DNA from: Pseudomonadota bacterium
GTDB lineage: Bacteria > Myxococcota_A > Polyangia > JAAYKL01
Assembly: GCA_023229365.1 (NCBI GenBank)
Contig: JALNZK010000002.1
Coordinates: forward strand, 318,343-340,072
Direction: 5' to 3'
Length of the DNA stretch: 21,730 nucleotides
This document shows positions 1-21,730 of the stretch, piece by piece. The notes beneath the pieces are model-generated. The model ran no database searches, was not told the DNA's origin, and worked only from the letters and a program-made list of their open reading frames with translations. A program made the translations under genes and the position numbers. The stretch's first letter is position 1; each line of letters opens with the position of its first letter.

Positions 1-179
1 TGCTCCGTTGTTTTGTATATTTGTTCGTCACACTTGGTGCATTTTATTTCTGATTCGCCATAACCAGCCGATGCCCCAGGCCAAAACCAACCCCGCTTTA
101 GTTTTGTGTAACACCTAACACATATTGGTTTGATGACTCCAGAATCCAGATAATAATAACAATCTCTTTGAATATTCAT
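1..179 (-). CDS. Hypothetical Zn-ribbon-like protein, 3' end outside the window
   Basis: Manual translation from the ATG at 179-177 gives MNIQRDCYYYLDSGVIKPICVRCYTKLKRGWFWPGASAGYGESEIKCTKCDEQIYKTTE, open to position 1. Two CxxC pairs (CVRC, CTKC). Not in the ORF track because no stop lies in the window. RBS is weak. Confidence 0.4.
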   Translation of the reverse strand, partial: MNIQRDCYYYLDSGVIKPICVRCYTKLKRGWFWPGASAGYGESEIKCTKCDEQIYKTTE

Positions 180-223
180 AAACCAAATCTCTATCTAATA
201 TTAGTAAGAAAAGGAAAAAATTT

Positions 224-553
224 ATGGCCTGTTCCAAAGTTAAAAACTTATCTCAACAAACCTTGTTGGGAATGACAGCCAATACTCCAACTGGAAACTT
301 TCTTAATAAAATACCACTATCACAATGGGAAGTATTCAGCTTTGATCCTAAAAGATATGAGGCTTGTGTGAAAGTCTATCGGGTTTTTAATCAGGCAGAG
401 ATTCAGGCATATGTTGATAATTTACGAACAGAATTAGCAATAACAACAGACCTTACTACCAAACTAGCACTTCAACAAGTAATATTAGAGCGGGAAAAAC
501 AACTAAATAATCCGCCTTTTAATATGATAACCGTGCCACTTGCCCCTCCATAA
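224..553 (+). CDS. Hypothetical protein (109 aa)
   Basis: ORF with a purine-rich stretch (aaaaggaaaaaa) upstream of the ATG. No recognisable motif. Confidence 0.5.
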   Translation: MACSKVKNLSQQTLLGMTANTPTGNFLNKIPLSQWEVFSFDPKRYEACVKVYRVFNQAEIQAYVDNLRTELAITTDLTTKLALQQVILEREKQLNNPPFNMITVPLAPP

Positions 554-600
554 ATTTTTGTTTAATTCACTATATACCATATTGAGAACTGGAGAAAATA

Positions 601-1104
601 ATGCGAACATTTACAGATTATGTCGAACAACAAAAATTAGATGCAATGTTTGAAAATGCCTTTAGACAACTTGCCATAGAAGCCGAACACAACTCACAAT
701 TAAACGATCTTTTGCTCGAACAAGGTTGGGGTGGTATGATACGAAATGCCGGGCAGGCTTTAAAACAATTTGGACAAACAGCATGGAGTGGACTTAAGGC
801 AGGAGCACAAGGTGCCTACAGTCAAATGACAGGACCATTGACACAATACCAGAATGCAATTGGTGCTCTTCAAAAAGCTTGGCAACAAATATCAAAAGAC
901 CCAAATTGGAGCAAATCAATGACTACTGGCGGCGGCGGCTTGCCAGCAATGAATTTGTCAACATGGCTACAGCAAACAATTGCAGAATTACAAAGTCAGT
1001 TAACACAGGTGCAGAACAAACAAGTGAATCCAGCCACTACTCAAACAAATGTGGCGGCAACAACAGCACAAGTAGGTCAAAATCAAAAGAATTTTGGTCC
1101 CTAA
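601..1104 (+). CDS. Hypothetical Gln/Thr-rich protein (167 aa)
   Basis: ORF preceded by ctggagaaaata-ATG (SD-like). Helical N-terminal part and Q/T-rich tail. The overlapping frame 879..1127 is judged spurious. Confidence 0.55.
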   Translation: MRTFTDYVEQQKLDAMFENAFRQLAIEAEHNSQLNDLLLEQGWGGMIRNAGQALKQFGQTAWSGLKAGAQGAYSQMTGPLTQYQNAIGALQKAWQQISKDPNWSKSMTTGGGGLPAMNLSTWLQQTIAELQSQLTQVQNKQVNPATTQTNVAATTAQVGQNQKNFGP

Positions 1105-1427
1105 ATCCACCCAGTTTTAGTGGCTAATTTAATATCCTCAGTAGTAACTCTTCTTCCAAGCACTTCACTGACACTTTCAGTGAAGTGCTTTTCTATGTCT
1201 TTTTGGACTGCTCTAAAAAACATTGGCCCCATTTGTAGAGCTTCTGCTAAACTACTCATATCAACTGACCAGTCTAAAAACTCTCCATCTATGAAAATGG
1301 CTTTTTCTATATTGCCACCCTTGCCTTTTCGCATCATGACCTCAAAGCTTTTTTTTGGAGTGCCATCGGGCAAAAGTGGAGTGGGTGTTACTGGGGGTTC
1401 TTCAAAAGGATTGATAATTTCTGCCAT
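1101..1427 (-). CDS. Hypothetical protein (~108 aa)
   Basis: The minus-frame product is protein-like (MAEIINPFEEPP...DGEFLDWSVDMSSLAEALQ...), whereas the antisense plus ORF 1120..1434 is low-complexity. Start placed at the second ATG (1427); 1439 is also possible. Confidence 0.5.
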   Translation of the reverse strand: MAEIINPFEEPPVTPTPLLPDGTPKKSFEVMMRKGKGGNIEKAIFIDGEFLDWSVDMSSLAEALQMGPMFFRAVQKDIEKHFTESVSEVLGRRVTTEDIKLATKTGWI

Positions 1428-1449
1428 AATATAATACATAAGTAATAGT

Positions 1450-1965
1450 ATGGAATTTTCTAACTGGATTTTGCAAGAATCGAGCCTGAACGACCTTTAT
1501 CAAAGTGCCGTCGAAGCATTCCCCCGCACTACAAAAAGACAACATGCCACCCAACCAATCAAAATAGTGGAACTTACTTGGGTGCCATATAGGGGTGTAA
1601 AAACCCTGTTTGTCAAAGCAATGGCTCGTAATGAAGGTCGTGTCTACAATCCCATCATTGTTTTTAAGAAAGTTCATTATCTGGAATCTGGTGGTATTGC
1701 TCTAAAAGACAAAAATGGACAACGATACTTTGTAGAACAACTATCATTACAAAATAATGATGTTTTGGTCAGATGCCAGTGTGGTGATTTTTATTGGCGA
1801 GGAACACATTTTAATAAATTGGATCATTCGTTATATGGACCCGATAGGAAAAAATACGAAGCCAAACATAATCCTGGTTCTGCAAATCCTACTGAATCCC
1901 CTATTGTGTGTAAGCATTTGATGAAGATGATGGAAGTTTTACACAACTCAGGATTTGCTAAATAA
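1450..1965 (+). CDS. Hypothetical protein with a CxC...CxH (SWIM-like) Cys/His motif
   Basis: VRCQCGDFYW...PIVCKHLMKM resembles a SWIM zinc finger, but the spacing between CxC and CxH (~43 aa) is longer than in the classical motif. Confidence 0.5.
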   Translation: MEFSNWILQESSLNDLYQSAVEAFPRTTKRQHATQPIKIVELTWVPYRGVKTLFVKAMARNEGRVYNPIIVFKKVHYLESGGIALKDKNGQRYFVEQLSLQNNDVLVRCQCGDFYWRGTHFNKLDHSLYGPDRKKYEAKHNPGSANPTESPIVCKHLMKMMEVLHNSGFAK

Positions 1966-2138
1966 TTTTCGAGCCCTTGCTCATATTTGCTTTCTTTTCA
2001 AGCGGTTGCAAATTATCTAATTTCCAACACTCCAAAAATAATGGATCATTCATTGAGGTGTATGGAAAGTTGCTATGAGGCATTATATAGCAATTAAAAC
2101 AAGATTTTTTATGTAGATTTAATTATTATTTTGTTAAC

Positions 2139-2176
2139 AAAAAAGCCAATGAGCCCCATAAAGGAACTCATTGGCT
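2139..2176 (-). terminator. Rho-independent terminator after the paralog pair
   Basis: Perfect 10-bp inverted repeat agccaatgag(2144-2153)/ctcattggct(2167-2176), followed on the minus strand by a T6 run (plus-strand aaaaaa 2139-2144). It lies just downstream of the stop at 2203. Confidence 0.65.
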
Positions 2177-2202
2177 CTTGAAAGGTTGTTACCTATTATT
2201 TG

Positions 2203-2577
2203 TTATACAGTGTGATGTAAATCTAATCCCCAACCTGTATTCACGACTATCCACTCAACCACATCACCCGGTGTCTCGGCATAGACAACGAATGAAGTAA
2301 AGTGACTAGACGTATCACTCTTGGTGGTCAGACTAGCATTATGTGTAGCAGCCCCTGCACCCCTTGCAGTTAATATAACTGCATAACTAGCAGCAGCCAA
2401 TGGTAGAGCGTCTGGAAAAGTCACTGTAGCTAAACCAGTTCCACCATCAGTTGTTACTATACCAGCAGCTACGATGTGCGGGCTATTTTGCGGAACATTA
2501 AAATTACGATTATTACCTGGACCTTTTAAATTGGAGGCAACGCCTTGTCCAACACCTGTTACACTTGCAGCACCCAT
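2203..2577 (-). CDS. Small Gly/Ala/Val/Thr-rich protein, paralog B (124 aa); possibly structural
   Basis: About two-thirds identical by eye to the upstream neighbour. Shared N-terminus MGA(A/S)SVTGVGQGVA.NLKGPGNNR and shared C-terminus TGWG(L/I)DLHHTV. A terminator follows. Confidence 0.75.
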   Translation of the reverse strand: MGAASVTGVGQGVASNLKGPGNNRNFNVPQNSPHIVAAGIVTTDGGTGLATVTFPDALPLAAASYAVILTARGAGAATHNASLTTKSDTSSHFTSFVVYAETPGDVVEWIVVNTGWGLDLHHTV

Positions 2578-2620
2578 TATATTTTTTCCTTTTTGTTAGT
2601 TTGAGTAATTTATTGGCATA

Positions 2621-2989
2621 TTACACAGTGTGATGTAAATCAATGCCCCAACCTGTACGAATAACGACCCAATCGATCTCGTCAGTTGCACCCTCTGAGT
2701 AAATTGTGAAATAATCAAACTTACTAGAAGTGTCATGTTTAGTGACTACACTTGCATTGTGAGTAGCAGCCCCGGCCCCAAGAGCCGTTACTAAAACAAC
2801 ATAATTCGCAGCAGCCAAATCCAGAGCATCTGGAAAAGTAACTGTCAATGAATTAGCCGCAGCCGTTCCAACGCCAGCAGCTACAACATGCGGGCAAACC
2901 TGTGGAACACAAAAACTACGATTATTACCTGGGCCTTTTAAATTGGCGGCAACGCCTTGTCCAACACCTGTTACACTTGATGCACCCAT
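2621..2989 (-). CDS. Small Gly/Ala/Val/Thr-rich protein, paralog A (122 aa); possibly structural
   Basis: Strong SD (aaggagaataaaATG on the minus strand). Tandem paralog of 2203..2577. Confidence 0.75.
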   Translation of the reverse strand: MGASSVTGVGQGVAANLKGPGNNRSFCVPQVCPHVVAAGVGTAAANSLTVTFPDALDLAAANYVVLVTALGAGAATHNASVVTKHDTSSKFDYFTIYSEGATDEIDWVVIRTGWGIDLHHTV

Positions 2990-3059
2990 TTTATTCTCCT
3001 TGTGGTTAAATACCCACGTTTTAGATACAATAGATACTCATGCCCTTTTAAATTTATGC

Positions 3060-3088
3060 CTCGTTTGGAAAAATTTTTTCCAAACGAG
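3060..3088. promoter_or_regulatory. Perfect 14-bp-arm palindrome in a divergent intergenic region (operator or hairpin candidate)
   Basis: ctcgtttggaaaaa-t-tttttccaaacgag lies between the minus start at 2989 and the plus start at 3102. No flanking U-tract typical of a terminator. Confidence 0.35.
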
Positions 3089-3101
3089 TATATAGGATAT
3101 T

Positions 3102-3635
3102 ATGGAACCAACAAAACGAGAATATCAGGTTATTTTGGGCACTATTATGGGCGGCTCATCAATCATCCGGCCTAAAAAGGGAAAGCATTGTTATTTGTCC
3201 ATGCGAGACAAAAGAGCCAATTGGCTAGAGTTCAAAGCAGATCAATTAGCTCGATACGCCTCGCCAGAGCCTTTTACGATTGAAAAAACAAATCGTTGGC
3301 ACTCTTTGGCATATCCTATTTTCGATGAATTTAGAGAAAAGTTTTATAATCACAAAAAACGTTGTGTCGATATCGAAAGCCTTACTTTCTGGGACGTGGG
3401 ATTGTCTATTTGGTTTGGAGATGTGGGCAAGTTCGAAAATGGACAAGTTATATTAAACACTCACATCTGGGGCGAAAAAGGATCAGAAACCCTGGCAAAA
3501 TATTTCGAATATTGTCAATGGCCTGCTGAAATATTTAAAGACCGCACCTATTACCGTTTACGATTGAACAGAGAGGCTTCTGTGCATTTTATGAATACGG
3601 TTAGCCCTCATTTGCCATTCCCATTGACTCAATAA
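3102..3635 (+). CDS. LAGLIDADG-family homing endonuclease (free-standing; first catalytic motif degenerate)
   Basis: Two LAGLIDADG-like motifs: ILGTIMGGSSI and LSIWFGDVGKF. Family-typical surrounding pattern: CYLSMRDKRANWLEFKADQL, FREKFYNHKKR, ILNTH, YYRLRLNREAS. Confidence 0.75.
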   Translation: MEPTKREYQVILGTIMGGSSIIRPKKGKHCYLSMRDKRANWLEFKADQLARYASPEPFTIEKTNRWHSLAYPIFDEFREKFYNHKKRCVDIESLTFWDVGLSIWFGDVGKFENGQVILNTHIWGEKGSETLAKYFEYCQWPAEIFKDRTYYRLRLNREASVHFMNTVSPHLPFPLTQ

Positions 3636-3671
3636 TTATTATTTGTTAAAATTGACTGTGGAGGATTACAA

Positions 3672-3956
3672 ATGATTAAATTTTTAAAACTAATTACCGG
3701 CGAAGACACATTGGCAGAAGTTACAGAAGAAACCGAATTGCATTATGTTTTAAAGAACCCAATGCGATTTATACCCACCGAACAGGGCATAGGTATAGCC
3801 CCCTTCGCAATGTTTGTGAAAAAGGGCTCTACAATCACAATTGATAAAGATAAGGTTATTTTTGCCGCCGATCCAGAAGATGAAATAGCCAATGTTTATA
3901 ATGAAAAATATGGCTCTGGGATCGTTGTGCCACCCTCAAGCATACAATTACCATGA
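3672..3956 (+). CDS. Hypothetical protein (94 aa)
   Basis: Strong SD (tggaggattacaaATG). The stop overlaps the next start (ATGA). Confidence 0.6.
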   Translation: MIKFLKLITGEDTLAEVTEETELHYVLKNPMRFIPTEQGIGIAPFAMFVKKGSTITIDKDKVIFAADPEDEIANVYNEKYGSGIVVPPSSIQLP

Positions 3957-4543
3957 CAATGCCACATTTAATGAATTGCCCACATTCACCTGATGGGTGG
4001 TGCCTTGATTGCGTCAGTAAACAAGGCAAGCTTTTGCTTGAAATTGACCAAGCCATACAAGACCCGGATAAATTTCTGGCGATGGTTGCTAATCGTGGCC
4101 GACCATTAATCGGCGTTTGCGTTTGCATTTGTCGTCGTGAACCATCCAGCGGCAAAGTTCTTTTGCACAAAAGAAAAGGAAAGCACGCTCCTGGCACATG
4201 GGCATTCCCTGGCGGGCATATGGAAAAATGGGAATCCTTTGAAGGAGTTGTTCGTAGAGAACTAGAAGAAGAAGCAGGGCCAGATATAGAAATTGATAAT
4301 TTGCAATTTTGGACTGTTGCCAATACTCGATTTCATGATGAAGACAAGCATTATGTTGTTCTTTTTATTATGGCTGATTGGGTATCTGGCGAGCCAAAGA
4401 TTATGGAGCCAGAAAAATGTGAATGCTGGGAATGGTTTGATTGGAATGATCTTCCTTCACCACTGATGATGGGGATACAAGATATTGTTGATCGTAAACT
4501 GAGCCCTTTTGACTATGGAGGCGAACACGAAACATTATGCTAG
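3953..4543 (+). CDS. Nudix hydrolase with a Cys-rich N-terminal extension
   Basis: Nudix box GGHMEKWESFEGVVRRELEEEAG (GX5EX7REUXEEXGU). N-terminal CPHSPDGWCLDC cluster. Confidence 0.9.
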   Translation: MTMPHLMNCPHSPDGWCLDCVSKQGKLLLEIDQAIQDPDKFLAMVANRGRPLIGVCVCICRREPSSGKVLLHKRKGKHAPGTWAFPGGHMEKWESFEGVVRRELEEEAGPDIEIDNLQFWTVANTRFHDEDKHYVVLFIMADWVSGEPKIMEPEKCECWEWFDWNDLPSPLMMGIQDIVDRKLSPFDYGGEHETLC

Positions 4544-5109
4544 AAGTAGAAGCTAAATTCATTGTGGATAGTTTTGATTTATTGGAAGCCAAATACCAAT
4601 TTGATGGCCCCGTGTTACAAAGAGATATATATTATCAGCATCCCTCTCGTGATTTTATGAAAACTGGAGAGTGGTTCCGTGTGCGAAGAATTTTTAAGGG
4701 CATTCCCTGTGCGGAAAACCTCGGGTGCGAAGAAATTCATCTGTGTCACAAAGGATCAAATCAAGGCTCATCTGATGTTAAAAGTCGCAGAGAGATAGAA
4801 TTTTCTGTGCCTATGGACATAATTGAACTTTTGCAAATCCTTGATTTTGCAGAATTGATACGAGTGGAAAAATACCGCCGATCAGCCGTGGTTACACCAA
4901 CTAACGATAGTGGCGAACCCACCTTTACCATAACATTAGATGAAGTTTTGGGATTGGGAAAATATGTAGAAATTGAAATGCTGGTTCTCAAAGAAGAATT
5001 TAAAGCAGGAGCAATTGAAGCCATTAATGACATAGCCAAAAAACTGGGACTCACCCAGCCAGAGAAACACGGATATGCTAAATTAATGCTGAAAAAAGAG
5101 AAAAAATGA
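4537..5109 (+). CDS. CYTH-domain protein (triphosphate tunnel metalloenzyme / CyaB-ThTPase family)
   Basis: N-terminal MLEVEAKF carries the ExExK signature. Length and basic/acidic strand pattern fit CYTH. Overlaps its neighbours by 7 nt and 4 nt. Confidence 0.8.
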   Translation: MLEVEAKFIVDSFDLLEAKYQFDGPVLQRDIYYQHPSRDFMKTGEWFRVRRIFKGIPCAENLGCEEIHLCHKGSNQGSSDVKSRREIEFSVPMDIIELLQILDFAELIRVEKYRRSAVVTPTNDSGEPTFTITLDEVLGLGKYVEIEMLVLKEEFKAGAIEAINDIAKKLGLTQPEKHGYAKLMLKKEKK

Positions 5110-5288
5110 TGCCTAATTACGAATATCAGTGCGATACTTGTGAACACAAGTTTGAAATATTTCAACACATGAATGATAAGCCCATTAAAATTTGCCCTAA
5201 GTGCGGCAAAAAAGTCCATCGATTGATTACTGGCGGAACTGGCTTTATTCTTAAAGGAACCGGCTGGACTCCAAAAGGAAATAAATGA
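5106..5288 (+). CDS. FmdB-family zinc-ribbon protein
   Basis: MPNYEYQCDTCEHKFEIFQHMNDKPIKICPKCG matches the (Y/F)EYxCxxC...CPxCG pattern of FmdB-type putative regulatory Zn ribbons. Confidence 0.85.
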   Translation: MMPNYEYQCDTCEHKFEIFQHMNDKPIKICPKCGKKVHRLITGGTGFILKGTGWTPKGNK

Positions 5289-5539
5289 GCACTTATGTCC
5301 ATAACGCCATTGTTGAGAATGGCTTACAATCTGAGTTTGCTTATGGAGATAAGCTTGCGAAAAGACACGGATTTGAAGATGGACCGCTGCATCGACGCCG
5401 ACAAGGAACTATTGAGCAATTCGATGAGTGGATTGCCAATTGTTTAAAGGATGTTGAAGAAGGGAAAATGTGCCCTGTTAGAGCTAGAAAAATAATTGAA
5501 AGATGGTGGACACTTCGAGAAAAAAAGGCAAATAGATAA
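5285..5539 (+). CDS. Hypothetical protein (84 aa)
   Basis: ATGA overlap with the upstream gene. Protein-like composition. Antisense ORFs 5341..5565 and 5444..5641 are judged spurious. Confidence 0.6.
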   Translation: MSTYVHNAIVENGLQSEFAYGDKLAKRHGFEDGPLHRRRQGTIEQFDEWIANCLKDVEEGKMCPVRARKIIERWWTLREKKANR

Positions 5540-5628
5540 TGAAATGGGAAGCTTTTTGTGGTCATGAATTAGGCAAGTTTGACCAATACAAAGATGCTGT
5601 AAAAGCCATATTTGATGAATTGCTATAA
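5539..5628 (+). CDS. Possible small ORF (29 aa)
   Basis: TAATG overlap with the upstream stop. Manual translation: MKWEAFCGHELGKFDQYKDAVKAIFDELL. Below the ORF-track size cut-off. Confidence 0.3.
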   Translation: MKWEAFCGHELGKFDQYKDAVKAIFDELL

Positions 5629-5639
5629 AAGAAGGTCGC

Positions 5640-5765
5640 ATGAGTTATTTAATCTTGGAAACAGCGACTTGGGTTGTTTCTGATGGCCTGCCAATTATGT
5701 TTTATGAAATGCGAGACAATGCAATTGATCGTGGGTGGATCAATGAGAGTAAATGGTGTGGATAG
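5640..5765 (+). CDS. Possible small ORF (41 aa)
   Basis: aaagaaggtcgcATG SD-like. Manual translation: MSYLILETATWVVSDGLPIMFYEMRDNAIDRGWINESKWCG. Confidence 0.35.
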   Translation: MSYLILETATWVVSDGLPIMFYEMRDNAIDRGWINESKWCG

Positions 5766-5851
5766 TGTGTAATTTAAAGAATGGTTATTGACCGAAAAGG
5801 CAGAACGCACCTTCCAAAGTGGAAAAGAATTTAAGTGGTCGATAGCTAAAC

Positions 5852-5887
5852 AAAAAAAGGCAGGGATTTTTCAATCCCTGCCTTTTT
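5852..5887. terminator. Bidirectional rho-independent terminator
   Basis: 10-bp stem ggcagggatt(5859-5868)/aatccctgcc(5873-5882), flanked by A7 upstream and T5 downstream. It sits between convergent gene blocks. Confidence 0.75.
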
Positions 5888-5900
5888 AGCTTTTCCAGAA

Positions 5901-6422
5901 CTATCTATTTCGGAATTGCTGACACCAGAAGATTACTCCGCTGGCAGTACGAAAAGCCGCCACACCAATGCGTAGATGACCTGGGTTGAGAATGTTCGCC
6001 CTGTGACCTGACGAATTCATCCAACAATTGACCACATCACTACTGTGCGGTTGTCCCATTGCAATGTTTTCAGCAAGTGGGAGCCTCGTATGCACCATTG
6101 CCTGATTGCGAGTCATCCAGGCAGCGTGCCCTCTGGCGGTCTGCATCAAATCCTTGTCAACCTCGAAAGGCGGAAGACCATATCGTGCCCGCTCTTCGTT
6201 GGTGAATTTAATGATGTTGGCTTCAATTTCGGCAAGCTTCACACCATCAACCACCACTACTTTATCCGCAGCAGTCGGATAATTTGTTATTGCTTCCACT
6301 TCAGTGGTCTGTGCCGTCGTTGGGGCATTATAACTCTGCTGGCGACGACCTCTGCCTCTGGCTTCTGCCACTGAACAAACACACAACACAACAACAAACG
6401 CAAACAATAGATTCAACCTCAT
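5901..6422 (-). CDS. Secreted CAP/SCP/PR-1-like (YkwD-type) protein
   Basis: Signal peptide MRLNLLFAFVVVLCVCSVAEA. CAP-domain motifs NEERARYGLPP, HAAWM, NSSGHRANILNPG. Strong SD (aaggagtatcgtATG). Confidence 0.85.
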   Translation of the reverse strand: MRLNLLFAFVVVLCVCSVAEARGRGRRQQSYNAPTTAQTTEVEAITNYPTAADKVVVVDGVKLAEIEANIIKFTNEERARYGLPPFEVDKDLMQTARGHAAWMTRNQAMVHTRLPLAENIAMGQPHSSDVVNCWMNSSGHRANILNPGHLRIGVAAFRTASGVIFWCQQFRNR

Positions 6423-6460
6423 ACGATACTCCTTAGGGCTAGGGGTTGAAACACACAGAA

Positions 6461-6477
6461 TGTCCTCACCGTGAGGA
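6461..6477 (-). terminator. Possible weak terminator or stabilising hairpin after the vWA gene
   Basis: 7-bp stem gtcctca/tgaggac with a 3-nt loop, 8 nt past the stop at 6485. The downstream minus-strand tract is only moderately U-rich. Confidence 0.3.
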
Positions 6478-6484
6478 CGAAATA

Positions 6485-7219
6485 TTAGCTATCGGTTTTG
6501 TGCAATGCATCGTATTCCGCCGATGTTGCTCGCAGAACGGCCCTGTTGTGAACTTCATCGGCATCACAAGAAGCAGAGGTTCTCGATTCGTAATCGGCAT
6601 AGGCTTTGCTTCCAGCCGCCGCAAAAGCCATAGCTTCCATCGTTCTTGCCGATTTGCCGCCTGTGAACTCATTCAACAGCATTAGTTTGGTATCGGCAGC
6701 TTGAGCCACATTAGCCCAGAATTTGCTTCCGCTATTCAGGCATTGCAACGGGAAAACACGGACACCCATTTCTTTGAGGGCAGCCAATTCTTGTCTCCAA
6801 TTCAGCTTGCCTTCATTCTGCGGATAATTAACATCGTGGGGATCAGCATCACCAATCATGACGAAAGCCGCCGCCACACCGGGGGTCCAACCCAAATCCC
6901 TGGCTTCGTGCAAAACCAATTCATAACATTCATCGCAATCGCCACCCGATGTGTCAGGTGCATTGCGAATAAAGTCGAAGATTTTTGCACGATCATTCGT
7001 GAGCTTTAGCACACGGATGCAGTTTTGTCCATCGCAATAATCCCCGTGAGAAATAAATGCCATTTTCAAGCCGGGAATATTTGCAAATAAACCCTCACAG
7101 GTTTCTTCCAGATGTTTGCGAACATCAGCGATACACGGTCGCATGGAACCTGTGGTGTCAAAACTTATGCCAATTTCCGTAGCGTCATCAATTCTTTCGC
7201 CAAGTGTTTGTTCCGCCAT
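6485..7219 (-). CDS. von Willebrand factor A (vWA) domain protein, last gene of the JAB-E1 cassette
   Basis: MIDAS-like DxTxS (ISFDTTGSM), later TSGG and MIGDADPHD. Start moved to the internal ATG at 7219 (MAEQTL...), which has an SD (aagaggaaaaaATG) and avoids overlap with the E1 gene ending at 7233. Confidence 0.8.
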   Translation of the reverse strand: MAEQTLGERIDDATEIGISFDTTGSMRPCIADVRKHLEETCEGLFANIPGLKMAFISHGDYCDGQNCIRVLKLTNDRAKIFDFIRNAPDTSGGDCDECYELVLHEARDLGWTPGVAAAFVMIGDADPHDVNYPQNEGKLNWRQELAALKEMGVRVFPLQCLNSGSKFWANVAQAADTKLMLLNEFTGGKSARTMEAMAFAAAGSKAYADYESRTSASCDADEVHNRAVLRATSAEYDALHKTDS

Positions 7220-7232
7220 TTTTTCCTCTTTT

Positions 7233-7877
7233 CTAGTGCATTGCACTAATGTGTAAGTCACGCAGGGTAATGGACCATGATTGATGCCGTGGCGATGATG
7301 CCAAGAAGAAATCAAGGATTTCCTCTGAGGCTGCCGCTACTGTCAACATGATGATGTTACGAGCCAAGGGATAGTCGCAAACGTCGCCACCGCTGTCCTT
7401 TGGCACCTTGTAGCGATCATCCCATACAACCTCGCCATAATCTTCAAATAATCCAGTGTGCAGACATGGAATCTTCTTTGCCCGGCAATGGGTTTGAACA
7501 ATTTGCCGTGCAGCATTATTATCAAAACAATCCAACACCAATGCTGAGCCACGCAGCATTTTATCCACGGTAGCGGCGGTCAATTCCTTGTCCACGGTGT
7601 CAATTTCAACACCAATGTTGCCAAACACCTTCTGTTTGGCGGCGGCAACTTTCAAAGCTCCAACATCCCGCTCATTCCAAAACTGGGTGTTTAGATTATG
7701 AGTATCGACACGATCTTTGTCAATACCACGGAGATTGGCAAATCCTTGTCGAGAAAGATTGTCAAGCAAATTGCTACCCAGGGCTCCTACACCACAAATG
7801 GTGATTAGACCTTGCAATTTCTTGGCATAATCCTTGCCTCGGTAAATTTCTTCATGATGGAATTTATTCGTTGCCAT
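7233..7877 (-). CDS. ThiF/MoeB/E1-like adenylyltransferase (short, 214 aa)
   Basis: Rossmann Gly loop ICGVGALGSNL. GIDKDRVDTHNLNTQ (compare the ThiF/E1 D.D.V..SNL.RQ pattern). LDCFDNNAARQ. Cys in GGDVCDYP. SD ggaggaagaaaATG. Confidence 0.88.
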   Translation of the reverse strand: MATNKFHHEEIYRGKDYAKKLQGLITICGVGALGSNLLDNLSRQGFANLRGIDKDRVDTHNLNTQFWNERDVGALKVAAAKQKVFGNIGVEIDTVDKELTAATVDKMLRGSALVLDCFDNNAARQIVQTHCRAKKIPCLHTGLFEDYGEVVWDDRYKVPKDSGGDVCDYPLARNIIMLTVAAASEEILDFFLASSPRHQSWSITLRDLHISAMH

Positions 7878-8025
7878 TTTCTTCCTCCACTATTTCGTAA
7901 ACTGTGCCCCAAATCTTATCATGTGGATCGTAACGCATTTGTATATGATTGAAACTGCAATTGTCGGGATTTGGTCGAAATTCAAGCCATGCTTCAAATT
8001 CTGGTATGTAATTTGCCCGCAGCAT
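7864..8025 (-). CDS. Candidate small ORF (53 aa) between the JAB and E1 genes
   Basis: Manual translation: MLRANYIPEFEAWLEFRPNPDNCSFNHIQMRYDPHDKIWGTVYEIVEEENGNE. Overlaps the E1 start by 14 nt. More protein-like than the competing 78-aa frame 7890..8126, which overlaps the JAB 3' end. Neither frame is proven. Confidence 0.3.
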   Translation of the reverse strand: MLRANYIPEFEAWLEFRPNPDNCSFNHIQMRYDPHDKIWGTVYEIVEEENGNE

Positions 8026-8097
8026 AAATATCCAGCAACCCAAATATCTCTATATTTCACCAAATACTGATATTTGGTTTTACCAGTTGTTTTTATT

Positions 8098-8661
8098 TCA
8101 CTTGGGTTTGTCTGTTTCAATTTCATTCGCCACCTCTTCGCTCTCTAGGAGAGCACCCAAATTAATTGCAGAGTCTTGATCCCAATCAATGGCATGCCCC
8201 CCAAGCTCAACCTCTTCATCAAATAATGTCAAGTCATCCTCCACAACGACATTAGGTGTTGCCAAGCCATAGCAAGCCAGTGGCTTTTTGGGTGTAATTC
8301 CTACAATTAGTTGCCCAAAGCTCTTTAGAGTACGAATGGGAATTGGAGGTTGTTCATCGCTGTAATACAAATAACCCTTGAGCCCATTGACTCCTTCGAT
8401 CAAACAAACGAGAGGCTTGCCAAACGACAACACCCACTGTGCCATTGTAGCATCATCCCGTGGGCTTGGGGAGGCGATCATTCCGGGGTGCGTGTGATAA
8501 AACCCAACCACATCCCCATATTTTTCTTCACGATCCATGACCCACTTATATGGAAAATCCACGGAGCCAGGGTGCCCTTCGCTTTCGTGCGAAACATGAC
8601 CCCACCACATTCTCCTGTGATTTCCGCCCGTCAAAATCCACGATTGTTCATTTTGTCTCAT
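8098..8661 (-). CDS. JAB/MPN (JAMM) metalloisopeptidase
   Basis: Complete JAMM motif HTHPGMIASPSPRD (HxHx7Sx2D) with upstream acidic residues. The ATG directly abuts the upstream stop (TAAATG). Confidence 0.9.
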   Translation of the reverse strand: MRQNEQSWILTGGNHRRMWWGHVSHESEGHPGSVDFPYKWVMDREEKYGDVVGFYHTHPGMIASPSPRDDATMAQWVLSFGKPLVCLIEGVNGLKGYLYYSDEQPPIPIRTLKSFGQLIVGITPKKPLACYGLATPNVVVEDDLTLFDEEVELGGHAIDWDQDSAINLGALLESEEVANEIETDKPK

Positions 8662-9177
8662 TTATTTTTCCCTTAGTCGTTTTATTGCTTCTTGACGTTG
8701 TTCTCGGGTTTGTTCTTCTAGTTCTTGAGTAAACAATTTCCCGCTCATGTAATATTCTGTACCCCAAGCTGGGCACATTTTGTGTAATTCAGGACGACCA
8801 CAACCAGGGCACACACAATCTTTTGACTCTTCTATGTCCCAGTCCATTGACTCTACAATTTCTTTCACATTCTCTTCGATAAATTTCTCACAAGCCTCTG
8901 GACCAATAGCTTCTCGCAATGCAGCAAACGGATTGCCTGTCGCTGCCCAGCGTGCCTCTTCTTCTTCCCAACACTCGTTTTGTCCACACTCTTTAACCTG
9001 ATCCCACAACAAAGCAACGGATGGGTGTTTGTCTTCTTCCCAATCACCACGTTCCAAAAATGCACAATAGCCGTCTTCTTGTTCAGCGTGGTCGGGGTGC
9101 TTGCTCCAATAAGGGCAAATGCCATTTGTATCATAGCAATATATTCCCTTCGGAATTAAACTCGGGTCTTTATTCAT
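8662..9177 (-). CDS. Cys/Trp/Glu-rich hypothetical protein (171 aa), probable metal-binding
   Basis: Start set at the ATG at 9177 (MNKDPS...), which forms an ATGA overlap with the GIY-YIG stop. Cys clusters: YCYDTNGICPYW...GYCAF and CVCPGCG...MCPAWG. Confidence 0.6.
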   Translation of the reverse strand: MNKDPSLIPKGIYCYDTNGICPYWSKHPDHAEQEDGYCAFLERGDWEEDKHPSVALLWDQVKECGQNECWEEEEARWAATGNPFAALREAIGPEACEKFIEENVKEIVESMDWDIEESKDCVCPGCGRPELHKMCPAWGTEYYMSGKLFTQELEEQTREQRQEAIKRLREK

Positions 9178-9893
9178 AATGTTTTCTTTTCCAACACTTT
9201 CCAATTTTTGTAATGTGCGATTTTGCCAGCAGCTACACTCCACATATGCCCAGAATTCAAATTGTGTTCCCTTGAAAACTGCTCCAAATTACTTGTCTCG
9301 AATACTTCTCCATCTGGCGATGCTATTTTGTATGCGAATTTCAATTTTTTGTTTCGCATTTTTTCTTTTGACTTATCCGAATACTTTCTTCCTGTGGCTG
9401 ATTTGGCAATTTTGTTTTTGTGTTCCTCTGTAAGCGTTTTGCCAGTGTTAAATAGCGATAACTTCTTTTTTGTTTTATTGCTTACTTTGTGTCCTAAATG
9501 ACTCGATCTAAGCTTTTTAATTGTTGCTTGGGTTACTTTTTTCCCTTTGTTGCCGATGGATATTTTGCGTTTAACCTCCTCAGATATTACGCCTCGGGCA
9601 TTTCCAAGTTTTAAATTATAACCATTTGGAGAAAGGGTTTTTAATTCACAGCCCCAATACACTTCCCTGGCATCTATTTCTTCTTGTGTGCCATTTAATT
9701 TTTCTAACACCACAATCTTAAAATGTTCTGGTCCGTATTTTCGAATGGCAAGGACAATCGGCATTAGTTTGGTGTTATTCCACCTTGCCTCCGCACAGTG
9801 TCTTTTGAACCTTTCTTCTGCCGTTTTCCAAGTTTGCCCAACATAGACCTTTGCATTAAGATCATTTATTATTTTGTATATAATTGCTTCCAT
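9174..9893 (-). CDS. GIY-YIG homing endonuclease (I-TevI/Seg-like) with NUMOD3-type repeats
   Basis: IIYKIINDLNAKVYVGQT (GIY...YIG), R/H/E core, NGYN. C-terminal repeated S.GNKGKK / SSHLGHKVS / NTGKTLTEEHKNKI DNA-binding motifs. Confidence 0.9.
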   Translation of the reverse strand: MEAIIYKIINDLNAKVYVGQTWKTAEERFKRHCAEARWNNTKLMPIVLAIRKYGPEHFKIVVLEKLNGTQEEIDAREVYWGCELKTLSPNGYNLKLGNARGVISEEVKRKISIGNKGKKVTQATIKKLRSSHLGHKVSNKTKKKLSLFNTGKTLTEEHKNKIAKSATGRKYSDKSKEKMRNKKLKFAYKIASPDGEVFETSNLEQFSREHNLNSGHMWSVAAGKIAHYKNWKVLEKKTL

Positions 9894-9945
9894 ACAATTA
9901 TATAGTAGCTTTCTAATTTATTTGCCCACTAATTTCCTTCTTTTC

Positions 9946-10401
9946 TTATAATTTGTCAAATTGGTCTCTGATCTTCATTAGAAGTTTTCCAAGATGGTTT
10001 TCCCCAACTCCGTTGCATACCCCAAAAAACGTGTCGTGCCACCAATTTCCTTCTACTAATTCCGCCTTGCCAGTGGCAAGAAGCTGATTGCATAATTGTG
10101 GATCGGAGAATTTTTGCACAAGCAAATCTTCCATAATCCCTAAATTAATATTTTGCCAATCGGGTCGTTGGTGTCCAGCTTTTTTGAATACAGCCGCAAG
10201 CTTCTTTGCTTTTCCAGGGGTAATAGCGTCTTGAATTTGCTTACGCAATGCCGGGTCTAAAAATTTAGCAGCTTGGTAAGCGTGTTCGGTGGAAATATAT
10301 TTTTCACCATCCAAAACTACCGGCGTGGACAGTATGGCAAAATTCGACAAATACCTGTATTCACCATCAAATGAATCAATTTTTGTTTGCTTGTCATTCA
10401 T
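9946..10401 (-). CDS. NADAR (YbiA/DUF1768) domain protein
   Basis: FDGEYRYLSNF, YISTEHAYQAAKF, GNWWHDTFFG and GENHLGKLLMKIR match the NADAR signature. Confidence 0.88.
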   Translation of the reverse strand: MNDKQTKIDSFDGEYRYLSNFAILSTPVVLDGEKYISTEHAYQAAKFLDPALRKQIQDAITPGKAKKLAAVFKKAGHQRPDWQNINLGIMEDLLVQKFSDPQLCNQLLATGKAELVEGNWWHDTFFGVCNGVGENHLGKLLMKIRDQFDKL

Positions 10402-10634
10402 TTTTTCTTTTCTTTCTTTTCAAGCTTTTTCAATGAATGTGCCAAATCCATTGAATTTGTTACTTTTCTCACTCCCTTTTTAAATTGTTTCAATTCTTCA
10501 CGCAACCGAATCACTTCTGCCTCCATGACCTGTGCTTTGCAACCATAGTCATACAAAACACCAGCGGTTGGCTCTGCCTTATTGACAGCATTCCAAAACT
10601 TGCGGGAGGCATTTCCAGAAAATATTTTTTTCAT
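10398..10634 (-). CDS. Hypothetical coiled-coil protein (~78 aa)
   Basis: Start placed at the ATG at 10634 (TAATG coupling to the upstream stop) rather than 10649. Lys-rich C-terminus. Confidence 0.5.
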   Translation of the reverse strand: MKKIFSGNASRKFWNAVNKAEPTAGVLYDYGCKAQVMEAEVIRLREELKQFKKGVRKVTNSMDLAHSLKKLEKKEKKK

Positions 10635-11122
10635 TACATTTCTGTCCACGATTTCAAAGGTGGTGCTACCAACATCTTTACAAACATCATGATTGTTCCG
10701 TAGACCACATCATCCTTGGTGAAATTAAATCTTTTCATTGCCTCATCATTCACCCATTCCATCAAGGAAGTGGCCCTTTCCTCGGAACGGGTCTTCCAAT
10801 CACACACCAACTCGGCAAGATAAATGCGGGGCATTCCTTTAATTCCGCCATCCCAATATTCTGGGTGGTGTTTATTCGTATGATTGTGCTGCATAATAGC
10901 GAGTTTCAAGGCAGCCTTATCTGGATTCTCTATTGATAAATGATCCCATTCAGCACCAAAAAACTTGCTATTATCGTGAAGAAAAGAATTTGCCACCAGC
11001 GTTTTGGCAAGCTTAAACTCTCCATTCTCCATCAGTCTTTCAGCAAGAATTACGCAATTCTCCTGAACACCGTGAATGTGCCGCATCAGTTTTTGAATAC
11101 GATCAATATCACGCTGACTCAT
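10634..11122 (-). CDS. HD-motif protein (putative metal-dependent phosphohydrolase-like; resembles phage DUF5662-type proteins from memory)
   Basis: H...HD pattern (HIHGV...FLHDNSKF), HNHTNKHHPEYW, AELVCDW. Start at 11122 preferred (ATGA coupling with the upstream 50-aa ORF); 11170 is the alternative. Confidence 0.5.
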   Translation of the reverse strand: MSQRDIDRIQKLMRHIHGVQENCVILAERLMENGEFKLAKTLVANSFLHDNSKFFGAEWDHLSIENPDKAALKLAIMQHNHTNKHHPEYWDGGIKGMPRIYLAELVCDWKTRSEERATSLMEWVNDEAMKRFNFTKDDVVYGTIMMFVKMLVAPPLKSWTEM

Positions 11123-11271
11123 TTCTTTTCTTGCTCCTTTTGCTTCTGTTCGATAATATAATTTCGACACCTTTCCAGTGCTTGATAATAAAGCAATTGG
11201 GAAAGTGGATCAACAGTATCTTGCAGACCTTTTGCACAAGCCAATTCGTGATTGTATTCTATTTCAGTCAT
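11119..11271 (-). CDS. Possible small ORF (50 aa)
   Basis: Manual translation: MTEIEYNHELACAKGLQDTVDPLSQLLYYQALERCRNYIIEQKQKEQEKK. It fills the gap between 11278 and 11122 with an ATGA overlap. Confidence 0.35.
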   Translation of the reverse strand: MTEIEYNHELACAKGLQDTVDPLSQLLYYQALERCRNYIIEQKQKEQEKK

Positions 11272-11277
11272 GATTTA

Positions 11278-12225
11278 CTAATCGTCGTCGTCGTCGTCGT
11301 AATCGTGCTCTGGCTCGTTGCCACGATTATGGCCGTATTGATTCCAATACCACGTATCACGACCAGAGGTATCTACAATATGGTCACGGCGGTGTCCCTC
11401 TCGGATAACACCTACTAGACTTTGAAGATCAAAGTTACGGTCATAGCCCGACAAACAAATACCAGCAGAAATTACTGATAAAGTTTTTTTGTCAACAACT
11501 GAACGATGAGGGTTTCCATCGATTTGATATTCAATAGTGAAACTGTCTCCACGCTCAATGTGGCTTTTATAATCAGCACCAGCACGCTCTAGGGCAACTT
11601 TGATACGATTGCCTGCCTGTGCCATCTTGGCTTCTTCGCTGGCTTCATAGGCGACCTTATAAGCGATTTGGTATGCATCCAATTCTTGCTTGGAAACAAT
11701 ATCCAAATCCAGCTTCTCTGGCTTGGCCAATGTAGTCAACATTTCTCGCAAATATGCTCCGCTTTTCGGACTTTTGCGAGGGTCTACTTCATCAAACCAA
11801 CAAATCTGTCCATCGAAACGAGCACAAACAGTATCAAACAATTGCACTTCCTCAGACAAATAAATCGGCACGGACCCAGAAATGTTAAATCTGGCATCTG
11901 CCTGAGCAAGGGTTCCATACCACAAATCTTTATTTTGATGGTGCAAAATAAATTTCATAGTAGGAAACAATGCCAAGTATTGTCTTCGCTCCATCATGGA
12001 CGGGGCACGCACATGTTTGGCCAAACGACGGGTGGTAGGCTTGAAAACACCCCAACCCTGAAAATTCACAGGCACTACACGCATTTCCATCACAATGCCA
12101 GAAATACGAACTCTGACCGCTCGCCCCTTGAGCACAGGGGACAAAAACTCTGATTGAAGGAATTGATCTTCCTCAGCGGCGAGCTTATCGATCAGACTGT
12201 GAATATTCGTTTTCTTTTTTTTCAT
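11278..12225 (-). CDS. Hypothetical protein (315 aa) with a C-terminal hexa-Asp tail
   Basis: Start set at the ATG at 12225 (MKKKKTNIHS), directly after the upstream stop (TAACATG). Ends ...EHDYDDDDDD. No motif recognised. Confidence 0.7.
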   Translation of the reverse strand: MKKKKTNIHSLIDKLAAEEDQFLQSEFLSPVLKGRAVRVRISGIVMEMRVVPVNFQGWGVFKPTTRRLAKHVRAPSMMERRQYLALFPTMKFILHHQNKDLWYGTLAQADARFNISGSVPIYLSEEVQLFDTVCARFDGQICWFDEVDPRKSPKSGAYLREMLTTLAKPEKLDLDIVSKQELDAYQIAYKVAYEASEEAKMAQAGNRIKVALERAGADYKSHIERGDSFTIEYQIDGNPHRSVVDKKTLSVISAGICLSGYDRNFDLQSLVGVIREGHRRDHIVDTSGRDTWYWNQYGHNRGNEPEHDYDDDDDD

Positions 12226-12226
12226 G

Positions 12227-12610
12227 TTATTCGATAGCTTCTGTCTGCCCGCTGCCGTTTTTTCCTGCGTCCCAGCCCGCTCCATTGATTTCTTTGGGTG
12301 AATGCAGATGAATTGTCATCGTTAAATAGTAACTTGTGGCAATAGTTCCTTCCATCCACACTTTTTCATTTTCCCTGACATCAAAAACAAATTTTACATT
12401 GTCTGCACACACCGGGTAAGTGTGCATTTTCCCATTAATTAGGAAGGAATATCGGGATGGCTCATGCATCAAAACACGGTCAATGTTTTTTAATTTGCTA
12501 TAATGCGGCTCAGGAGAGCATCCGGCAAGGAGCAAAACAAAAAATAAAAACCATTTCAAATGAATTAACCAGGACATTTTCTGAAATCTCCGTAAGAACA
12601 TTCTCCGCAC
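12227..12610 (-). CDS. Putative lipoprotein
   Basis: Hydrophobic signal followed by the lipobox LLLAGC|S (WFLFFVLLLAGCSPE). The start is ambiguous (12610 or 12577). Confidence 0.7.
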   Translation of the reverse strand: MRRMFLRRFQKMSWLIHLKWFLFFVLLLAGCSPEPHYSKLKNIDRVLMHEPSRYSFLINGKMHTYPVCADNVKFVFDVRENEKVWMEGTIATSYYLTMTIHLHSPKEINGAGWDAGKNGSGQTEAIE

Positions 12611-12816
12611 AATGCTGTTTCGCTTTCACCCCACAATTGCCAGTAGCAAGAGGCACAAACACCCCAGTGATCGCTCCACCGCACCACTCTGTCCCCTAAA
12701 TCCCAGTATGCCGAGCCGCTTTTAGAAACAAAATGAGGTTTCTCATCTGGTATCTTGCAAACTGTAAAATTGGCAACTGTTGCTTTATAAAAATTCCACC
12801 AACCAAATCTCAACAA
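12565..12816 (-). CDS. Hypothetical Trp/Cys-rich protein (83 aa), non-ATG (TTG) start
   Basis: The frame has no in-frame ATG; TTG at 12816 is preceded by the purine-rich aagaaagagaaaaa. Contains CASCYW...CGEC Cys pairs. Confidence 0.45.
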   Translation of the reverse strand: MLRFGWWNFYKATVANFTVCKIPDEKPHFVSKSGSAYWDLGDRVVRWSDHWGVCASCYWQLWGESETALCGECSYGDFRKCPG

Positions 12817-13038
12817 TTTTTCTCTTTCTTGTCCATCTAAATTTCTTTCCCGCCAACCTCTTTATCCGACCTGCATCAATGTAAGACTGTGATAAGTAGA
12901 CATTGGGGCTTTCAATTCGGGGCTATCGCCCTTCCACCCTGTTCACGACCGCTTTAACTCAGTATAGCGATTTCAACATTGCTACTTATTATTTTGTACC
13001 CTTTCACGGATTTTTGTTTCTGCACAGTCTCTATAACC

Positions 13039-13066
13039 ATTATACTCCAGAAACGCATCTTGTAAA
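13039..13066 (-). promoter_or_regulatory. Sigma70-like promoter (TTTACA-N16-TATAAT) reading leftward
   Basis: Minus strand: tttaca(13066-13061)-16 nt-tataat(13044-13039). It shares extended similarity (..ctg[ga]agTATAAT) with the promoters at 15090 and 16797. Confidence 0.55.
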
Positions 13067-13097
13067 TAAGAAAAGCCCTGGGGACAATCCCCAGGGC
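13066..13097 (-). terminator. Rho-independent terminator after the Ro60-like gene
   Basis: 10-bp stem gccctgggga(13075-13084)/tccccagggc(13088-13097), 3-nt loop, then ttttcttattt on the minus strand. It lies 26 nt past the stop at 13123. Confidence 0.7.
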
Positions 13098-13122
13098 TTC
13101 CCAGACAAGTTCGCAAAGCTCA

Positions 13123-14691
13123 CTACGCAACTTTTCTCTTCGGCAAAGGCCAACTCATGATTTCCATGAGCAAGTCAAGCTTACTGGGCTTGCACAGGAA
13201 TTTCACCAGTCCAGGCAAGCTGTAGTAGTCGCCGGTAAATTGCCAAGCGTCTACTTCGATGCCTTTGACTCGACCTTCTTGCTCCAATTGATCCGTAGCA
13301 TTAGGAGTCTTGACAATGCAAATGTTGGGGAATGCATTCAAGGCTTGACAGTATTTTTGATAAATGTCAAAGAACTTGGGAGCAGTATTTTCCCCTTCAT
13401 CCGTTACCAAAATGATCTGTTCGACCATGTATTTCTTTTGTAGCATAAACTGCAAGCCAACGCCGCAGGAAGTCCAACCGCTTGCACGGATGCCTTCAAA
13501 TGCTTTCTCCCAAGCTGCCAAGTCTTTTCCTTGGCTAGTGATGGGATAGGCGATTGTATCTTGAGCATACGCATACAAAGGAACACCATCCTCCATAACC
13601 GTAGACAATAGGGAGCCAATTCGCTTGCCCAATTCAATGGTAGCGGCTTGAGAACCCGACTTGTCCACAAACAAAGCCGTGGGGCGACTGATACGACCCT
13701 TGGACTTAATTTGTTGGTCAGCAACGGCTTCCAATTGTTGCTTTACTTCATCCGAAACTCCAGGTGCCGCCTTGACGGCTTCCAAGGATTTCAATGCAGC
13801 CATTCGCTTATCGCCCTTGGCCACAACAAGTTTTTCCTCAATCAATTGCTTGAGATCGGGGTTGTCGAACACGCCACGCTTTTTCAAGCTGCCGATGCTG
13901 TTGACCAACTCTTGCGAAGTCATTACTTCCAACAAAGCCGCAATAACAGGCGGTGTCATGGATTCGATTACCGTACTGGCAATCCGGTACGGAATTTTAT
14001 TTTCCACGATCACTCGGGCTTGGTCAGTCGGTGAAGTTGCCTTGGCCAACTCCTTGATTAGGAACGCTTTGGAATCAGCAGGCGGCTTATCATCGAACAA
14101 CACGGCTTGAGCCCGGTCGGTCGGCTTGCGGTGTCCGAAAGCATACAAACTCTTCATATATTTTCGAGCACCAACGCAGACACTATCGAACCAATCTTTA
14201 TCCAATTCTCGCTCTTGCAGATAACGATTGATTTCCGTCATTACGGAATTGGGCAATTGTCGGAACAAGCCCGTTTTGACTTTCTTGGCAGGAGCAGCCG
14301 GTTGTGCCGGTGCGGCAGCAACTCTACGACCCCGAACCATGCGTGCGGGTGCCGGTGCGGCAGCCTTCGGCTTTCGTTCGGTGATATAGTTGCCCAAAAT
14401 GAACTTCAATACCCGTGTCAATTGATAGGGCGGAAGCTCACGCAACATGGCCAAACCAACTTCTCGGTGCCCGTCAAACTTGGACAGACACAAAGAAATA
14501 ATAAACATTTCTTTGTGGTCACGAATTTCGCCGGTATCATTATACCAAGCCGCCAATTGCGAATAGAACCGAGGATCATCGGTAATCATTCGCTGGTGTT
14601 CTGGATAAATAGCGGCCAGATCACGGTGAGGCGTGGTCAATAGAGTGTTGAGAATTCGGAGTCGCACATCTTGTTCGGTATTTTCGTTCAT
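13123..14691 (-). CDS. Ro60/Rsr-like protein: helical-repeat (TROVE-like) N-terminal region plus C-terminal vWA domain (522 aa)
   Basis: C-terminal vWA with MIDAS FVDKSGSQ (DxSxS), ASGWTSCG and ILVTDEGEN, in the same order as human Ro60 VDVSASM / GGTDCS / IVFTDNET (recalled). The N-terminal helical segments RDHKEMFIISLCLS and REVGLAMLRELPPYQLTRVLKFI parallel Ro60 KQEPMLFALAICSQ and [24 protein letters not shown]. Total length is close to Ro60 (~540 aa). Start moved to 14691 (MNENTEQ, SD aaagggatatgaaATG) because the ATG at 14727 lies inside a structured RNA element. Ala/Pro/Arg-rich insert KPKAAAPAPARMVRGRRVAAAPAQPAAPAKK. Confidence 0.65.
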   Translation of the reverse strand: MNENTEQDVRLRILNTLLTTPHRDLAAIYPEHQRMITDDPRFYSQLAAWYNDTGEIRDHKEMFIISLCLSKFDGHREVGLAMLRELPPYQLTRVLKFILGNYITERKPKAAAPAPARMVRGRRVAAAPAQPAAPAKKVKTGLFRQLPNSVMTEINRYLQERELDKDWFDSVCVGARKYMKSLYAFGHRKPTDRAQAVLFDDKPPADSKAFLIKELAKATSPTDQARVIVENKIPYRIASTVIESMTPPVIAALLEVMTSQELVNSIGSLKKRGVFDNPDLKQLIEEKLVVAKGDKRMAALKSLEAVKAAPGVSDEVKQQLEAVADQQIKSKGRISRPTALFVDKSGSQAATIELGKRIGSLLSTVMEDGVPLYAYAQDTIAYPITSQGKDLAAWEKAFEGIRASGWTSCGVGLQFMLQKKYMVEQIILVTDEGENTAPKFFDIYQKYCQALNAFPNICIVKTPNATDQLEQEGRVKGIEVDAWQFTGDYYSLPGLVKFLCKPSKLDLLMEIMSWPLPKRKVA

Positions 14692-14716
14692 TTCATATCC
14701 CTTTCTAAATAAAAAT

Positions 14717-14797
14717 AGCCCATCCAAGTCTGGTCAGCTTTGATTGGAAACGATATGGAAGTTTCTGTTTGTAAGCTGGGCCGGTATGGGATGGGCT
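14717..14797 (-). ncRNA. Y-RNA-like module 0 (minimal: conserved stem motif closed by a ~35-nt insert, no tRNA-like domain)
   Basis: 9-bp terminal stem agcccatcc/ggatgggct. Carries both conserved strands (minus sense 5' ..CCCAUACC..CAGCUUACAAACAG and 3' GCUGACCAGACUUGGAUGGG). Followed on the minus strand by AUUUUUAUUU. Confidence 0.55.
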
Positions 14798-14815
14798 TGT
14801 TCTGTTGTTTTGTTT

Positions 14816-15046
14816 TTAGCCGAAAACTGCCTCCGGTCGGAGTGTAAGGGTGTTAGTTTCACCATTACGATCAACAGCAAAAGCCCGTAGCTTCCCTTGA
14901 GGGATGCCTAGCCAATCGGCGGCAGCATTGCGGATATCGGCATCCGAGCTATTGTCGCCAATATTCAGTTCCGCCAAGGGAACGTCGTAAGACCTTCCTT
15001 CGACTCGAACGTGCAGCATGTTTTCAAGTTGGTTTTCGTTGTCCAT
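14816..15046 (-). CDS. Small beta-grasp/ubiquitin-like candidate (76 aa) ending in Gly
   Basis: Strong SD (aaggagaaattacgATG) and its own promoter. Ubiquitin size. Predicted strand-strand-helix-strand pattern (MLHVRVEGRSYDVPL / SDADIRNAAADWLGI / LTLRPEAVFG). The terminal residue is Gly, directly before the stop. Confidence 0.4.
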   Translation of the reverse strand: MDNENQLENMLHVRVEGRSYDVPLAELNIGDNSSDADIRNAAADWLGIPQGKLRAFAVDRNGETNTLTLRPEAVFG

Positions 15047-15089
15047 CGTAATTTCTCCTTATATCGTTCGTTCGTCTTTCACTTTCCCT

Positions 15090-15117
15090 ATTATACTTCA
15101 GAAATTTGAGTTGTAAA
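15090..15117 (-). promoter_or_regulatory. Sigma70-like promoter (TTTACA-N16-TATAAT) for the 76-aa ORF and Ro60-like gene
   Basis: Minus strand: tttaca(15117-15112)-16 nt-tataat(15095-15090), ~45 nt upstream of the ATG at 15046. Confidence 0.6.
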
Positions 15118-15127
15118 CAAGAAAAAA

Positions 15128-15253
15128 TCCGTCCAAGTTACAAAAACTGTTTTTGGTAAACAATGCAGGAATTGAACCAGCATTCTTCAGTTTTCAAGAC
15201 TGACGCTCAACCATTGAGCTAATTGTTTGTAAGTTTTAGTGGTATGGGACGGA
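15128..15253 (-). ncRNA. Y-RNA-like module 1: conserved stem motif flanking a complete tRNA
   Basis: Terminal stem tccgtcc(15128-15134)/ggacgga(15247-15253). The conserved 5' and 3' motif strands bracket the tRNA at 15154-15228. Confidence 0.6.
15154..15228 (-). tRNA. tRNA or tRNA-like, anticodon UGA, class I (short variable arm), CCA encoded
   Basis: Minus sense: AAACAAT-TA-GCTC-AATGGTT-GAGC-G-TCAGT-CTTGAAA-ACTGA-AGAAT-GCTGG-TTCAATT-CCTGC-ATTGTTT-A-CCA. U8, A14, G18G19, U33 and the T-loop TTCAA are present. One T-stem mismatch. A Ser-type anticodon without the long variable arm is anomalous. Confidence 0.55.
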
Positions 15254-15256
15254 AAG

Positions 15257-15385
15257 TGGAGGGTGTTGGATTCGAACCAACATTTTTTCGTTTTCAGTGA
15301 AAAAAGTTACCTTTTGTTTGTATGTCTCTCAGGTGTGGGACAATTGCTTGTCCAAGTTTGGGAAACTGAACGTTTTTAACCCTCC
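15257..15385 (-). ncRNA. tRNA-like RNA (anticodon loop CUGAAAA, GAA/Phe-type) with the conserved stem-loop inserted in the D-loop (module 2)
   Basis: 7-bp acceptor GGAGGGT/ACCCTCC. T arm GTTGG-TTCGAAT-CCAAC. Anticodon arm present. The D region is replaced by ...GTTCAGTT[motif hairpin, loop AGCAAUU]...AAGGTAAC. No CCA. Confidence 0.55.
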
Positions 15386-15395
15386 AAAGTATCAG

Positions 15396-15522
15396 CGGGG
15401 AAGATGGGATTCGAACCCATAATTTTTCCTTAACAGGGAAACTTTTACCAATTGTTTGTATGTCTCTCAGGTGTGGGATGGTCGCCCATCCAAGTTTGGG
15501 AAACTGAACTTCTAACTTCCCC
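15396..15522 (-). ncRNA. tRNA-like RNA (anticodon loop CUGUUAA, GUU/Asn-type) with the conserved stem-loop inserted in the D-loop (module 3)
   Basis: Perfect acceptor GGGGAAG/CTTCCCC. T arm ATGGG-TTCGAAT-CCCAT. Anticodon stem TTTCC/GGAAA. D region ...GTTCAGTT[hairpin closed by GGAUGGG-CGA-CCAUCC]...TTGGTAAAAG. Confidence 0.55.
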
Positions 15523-15612
15523 ATGTGCCCGGTTTATAATTCTCTGCCTGCAACCGGAAACCCGGCAGAAAAGCCTCCAGTTATTGGTTTATCCCAAGAG
15601 GCGAGTAATCAG

Positions 15613-15738
15613 ACCCGGTGGTAGGAGTCGCACCTACAATCTTTTCCTTAGGATGGAAACGCTGTTTGTACGTCTCTCAGGTTTGGGATAATTTCTTATC
15701 CGAGTTTGGGAAACTGTTTGCTGTTTAGCTTCACCGGG
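15613..15738 (-). ncRNA. tRNA-like RNA (anticodon loop AUCCUAA, CCU/Arg-type) with the conserved stem-loop inserted in the D region (module 4)
   Basis: Acceptor CCCGGTG/CACCGGG. Anticodon stem TTTCC/GGAAA. Non-canonical T-loop TGCGACT (G at position 55). 3-bp D-stem GCT/AGC enclosing the motif hairpin (loop GAAA). Confidence 0.5.
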
Positions 15739-15743
15739 ATATT

Positions 15744-15902
15744 CATAAGGCAAACATTTGATCGTCCAAGTCGAAGAAACTGTTTTTTGCAACAATGTTG
15801 GATTCGCACCAACTACCGAAACTTTATGGAAGTTTTGCTCTACTGATGAGCTAATTGTTTGTAAGTTCCGTCAGTATGGGACGATCAAATGTTTGCCTTA
15901 TG
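15744..15902 (-). ncRNA. Y-RNA-like module 5: 24-bp perfect terminal stem plus conserved motif flanking a degenerate tRNA-like domain (CAU loop)
   Basis: cataaggcaaacatttgatcgtcc(15744-15767) is the exact reverse complement of 15879-15902. The inner tRNA-like domain (15789-15860) has a D-loop ATCAGTA lacking GG, anticodon loop UCCAUAA (C33) and T-loop TGCGAAT. Confidence 0.6.
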
Positions 15903-15913
15903 TTGATTTTACC

Positions 15914-16090
15914 GACGCAAGCAAGTGTTGGCCCGTCCAAGTCGAAAAAGCTGTTTCACATAGTGACAGTTTAATAGACTGTTGCCTTTACCATTAGGCT
16001 AAAACACATTTTGGCGTGTTTGTTGGATTCGAACCAACAGATTGTTTGTAAGCTCTGTCTGTGTGGGACGAGCAAACACTTGCCTGCGTC
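15914..16090 (-). ncRNA. Y-RNA-like module 6 with a circularly permuted tRNA-like domain
   Basis: Long imperfect terminal stem 15914-15938/16066-16090. Minus-sense order: motif 5' strand, T arm (GTTGG-TTCGAAT-CCAAC, 16022-16038), loop-capped helix AAACAC/GTGTTT (16002-16021), D-like arm with GG (15984-15999), ACAGT-CTATTAA-ACTGT (15966-15982), motif 3' strand. Confidence 0.6.
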
Positions 16091-16092
16091 AA

Positions 16093-16260
16093 CATCATCA
16101 AGCTTCCGTCTGTCCAAGTTGAAGAAGCTGTTCAACTTTTGACAGTTCCAATTACTGGTGCCTGACCGTTAGGCTACATTCCTTGCGGAATGATGGGAGT
16201 CGAACCCACTTATTTGTTTGTAAGCTCCGTCTGTATGGGACAGACGGAAGCTTGATGATG
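16093..16260 (-). ncRNA. Y-RNA-like module 7 with a circularly permuted tRNA-like domain and a GNRA-capped acceptor-like helix
   Basis: 23-bp perfect terminal stem 16093-16115/16238-16260. T arm 16193-16209. CATTCC-GCAA-GGAATG hairpin 16177-16192. D-like GCCT-AACGGTC-AGGC 16160-16174. CAGT-AATTGGA-ACTG 16143-16157. Confidence 0.6.
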
Positions 16261-16295
16261 TTTACAACTCAAATTGTCAAAGAACACAAAATTGG

Positions 16296-16384
16296 CTATC
16301 CAAGTTCATAGAGGGGAGAACATTCAAATCTCCCCCTTCAAGCGGGGGAGAAAGTCGTTTGTAACCTCTATAGGTTTGGGATAG
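16296..16384 (-). ncRNA. Y-RNA-like module 8: conserved motif enclosing a GC-rich hairpin instead of a tRNA-like domain
   Basis: Terminal stem ctatcc/ggatag. Internal helix AUAGAGG/CCUCUAU. Insert hairpin TCTCCCCC-GCTTGAA-GGGGGAGA. Confidence 0.5.
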
Positions 16385-16475
16385 CAAGGGGAGCCGTTGG
16401 AGTCGAACCAACAAAACCACAAGCCCCGTCTTTCAACACTATACGCTGAATACCGTATTGCGGTTCATTCAGTAT
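16385..16475 (-). ncRNA. 5' leader of the RNA array: stem-loop plus a tRNA T-arm/minihelix-like element
   Basis: Minus sense from the predicted TSS: hairpin CTGAAT-GA-ACCG-CAATA-CGGT-ATTCAG (about 16447-16473). Then GGGG...GTTGG-TTCGACT-CCAAC(16396-16412)...CCCC. Confidence 0.4.
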
Positions 16476-16480
16476 GATCT

Positions 16481-16508
16481 ATTATACGCCTTTTTTATTC
16501 CCTGTCAA
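16481..16508 (-). promoter_or_regulatory. Consensus sigma70 promoter (TTGACA-N16-TATAAT) driving the RNA array
   Basis: Minus strand: ttgaca(16508-16503)-16 nt-tataat(16486-16481). It points into 16475..15128, where no protein-coding potential is apparent. Confidence 0.65.
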
Positions 16509-16542
16509 CACCAGTTTCTCAATTTTCAAAAAAATTTTTCGG

Positions 16543-16782
16543 TTATTCTTCCCGCATGGCTTTTAATGCCGCCTGGGAAATTTCAATTCCCCGAAAAAAT
16601 TCCTGCAAATGTTCGTCATTCTCGCCCAGGTTGAAGTCAGCCTCATGAAGAATTTCCCCATGAACAAAGGCGTTGTGTACGCCAGTCATAATGTACCGTG
16701 GATCGGCTTGTGCTTCAACTACAAGCATTCTAATGAAATGCTCGACTACTTCGTGGGTTTGTATTTGATCTGCTGTCATCAT
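16543..16782 (-). CDS. Hypothetical acidic protein (79 aa)
   Basis: SD ggaggaaaATGATG. Promoter immediately upstream. Protein-like helical sequence. Confidence 0.6.
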   Translation of the reverse strand: MMTADQIQTHEVVEHFIRMLVVEAQADPRYIMTGVHNAFVHGEILHEADFNLGENDEHLQEFFRGIEISQAALKAMREE

Positions 16783-16796
16783 TTTCCTCCACCGCC

Positions 16797-16824
16797 ATTA
16801 TACTTCAGCTTTCTGGTTTGTAAA
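16797..16824 (-). promoter_or_regulatory. Sigma70-like promoter (TTTACA-N16-TATAAT)
   Basis: Minus strand: tttaca(16824-16819)-16 nt-tataat(16802-16797). The predicted TSS falls at or next to the SD of the 79-aa ORF, giving a very short leader. Confidence 0.5.
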
Positions 16825-16891
16825 CCCCAAAATTACCCCACAAACTGGTGGTTTTTACTGAAACTGGCAGGGCAAAGGATAGATACTCAAT

Positions 16892-19240
16892 ATGGAAATT
16901 AAAGGTGCATTTAAGGCCGAAACGATTGTTGCTGGCAATATTAATTATTCAGCAGATACTGGGGCTGCCAACGCTTATGTTGTAAGCTTGGGTTTAAATT
17001 ATTTATTTATAGGGCTGCCGGTTTCTTTCAAAGCCTCTCATGATAATACAGGTGCGTCAACTTTAAAAGTTGATAGTCTGCCTGCTGTTGCTATTAAAAA
17101 AAATGTAAGTGATGCCCTGGATATGGGCGATATCAAAACAGGACAAGTCATCACTGTTATTTATGATGGAATATATTTTCAAATAGCAAGTGCCCTTGGC
17201 TCAGGTATTAGCGGATATTCTGGCTACTCTGGAATTGGTATTAGTGGGTATAGCGGATATTCAGGTGACTCAGGCATTAGTGGGTATAGCGGATATTCAG
17301 GTGACTCAGGCATTAGTGGGTATAGCGGATATTCAGGTGACTCAGGCATCAGTGGATACTCAGGATACTCAGGATCAGGCATCAGTGGATATTCAGGATA
17401 CTCAGGATCAGGCATCAGTGGATATTCAGGATACTCAGGATCAGGCATCAGTGGATACTCAGGATACTCTGGAACCACAAATATATATTTGGGAAATCCA
17501 ACGACTGGCGATTACCTAGATGGGTTATTTCCCTGGGAACCCAATGTAACTTTGATTGCTGATGCCGAACAAGAAGTAAATGAAGTATTAGCTGCATTAG
17601 CACCCGCACCAGCACCCAATTTTTCGACATATAACAATGCCCAAACAACAGGAGCAACAGGAAAACTAAGTTTTGATGGATCATATCCCATAGGCGGTGT
17701 ATCGAACGTAGATGGCATTGGCAATTGCACATCTGTCGCTGTCGATGGTGCATTTACTTATAATGCTTTAAGCGGCATGCGAAGAGGTGTTTTTAGTTCC
17801 ACAACAACAAGTTTTACAGGACAATTGGCATCTAATATTGTTGCAGAACCGAATGGAGCATATCTTCAATATGCTTTTATTGACGGTGACACAGGAATTC
17901 TAAGTATATATGTCAATAATGATGTAACACCAAAACATACTGTTGATTTATCAATATTTAGTTCTGGAAGCTCTCTGAATGGCAATGGCACCGGGTTTAC
18001 AAGTATATCAGCAGTAACCTATGAAAAATTTCCTAATGGCAGTGATTTTACATTATTTGTTTATAGGACAGCACAATGGGTGGTCAATACCGCTGATTGC
18101 AGAGAAGGTTGGAATTGGGTGCGTATTACCCATACCGTAGGAACAGATCGCCCGCCCACCAATCTTTATTGCGATTTTATTCGTGACCTAAATACTACGA
18201 CCACGACTTTTTCTGCGGACACGCTTACAGGATTTACTGGCAGTGGATCAAAATATTTGTCGGGAGTAAATTATTATACGGGTGGATCGGCAACTTATGC
18301 CGCAACAATCAGCAATCTTTACAGAAACACATGGTATACAGGATCAGATGCTATTGCTTACAGCTTTAACAGCACCCCTTTACAAGCATTGACAAATGAA
18401 TCTTTGGGCAATTCAGGAGGGGATGAAGCACTAGATGTAACTAAATCAAAAACAGTAAACATTACTTCATCCAGCACCAGACTAAATCCCACTGCTGGAC
18501 ATACCATTAGTGTTAGAACAACTGCAAAAAGGACTGTGCAATCTACTCAATCTTCATCCTATCGATCTATCACAGATATACTTCTTGATAATTTTGTTGC
18601 CTCATCTACCGTTACTGCTGAATATTTTGACGATGAGACTTATAGATTGCCATCAAATTCAGATTTTGACAACGACGCTACAGCCGTCACTAGTTCGTGG
18701 ACATCATCTAATACCATTGCTGATGCTGGTAGTGCTGGATACAACGATGGAACACAAACATATAATGGCACACTTGTGTATCCAACAATGAATTTCTCAA
18801 CCATAGCCAATGGTCCCGCTGGAAACGTTAACTACTCCACAGGTATATCTGGTGAACGTTGCTATTATAGATTTTTTGACATGTTAACCACAGCTAGGAG
18901 CAATTTTACACTTACGGTAAATGGAGCGTCAATAACACCAATATCAAATGGAACGGCTTTTTCTACAACAAGTCAAATAAAAATAGATATTAAGCTACCT
19001 AATGATGGTGGAGAAGGCACTGGTTGGCTAGATGTAACTGCATTGTTCGCAACAGCCCATTGGTCAGACGGTGACGGATGTTTGTTATCAGGAACATTTT
19101 CTATGAATTCTGCCATGTCAATAACTGTTGGCACAAAATCTACGGGAGCCGCAAGTGTTAATGGCAAGGTATTTTTAAGAATTAGAGTTCCTAGTGGATG
19201 GATTAGAAATTTGACTAGTATTACATTGGTTGGAGCATAA
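16892..19240 (+). CDS. Tail fibre protein with an internal (G-x-S/GYS) repeat stalk (782 aa)
   Basis: The N-terminal segment ADTGAANAYVVSL...FKASHDNTGASTLKVDSLPAVAIKK matches the widespread tail-fibre N-terminal pattern (NAY.v.l....F.a...NTGa.TLnv.gl.a..i). A 92-aa SGYSG repeat follows, then a long Ser/Thr/Asn-rich beta-type C-terminal region. Confidence 0.8.
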   Translation: MEIKGAFKAETIVAGNINYSADTGAANAYVVSLGLNYLFIGLPVSFKASHDNTGASTLKVDSLPAVAIKKNVSDALDMGDIKTGQVITVIYDGIYFQIASALGSGISGYSGYSGIGISGYSGYSGDSGISGYSGYSGDSGISGYSGYSGDSGISGYSGYSGSGISGYSGYSGSGISGYSGYSGSGISGYSGYSGTTNIYLGNPTTGDYLDGLFPWEPNVTLIADAEQEVNEVLAALAPAPAPNFSTYNNAQTTGATGKLSFDGSYPIGGVSNVDGIGNCTSVAVDGAFTYNALSGMRRGVFSSTTTSFTGQLASNIVAEPNGAYLQYAFIDGDTGILSIYVNNDVTPKHTVDLSIFSSGSSLNGNGTGFTSISAVTYEKFPNGSDFTLFVYRTAQWVVNTADCREGWNWVRITHTVGTDRPPTNLYCDFIRDLNTTTTTFSADTLTGFTGSGSKYLSGVNYYTGGSATYAATISNLYRNTWYTGSDAIAYSFNSTPLQALTNESLGNSGGDEALDVTKSKTVNITSSSTRLNPTAGHTISVRTTAKRTVQSTQSSSYRSITDILLDNFVASSTVTAEYFDDETYRLPSNSDFDNDATAVTSSWTSSNTIADAGSAGYNDGTQTYNGTLVYPTMNFSTIANGPAGNVNYSTGISGERCYYRFFDMLTTARSNFTLTVNGASITPISNGTAFSTTSQIKIDIKLPNDGGEGTGWLDVTALFATAHWSDGDGCLLSGTFSMNSAMSITVGTKSTGAASVNGKVFLRIRVPSGWIRNLTSITLVGA
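17198..17473 (+). repeat. Coding tandem repeat: 36-nt unit x3 (GISGYSGYSGDS) then 33-nt unit x3-4 (GISGYSGYSGS)
   Basis: Direct reading of 17198-17473. All three forward frames and the reverse frames stay open here, which produces spurious ORFs. Confidence 0.9.
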
Positions 19241-21730
19241 ATGGCGTTATCAACAGACACAATGGCCCAAATGGCATTAAAGTTCCTCTTAGGTAAGAGT
19301 GATACTAATTATGCACAGAAAGGACCAAACAATGAGGCTGAAGCTTACAACATTGTTGTTGATGGCACTAAAGTCTGGACAGATAGTGTTCCAGGCACGG
19401 CTCCTGTTGGTGACACGAGTGTTATTTATTGTCTGGATGGAGTGACGCACGCTCAGGCTGTCCTTACAGCCGATCCAACATCTAATGGGCAAGCATTTTT
19501 TGCCACATATCCAGCAGGAGAGATGTCTTATCCGCCTGGAATTTCTGCTGGAGACAGAGTAAAAAATGCCATTCCTCCGTCTTATGGAACAGACTATGAA
19601 GGAAAACCATACGCCGGGGCCACACTCATTCCTCCTGGAGATGGAAGAGATTGGATTTATCAATATGAATCTGGTGTGTTTTTTCAAGAAACCGCCAGTG
19701 CCCCACCAACTCCAACCTCTATTAAGATTTATGTTTATATAGGGAAAACTGTAGCTACGGGCGGCTACAGTGGATATTCTGGAATCAGCGGTTACTCAGG
19801 ATCAGGAATTAGTGGCTACAGCGGTTACTCAGGCATTAGTGGTTACTCTGGTTCTGGTGTCAGTGGCTACTCAGGATATAGTGGTTCAGGCATTAGTGGT
19901 TACTCTGGTTCTGGTGTCAGTGGCTACTCAGGGAAAAGTGGATACTCAGGCTCAGGCATCAGTGGCTACAGCGGTTATAGTGGTTCAGGCGTTAGTGGTT
20001 ACAGCGGTTACTCAGGGAAAAGTGGGTACTCAGGCTCAGGCGTTAGTGGTTACTCAGGATCAGGCATTAGTGGATACTCTGGCTCAGGTGTCAGTGGTTA
20101 CTCAGGATATAGTGGGTATTCAGGGAAAAGTGGATACTCTGGAATTAGTGGATACTCTGGATCGGGCATTAGTGGCTACAGCGGATATAGTGGAATTAGC
20201 GGCTACTCGGGCATCAGTGGATATAGTGGAATTAGCGGCTACTCGGGCATCAGTGGATATAGTGGAATTAGCGGCTACTCGGGATATAGCGGTTACTCAG
20301 GATATAGTGGTTCAGGCATTAGTGGATACTCTGGCTCAGGTGTCAGTGGTTACTCGGGATATAGCGGTTACTCAGGATATAGTGGTTACTCAGGTATTAG
20401 TGGATACTCAGGCTCAGGCATCAGTGGCTACAGCGGTTATAGTGGTTCAGGTGTTAGTGGCTACAGTGGTTATAGTGGTTCAGGTGTTAGTGGCTACAGT
20501 GGTTATTCAGGCGTTAGTGGTTATTCAGGTTACTCAGGTTCAGGTGTCAGTGGCCACAGCGGAATTAGCGGCTACTCGGGCATTAGCGGCTACTCGGGCA
20601 TTAGTGGTTACTCGGGCATTAGTGGTTACTCGGGCATTAGTGGTTACTCGGGATATAGCGGTTACTCAGGAAAAAGTGGATACTCAGGCATTAGCGGTTA
20701 CTCAGGATCGGGCATCAGTGGTTACTCAGGATATAGCGGTTACTCAGGGAAAAGTGGATACTCGGGCATTAGTGGTGACTCGGGCATTAGTGGTTACTCG
20801 GGCATTAGTGGGTACTCGGGCATTAGTGGGTACTCGGGCATTAGTGGTTACTCGGGCATTAGTGGGTACTCGGGCATTAGTGGTTACTCGGGATATAGCG
20901 GTTACTCAGGATCGGGCATCAGTGGTTACTCAGGATATAGCGGTTACTCAGGGAAAAGTGGATACTCGGGCATTAGTGGTTACTCAGGTTCAGGTATTAG
21001 TGGATACAGTGGTTATTCAGGCATTAGTGGTTATTCAGGCATTAGTGGTTACTCGGGCATTAGTGGGTACTCGGGCATTAGTGGGTACTCGGGCATTAGT
21101 GGGTACTCGGGCATTAGTGGGTACTCGGGCTCAGGTGTCAGTGGTTACAGCGGATACTCAGGAGAGCCAGCACCATATTTGTATTTATATAATTCAGCCC
21201 ATACCAGCACCCCTGGTGCTGGTCATTTCTCCGCAGATGATGTATTAACAGATGCTACCGTTGTATACATTTCATCAATAGAGTTTCATACTACCGATGT
21301 TTATATGTTTTTTAACCTTATGAAGGTTGGGGATCAAATAAGGATTACAAATCTCAATAATAAGGCATTATACTTTGGTTTTAACATCATAAGTATTGAT
21401 AGTTCAGTCAGTGATGTTATCGCACTGGGTGTGAATACGGGGCCTTTTAGCGGAGGGTTTAGCCCAGGATTTGATGGGTCTTTTGGTGGTACTGGATTCA
21501 GCGACAATGATTTGGTTGAAATTTCATTGCAAGTCATAGGAGTTTCAGGCTACTCAGGCGTTAGTGGTTACTCGGGATATAGTGGCTCAGGCATCAGTGG
21601 TTATTCTGGCATTAGTGGGTACTCGGGTTACTCAGGCTCAGGCATTAGTGGATACTCTGGATCGGGCATCAGTGGCTACAGTGGTTATTCAGGGAAAAGT
21701 GGATACTCTGGAATTAGTGGATACTCTGGA
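19241..21730 (+). CDS. Second tail fibre-like protein, 3' end outside the window (>829 aa), dominated by (S/G)YSG repeats
   Basis: The ATG at 19241 abuts the TAA of the upstream gene. Manual translation: MALSTDTMAQMALKFLLGKSDTNYAQKGPNNEAEAYNIVVDGTKVW...IKIYVYIGKTVATGGYSGYSGISGYSGSG.... I followed this frame through the ~125-aa non-repeat domain (EPAPYLYLYNSAHTSTPGAGHF...LVEISLQVIG) and into a second repeat block without meeting a stop. Missing from the ORF track because it has no stop in the window. Confidence 0.8.
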   Translation, partial: MALSTDTMAQMALKFLLGKSDTNYAQKGPNNEAEAYNIVVDGTKVWTDSVPGTAPVGDTSVIYCLDGVTHAQAVLTADPTSNGQAFFATYPAGEMSYPPGISAGDRVKNAIPPSYGTDYEGKPYAGATLIPPGDGRDWIYQYESGVFFQETASAPPTPTSIKIYVYIGKTVATGGYSGYSGISGYSGSGISGYSGYSGISGYSGSGVSGYSGYSGSGISGYSGSGVSGYSGKSGYSGSGISGYSGYSGSGVSGYSGYSGKSGYSGSGVSGYSGSGISGYSGSGVSGYSGYSGYSGKSGYSGISGYSGSGISGYSGYSGISGYSGISGYSGISGYSGISGYSGISGYSGYSGYSGYSGSGISGYSGSGVSGYSGYSGYSGYSGYSGISGYSGSGISGYSGYSGSGVSGYSGYSGSGVSGYSGYSGVSGYSGYSGSGVSGHSGISGYSGISGYSGISGYSGISGYSGISGYSGYSGYSGKSGYSGISGYSGSGISGYSGYSGYSGKSGYSGISGDSGISGYSGISGYSGISGYSGISGYSGISGYSGISGYSGYSGYSGSGISGYSGYSGYSGKSGYSGISGYSGSGISGYSGYSGISGYSGISGYSGISGYSGISGYSGISGYSGISGYSGSGVSGYSGYSGEPAPYLYLYNSAHTSTPGAGHFSADDVLTDATVVYISSIEFHTTDVYMFFNLMKVGDQIRITNLNNKALYFGFNIISIDSSVSDVIALGVNTGPFSGGFSPGFDGSFGGTGFSDNDLVEISLQVIGVSGYSGVSGYSGYSGSGISGYSGISGYSGYSGSGISGYSGSGISGYSGYSGKSGYSGISGYSG
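19760..21163 (+). repeat. 1.4-kb coding array of imperfect 9/15/18-nt-based repeats encoding ~468 aa of G-[YIVKSD]-S triplets with frequent GS phase shifts
   Basis: Direct reading: GYSGYSGISGYSGSGISGYSGYSGISGYSGSGVSGYSGYSGSGISG...GKSGYSG.... A second block resumes at 21539 and runs to the window end. Confidence 0.9.

Follow-up and report, generated by a model that had tools for sequence, protein, structure and literature searches.

What kind of RNA is made where a tRNA-like gene carries a structured insertion in its D loop and lies close to a gene for a Ro60-like protein? Three such genes, here called M2, M3 and M4, were pointed out in a preliminary description of the DNA analysed (the window, 21,730 nt). 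They prove to be real small-RNA genes, conserved and part of a phage Ro60 system, each combining a near-complete tRNA body with a circularly permuted Y-RNA stem, and they belong to one array of nine RNA modules (M0 to M8) on the minus strand of a phage-like genome. In the folds, the same bulged Y-RNA-like helix is present in all nine modules, and it is the sole element common to all of them, beside a Ro60 gene. The array is upstream of and co-oriented with a small ORF and the Ro60 orthologue, behind a consensus promoter. M2 to M4 lie upstream of the Ro60-like CDS (13123-14691), at a distance of 0.6-1.0 kb, and share its strand. The features of the locus are:

16481..16508, minus strand: sigma-70-type promoter-like site upstream of the array (TTGACA-16-TATAAT, 12/12 matches)
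16295..16385, minus strand: M8, open stem with a simple hairpin insert (fold)
16087..16266, minus strand: M7, open stem around a domain of the classical YrlA type, with T arm, closed acceptor hairpin and D arm
15920..16084, minus strand: M6, open stem around a permuted tRNA-like domain (Rfam, fold)
15746..15900, minus strand: M5, open Y-type stem around a tRNA with anticodon CAU (ARAGORN, Rfam, fold)
15613..15738, minus strand: M4, D-type chimera of 126 nt, anticodon CCU (Arg-type), discriminator U
15396..15522, minus strand: M3, D-type chimera of 127 nt, anticodon GUU (Asn-type), discriminator G
15257..15385, minus strand: M2, D-type tRNA/Y-RNA chimera of 129 nt, anticodon GAA (Phe-type), discriminator A
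15128..15253, minus strand: M1, open Y-type stem around a complete tRNA with anticodon UGA and a short variable loop
15090..15117: second promoter-like site, near the 76-aa ORF
14816..15046, minus strand: conserved 76-aa ORF, C-terminal end ...RPEAVFG, syntenic with the Ro60-like gene
14717..14797, minus strand: M0, open stem holding a small hairpin, located between the 76-aa ORF and the Ro60-like gene (fold)
13123..14691, minus strand: gene for a divergent Ro60 orthologue of 522 aa (start codon ATG at 14691), with TROVE ring and vWA domain
13070..13102, minus strand: intrinsic-terminator-like hairpin 3' of the Ro60-like gene

Each of the three chimeras has a perfect 7-bp acceptor stem with free ends, an anticodon arm, a T arm and, replacing the D loop, a 54-nt hairpin of two helices. 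The acceptor stems are GGAGGGU/ACCCUCC in M2, GGGGAAG/CUUCCCC in M3 and CCCGGUG/CACCGGG in M4, with the discriminator unpaired. The remaining parts are:

15316..15369, minus strand: closed Ro-type hairpin of M2 (model R1 67.1 bits; fold z = -3.04)
15303..15315, minus strand: 3' half of the M2 D loop, AAAAGGUAACUUU, with an analogue of G18-G19 (from the GG/U55 association)
15286..15302, minus strand: anticodon arm of M2, UUUCA-CUGAAAA-CGAAA
15265..15281, minus strand: T arm of M2, GUUGG-UUCGAAU-CCAAC
15454..15507, minus strand: closed Ro-type hairpin of M3, GGAUGG-GCGA-CCAUCC (R1 64.7 bits; z = -2.95)
15425..15441, minus strand: anticodon arm of M3, UUUCC-CUGUUAA-GGAAA
15404..15420, minus strand: T arm of M3, AUGGG-UUCGAAU-CCCAU
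15664..15717, minus strand: closed Ro-type hairpin of M4, GGAUAA-GAAA-UUAUCC (R1 62.5 bits; z = -2.95)
15621..15659, minus strand: anticodon arm, variable loop and T arm of M4, UUUCC-AUCCUAA-GGAAA, AGAUU, GUAGG-UGCGACU-CCUAC

The anticodon loops of all three have the canonical 7 nt, U33 and a purine at position 37, and their T arms are also of the canonical type, with UUCGAAU in M2 and M3 and the variant UGCGACU, with G55, in M4. The minimum-energy structure predicted for M2 by RNAfold was the entire model (z = -3.05), and the z-score for M4 was -4.9. Perfect acceptor stems, U33 and T arms had all been claimed for three genes at these positions; all of these elements do lie there, on the minus strand, and the family model described below matches the genes end to end (94.8-105 bits). 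The 5-bp anticodon stems claimed at the same time hold for M3 and M4 but not for M2, in which an A31.C39 mismatch leaves 4 bp, or else an alternative 7-bp stem is formed. ARAGORN, proposed there as a check, called no tRNA in M2-M4, and the Rfam tRNA model (RF00005) gave partial matches of 25.3, 26.6 and 16.9 bits, below its gathering score of 29. One relative, at 8312-8438 of locus L001, was above this threshold (50.6 bits).

The conserved core of the insertion is 54 nt, not the ~65 nt first given, and its folding as a closed hairpin, already proposed, is borne out by the R1 scores (62.5-67.1 bits) and by covariation. In M2 a basal helix is followed by an internal loop, which contains a bulged C, and by the apical helix GGACAA/UUGUCC with its GCAA tetraloop; UACAAAC lies on the 3' side. 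Its motifs, ACUUGGA...UCCC(A/C)NAC and the UACAAAC/AAC junction, are those of the six open modules in permuted order: in M2-M4 a GNRA tetraloop links the two ends that a normal Y RNA leaves free, so that their copies of the helix are circularly permuted, capped and internal to a tRNA. The same relation is seen in the matches of R1, the model of the closed hairpin, to the junctions between open modules, where the 3' half of a module meets the 5' half of its successor (15857-15954, 16044-16131 and 16216-16317). In the bulged helix, GUCC-(bulged C)-A pairs with U-GGAC, a layout comparable to the GGUCCGA bulged helix that forms the Ro60 site of vertebrate Y RNAs (PMC4201824). The YrlA motif GNCGAAN0-1G is absent, and the equivalent strand of the hairpin reads GUCCC(A/C)NAC. 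In the hairpin alignment, 90.8% of cells were paired, compared to 72.7% when shuffled and 34-48% with a slid partner, and both sides had changed in 111 cells. Apical loops of the GNRA type were found in 25/35, and the family consensus at the hairpin base is AAC-AG(C/U)UU. All 156 R1 matches lay on the strand of the Ro60-like gene except for a weak one (locus L134, 24.3 bits), and across the R1-matched loci the closed hairpins were positioned upstream of that gene.

The D region is where the chimeras depart from a tRNA. A canonical D arm (3-4-bp stem, 7-11-nt loop) is not present in M2-M4, in which the two D-stem strands are 65-72 nt apart. In M4 a full 3-bp D stem, G15729-C15728-U15727 with A15663-G15662-C15661 (G10 C11 U12 / A23 G24 C25), closes over the insert, whereas two of the three pairs are left in M2 and none in M3, making the three-dimensional fold of these two uncertain. 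Among the relatives, a D stem over the insert was found in 26/46 units, against 8.5 when shuffled, with five covarying types, and in some (ACAAGC variants, loci L156 and L008) the conserved UACAAAC is itself the 3' strand of the D stem. A local mini-hairpin of M4, GCU-AAAC-AGC, was also considered as the true D arm but is disfavoured, as its orthologue in L001 loses the mini-hairpin and keeps the distal AGC.

On the 3' side of the hairpin, M2 carries AAAAGGUAAC and M3 AAUUGGUAAAAG. Two halves of a D loop had been proposed to flank the insertion; (A/U)(A/U)GGUAA does behave as the 3' half, whereas GUUCAGUU was rejected as the other half because it aligns with the conserved hairpin base, of which it is mostly part. 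Units with a D-loop GG tend to have U55, and those without it G55 (counts 38/1/4/11, Fisher 1.6e-7), although related sequences were included in this test and in the covariation counts, which overstates independence. M4, with G55, falls in the subclass without a D-loop GG, and for M2 and M3 this covariation answers positively the question raised earlier, whether the GG can still contact the T loop. The proposal that a tRNA scaffold had received a protein-binding stem in its D-loop region is thus upheld at the level of the family, by the shared motifs, the D-stem covariation and the neighbouring protein of Ro60 fold.

This protein had no match in Pfam (TROVE model included), PHROGs or NCBIfam, so its identity comes from homologues, profile and fold. 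Its homologues match Pfam vWA_Ro60, and the family profile matches the Ro60 of Thermus phage phiLo (PDB chains 9KOP/9L5Y). When its AlphaFold2 model (pLDDT 81) was searched with Foldseek, the 13 best PDB matches were all Ro60/Rsr over the full length (~550 aligned columns, TM 0.51-0.61). As modelled, the neighbouring gene therefore encodes a Ro60 orthologue with a HEAT-repeat ring and a C-terminal vWA domain; at 10-14% identity to solved Ro60 structures, its mode of RNA binding could differ. Its closest homologue is 95% identical. A 335-aa gene downstream of it was considered as an effector candidate and dropped, having no PDB or family match and not being syntenic in locus L013.

To describe the family, a full-length covariance model (R2) was built from a regular subset of 14 sequences, with those of the window excluded; this subset was used because MAFFT, when given 40 full-length units, put the registers of acceptor and anticodon out of line. 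R2 matched the three chimeras end to end (positions 1-136) with 94.8 bits for M2, 96.9 for M3 and 105 for M4 (E 1e-20 to 3e-23), and gave one match at E<=1e-10 in a set of viral DNA totalling 0.89 Mb, which had been fetched by a loose hairpin pattern and is thus not a fully independent control. That pattern (CTTGGA..TCCCA..ACAAAC) had found 117 loci on viral contigs, with a real unit in 1 of 100 checked, and these loci were kept solely as an imperfect control. In the full-length structure 96.4% of cells were paired and 26/34 pairs had changed on both sides, with covariation in all helices. The acceptor stem was tested by anchoring on the hairpin alone, in place of a circular parse that had demanded 7/7 acceptor pairing. 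Out of 70 distinct closed hairpins, 56 had a T arm within 75 nt downstream, and 54 of these 56 showed perfect 7/7 acceptor pairing across the unit, compared to 4.0 on average, and at most 10, in shuffles.

About 60 D-type relatives were collected, from 11 of 12 viral loci, whereas D-type units occurred in just one of 80 loci of bacterial (GTDB) genomes encoding the same Ro60 family. No prior description of tRNA chimeras with a Ro hairpin in the D loop was found in the searchable literature, and the design, which recurs in many large phages, appears to have gone undescribed so far.

The closest known RNAs differ from the chimeras in how the same parts are connected. With canonical tRNAs (RF00005, those of phages included) M2-M4 share the acceptor, anticodon and T arms, the discriminator, a variable loop of 4-5 nt and the 3' trailer, but the 54-nt structured insert widens the gap between the D strands to 59-76 nt, the D stem has 3 bp or is absent, and the scores fall below the thresholds of tRNA finders. 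Circularly permuted and split RNAs are also known, such as two-piece tmRNA and the permuted tRNA genes of Cyanidioschyzon, with the same helices in reordered connections. The chimeras resemble them in that one pair of ends is closed by a loop and another opened; in those cases, however, the tRNA or tmRNA itself is permuted and processing resolves it, whereas here it is the protein-binding Y stem whose order is permuted with respect to the tRNA.

Y RNAs tether Ro60 to effectors, and in YrlA the effector module is a tRNA mimic (PMC4201824; bioRxiv 10.1101/312249). Like YrlA (RF02553), M2-M4 adjoin a Ro60 orthologue in the same orientation and consist of two modules, namely a bulged helix of the Ro60 type and a domain resembling a tRNA (UUCGA T loop, GG D-loop elbow). 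In YrlA the two termini of the RNA pair to give the Ro60 stem, a loop closes the acceptor stem into a hairpin and the anticodon loop is absent, a layout found in M6 and M7 of the array. The topology of M2-M4 is the inverse: the Ro stem, capped by a tetraloop, lies in the D loop, the acceptor is open and the anticodon arm complete. They further differ by GUCCC(A/C)NAC in place of GNCGAAN0-1G, by an extra invariant UACAAAC junction and by their occurrence in multi-unit arrays with different anticodons. The Rfam YrlA model had no match in 15257-15738 even at E<=10, its sole match in the window being a partial one at M7 (27.7 bits). The YrlA of Mycobacterium smegmatis is bound by Ro60 and mimics a tRNA with an acceptor stem of 7 bp; RNase P cuts this RNA, and it receives CCA in vivo (PMC4201824). 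It is thus likewise a Y RNA with a free tRNA-like 3' end, but there the open acceptor arises by cleavage of a closed loop and the RNA is in two pieces, whereas M2-M4 are in one piece, open-ended, with the Ro site internal. Finally, Thermus phage phiLo has a Ro60 with Yrl1 and Yrl2 (PMC12135203; PDB 9KOP, 9L5Y). In this system too a phage Ro60 has Y-like RNAs upstream, and it is the top match of the window protein by sequence and fold, but its Yrl RNAs are open stem-bulge-stem structures with a CGAA motif, and tRNA chimeras or arrays are not reported for it (PMC12135203).

Taken from the sequences, the reading that we favour, with a probability of roughly 60%, is that M2-M4 are end-processed, Ro60-tethered tRNA mimics, representing a new topological variant of the YrlA-type Y RNAs. 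The array would be transcribed into a single precursor, from which RNase P, the 3' tRNA-processing enzymes and the CCA-adding machinery would free each unit; the N73-CU trailer of the units, shared with the ordinary tRNAs of these phages, is the processing signal in support. The phage Ro60 would sit on the hairpin as Ro60 does on the bulged helix of Y RNAs. Docking of the D-loop GG on the T loop may be kept in M2 and M3, which would place Ro60 at the tRNA elbow. The acceptor end and the anticodon loop would then be exposed as the effector module, and such isoacceptor-specific mimics could bind tRNA-recognising proteins (synthetases, end-processing or repair enzymes, host anticodon nucleases), with no decoding role on the ribosome. 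Which partner this would be, a decoy target, a repair enzyme or a synthetase, is speculation.

The strongest competitor, though an unlikely one, is that the chimeras would be working phage tRNAs, processed, CCA-tailed, charged and used in translation, their expanded D loop being a handle by which Ro60 would stabilise them, check their quality or shield them off the ribosome against host tRNA-directed defences. Much of the tRNA body would fit this. The perfect acceptor stems start with G1-C72, and positions 32/33/37/38 are C/U/A/A in ~80% of units; anticodon loops so often canonical are not obviously needed by a pure scaffold, which counts against the mimic reading. The discriminator corresponds to the expected identity (Met 7/7 A, Lys 4/4 A, Asn 4/5 G, with Gly matched as well), which fits charging as well as it fits mimicry. 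The 3' trailer of D-type units, N73-CU, is that of the phages' ordinary tRNAs ('CU' in 48/54 D-type units and in 53/76 ordinary tRNAs of the same loci), and in loci L003 and L004 the units come directly 3' of ordinary tRNA arrays. Moreover, isoacceptor-like orthologues are kept between phages whose Ro60 proteins are ~50% identical, as with the GGAGGG(G/U) acceptor and GAA anticodon found in the window, L003 and L202, and the L001 relative mentioned above exceeds the Rfam tRNA threshold. On the ribosome, by contrast, the elbow of a tRNA contacts the L1 stalk, L5 and the A-site finger, so the insert should clash there, with or without a 60-kDa ring, and we know of no functional tRNA with a helix of ~54 nt at the elbow. 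The bodies also speak against translation: Ser (UGA) and Tyr (GUA) anticodons are on class-I bodies, whose variable loops are short, 17/46 units have A at position 8, U33 is missing in 9/46, an A34 'AUU' anticodon occurs in 2 units, and U73 is found in 7/9 Arg-type units. About six units have no anticodon loop at all, in several the anticodon arm is replaced, e.g. by a UUCG hairpin, and M2 and M3 have no D stem.

The Ro60-tethered mimic reading also assumes that it is Ro60 that the hairpin binds. It would be improbable, judging from motifs and gene order, that the hairpin instead binds another factor (the 76-aa protein or a host factor), or serves as a structural or processing element with an indirect link to Ro60. 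Such a role would account for the invariant UACAAAC/AAC junction, which has no counterpart in known Ro60 sites, for the absence of GNCGAA (the motif of PMC4201824) and for the small conserved ORF being the constant companion of the Ro60-like gene. It would leave aside that the helix has the defining layout of the Y RNA Ro60 site, as in vertebrate GGUCCGA (PMC4201824), that this helix is what all nine modules beside the Ro60 gene share, and that R1 matches, L134 apart, keep to the strand of that gene with the closed hairpins upstream.

Excision of the hairpin in silico let ARAGORN call a tRNA in 13/54 relatives, so that a simple insertion into a normal tRNA is too simple a description. Archaeal tRNAs can have D-loop introns. 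With this parallel, and an insert that is discrete and lies within a loop, the hairpin could be an intervening sequence that an endonuclease and a ligase excise to yield ordinary ~76-nt tRNAs, but this is very improbable, given that the same conserved motifs occur in open modules, where an intron role is impossible, that the insert is under strong structural selection, that no intron family, group I included, was matched in Rfam at E<=10, that the junction is by inspection a long asymmetric internal loop and not a bulge-helix-bulge, that 41/54 relatives stay unrecognisable as tRNA after the deletion while M2 and M3 would be left without a D stem, and that UACAAAC is in the L156 and L008 variants part of the D stem.

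The chimeras touch two long-standing questions, namely the partner of the tRNA-like half of bacterial Y RNAs and the role of Ro60 in bacteria and phages. They show that a mimic may comprise a full tRNA whose acceptor end is free and whose anticodon is specific, and panels of isoacceptor look-alikes have been multiplied by phages, not by their hosts. The arena to which the chimeras point is either conflict directed at tRNA or the quality control of tRNA. A more tentative reading, which we consider doubtful, is that they are CCA-ended, chargeable, isoacceptor-specific ribonucleoprotein tRNAs with a Ro60 ring at the elbow, which large phages would use as a protected parallel pool or as baits. If so, they could provide a tRNA supply beyond the reach of host anticodon nucleases, or else deliver defence enzymes that target tRNA, or tRNA ends that are damaged, to an exonuclease or repair machine associated with Ro60; Ro60 would then have a direct, programmable role in the phage-host conflict over tRNA.

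For annotation, genes of this kind are missed by standard tRNA and Rfam searches. In the array as a whole, the Y stem is connected in three ways, through the acceptor stem, the variable region and the D loop, so that a Ro60 site and a tRNA mimic are joinable in at least three topologies within one array, which suggests that tethering is of more importance than a fixed geometry. In the open module M6 the domain order is T arm, closed acceptor hairpin, D arm and anticodon arm. The tRNA of M1 was called by ARAGORN and scored 69.9 bits with the Rfam tRNA model; according to the fold and the trailer analysis, the 5' strand of its acceptor stem is the conserved AAACAAU, and a CCA is encoded after its discriminator.

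The three tRNA-like units M2, M3 and M4 have a conserved structure that includes a permuted Ro-type helix, lie in synteny with a Ro60 orthologue and carry tRNA-like end signals. It is probable (roughly 0.6) that they are Ro60-tethered, isoacceptor-specific tRNA mimics, because in the established model Ro60 is tethered to effectors by Y RNAs and the effector module of YrlA is a tRNA mimic (PMC4201824; bioRxiv 10.1101/312249). The units belong to a tightly packed array, with spacings of 3-10 nt, and each is of the D type, i.e. an open-ended tRNA-like body with a closed Ro-type hairpin in its D-loop region:

16508-16481, minus strand: perfect promoter-like site TTGACA-16-TATAAT, upstream of the array
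14717-16385, minus strand: nine RNA modules, M0-M8, all on one strand
15920-16084, minus strand: M6, a permuted domain in an open stem, with T arm, acceptor hairpin, D arm and full anticodon arm (loop CUAUUAA)
15128-15253 and 15746-15900, minus strand: M1 and M5, complete tRNAs nested in open Y-type stems
15738-15613, minus strand: M4, D-type unit, anticodon loop AUCCUAA
15522-15396, minus strand: M3, D-type unit, anticodon loop CUGUUAA
15385-15257, minus strand: M2, D-type unit, anticodon loop CUGAAAA
15316-15322, 15454-15460 and 15664-15670, minus strand: examples of the UACAAAC motif

The tRNA-like frame proposed in the preliminary description was confirmed, each of M2-M4 having a perfect 7-bp acceptor stem with an unpaired discriminator, an anticodon arm of 17 nt, a variable loop of 4-5 nt and a T arm (5 bp, 7-nt loop) directly abutting the 3' acceptor strand. 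The D-region insertion claimed there was also found, as a 54-nt hairpin between position 13 and the anticodon arm, but GUUCAGUU, formerly read as half of the D-loop, aligns instead with the conserved base of this hairpin. The minimum-energy fold of M2 contained every helix of the structural model from thermodynamics alone (z = -3.05), and the centroid fold of M3 recovered the acceptor stem, both hairpin helices and the T arm. When isolated, the three hairpins produced identical folds with two helices, an internal loop and a GNRA tetraloop (z about -3). Compared to the definition of a tRNA, M2-M4 fail at the D arm. ARAGORN called none of the three as tRNA, and the Rfam tRNA model matched them only in part, treating the D arm as deleted, with 25.3, 26.6 and 16.9 bits versus a gathering score of 29.

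Conservation was analysed in 12 viral loci, 80 loci from metagenomes and 80 from GTDB genomes, and in a few exact-match contigs. Thirty-five closed hairpins aligned nearly gap-free, 25 of them with a GNRA tetraloop, and 90.8% of the cells were paired (72.7% when shuffled, 34-48% with the partner slid), with changes on both sides in 111 cells, although covariation is overstated in all counts given here as they come from related sequences. A hairpin-only covariance model, R1, matched 70 distinct closed hairpins, and all of its matches were on the strand of the Ro60-like gene except for a weak one (L134, 24.3 bits). R1 also matched where the 3' half of an open module meets the 5' half of the one after it, which shows the closed hairpin to be a permuted open stem. 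To avoid bias, the tRNA frame was tested starting from these 70 hairpins alone. A T arm was present within 75 nt downstream in 56 of them, and 54 of these showed perfect pairing between the 7 nt that follow the T stem and a 7-mer upstream of the hairpin (shuffles: mean 4.0, maximum 10). A full-length D-type model, R2, built from 14 units, none from the window, recovered M4, M3 and M2 end to end (105, 96.9 and 94.8 bits) and found about 60 D-type units at 60 bits or more; in its alignment 96.4% of the cells were paired and 26 of 34 pairs changed on both sides. One match at E<=1e-10 was obtained in 0.89 Mb of viral DNA, an imperfect control as this DNA had been fetched with a loose hairpin pattern.

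To assay the D stem, positions 10-12 were counted off from the acceptor stem and positions 23-25 from the anticodon arm, each at a constant distance. All of them paired in 26 of 46 units, compared to 8.5 expected from shuffles (maximum 16), with five covarying types (GCU/AGC, GUU/AAC, GUC/GAC, GCC/GGC and GCA/UGC). In the window, M4 has GCU/AGC, M2 two of the three pairs and M3 none. In two relatives UACAAAC is changed to ACAAGC, exactly where AGC must form the 3' strand of the D stem. GG(U)AA was detected immediately 3' of the insert in 31 of 46 units and 5' of it in a few, and in one unit the D arm was complete and the hairpin stood at position 26. A D-loop GG goes with U55 (UUCGA) and its absence with G55 (UGCRA) (38/1/4/11, Fisher 1.6e-7, for phylogenetically non-independent sequences), a pattern to be expected with continued docking of G18/G19 on U55/C56. 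Of the window units, M2 and M3 fall into this GG/U55 docking class and M4 into the other. In the GG class, bound Ro60 would sit at the elbow, leaving the acceptor end and the anticodon loop exposed.

The discriminator is followed by a CU trailer in 48 of 54 D-type units and in 53 of 76 ordinary tRNAs of the same loci, whereas the nested tRNAs of related loci encode CCA in 6 of 10 cases. From these trailers and the tight packing, we infer that D-type units are matured like the phages' ordinary tRNAs, by RNase P and 3'-end/CCA processing; M2-M4 would be co-transcribed and matured like tRNAs. The D-type anticodons were CAU, GAA, GUU, UUU, UCU, UCG, CCU, ACG, GUA, UUG, UGA, UCC, CCA, GCA, AUU, CUA and UCA, of which CUA (amber) and UCA (opal) would read stop codons (L015 112-247, plus strand; L163 3933-4053, plus strand). 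Discriminators fit the identity for Met (7/7 A), Lys (4/4 A) and Asn (4/5 G), but not for Arg (7/9 U) and Tyr. Ser- and Tyr-type anticodons are borne by class-I bodies, 17 of 46 units have A8, 9 of 46 have a base other than U33, and in about six the anticodon loop is missing. The identity and trailer signals would suit working tRNAs provided with a Ro60 handle, but the class-II anomalies, the degenerate cores and the clash expected at the ribosome make this unlikely.

A bulged Y-RNA-like helix, 5' GUCC[C]A.AC paired with ACUU-GGAC 3', is common to all nine modules; in vertebrates Ro60 contacts a GGUCCGA bulged helix (PMC4201824). The basal helix is flanked, in every topology and across loci, by the invariant single-stranded UACAAAC/AAC junction, whose counterpart is absent from described Ro60 sites. 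This junction could point to the hairpin being the site of some other factor, a reading to which we give little credence. That the hairpin is an excised insert is very improbable, as its motif is a constitutive part of the open modules. In the tethered-mimic reading, the phage Ro60 would bind the internal hairpin of the D-type units.

The helix is joined to tRNA parts in three ways. In M1 and M5 an open stem surrounds a whole tRNA and is joined via the acceptor stem, the conserved ACAAAC motif serving also as the 5' strand of the acceptor (AAACAAU); in M1, A73-CCA is encoded, and an A-rich linker comes after it. In M6 and M7 the open stem surrounds a permuted, YrlA-like domain whose acceptor hairpin is closed; in M6 the loop of this hairpin, GCCAAAA, encodes a discriminator-CCA mimic. 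In M2-M4 a closed, circularly permuted stem lies within an open-ended tRNA. As these three geometries coexist in one array, they suggest that tethering prevails over precise architecture. YrlA is the functionally closest family to M2-M4, but they lack its defining features: their Ro stem does not consist of the RNA's own ends, their acceptor stem is not a closed hairpin, GNCGAA is missing, and the Rfam YrlA model did not match them. The most fitting description of M2-M4 is a new topological variant among the tRNA-mimic RNAs associated with Ro60; no description of D-type chimeras was found in the searchable literature, whose coverage is incomplete, so an earlier mention is possible.

Downstream of the array there are a second promoter-like site, a 76-aa ORF, M0, the 522-aa ORF and a terminator-like hairpin. 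The protein genes of interest in the window are:

14816-15046, minus strand: conserved 76-aa ORF, between the RNA array and the Ro60-like gene
13123-14691, minus strand: Ro60-like CDS, 522 aa, downstream of the array
3102-3635 (plus strand) and 9174-9893 (minus strand): LAGLIDADG and GIY-YIG homing endonuclease genes
9946-10401, 3953-4543 and 4537-5109: NADAR, NUDIX and CYTH genes, in the same region

The 522-aa protein had no direct match in Pfam, PHROGs or NCBIfam, and standard family models fail to detect this divergent family. Its homologues match Pfam vWA_Ro60, its family profile matched the Thermus phage phiLo Ro60 in the PDB, and the 13 best fold matches of its AlphaFold2 model (pLDDT 81) were Ro60 or Rsr over the full length. 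These matches identify it as a divergent Ro60. The mechanical ORF start, TTG at 14727, overlaps M0 (14691-14727, minus strand), and comparison with homologues places the real start at the ATG at 14691. More than 2000 homologues were found, and the family is common, together with the small partner ORF, in chromosomes of Planctomycetota, Chloroflexota, Abditibacteriota and cyanobacteria (GTDB loci L213-L292).

The 76-aa ORF (homologues at L285 4238-4460, L237 2631-2836 and L013 3569-3802) travels with the Ro60-like gene in phages and in one complete Abditibacteriota chromosome. The C-terminal ...RPEAVFG does not vary, most homologues having 0-1 additional residue. Its AlphaFold2 model is beta-beta-alpha-beta-beta, and its best PDB fold matches were ubiquitin-like domains, not significant (E 0.09-0.3). 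ThiF/E1-like and Prok-JAB genes are located 5-7 kb from the Ro60-like gene (7233-7877 and 8098-8661, minus strand), and the contigs carrying the two closest Ro60 homologues have them too. Together with the small ORF ending in glycine, they look like a ubiquitin-like or sulphur-carrier set, possibly linked to the Ro60 system.

The surroundings of the array look phage-like, with GIY-YIG and LAGLIDADG endonucleases, NADAR, NUDIX, CYTH and a collagen-like protein of 782 aa, and the nearest GenBank relative is a 595-kb uncultured phage. D-type chimeras were detected in 11 of 12 viral, about 11 of 80 metagenomic and 1 of 80 GTDB loci, the latter a 23-kb contig, the viral or cellular classification of contigs being approximate. 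By this distribution, they look like a phage-side elaboration. Several chromosomal loci have an Rfam tRNA immediately before the Ro60-like gene; at L285, the locus that was inspected, these upstream tRNAs were ordinary, without a Ro-type stem.

Directly 5' of M8, shortly after the promoter-like site, lies an acceptor/T-arm minihelix, GGGGCU...GUUGG-UUCGACU-CCAAC...GGCUCC (16388-16427, minus strand). The 90-nt spacer between M4 and M3 (15523-15612, minus strand) contains the hairpin CUGCCGGGUUUCCGGUUGCAGGCAG and no recognisable module; a spacer of similar size in L013 (2713-2828) is unrelated to it. In the 595-kb phage (LR756511, locus L001), one Ro-stem module (7240-7560) holds an insert of about 300 nt and has no match in Rfam, one tRNA (7616-7690) has an 8-nt anticodon loop, and another tRNA (5202-5303) contains about 30 nt of inserted sequence; all three are on the minus strand.

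What the first reader, a model, noticed from the sequence alone, without database searches (positions are those of the whole stretch)
15914..16260. Two circularly permuted tRNA-like domains with loop-capped acceptor helices
In modules 6 and 7 the minus-sense order is: motif 5' strand, T arm, hairpin-capped acceptor-like helix (AAACAC..GTGTTT; CATTCC-GCAA-GGAATG with a GNRA tetraloop), D-like arm with GG, anticodon-like stem-loop, motif 3' strand. The tRNA shape is thus opened in the variable-loop region and closed at the acceptor end, so it cannot be aminoacylated but could mimic the tRNA elbow. Both modules are clamped by 23-25-bp terminal duplexes and are separated by only 2 nt. One locus therefore uses three different ways to join the same stem to a tRNA-like body (flanking, insertion, permutation). 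That argues selection acts on the combination of stem and tRNA shape rather than on decoding.
Basis: seen in the sequence. Interest (0 to 1): 0.8.

Follow-up and report, generated by a model that had tools for sequence, protein, structure and literature searches.

The report
Phage Y RNAs with permuted tRNA-like domains
Two adjacent ~170-nt RNA genes beside a phage Ro60-like gene fold as tRNAs with a capped acceptor end and a protein-binding stem leaving from the variable region; this is a new variant of the known YrlA class of tRNA-mimicking Y RNAs.

Summary
On the minus strand, 16091-16262 and 15915-16089 each fold as: long terminal duplex, conserved bulged stem, T arm, loop-capped acceptor-like hairpin, U8-A9, D arm with GG, A26, 5-bp/7-nt anticodon-like arm, and the 3' stem strand. 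RNAfold z-scores are -9.8 and -6.6. Sixteen homologous modules from related uncultured huge-phage loci give 97% pairing, and 26 of 31 pairs show compensatory changes. The tertiary 15:48 pair also covaries. Opened at the acceptor and closed at the variable loop in silico, 15 of 18 modules are called tRNAs by ARAGORN.

The ORF downstream has a full-length Ro60 fold. [quoted passage not shown]

The differences from YrlA are these:
- The opening lies in the variable region and the anticodon arm is intact.
- The GNCGAA motif is absent, and the Rfam YrlA match is 27.7 bits against a threshold of 69.
- The terminal clamps are 24-25 bp.
- The modules sit in an array that joins one stem to tRNA bodies in several topologies.

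"Cannot be aminoacylated" is not secure for 15915-16089, whose cap loop reads G-CCA-AAAU. Verdict: new variant of a known kind. Its function is inferred, not shown.

The parts
16481..16508 (-). Sigma-70-type promoter TTGACA-16-TATAAT that drives the module array
   Evidence: 12 of 12 consensus match on the minus strand, directly upstream of the first module.
16242..16262 (-). Module A (GCAA-capped): 5' strand of the terminal clamp
   Evidence: Pairs with 16091-16111. With GUCC:GGAC this makes a 25-bp duplex in the MFE fold (coordinates).
16215..16241 (-). Module A: 5' strand of the conserved bulged stem (putative Ro60-binding handle), GTCCCATACAGACGGAGCTTACAAACA
   Evidence: Terminal helix and upper stem covary in 16 class-A modules and in 144 distinct modules of all types. 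C-C-N-A-C and U-A-C are nearly invariant.
16193..16209 (-). Module A: T arm GTGGG-TTCGACT-CCCAT
   Evidence: Matches Rfam YrlA model positions 31-47. Stem pairs covary and the T54-A58 loop nucleotides are invariant.
16177..16192 (-). Module A: acceptor-like helix CATTCC/GGAATG (6 bp) capped by a GCAA tetraloop
   Evidence: MFE fold. All 7 helix positions show compensatory changes in homologues; caps are GNRA, UUCG or other loops. The orthologue L099:2252-2401 has CAGTCCC-GCAA-GGGATTG.
16160..16176 (-). Module A: U8-A9 plus D arm GCCT-AACGGTC-AGGC with G18G19
16142..16159 (-). Module A: A26 plus anticodon-like arm CCAGT-AATTGGA-ACTGT (4 of 5 pairs, 7-nt loop, A in place of U33)
   Evidence: Five covarying pairs in homologues. 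The orthologue L099 has 5 of 5 pairs and U33.
16112..16130 (-). Module A: 3' strand of the conserved bulged stem, CAGCTTCTTCAACTTGGAC
   Evidence: A-C-U is invariant in 149 of 150 modules.
16091..16111 (-). Module A: 3' strand of the terminal clamp
16070..16089 (-). Module B (CCA-loop): 5' strand of the terminal clamp
   Evidence: Pairs with 15915-15934, 15+8 bp including GUCC:GGAC.
16043..16069 (-). Module B: 5' strand of the conserved bulged stem, GTCCCACACAGACAGAGCTTACAAACA
   Evidence: The G-to-A change relative to module A is compensated by C-to-T in the 3' strand.
16022..16038 (-). Module B: T arm GTTGG-TTCGAAT-CCAAC, preceded by U48 at 16039
   Evidence: A15:U48 Levitt pair possible.
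16002..16021 (-). Module B: acceptor-like helix AAACAC/GTGTTT capped by the 8-nt loop GCCAAAAT (loop 16008-16015), which reads discriminator-CCA plus a 4-nt spacer ending in U before G
   Evidence: N-CCA loops recur in L006, L053, L066 and L120.
15984..16001 (-). Module B: U8-A9 plus D arm GCCT-AATGGTAA-AGGC
15966..15983 (-). Module B: A26 plus anticodon-like arm ACAGT-CUAUUAA-ACUGU (5 bp, U33, A37, 'anticodon' AUU)
   Evidence: Un-permuted in silico, the module is called tRNA-Asn(att) by ARAGORN.
15935..15953 (-). Module B: 3' strand of the conserved bulged stem, CAGCTTTTTCGACTTGGAC
15915..15934 (-). Module B: 3' strand of the terminal clamp
13123..14694 (-). Divergent Ro60 homologue (about 523 aa from the ATG at 14694-14696; the mechanical ORF starts at 14727), presumed protein partner of the stems
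   Evidence: AlphaFold2 pLDDT 81.7, pTM 0.74. The 13 best Foldseek PDB hits are all Ro60, Rsr or phage phiLo Ro60 over the full length, E 6e-10 to 5e-7. Homologues hit Pfam vWA_Ro60. Weak sequence match to PDB 9kop/9l5y.
14717..14797 (-). Last module of the array: the same stem closing a simple hairpin, immediately upstream of the Ro60-like start codon
   Evidence: (33 bits with model R1).
13070..13102 (-). Intrinsic-terminator-like hairpin after the Ro60-like gene, marking the end of the unit
   Evidence: 15-bp stem followed by a T run.

Best explanation
The two modules are phage-encoded Y RNAs of the YrlA type.

Shown:
- Each has a conserved bulged stem formed by its 5' and 3' parts, extended by a 24-25-bp clamp.
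- Each has an inner domain with every secondary and key tertiary signature of a tRNA L-shape. The acceptor end is closed by a loop. The chain enters and leaves through the variable region, so the stem sits where a class II variable arm would be.
- They lie in a promoter-driven array on the same strand as, and 1.2-1.5 kb upstream of, a gene with a full-length Ro60 fold.

Inferred:
- The array is one transcript. The long perfect duplexes let a double-strand-specific RNase (RNase III type) release the individual modules.
- The Ro60 homologue binds the invariant internal loop of the stem (5' CCNAC, 3' RACUY). This stabilises the RNA and carries a tRNA-shaped domain that cannot be charged.
- That domain is the effector end. 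It recruits or sequesters a protein that recognises whole tRNAs through the elbow and the anticodon arm. Candidates are a host exoribonuclease, as in Ro60/Y RNA/PNPase particles, or a tRNA modification, repair or cleavage enzyme.

I put about 0.8 on the identity as a Y RNA with a tRNA mimic. I put no more than about 0.4 on any single downstream partner.
For: - Structure: MFE folds, z = -9.8 and -6.6.
- Covariation: RNAalifold on a plain MAFFT alignment of 16 modules recovers six helices, and 26 of 31 pairs carry compensatory changes. Pairing is 97.4% against 72.9% in shuffles (0 of 500 reach it) and 31-44% when partners are slid.
- tRNA signatures: U8, A14, T54-A58 invariant, GG in every D loop, and a covarying 15:48 pair.
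- Un-permutation: ARAGORN of 18 modules as tRNAs.
- Core match: the T-capped helix-D core aligns to Rfam YrlA positions 31-81.
- Protein: Ro60 fold of the adjacent ORF.
- Handle: its helices covary in 144 distinct modules (94% paired, all 11 pairs with double changes), with invariant loop bases. One search listed 294 model matches in 97 sources, almost all on the Ro-gene strand.
- Independent linkage: a search by RNA pattern alone found 13 more such modules, 7 with the Ro-like gene in the fetched stretch.
- Transcription signals.
- Strand: frequent G-U pairs (7 of 16 at one T-stem pair, 9 of 16 in the handle) fit only the minus strand.
- Precedent: YrlA is a closed-acceptor permuted tRNA mimic bound by Rsr. 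Phage phiLo Ro60 binds upstream-encoded Y-like RNAs and host PNPase.
Against: - No expression, binding or processing data exist for this locus.
- Defining YrlA sequence features fail. There is no GNCGAAN0-1G motif. The Rfam YrlA score is 27.7 against a gathering score of 69, and none of 16 related loci reaches it.
- The Ro homologue is so divergent that Pfam TROVE does not detect it. RNA binding at this stem is therefore by analogy only.
- Module A has A15/A48 and A33, so its mimicry is imperfect.
- The invariant UAC after the upper stem resembles the YUAY of YrlA. This allows a different 3D reading in which the handle, not the hairpin, stacks on the D stem.
- Long clamps are absent from 11 of 17 homologues, so RNase III-type release cannot be general.
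Confidence: 0.75

Rival explanations
1. These are permuted tRNA genes whose products are opened at the acceptor cap by RNase P and 3' trimming. The result is chargeable two-piece tRNAs held together by the long stem, or re-ligated tRNAs.
For: - The module B cap loop is G-CCA-AAAU followed by G.
- L006 (7 bp, A-CCA-ACAU-G), L066 (7 bp, G-CCA-AUU-G), L053 (U-CCA-A) and L120 (loop exactly ACCA) carry N-CCA straight after the acceptor 3' strand, although their stems are unrelated in sequence.
- Three of these have U(-1)/G(+1).
- Many caps sit on 7-bp stems.
- Anticodon loops keep U33 and R37.
- M. smegmatis YrlA is cut by RNase P and gains CCA in vivo.
Against: - Most caps are 4-nt GNRA or UUCG-type loops. 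Module A has a 6-bp stem and A33.
- Module B would read AUU with A34. With its CCA in register the stem is only 6 bp; at 7 bp the CCA is out of register.
- No ligation route for a variable-region junction is known in bacteria or phages, as noted for YrlA.
- A stem of 35 bp or more at the variable arm is untested on ribosomes.
Confidence: 0.1
2. The modules are decaying leftovers of tandem tRNA duplications inside a phage tRNA region and have no function of their own.
For: - YrlA-type RNAs are proposed to have arisen from dimeric tRNA transcripts.
- CCA relics in some caps fit that origin.
- Related loci are packed with tRNA genes.
Against: - The architecture is kept in more than 30 modules whose pairwise identity falls to 48% (median 61%).
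- Compensatory changes occur in every helix.
- Loop nucleotides are invariant, and the association with the same handle and the same gene is constant.
Confidence: 0.03
3. The stem is mainly a generic stability and processing cassette. The tRNA-shaped cargo acts as a decoy for host enzymes that attack tRNAs, such as anticodon nucleases. It does not act as a tether that brings a partner to Ro60.
For: - The same handle carries very different cargos: real tRNAs, three tRNA-like topologies and plain hairpins in the window.
- In related loci it carries a 23S rRNA GTPase-centre mimic (L088:3870-4069) and a ~320-nt unknown RNA (L001).
- A complete anticodon arm is retained, unlike in YrlA. Loops are identical in sequence to real ones, for example CUUUUAA, CUGAUAA and CUUGAAA (matches judged from my own knowledge of E. 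coli tRNAs).
- A closed acceptor end would keep a decoy out of translation.
Against: - No defence or nuclease data exist, and no RNA ligase or repair gene was found in the window.
- 'Anticodons' are scattered over many identities, and some are non-natural (AUU, AAG with A34).
- Ro60 is known as a partner-tethering platform.
Confidence: 0.25

Closest known systems
YrlA Y RNAs (S. Typhimurium, M. smegmatis, mycobacteriophages; Rfam RF02553; crystal structure PDB 6cu1)
   Same: - Encoded upstream of, and on the same strand as, a Ro60 gene.
- 5'-to-3' order: T arm, loop-closed acceptor-like stem, UA, D arm.
- Conserved elbow nucleotides and a covarying Levitt pair.
- Conserved YUAY-like UAC after the stem.
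- Acceptor-like stem of variable length; some members can be opened at the cap.
   Different: - In YrlA the chain ends form the anticodon stem and there is no anticodon loop. Here a closed 5-bp/7-nt anticodon arm follows the D arm, and the stem leaves from the variable region.
- No GNCGAAN0-1G motif.
- Both strands of the Ro-type helix are conserved.
- 24-25-bp clamps.
- Rfam score far below threshold.
Metazoan and Deinococcus Y RNAs (Yrn1)
   Same: - A stem made from the 5' and 3' ends with a conserved bulged helix on both strands. GUCC-C-A / U-UGGAC here compares with GGUC-C-GA / UUGACC there (the comparison is from my own knowledge).
- Modular design: a Ro-binding stem plus an effector domain.
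   Different: - No significant match to Rfam Y_RNA.
- The effector domain here is a complete permuted tRNA shape. Yrn1 has the native D-anticodon-T order and only a partial D arm.
Circularly permuted tRNA genes of Cyanidioschyzon merolae and some archaea
   Same: The 3' half (T arm, acceptor 3' strand) precedes the 5' half. The acceptor is initially closed by a short intervening loop, and the chain ends are paired.
   Different: - Those precursors are circularised at a bulge-helix-bulge motif and opened to give decoding tRNAs.
- Here the paired ends form a conserved protein-binding stem with a 6-nt/5-nt internal loop, not a bulge-helix-bulge.
- The junction is in the variable region.
- Most caps are stable tetraloops.
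Thermus phage phiLo Ro60 with Yrl1 and Yrl2 (PDB 9kop, 9l5y)
   Same: A phage Ro60 with Y-like RNAs encoded directly upstream. It is the closest solved sequence relative of the window protein.
   Different: - Yrl1 and Yrl2 are simple stem-bulge-stem RNAs defined by a CGAA motif, with no tRNA-like domain described.
- There are two RNAs there, against an array of nine stems here.

Membership tests
YrlA (Rfam RF02553; Chen et al. 2014) | T arm, then closed acceptor-like stem-loop, then D arm, with tRNA-invariant nucleotides | tested here: met
   Local alignment to model positions 31-81. Invariant U8, A14, T54-A58 and GG in every D loop. Covariation.
YrlA (Rfam RF02553; Chen et al. 2014) | Encoded within 4 kb of a Ro60 orthologue, on the same strand | tested here: met
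   The modules lie 1.2-1.5 kb upstream of ORF 13123-14694 on the minus strand. Its model matches Ro60 structures over the full length.
YrlA (Rfam RF02553; Chen et al. 2014) | GNCGAAN0-1G motif near the 5' end (putative Rsr contact) | tested here: not met
   A regex search of both modules finds none. The only CGAA is in the T loop of module B.
YrlA (Rfam RF02553; Chen et al. 2014) | 5' and 3' parts pair to form the anticodon-stem equivalent, with no anticodon loop | tested here: not met
   A closed 5-bp/7-nt hairpin follows the D arm after one nucleotide. All five of its pairs covary.
YrlA (Rfam RF02553; Chen et al. 2014) | Reaches the Rfam gathering score (69 bits) | tested here: not met
   27.7 bits, E = 0.0021, local match only. 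No gathering-level YrlA hit in 16 related loci.
YrlA (Rfam RF02553; Chen et al. 2014) | Modified by TruB and DusA; bound by Rsr in vivo | not testable with these tools
   Needs pseudouridine and dihydrouridine mapping and immunoprecipitation.
Y RNA in the broad sense (Ro60-bound ncRNA) | Stem formed by the 5' and 3' parts that contains a conserved bulged or internal-loop helix | tested here: met
   Helices at alignment columns 6-10/363-367 and 22-28/350-356 are 94% paired, and all 11 pairs have double changes in 144 distinct modules. Loop bases are invariant. Caveat: that alignment was fitted to the model.
Y RNA in the broad sense (Ro60-bound ncRNA) | Physical binding by Ro60 | not testable with these tools
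   Only gene linkage is available.
Canonical tRNA (Rfam RF00005) | Contiguous cloverleaf with free acceptor ends | tested here: not met
   ARAGORN and Rfam call only 15157-15228 and 15789-15860. Module B gives an artefactual sub-threshold tRNA match of 27 bits. After un-permutation in silico, module B is called a tRNA and module A is not.
Permuted tRNA genes (C. merolae type) | Bulge-helix-bulge motif at the paired termini for endonuclease cleavage and ligation | tested here: not met
   The MFE and consensus structures show a 4-bp helix, a 6-nt/5-nt internal loop and a 7-9-bp helix. They do not show 3-nt bulges spaced by 4 bp. This was judged by inspection only.
Permuted tRNA genes (C. merolae type) | Matures into a decoding, aminoacylated tRNA | not testable with these tools
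   Needs RNA end mapping and charging assays.

The most novel reading that the evidence does not exclude
The conserved stem is a universal Ro60 'handle' that huge phages weld onto many translation-related RNA shapes: real tRNAs, tRNA bodies in at least four topologies, a 23S GTPase-centre mimic, and larger unknown RNAs. Within this system, the permuted modules whose caps read N-CCA, including 15915-16089, are opened by RNase P. That would produce two-piece tRNAs with a free CCA end that stay tethered to Ro60 through a variable-arm stem. These would be chargeable or factor-binding tRNAs that carry a protein handle.
Probability: 0.1. Interest if true: 0.9.

Novelty: new variant of a known kind. 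Interest (0 to 1): 0.6.

Why it matters
The partner and purpose of the tRNA-like domain of bacterial Y RNAs have been open since 2014.

This clade offers a natural experiment. The Ro-like protein search returned more than 2,000 matches (E <= 0.001), mostly in metagenomic contigs up to 595 kb. In this clade the same Ro60 handle is joined to tRNA bodies at the acceptor end, in place of the D arm, at the D/anticodon junction and in the variable region.

What stays constant across these topologies is the elbow, the acceptor/T stack and often an intact anticodon arm. That constant part delimits what the unknown partner must recognise.

The clade also extends Ro60/Y RNA biology to a branch that Pfam TROVE, PHROGs and Rfam YrlA all miss. 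Finally, it provides defined substrates, one tetraloop-capped and one CCA-loop-capped, for testing RNase P opening of Y RNAs.

Tried and rejected
- The search for related loci with the single Ro-like protein found nothing. An alignment of homologues was needed.
- A relaxed structural descriptor gave 276 hits against about 122 per shuffle. It was discarded in favour of the strict descriptor (18 against 0) and of anchor-only selection.
- Rfam at gathering threshold sees only the two true tRNAs. The MIR172, snoRNA and other low-score hits are artefacts of the long duplexes.
- Pfam, PHROGs and a sequence search of PDB barely detect the Ro-like protein. Only fold comparison was decisive.
- The closest relative (P0001, 95% identical) has no DNA on file. 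Only one GenBank phage record, LR756511.1, carries the family.
- Two Y RNA reviews (PMC10870794, PMC6047535) are not held. Literature searches found no description of the variable-region variant or of such arrays.
- Protein-coding readings of the region (mechanical ORFs 15758-15997 + and 15294-15524 -) were rejected. Reasons: compensatory base-pair changes and strand-specific G-U pairs.
- The raw pattern scan of genomes gave mostly ordinary tRNAs. Only 17 of 163 anchors passed the structural filter.

Full report
**What is there**

Read on the minus strand, the window carries a perfect sigma-70-type promoter at 16508-16481. It is followed by an array of RNA modules, a second promoter at 15117-15090, a 76-codon ORF and one more module. 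Then comes a 523-534-codon ORF (13123-14694/14727), closed by a terminator-like hairpin at 13102-13070.

Nine modules share a 5' motif (RTCCCAYAC...YTTACAAACA) and a 3' motif (CAGYTTYTTCRACTTGGAY). The finding concerns two of them:
- Module A, 16091-16262.
- Module B, 15915-16089.

**Check of the observation**

Unconstrained RNAfold of each module returns exactly the proposed arms. In order these are:
- a terminal duplex (25 bp in A; 15+8 bp in B);
- an internal loop and a 7-9-bp upper stem;
- a multiloop holding a T arm, a capped hairpin that abuts the T stem, a D arm and a 5-bp/7-nt hairpin one nucleotide after the D stem.

Energies lie 9.8 and 6.6 standard deviations below dinucleotide shuffles.

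A strict descriptor for this arrangement found 18 instances in 669 kb of window plus related loci, all on the strand of the downstream gene. It found none in shuffled sequence.

**Comparative test**

The downstream protein has more than 2,000 relatives, mostly on metagenomic contigs of up to 595 kb and without annotation. I fetched 98 loci around such genes.

I selected modules only by the 5' motif lying next to a T arm. Sixteen of 17 anchors carried the whole architecture.

A plain MAFFT alignment of 16 modules has median pairwise identity 61% and minimum 48%. RNAalifold on it predicts six helices: two in the stem, then T, capped helix, D and anticodon-like. Twenty-six of 31 pairs show compensatory changes.
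- Counting gives 97.4% standard pairs, against 72.9% after shuffling partners (0 of 500 shuffles reach it).
- Sliding the partners gives 31-44%.
- The capped helix has unrelated sequences in every lineage. Its caps are GCAA, UUCG or other short loops.

A covariance model built from this alignment scores the two window modules at 119 and 113 bits. It also recovers non-seed members, including L099:2252-2401. That module is the orthologue of module A in the closest relative with DNA, and its cap is CAGTCCC-GCAA-GGGATTG.

A search of GTDB genomes and IMG/VR by RNA pattern alone, filtered by structure, added 13 further modules. Seven have the Ro-like gene within the fetched stretch.

**tRNA likeness**

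U8, A14, T54-T55-C56-R57-A58 and U60 are invariant, and every D loop contains GG. Position 26 is a purine.

The tertiary Levitt pair covaries: G15 goes with C48 in 2 of 2 cases, and A15 with U48 in 12 of 14. The exceptions are module A and L018.

I joined the sequences in silico across the variable region and opened them at the cap. ARAGORN then of 18 as tRNAs. Module B is called; module A is not, having a 6-bp stem and A33.

The anticodon-like loops mostly keep U33 and R37, but the three central bases differ from lineage to lineage. This argues for selection on shape rather than on decoding.

**The partner gene**

Pfam does not detect a TROVE domain, and sequence matches to PDB are weak. The AlphaFold2 model (pLDDT 81.7) nevertheless matches Ro60 structures over its full length. 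The 13 best Foldseek hits are human and Xenopus Ro60, Deinococcus Rsr and Thermus phage phiLo Ro60, with E 6e-10 to 5e-7 and TM 0.51-0.62.

The shared stem behaves like a protein-binding handle. Across 144 distinct modules of all types its two helices are 94% paired, and all 11 pairs carry double changes. The internal-loop bases (5' C-C-N-A-C, 3' R-A-C-U-Y) and a following U-A-C are present in 148-150 of 150 sequences (that alignment was fitted to the model). Binding itself is inferred.

**What is already known**

Bacterial YrlA Y RNAs are encoded next to Ro60. [quoted passage not shown] In YrlA the chain ends form the anticodon stem and the anticodon loop is missing. M. smegmatis YrlA is cut by RNase P and receives CCA. 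Phage Ro60 proteins with upstream Y-like RNAs are also known.

The general idea in the finding is therefore not new. The modules here differ in five ways:
- A complete anticodon arm follows the D arm, so the opening lies in the variable region.
- The GNCGAA motif is absent.
- Both strands of the stem are conserved.
- The Rfam YrlA model matches only locally, at 27.7 bits against a threshold of 69. It reaches threshold in none of 16 related loci.
- Long clamps (21-28 bp) occur in 6 of 17 modules.

I found no paper describing this variant or such arrays.

**The cap loops**

Most caps are tetraloops. Module B has G-CCA-AAAU before G. L006 (A-CCA-ACAU-G on 7 bp), L066 (G-CCA-AUU-G on 7 bp), L053 (U-CCA-A) and L120 (loop exactly ACCA) also have discriminator-CCA directly after the acceptor 3' strand, on stems of unrelated sequence.

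This fits the published origin from dimeric tRNA transcripts. It also leaves open that some modules are opened by RNase P. For module B, then, 'cannot be aminoacylated' is unproven. Against decoding, its anticodon would be AUU, and the register of its CCA fits only a 6-bp stem.

**Context and mechanism**

The same handle flanks true tRNAs: tRNA-Ser(UGA) at 69.9 bits with encoded CCA, and a tRNA-Met-like gene at 46.3 bits. It replaces the D arm in three tRNA-like modules, where the handle is itself capped by GCGA, GCAA or an 8-nt loop. It also closes plain hairpins.

In GC-rich relatives a further topology occurs: 5' motif, anticodon arm, T arm, capped acceptor, D arm, 3' motif. There the opening is at the D/anticodon junction.

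My best account is as follows. The array is transcribed as one RNA. The 24-25-bp perfect duplexes allow release by a double-strand-specific RNase (inferred from the known substrate length of RNase III). The Ro60 homologue binds the handle. The closed tRNA-shaped domain then recruits or sequesters a protein that recognises whole tRNAs.

Rivals are a decoy or stability-cassette role, maturation into two-piece tRNAs, and evolutionary debris. The last is contradicted by the covariation.

**Verdict**

This is a new variant of a known kind (YrlA-type Y RNA) in a large, unannotated clade of huge phages. Its function is inferred only.

Noticed in passing
L088:3870-4069 (Rfam hit 3939-4032): A module with the same 5' and 3' handle motifs encloses a sequence that matches bacterial 23S rRNA positions 1076-1161, the GTPase-associated centre, at 55 bits (gathering score 50). 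It looks like an rRNA-domain mimic carried on the Ro-type handle.
   Followed up: partly
L001:4560-4890: A ~320-nt GC-rich insert, apparently structured, sits between a 5' handle motif (...GAGCTTACAAACA) and a closing GAACGGTATC that pairs with GATACCGTC. No Rfam family matches it at gathering threshold.
   Followed up: no
L081:4645-4782, L085:870-1010, L094:873-1010, L064:571-708 and many GC-rich loci: A second permuted topology occurs: 5' motif, anticodon arm (for example TTCGG-CTCATAA-CCGAG), 5-nt variable loop, T arm, 7-10-bp capped acceptor, UA, D arm GCTC..GAGC, 3' motif. The opening is at the D/anticodon junction. It scores 44-60 bits with model R1.
   Followed up: partly
window 15258-15752 (minus strand): Three tRNA-like modules have a 7-bp acceptor stem, an anticodon arm and a T arm. 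In each the D arm is replaced by the handle, which is closed at its 'terminal' end by GCAA, GCGA or AAGAAATT.
   Followed up: partly
window 15157-15228 and 15789-15860 (minus strand): Two tRNA genes, Ser-UGA and Met-CAU-like, lie between the handle strands. Both use the conserved motif ACAAACA as their acceptor 5' strand (AAACAAT). The Ser gene encodes A-CCA.
   Followed up: partly
window 14717-14797 (minus strand): A further handle closing a small hairpin lies immediately upstream of the Ro60-like start codon and overlaps the mechanical TTG start at 14727. It could be a plain Y RNA or an autoregulatory site in the mRNA leader.
   Followed up: partly
L120 (minus strand, module near position 3003 of the reverse complement): This permuted module has a 7-bp acceptor-like stem capped by exactly ACCA (ATTCTCC-ACCA-GGGGAAT). 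RNase P cleavage before G1 would leave a mature CCA 3' end. A Ro-like gene is adjacent.
   Followed up: partly
L128 (contig CAVWFQ010000010.1, 1.85 Mb, Phycisphaerales MAG) and other Planctomycetota or Chloroflexota MAG contigs: Class-A modules occur on contigs binned as bacterial, one of them 1.85 Mb long. The system may also sit in bacterial chromosomes or prophages, or the binning may hint at hosts.
   Followed up: no
L001:4435-4510: ARAGORN reports a tRNA with an 8-nt anticodon loop (four-base anticodon GAAA) inside the array of the 595-kb phage LR756511.1.
   Followed up: no
window 3102-3635 (+), 9174-9893 (-), 7233-8661 (-), 9946-10401 (-), 3953-5109 (+): The neighbourhood encodes LAGLIDADG and GIY-YIG homing endonucleases, a ThiF-like E1 next to a JAB deubiquitinase-like protein, a NADAR domain protein, a NUDIX hydrolase and a CYTH protein. 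No RNA ligase or RtcB was found.
   Followed up: no

Follow-up and report, generated by a model that had tools for sequence, protein, structure and literature searches.

Two adjacent fibre genes of a huge phage with Gly-X-Ser tracts that probably form collagen-like spacers

The stretch of DNA analysed here (the window, 21,730 nt) is part of a huge phage, which is represented by contigs of 228 and 340 kb and has relatives of 460-735 kb (LR7565xx). Fibre genes of this kind can end up binned into bacterial MAGs. Two adjacent genes on the forward strand, fibre 1 and fibre 2, occupy the last part of the window (Table 1). The fibre 1 protein is identical to MCK9458664.1 (NCBI), a 'hypothetical protein' on the 340-kb contig. 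It belongs to a family of 66 proteins from contigs of up to 617 kb and shares 35-37% identity with proteins of LR756502 and LR756500. The fibre 1 stop codon (TAA, 19238-19240) abuts the ATG of fibre 2, an arrangement that recurs in the orthologue L005, and we infer that the two genes are translationally coupled.

Table 1. Positions of the two fibre genes, their domains and repeat tracts, and the assembly differences (window coordinates)
Feature	Position	Strand	Remarks
Fibre gene 1, complete, 782 aa	16892..19240	+	ORF; N-terminal domain, G-X-S tract, conserved all-beta C-terminal body of ~585 aa
Fibre 1 N-terminal domain, aa 1-102	16892..17197	+	match to phrog_4900 'tail protein', E 1e-6
Fibre 1 collagen-like tract, 92 aa (residues 103-194)	17198..17473	+	3 x 12-aa GDS-GIS-GYS-GYS, then 3 x 11-aa GS-GIS-GYS-GYS
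Fibre 1 conserved C-terminal body, multi-domain beta-sandwich	17474..19237	+	AF2 pLDDT > 90, Foldseek
GGAG Shine-Dalgarno-like motif	19232..19235	+	5 nt upstream of fibre 2 ATG, within the end of fibre 1
Fibre gene 2, codons 1-830 of ~2,125	19241..21730	+	open frame, runs off the window
Fibre 2 conserved N-terminal domain, aa 1-173, presumed virion anchor	19241..19759	+
Fibre 2 collagen-like tract I, 468 aa (residues 174-641)	19760..21163	+	G-Y-S, G-I-S, G-V-S and G-K-S triplets, 20 G-S-G (G1G) interruptions
492-aa Val/Thr/Ala/Leu/Gln-rich ORF, +1 frame	19770..21248	+	artefact, kept open by the repeat
57-nt (19-aa) in-frame block, window only, absent from ENA assembly	19829..19885	+	flanked by 47-nt exact direct repeat
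111-nt (37-aa) in-frame block, window only, absent from ENA assembly	20240..20350	+	flanking exact repeat of only 8 nt
Single-base assembly difference	20777	+	window G (GAC, Asp), ENA contig T (TAC, Tyr)
Island 1, 124 aa, globular and non-repetitive, separating tract I from tract II	21164..21535	+
Start of collagen-like tract II (residues 766-830, 65 aa in window; 72 aa in full)	21536..21730	+	composition like tract I

In an initial annotation of the window, the second gene had been assigned to the frame that opens at 19241, and its stop was to be sought by extending the contig. It is virtually certain that this frame is a real gene. It contains zero stops up to the end of the window, and in the public 228-kb ENA contig k141_1691469 of the same phage it forms a 2,069-aa ORF that ends in a stop codon. 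The conserved N-terminal domain and a GDSL domain encoded in frame beyond the window agree with this assignment, as does the repeat itself. Because the Y-S-G unit of tract I occurs in 21 distinct nucleotide versions and draws on both serine codon families (AGY 83, TCN 79), the variation among units is overwhelmingly synonymous in the true frame. The pattern lies well outside what chance would give: amino-acid entropy in tract I is 2.05 bits in this frame versus 3.14 and 3.31 bits in the two alternative frames, and 54 stops interrupt the third frame. The +1-frame ORF had rightly been called an artefact; in addition to its higher entropy, it measures only 436 aa in the ENA assembly. It is true that the second gene is absent from the list of ORFs, but this has a trivial cause in the ORF lister, which by design omits ORFs running off the source. 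The case illustrates how such genes get lost or mis-framed by ORF callers.

From architecture and relatives, both genes are fibre-type virion genes, as had been proposed, and the tract coordinates and counts hold as well (92 aa in fibre 1, 468 + 65 aa in the window part of fibre 2). Foldseek searches with the C-terminal body of fibre 1 retrieved A0A516MAW2 (E 2e-47) and K4JVS8 of CcrColossus (E 8e-23) from BFVD, and generic Ig-like matches only from the PDB. On the ENA contig, fibre 2 contains four G-X-S tracts, and after each of them comes a globular segment; these segments are the small islands 1 and 2, the region with a GDSL/SGNH esterase domain, and the C-terminal domain. The esterase domain matches Pfam Lipase_GDSL_2 (PF13472) with 72.3 bits (cut-off 32.9, E 9e-20) and shows blocks I (GDS, GIGDSIMSG), III (GxND, GGVNDI) and V (DxxH, DGVHF) in the translation; the nearest solved chains are GDSL-like proteins (E 1e-7). 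Island 1, a candidate trimerisation or registration knot, has no match in Pfam or PHROG. It shows weak similarity to island 2 (25% identity, E 0.004) and to an island in gp23 of the cultured phage P19250A (E 0.006 in a tiny database). The N-domain of fibre 2 defines a family of 271 representatives with total lengths of 130-2,272 aa, in which the conserved N-domain, beginning at residue 1 for nearly all of 150 representatives listed, is joined to a variable distal part. Presumably, the conserved N-domain of each fibre protein docks it to the particle while the distal parts vary; in fibre 2, the esterase could act on a surface glycan and the C-terminal domain could bind the receptor.

Tract I is composed of G164 S162 Y84 I39 V11 K6 H1 D1. 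It contains neither Pro nor Thr, and only 7 of its 468 residues are charged (6 Lys and 1 Asp, ~1.5%). Gly accounts for 35%, Ser is found at every Yaa, and Tyr, Ile or Val at X. The spacing between successive Gly residues is 3 in 142 of 163 cases (87%) and 2 in another 20, always as G-S-G, which bears out the earlier statement that insertions shift the Gly register. Runs of G-X-Y without a break average 6.5 triplets, the longest having 22. The tract of fibre 1 (residues 103-194) has a related make-up of G33 S31 Y16 I9 D3. Against the Pfam Collagen model (PF01391, gathering threshold 27.2 bits) fibre 2 scores 131.8 bits (E 7e-39), and the fibre 1 tract stays just under the threshold with 25.6 bits. 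Collagen chains in the PDB match tract I through periodic Gly only; a BclA chain (1wck) is among the matches of fibre 2. In an AF2 monomer model the fibre 1 tract has no monomeric fold (pLDDT 31-41).

The meaning of these tracts becomes clearer from the orthologues, in which the gene pair is adjacent and conserved in LR756500, LR756502 and Ga0265297. Following the N-domain of fibre 2, P0002 carries 258 aa of GPT/GPQ collagen, and P0004, P0008, P0124 and L006 carry G-(Y/F/W)-S tracts. In front of the fibre 1 C-terminal body, L005 has ~900 aa of GAT/GPx collagen. Canonical collagen also occupies the fibre 1 tract position in P0180-P0198, GYS-type repeats do so in P0152 and P0159, and in P0163 GYS is mixed with GAP, GQA and GPS triplets. 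In L002, a domain resembling the fibre 1 N-domain runs directly into the C part, the repeat being absent. Since orthologues have canonical collagen or nothing at the exact positions, the G-X-S tracts are best read as collagen-like triple-helical spacers with regular G1G interruptions. G1G interruptions are also common in the canonical collagen tracts of the orthologues. The doubt initially cast on a canonical collagen helix is weakened by these two observations, although the register shifts behind it are real. In small G-Y-S proteins, which carry Mtd_N, the C-terminal trimeric chaperone Peptidase_S74 directly follows the tract. We consider it likely that the two are genuine fibre genes whose G-X-S tracts serve as triple-helical, collagen-like spacers, the triple helix itself being deduced. 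Three chains would wind into a Gly-X-Y triple helix, in which the one-residue deletion of G-S-G every few triplets may act as a kink or hinge. If triple-helical, the fibre 1 tract would span ~26 nm and the four tracts of fibre 2 (~720-780 aa in total) ~205-220 nm, with the islands as possible trimerisation or registration knots between them.

Collagen-like stalks of phage fibres are already known, and the G-Y-S repeat type is little studied. In host-guest peptides, aromatic residues rank among the most destabilising ones at Xaa, and the very frequent G1G interruptions of tract I, with a mean run of only 6.5 triplets, count against a helix. Prokaryotic and viral collagens are stabilised by Pro at Xaa, KGE/KGD salt bridges and Thr at Yaa (PMC11923368). 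Having no Pro and almost no charge, tract I lacks the usual stabilisers of bacterial collagens, and by the published rules its helix should be weak (PMC11923368). We thus regard tract I as a collagen variant rather than an ordinary member, because its composition is not a stabilising one (0 Pro, 0 Thr, 6 Lys + 1 Asp). A G1G interruption, i.e. a one-residue deletion (Gly-X-Gly) in Gly-X-Y, perturbs the helix locally, shifts the register and is thought to give flexibility; it is known from non-fibrillar collagens and long bacterial collagen-like proteins (PMC11923368), whereas here it always reads G-S-G and occurs 20 times within the 468 aa of tract I. The tract also lacks the KGE/KGD salt-bridge 'clamps' that have been suggested to hold interrupted helices together (PMC11923368). 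Close experimental precedents among phage proteins are EPclA and EPclB, collagen-like side tail-fibre proteins from E. coli O157:H7 prophages, which are trimeric dumbbells with an experimentally established true triple helix (PMC3368898). They share with the present fibres the order of N-terminal phage domain, Gly-X-Y stalk and C-terminal trimerising or binding domain, and EPclB, like fibre 2, has several collagen tracts with globular domains between (PMC3368898). Their tracts, however, are Pro-rich, ~22% charged, short and uninterrupted, as opposed to tracts without Pro, with 1.5% charge, Tyr/Ile/Val at Xaa, Ser at every Yaa and G1G breaks. The flanking domains share no sequence homology, PF08400 and PF06820 having no match in the fibres. 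For a glycosylated, length-variable collagen spacer, the best functional analogy is BclA of the Bacillus anthracis exosporium filament. Its Pro/Thr collagen-like tract has a polymorphic repeat number that sets filament length and is O-glycosylated by dedicated glycosyltransferases, and a C-terminal trimeric domain nucleates the tract. BclA is a bacterial spore protein with GPT triplets and glycosylated Thr, whereas the phage protein has G-(Y/I/V)-S triplets and a glycosylation suggested by gene neighbourhood.

Two other structural readings have to be weighed against a triple helix. The tracts might adopt another Gly-rich fold of period 3, either a trimeric beta-helix or a polyproline-II (PPII) helix bundle as in snow-flea antifreeze proteins and the S16 gp38 tip (a phage tail-fibre tip; bioRxiv 10.1101/2023.11.25.568672), with G-S-G as turns. 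Indeed, the runs of 2-8 triplets between G-S-G resemble ~10-residue PPII helices with short turns (bioRxiv 10.1101/2023.11.25.568672), tract I lacks the Pro and charge that would stabilise a collagen helix, and the PDB collagen matches depend on the Gly period alone. Yet known PPII bundles, in which turns connect short helices and Gly makes up about two-thirds, need Gly well over one-third so that their helices can pack on several sides (bioRxiv 10.1101/2023.11.25.568672), and tract I offers one-third Gly and a bulky Tyr, Ile or Val at each X. Moreover, many relatives run uninterrupted for 100-840 aa (in P19250A gp23 the spacing is 3 in 279/280), and such hundreds of uninterrupted triplets leave no turns for a bundle. 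We have rejected membership of the PPII helix bundles on these grounds, i.e. 35% Gly, Tyr/Ile/Val at X and relatives with up to 279 consecutive triplets. As canonical collagen lies at the same site in orthologues and AF2 gives no compact monomer fold, a non-collagen fold of this general kind appears improbable. Slightly more improbable still is the view that the tracts are disordered [G/S]Y[G/S] linkers, which would form no defined helix and serve as entropic tethers or as 'sticky', self-associating coats. FUS-type low-complexity domains do have a similar Gly, Ser and Tyr composition, the low pLDDT is compatible with disorder as well as with an obligate oligomer, and the stability rules forecast a weak triple helix. 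However, these domains are Gln- and Pro-rich without a strict period of 3, and they have no evolutionary relation or positional equivalence to the tracts. The low-complexity reading in the initial annotation, which amounts to a FUS-like one, is at odds with a Gly period of 3 that is strictly kept through extensive synonymous divergence, with the single stereotyped G-S-G as sole irregularity and with assembly differences that are in-frame blocks of repeat units. It also leaves aside that the tracts are positionally interchangeable with canonical collagen and associated with trimerising chaperone domains. An unconstrained disordered linker would not be expected to show any of these features.

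The triple-helical spacers would be variable in length. The repeat DNA is tandem with periods of 9-99 nt. Exact repeats of 85 nt and 45 nt inside fibre 2 exceed expectation (null maximum 31), whereas repeat DNA common to both fibre genes is limited to <= 17 nt and does not rise above the peptide-dictated expectation (null mean ~20, maximum 32); of the recurrence initially noted within and between the genes, only that within fibre 2 is in excess. All differences between the two assemblies of the phage lie inside tract I, and 12.3 kb upstream are identical. The earlier suggestion of a labile tract length is supported by these in-frame differences, by the exact internal repeats of up to 85 nt and by orthologous tracts of 0 to ~900 aa. 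Owing to the massive differences among orthologues, length change is real on evolutionary time. For the two assemblies, the chances are evenly balanced that the difference is an artefact, in which near-identical units collapsed in the MEGAHIT contig and no real heterogeneity is implied. All k-mers of the shorter version up to k = 22 are present in the longer one, so the shorter assembly is perhaps collapsed. Its junction k-mers need k >= 41 and k >= 51 to become unique, its 'SNP' allele corresponds to the more frequent repeat unit, and the long exact repeat around the 57-nt block also fits a collapse. On the other hand, just 8 nt of exact repeat flank the 111-nt deletion, both indels are in frame and start at codon boundaries, and the final k of the ENA contig was 141, which means that junction-spanning 141-mers were accepted by the assembler. 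G-X-S repeats also break assemblies elsewhere, and several relatives stop at contig edges inside the repeat. Unit-wise duplication or deletion within one gene would change tract length easily, and we therefore propose that tract length sets fibre reach.

As to the part of the virion to which the fibres attach, the evidence points both ways. In this phage, the flanks of the pair are non-structural (ThiF, JAB, NADAR, homing endonuclease, tRNAs), and neighbouring genes in the LR7565xx relatives match tail-fibre, tail-spike and virion-structural PHROGs. The LR7565xx pair and gp087-gp089 of phiCbK-like Caulobacter phages have homologous N-domains (28-43% identity) and C-bodies (26-37%) in the same adjacent order but are devoid of G-X-S tracts; they are unannotated or carry the annotation labels 'hypothetical' or 'tail protein'. 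The initial label of tail fibre stands as far as fibre-type virion genes are concerned, and its first half is called into question by the phiCbK-like phages, the only cultured N-domain relatives. Their homologues (CcrColossus gp088 and gp089, CcrSC gp131 and gp132) directly follow the major and minor capsid genes, come before the giant, Gly-rich candidate for the phiCbK head filament, and lie a long way from the genes for tail tube and tape measure. In the phiCbK virion proteome the N-domain homologues are not among the eight proteins detected (PMC3556154). Furthermore, a G-Y-S protein lies between head-completion and tail-completion genes in L013, and neighbours of the pair in L001 and L002 also match 'head decoration' PHROGs. 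Attachment to head or neck, as head fibres, as whiskers or as a head filament, for which the repeat structure and spacer role would be unchanged, nevertheless seems unlikely. The fibre 1 N-domain matches a 'tail protein' PHROG, and G-Y-S proteins elsewhere carry Mtd_N, T4_gp9_10_N, DUF2793 and Peptidase_S74, typical domains of tail fibres and baseplates. In P19250A, a 1,201-aa G-X-S protein comes after host-specificity protein J and a tail-fibre gene. Fibre 2 has an esterase domain, and such domains are typical of tail fibres and spikes. Gene order and domain content thus tilt somewhat towards attachment to the tail rather than the head.

A 916-aa GT2-Methyltransf_21-GT2 gene is located 1.1 kb downstream of fibre 2 on the opposite strand. 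The modules of its product share 32-45% identity (E 1e-51 to 2e-91) with glycosyltransferases (GTs) encoded next to G-Y-S genes of unrelated phages, namely a 90-kb phage, a crAss-like, a T4-like and a 53-kb phage. Among 50,697 phage records a homologue exists in P19250A only, two genes from an 841-aa G-X-S protein. In IMG/VR, 24 of the 46 loci that have an aromatic G-X-S tract also carry the GT, versus 1 of the 74 that have none (Fisher p = 1.4e-11), and the co-occurrence extends over 21 distinct clusters (odds ratio ~80). It is absent from the other 22 of the 46 loci, many of which are short, and none is in view at two G-Y-S loci (L013, L014). The co-inherited GT, with or without its methyltransferase, would glycosylate the tract, at the Ser of each Yaa or at Tyr, and so stabilise or shield it. 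From co-occurrence, we rate glycosylation of the tract by the adjacent GT as a realistic possibility, a little short of even. GT and seroconversion genes are often found near tail-fibre genes and can modify the host surface, so that the GT might be a moron unrelated to the fibre, with host surface polysaccharide or another molecule as its target. Orthologues with canonical collagen (L016, L017) have flanking GTs too, from other families, and the opposite orientation in this phage would fit such a role. Still, we find it rather unlikely, given that one GT family co-occurs specifically with aromatic G-X-S tracts across 21 or more separate phage lineages, is essentially absent from the 50,697 phage genomes except for the carrier of the 841-aa G-X-S protein, and is missing at orthologous loci without G-Y-S tracts.

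Aromatic G-X-S tracts are found in hundreds of phage protein clusters, with lengths of ~50 to ~3,000 residues. It is tempting to speculate, although we hold this view only tentatively, that tracts with aromatic or aliphatic X (GYS, GFS, GWS, GIS) constitute a distinct, widespread and undescribed class of phage collagen. Its helix would do without Pro, Thr and salt bridges, would be stabilised or shielded by O-glycosylation of Ser (or Tyr) through a dedicated two-module GT/methyltransferase, would have G-S-G hinges and could expand unit-wise to fibres of several hundred nm, with a 3,275-aa ORF in IMG/VR and the ~780 aa of tract in this phage as examples. The composition of the tract breaks all published rules for a hydroxyproline-free triple helix, yet it occupies the position of ordinary collagen in relatives, and the GT co-occurrence provides a concrete, testable mechanism for a sugar-stabilised collagen. 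If true, this would represent a new mode of stabilisation in collagen biophysics and a building block for collagen-mimetic design, and it would explain how phages tune fibre reach through repeat number. A cultured system is at hand in the Methylophilaceae phage P19250A, whose 841-aa G-X-S protein is mis-annotated as tape measure.

The second fibre gene, which the initial annotation had placed at the ATG at 19241 and found missing from the ORF track, is real, and its gene call is corrected here. Its frame stays open for 830 codons from this ATG to the window end; it was not listed because the ORF listing by design leaves out ORFs that leave the source sequence. The exact sequence of fibre 1 is also present on ENA contig k141_1691469 (228,182 bp), another assembly of the same phage. 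A gene called there at the same ATG encodes 2,069 aa and is terminated by a stop, so that the contig extension proposed earlier did reach the end of fibre 2; beyond 21730 the protein is described from this version. Four independent lines fix the reading frame. The first 173 residues form a conserved domain with 41-43% identity to proteins of LR756500 and LR756502 (uncultured huge phages), the gene is called on the ENA contig, a Pfam Lipase_GDSL_2 domain (E 9e-20) with GDS, GxND and DxxH blocks lies in frame downstream, and the variation among repeat units is synonymous, with 21 nucleotide versions of the Y-S-G unit and 83 AGY and 79 TCN serine codons in the repeat. The amino acid entropy is 2.05 bits in the true frame versus 3.14 and 3.31 bits in the others, one of which contains 54 stops. 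The 492-aa ORF at 19770..21248, read in the next frame, had rightly been dismissed as an artefact; it arises from the repeat. Looking up the full 2,069-aa sequence gave no identical entry in the protein collection searched, island 1 as query had no match in viral and genome contig collections, and a promoter and terminator scan gave fewer sites than shuffles.

Features of the two fibre genes and their surroundings (window positions; fibre 2 residues in ENA numbering)
Feature	Position or size	Strand	Remarks
Fibre 1 ORF	16892..19240	+	782 aa; TAA at 19238-19240
Fibre 1 N-domain	102 aa		weak 'tail protein' PHROG match
Fibre 1 tract	92 aa		Gly-X-Ser repeat
Fibre 1 C body	~585 aa		conserved, all-beta; AF2 pLDDT above 90
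Fibre 2 start	ATG 19241	+	directly after fibre 1 TAA; GGAG 5 nt upstream of ATG
Fibre 2 N-domain	residues 1-175
Fibre 2 tract I	residues 176-585		to residue 641 in window version
Fibre 2 island 1	residues 586-711
Fibre 2 tract II	residues 712-783
Fibre 2 island 2	residues 784-897
Fibre 2 tract III	residues 898-992
Fibre 2 non-repeat region	residues 993-1781		includes GDSL esterase
Fibre 2 tract IV	residues 1782-1925
Fibre 2 C-terminal domain	residues 1926-2069
57-nt block, window vs ENA	19829..19885		flanked by 47-nt exact repeat
111-nt block, window vs ENA	20240..20350		8 nt flanking repeat only
Single-base difference, window vs ENA	20777		G/T, Asp/Tyr
Glycosyltransferase (GT) gene	1.1 kb downstream of fibre 2	opposite	916 aa; GT2, Methyltransf_21, GT2
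LAGLIDADG_2 homing endonuclease	3102-3635	+	free-standing
ThiF (E1-like)	7233-7877	-	adjacent to Prok-JAB
Prok-JAB (deubiquitinase-like)	8098-8661	-	adjacent to ThiF
GIY-YIG homing endonuclease	9174-9893	-	HNH-like C-terminus; free-standing
tRNA-Ser(UGA)	15154-15228	-	passes as tRNA
Partial tRNAs	15403-15448, 15265-15319	-	Rfam matches below threshold
tRNA-Met(CAU)	15789-15860	-	passes as tRNA
tRNA with 53-nt insertion	15903-16008	-	Rfam match below threshold
YrlA/Y-RNA-like match	16160-16209	-	below threshold; T-arm, then hairpin + D-arm

A recount agreed with the tract lengths first reported (92 aa in fibre 1; 468 and 64 aa in fibre 2). Residues 103-194 of fibre 1 contain no residues but Gly, Ser, Tyr, Ile and Asp, in GYS, GIS and GDS triplets. 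Residues 174-641 of fibre 2 (nt 19760..21163) comprise 164 Gly, 162 Ser, 84 Tyr, 39 Ile, 11 Val, 6 Lys, 1 His and 1 Asp; a non-repeat island of 124 aa follows, and the repeat resumes at nt 21536 and runs to the window end. The N-domain of fibre 2 has 271 cluster representatives in an exhaustive HMMER search, a word-indexed homologue search having found one protein only. The predicted structure of the fibre 1 C body has uncharacterised phage proteins as relatives, including K4JVS8 of CcrColossus, and the structure search gave no convincing PDB relative.

Within tract I, 142 of the 163 Gly spacings are 3, and 20 are 2, all of them G-S-G, which by the definition in PMC11923368 is a collagen interruption of the 'G1G' type. 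Pfam Collagen scores 131.8 bits in fibre 2 and 25.6 bits, just below the cut-off, in fibre 1, and the alignments to solved collagens depend on periodic Gly only. We regard the comparison of homologous sequences as decisive for a collagen-like reading of the repeat. Among the closest relatives, immediately after the N-domain, one protein (P0002) carries 258 aa of GPT/GPQ and two (P0003 and that of locus L005) GAT/GPV, whereas four (P0004, P0008, P0124 and that of L006) have GWS, GFS and GYS tracts. At the site immediately preceding the fibre 1 C body, GAT/GPx collagen extends over ~900 aa in the L005 orthologue, the tract is GPQ/GPT/GPA in P0180-P0198 and GYS/GFS in P0152 and P0159, and P0163 mixes GYS with GAP, GQA and GPS triplets; in LR756500 and LR756502 the tract is absent at both sites. 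Since canonical collagen, G-X-S repeats or no tract occupy the same sites, G-Y-S is one interchangeable spacer filling among several. G1G breaks (GIG, GLG, GAG) are frequent in the ordinary-collagen fillings of the orthologues as well.

In the AF2 monomer model the tract has a pLDDT of 31-41 and no secondary structure, which is evidence against any solenoid or bundle that is self-contained, and fits an obligate trimer or disorder. As to disorder, an unconstrained FUS-like linker is disfavoured by the period of three, which is kept through heavy synonymous divergence. A PPII bundle is disfavoured by the Gly content of one third, the bulky X residues and the relatives with hundreds of uninterrupted triplets. 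Collagen-like tail-fibre proteins of prophages form trimeric triple helices by experiment (PMC3368898), and a collagen-like triple helix with hinges is our favoured and likely reading of the tract. Of the known collagen stabilisers the tract has none, with no Pro, no Thr and only 1.5% charged residues. A collagen-like virion fibre, unusual in being proline-free and of G-(Y/I/V)-S type, explains the structure best.

As virion fibres, the two proteins are rather probably attached to the tail. This is favoured by the architecture of the N-domain family, an N-terminal anchor with a variable distal part, by the esterase domain of fibre 2, and by neighbours of tail-fibre type in the LR7565xx genomes. 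Small G-Y-S proteins with Mtd_N, T4_gp9_10_N, DUF2793 and Peptidase_S74 domains point the same way, as does Methylophilaceae phage P19250A, in which the G-X-S protein comes after host-specificity protein J. Attachment to the head or neck, which we consider less likely, would agree with the phiCbK-like phages, in which alone among cultured phages the N-domain occurs (28-31% identity). Their N-domain genes follow immediately on the capsid genes and precede a proposed head-filament gene, and the eight proteins identified in phiCbK virions do not include the products. Some of these products are annotated 'tail protein'; our literature search gave no structural work on the phiCbK homologues. At one further locus (L013), a G-Y-S gene is located between genes for head completion and tail completion.

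With 200 aa of tract I as query, at least 250 protein clusters were found. Among the best 120 of these, 118 contain G-(Y/F/W)-S triplets at 30% or more, and the tract is free of Pro in 71; a literature search for GYS-type collagen-like phage repeats found nothing relevant. A tract of this type also makes up most of gp23 of P19250A (KX815270, locus L019, 4750-8355; 1,201 aa), which is annotated 'tail length tape-measure protein'. It contains an 841-aa G-X-S tract (GYS 76, GFS 37, GIS 35, GWS 12) with an internal island, and 279 of its 280 Gly spacings are 3. Judged from this sequence, gp23 is a G-(Y/F/W/I)-S collagen-like fibre protein despite its annotation. Its neighbour gp21, annotated 'PE family protein', is a poly-Gly-rich protein. 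Tract I is not the longest of its kind: a single 3,275-aa ORF (2683-12087) fills over a quarter of the 33.7-kb contig IMGVR_UViG_3300032267_001530. This ORF is almost all GYS, GFS and GIS, follows the same G-S-G grammar (935 Gly spacings of 3, 74 of 2) and has a GT homologue 274 nt away.

GT genes, with or without a methyltransferase, lie within 0.4-4 kb in four of the six loci of G-Y-S proteins looked up, namely in a 90-kb phage, a crAss-like phage, a T4-like phage and a 53-kb phage, and these GTs share homology with both GT modules of the window phage (32-45% identity, E 1e-51 to 2e-91). The idea that an adjacent GT is unique to G-Y-S loci had to be refined, since canonical-collagen orthologues (L016, L017) also have one, of unrelated families; orthologous loci without tracts have none. 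Among 50,697 phage records the C-module had a single match, in P19250A, with the GT two genes downstream of gp23. Searched by sequence, the PDB contained no informative relative of the GT. IMG/VR was scanned for the DNA pattern (GGN TAY WSN)x3, which yielded at least 120 loci. Among the 120 matches listed, the GT is present at 24 of the 46 loci with an aromatic G-X-S tract (at least 45 aa of tract) versus 1 of the 74 others (Fisher p = 1.4e-11, odds ratio ~80); these 24 GTs lie 184-4,400 nt away, in 21 distinct sequence clusters. We tentatively propose that the target of the GT may be the ladder of Ser or Tyr in the tract. BclA, a collagen-like filament, is glycosylated. Glycosylated Thr is cited in PMC11923368 as rescuing the (GPT)10 triple helix, and a passage of PMC11256854 gives mycobacteriophages as a precedent for phage-encoded virion glycosylation. 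The proline-free G-(Y/I/V)-S fibre type is widespread and is not known to have been studied; its link to a dedicated GT makes tract stabilisation directly testable.

At the two sites, tract length spans 0 to ~900 aa among orthologues and so plainly varies on an evolutionary time scale. Within fibre 2, an 85-nt exact repeat (at 20692 and 20896) and a 45-nt one (tract I versus tract II) exceed the maximum of 31-32 nt under synonymous resampling and are therefore recent duplications. The initial annotation had repeat units recurring within and between the two genes as a substrate for recombination; this holds within fibre 2, but fibre 1 and fibre 2 have a longest common exact match of 17 nt, below the null, and are therefore poor recombination partners. 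Over 12,349 nt upstream, no base differs between the window and the ENA contig, and all their differences fall inside tract I. Both blocks contain unique 15-22-mers in the longer (window) version, which is therefore real sequence. The shorter ENA version may be an assembly collapse, in line with its having no k-mer up to k = 22 that is missing from the longer one. Together, the two blocks encode 56 residues, which would span ~16 nm if triple-helical. In three relatives (L006, JACCDX010780731.1; P0008; P0124) the contig edge falls inside the G-Y-S repeat, which therefore breaks short-read assemblies; abundance and tract lengths are probably underestimated.

The gene that follows the fibre 1 orthologue in relatives (L017, 10539-15923; L016, 10372-15144) encodes 1,590-1,794 aa, in L017 with collagen tracts and a pectate-lyase/beta-helix domain; given the esterase of fibre 2, the enzymatic head seems to be swapped between lineages. 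The phiCbK-like phages CcrColossus (gp087-gp089) and CcrSC (gp130-gp132) combine a fibre-2-type N-domain with a fibre-1-type C body. These are fused in gp088 and separate in gp087 and gp089, which suggests module shuffling within the family.

A megablast of the whole window against the 50,697 phage records gave no nucleotide match. The C-terminal 588 aa of fibre 1 match solely proteins of LR756500-LR756508 (genomes of 462-735 kb), and the family comprises 66 'hypothetical proteins' on contigs of up to 617 kb. Fibre 1 itself is NCBI MCK9458664.1, on a 340-kb contig (228 kb in ENA) of a MAG labelled 'Proteobacteria bacterium'. From these relatives and the gene content, which includes tRNA, homing endonuclease, NUDIX, CYTH, ThiF, JAB and NADAR genes, the source contig is read as a huge phage binned into a bacterial MAG. 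The window also has a CAP-domain gene. The ThiF/Prok-JAB pair adjoins NADAR and DUF5662 genes and may form a module for ubiquitin-like conjugation or deconjugation, or serve counter-defence.

On the minus strand, 15100-16450 holds about eight tRNA-like units, 100-230 nt apart. Every unit has a GGTTCGAATCC motif that resembles a T-arm, together with a conserved TGTTTGTAAG..GTATGGGAC motif, and single units are enclosed by long inverted repeats; only two tRNAs in the window pass Rfam. The array could consist of degenerate, intron-bearing or permuted tRNA-like RNAs. tRNA-Ser(UGA) lies 1.7 kb upstream of the fibre genes, Ser makes up about a third of the repeat residues, and 124 of the 250 Ser codons in the four fibre 2 tracts are TCA, TCG or TCT, readable by this tRNA; that it serves in translating the fibre genes is speculation. 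In LR756500 (462-kb phage), an IS605-type OrfB/TnpB (Cas12f-like) gene sits as an insertion amid the fibre genes (L001, 4294-5163, minus strand).
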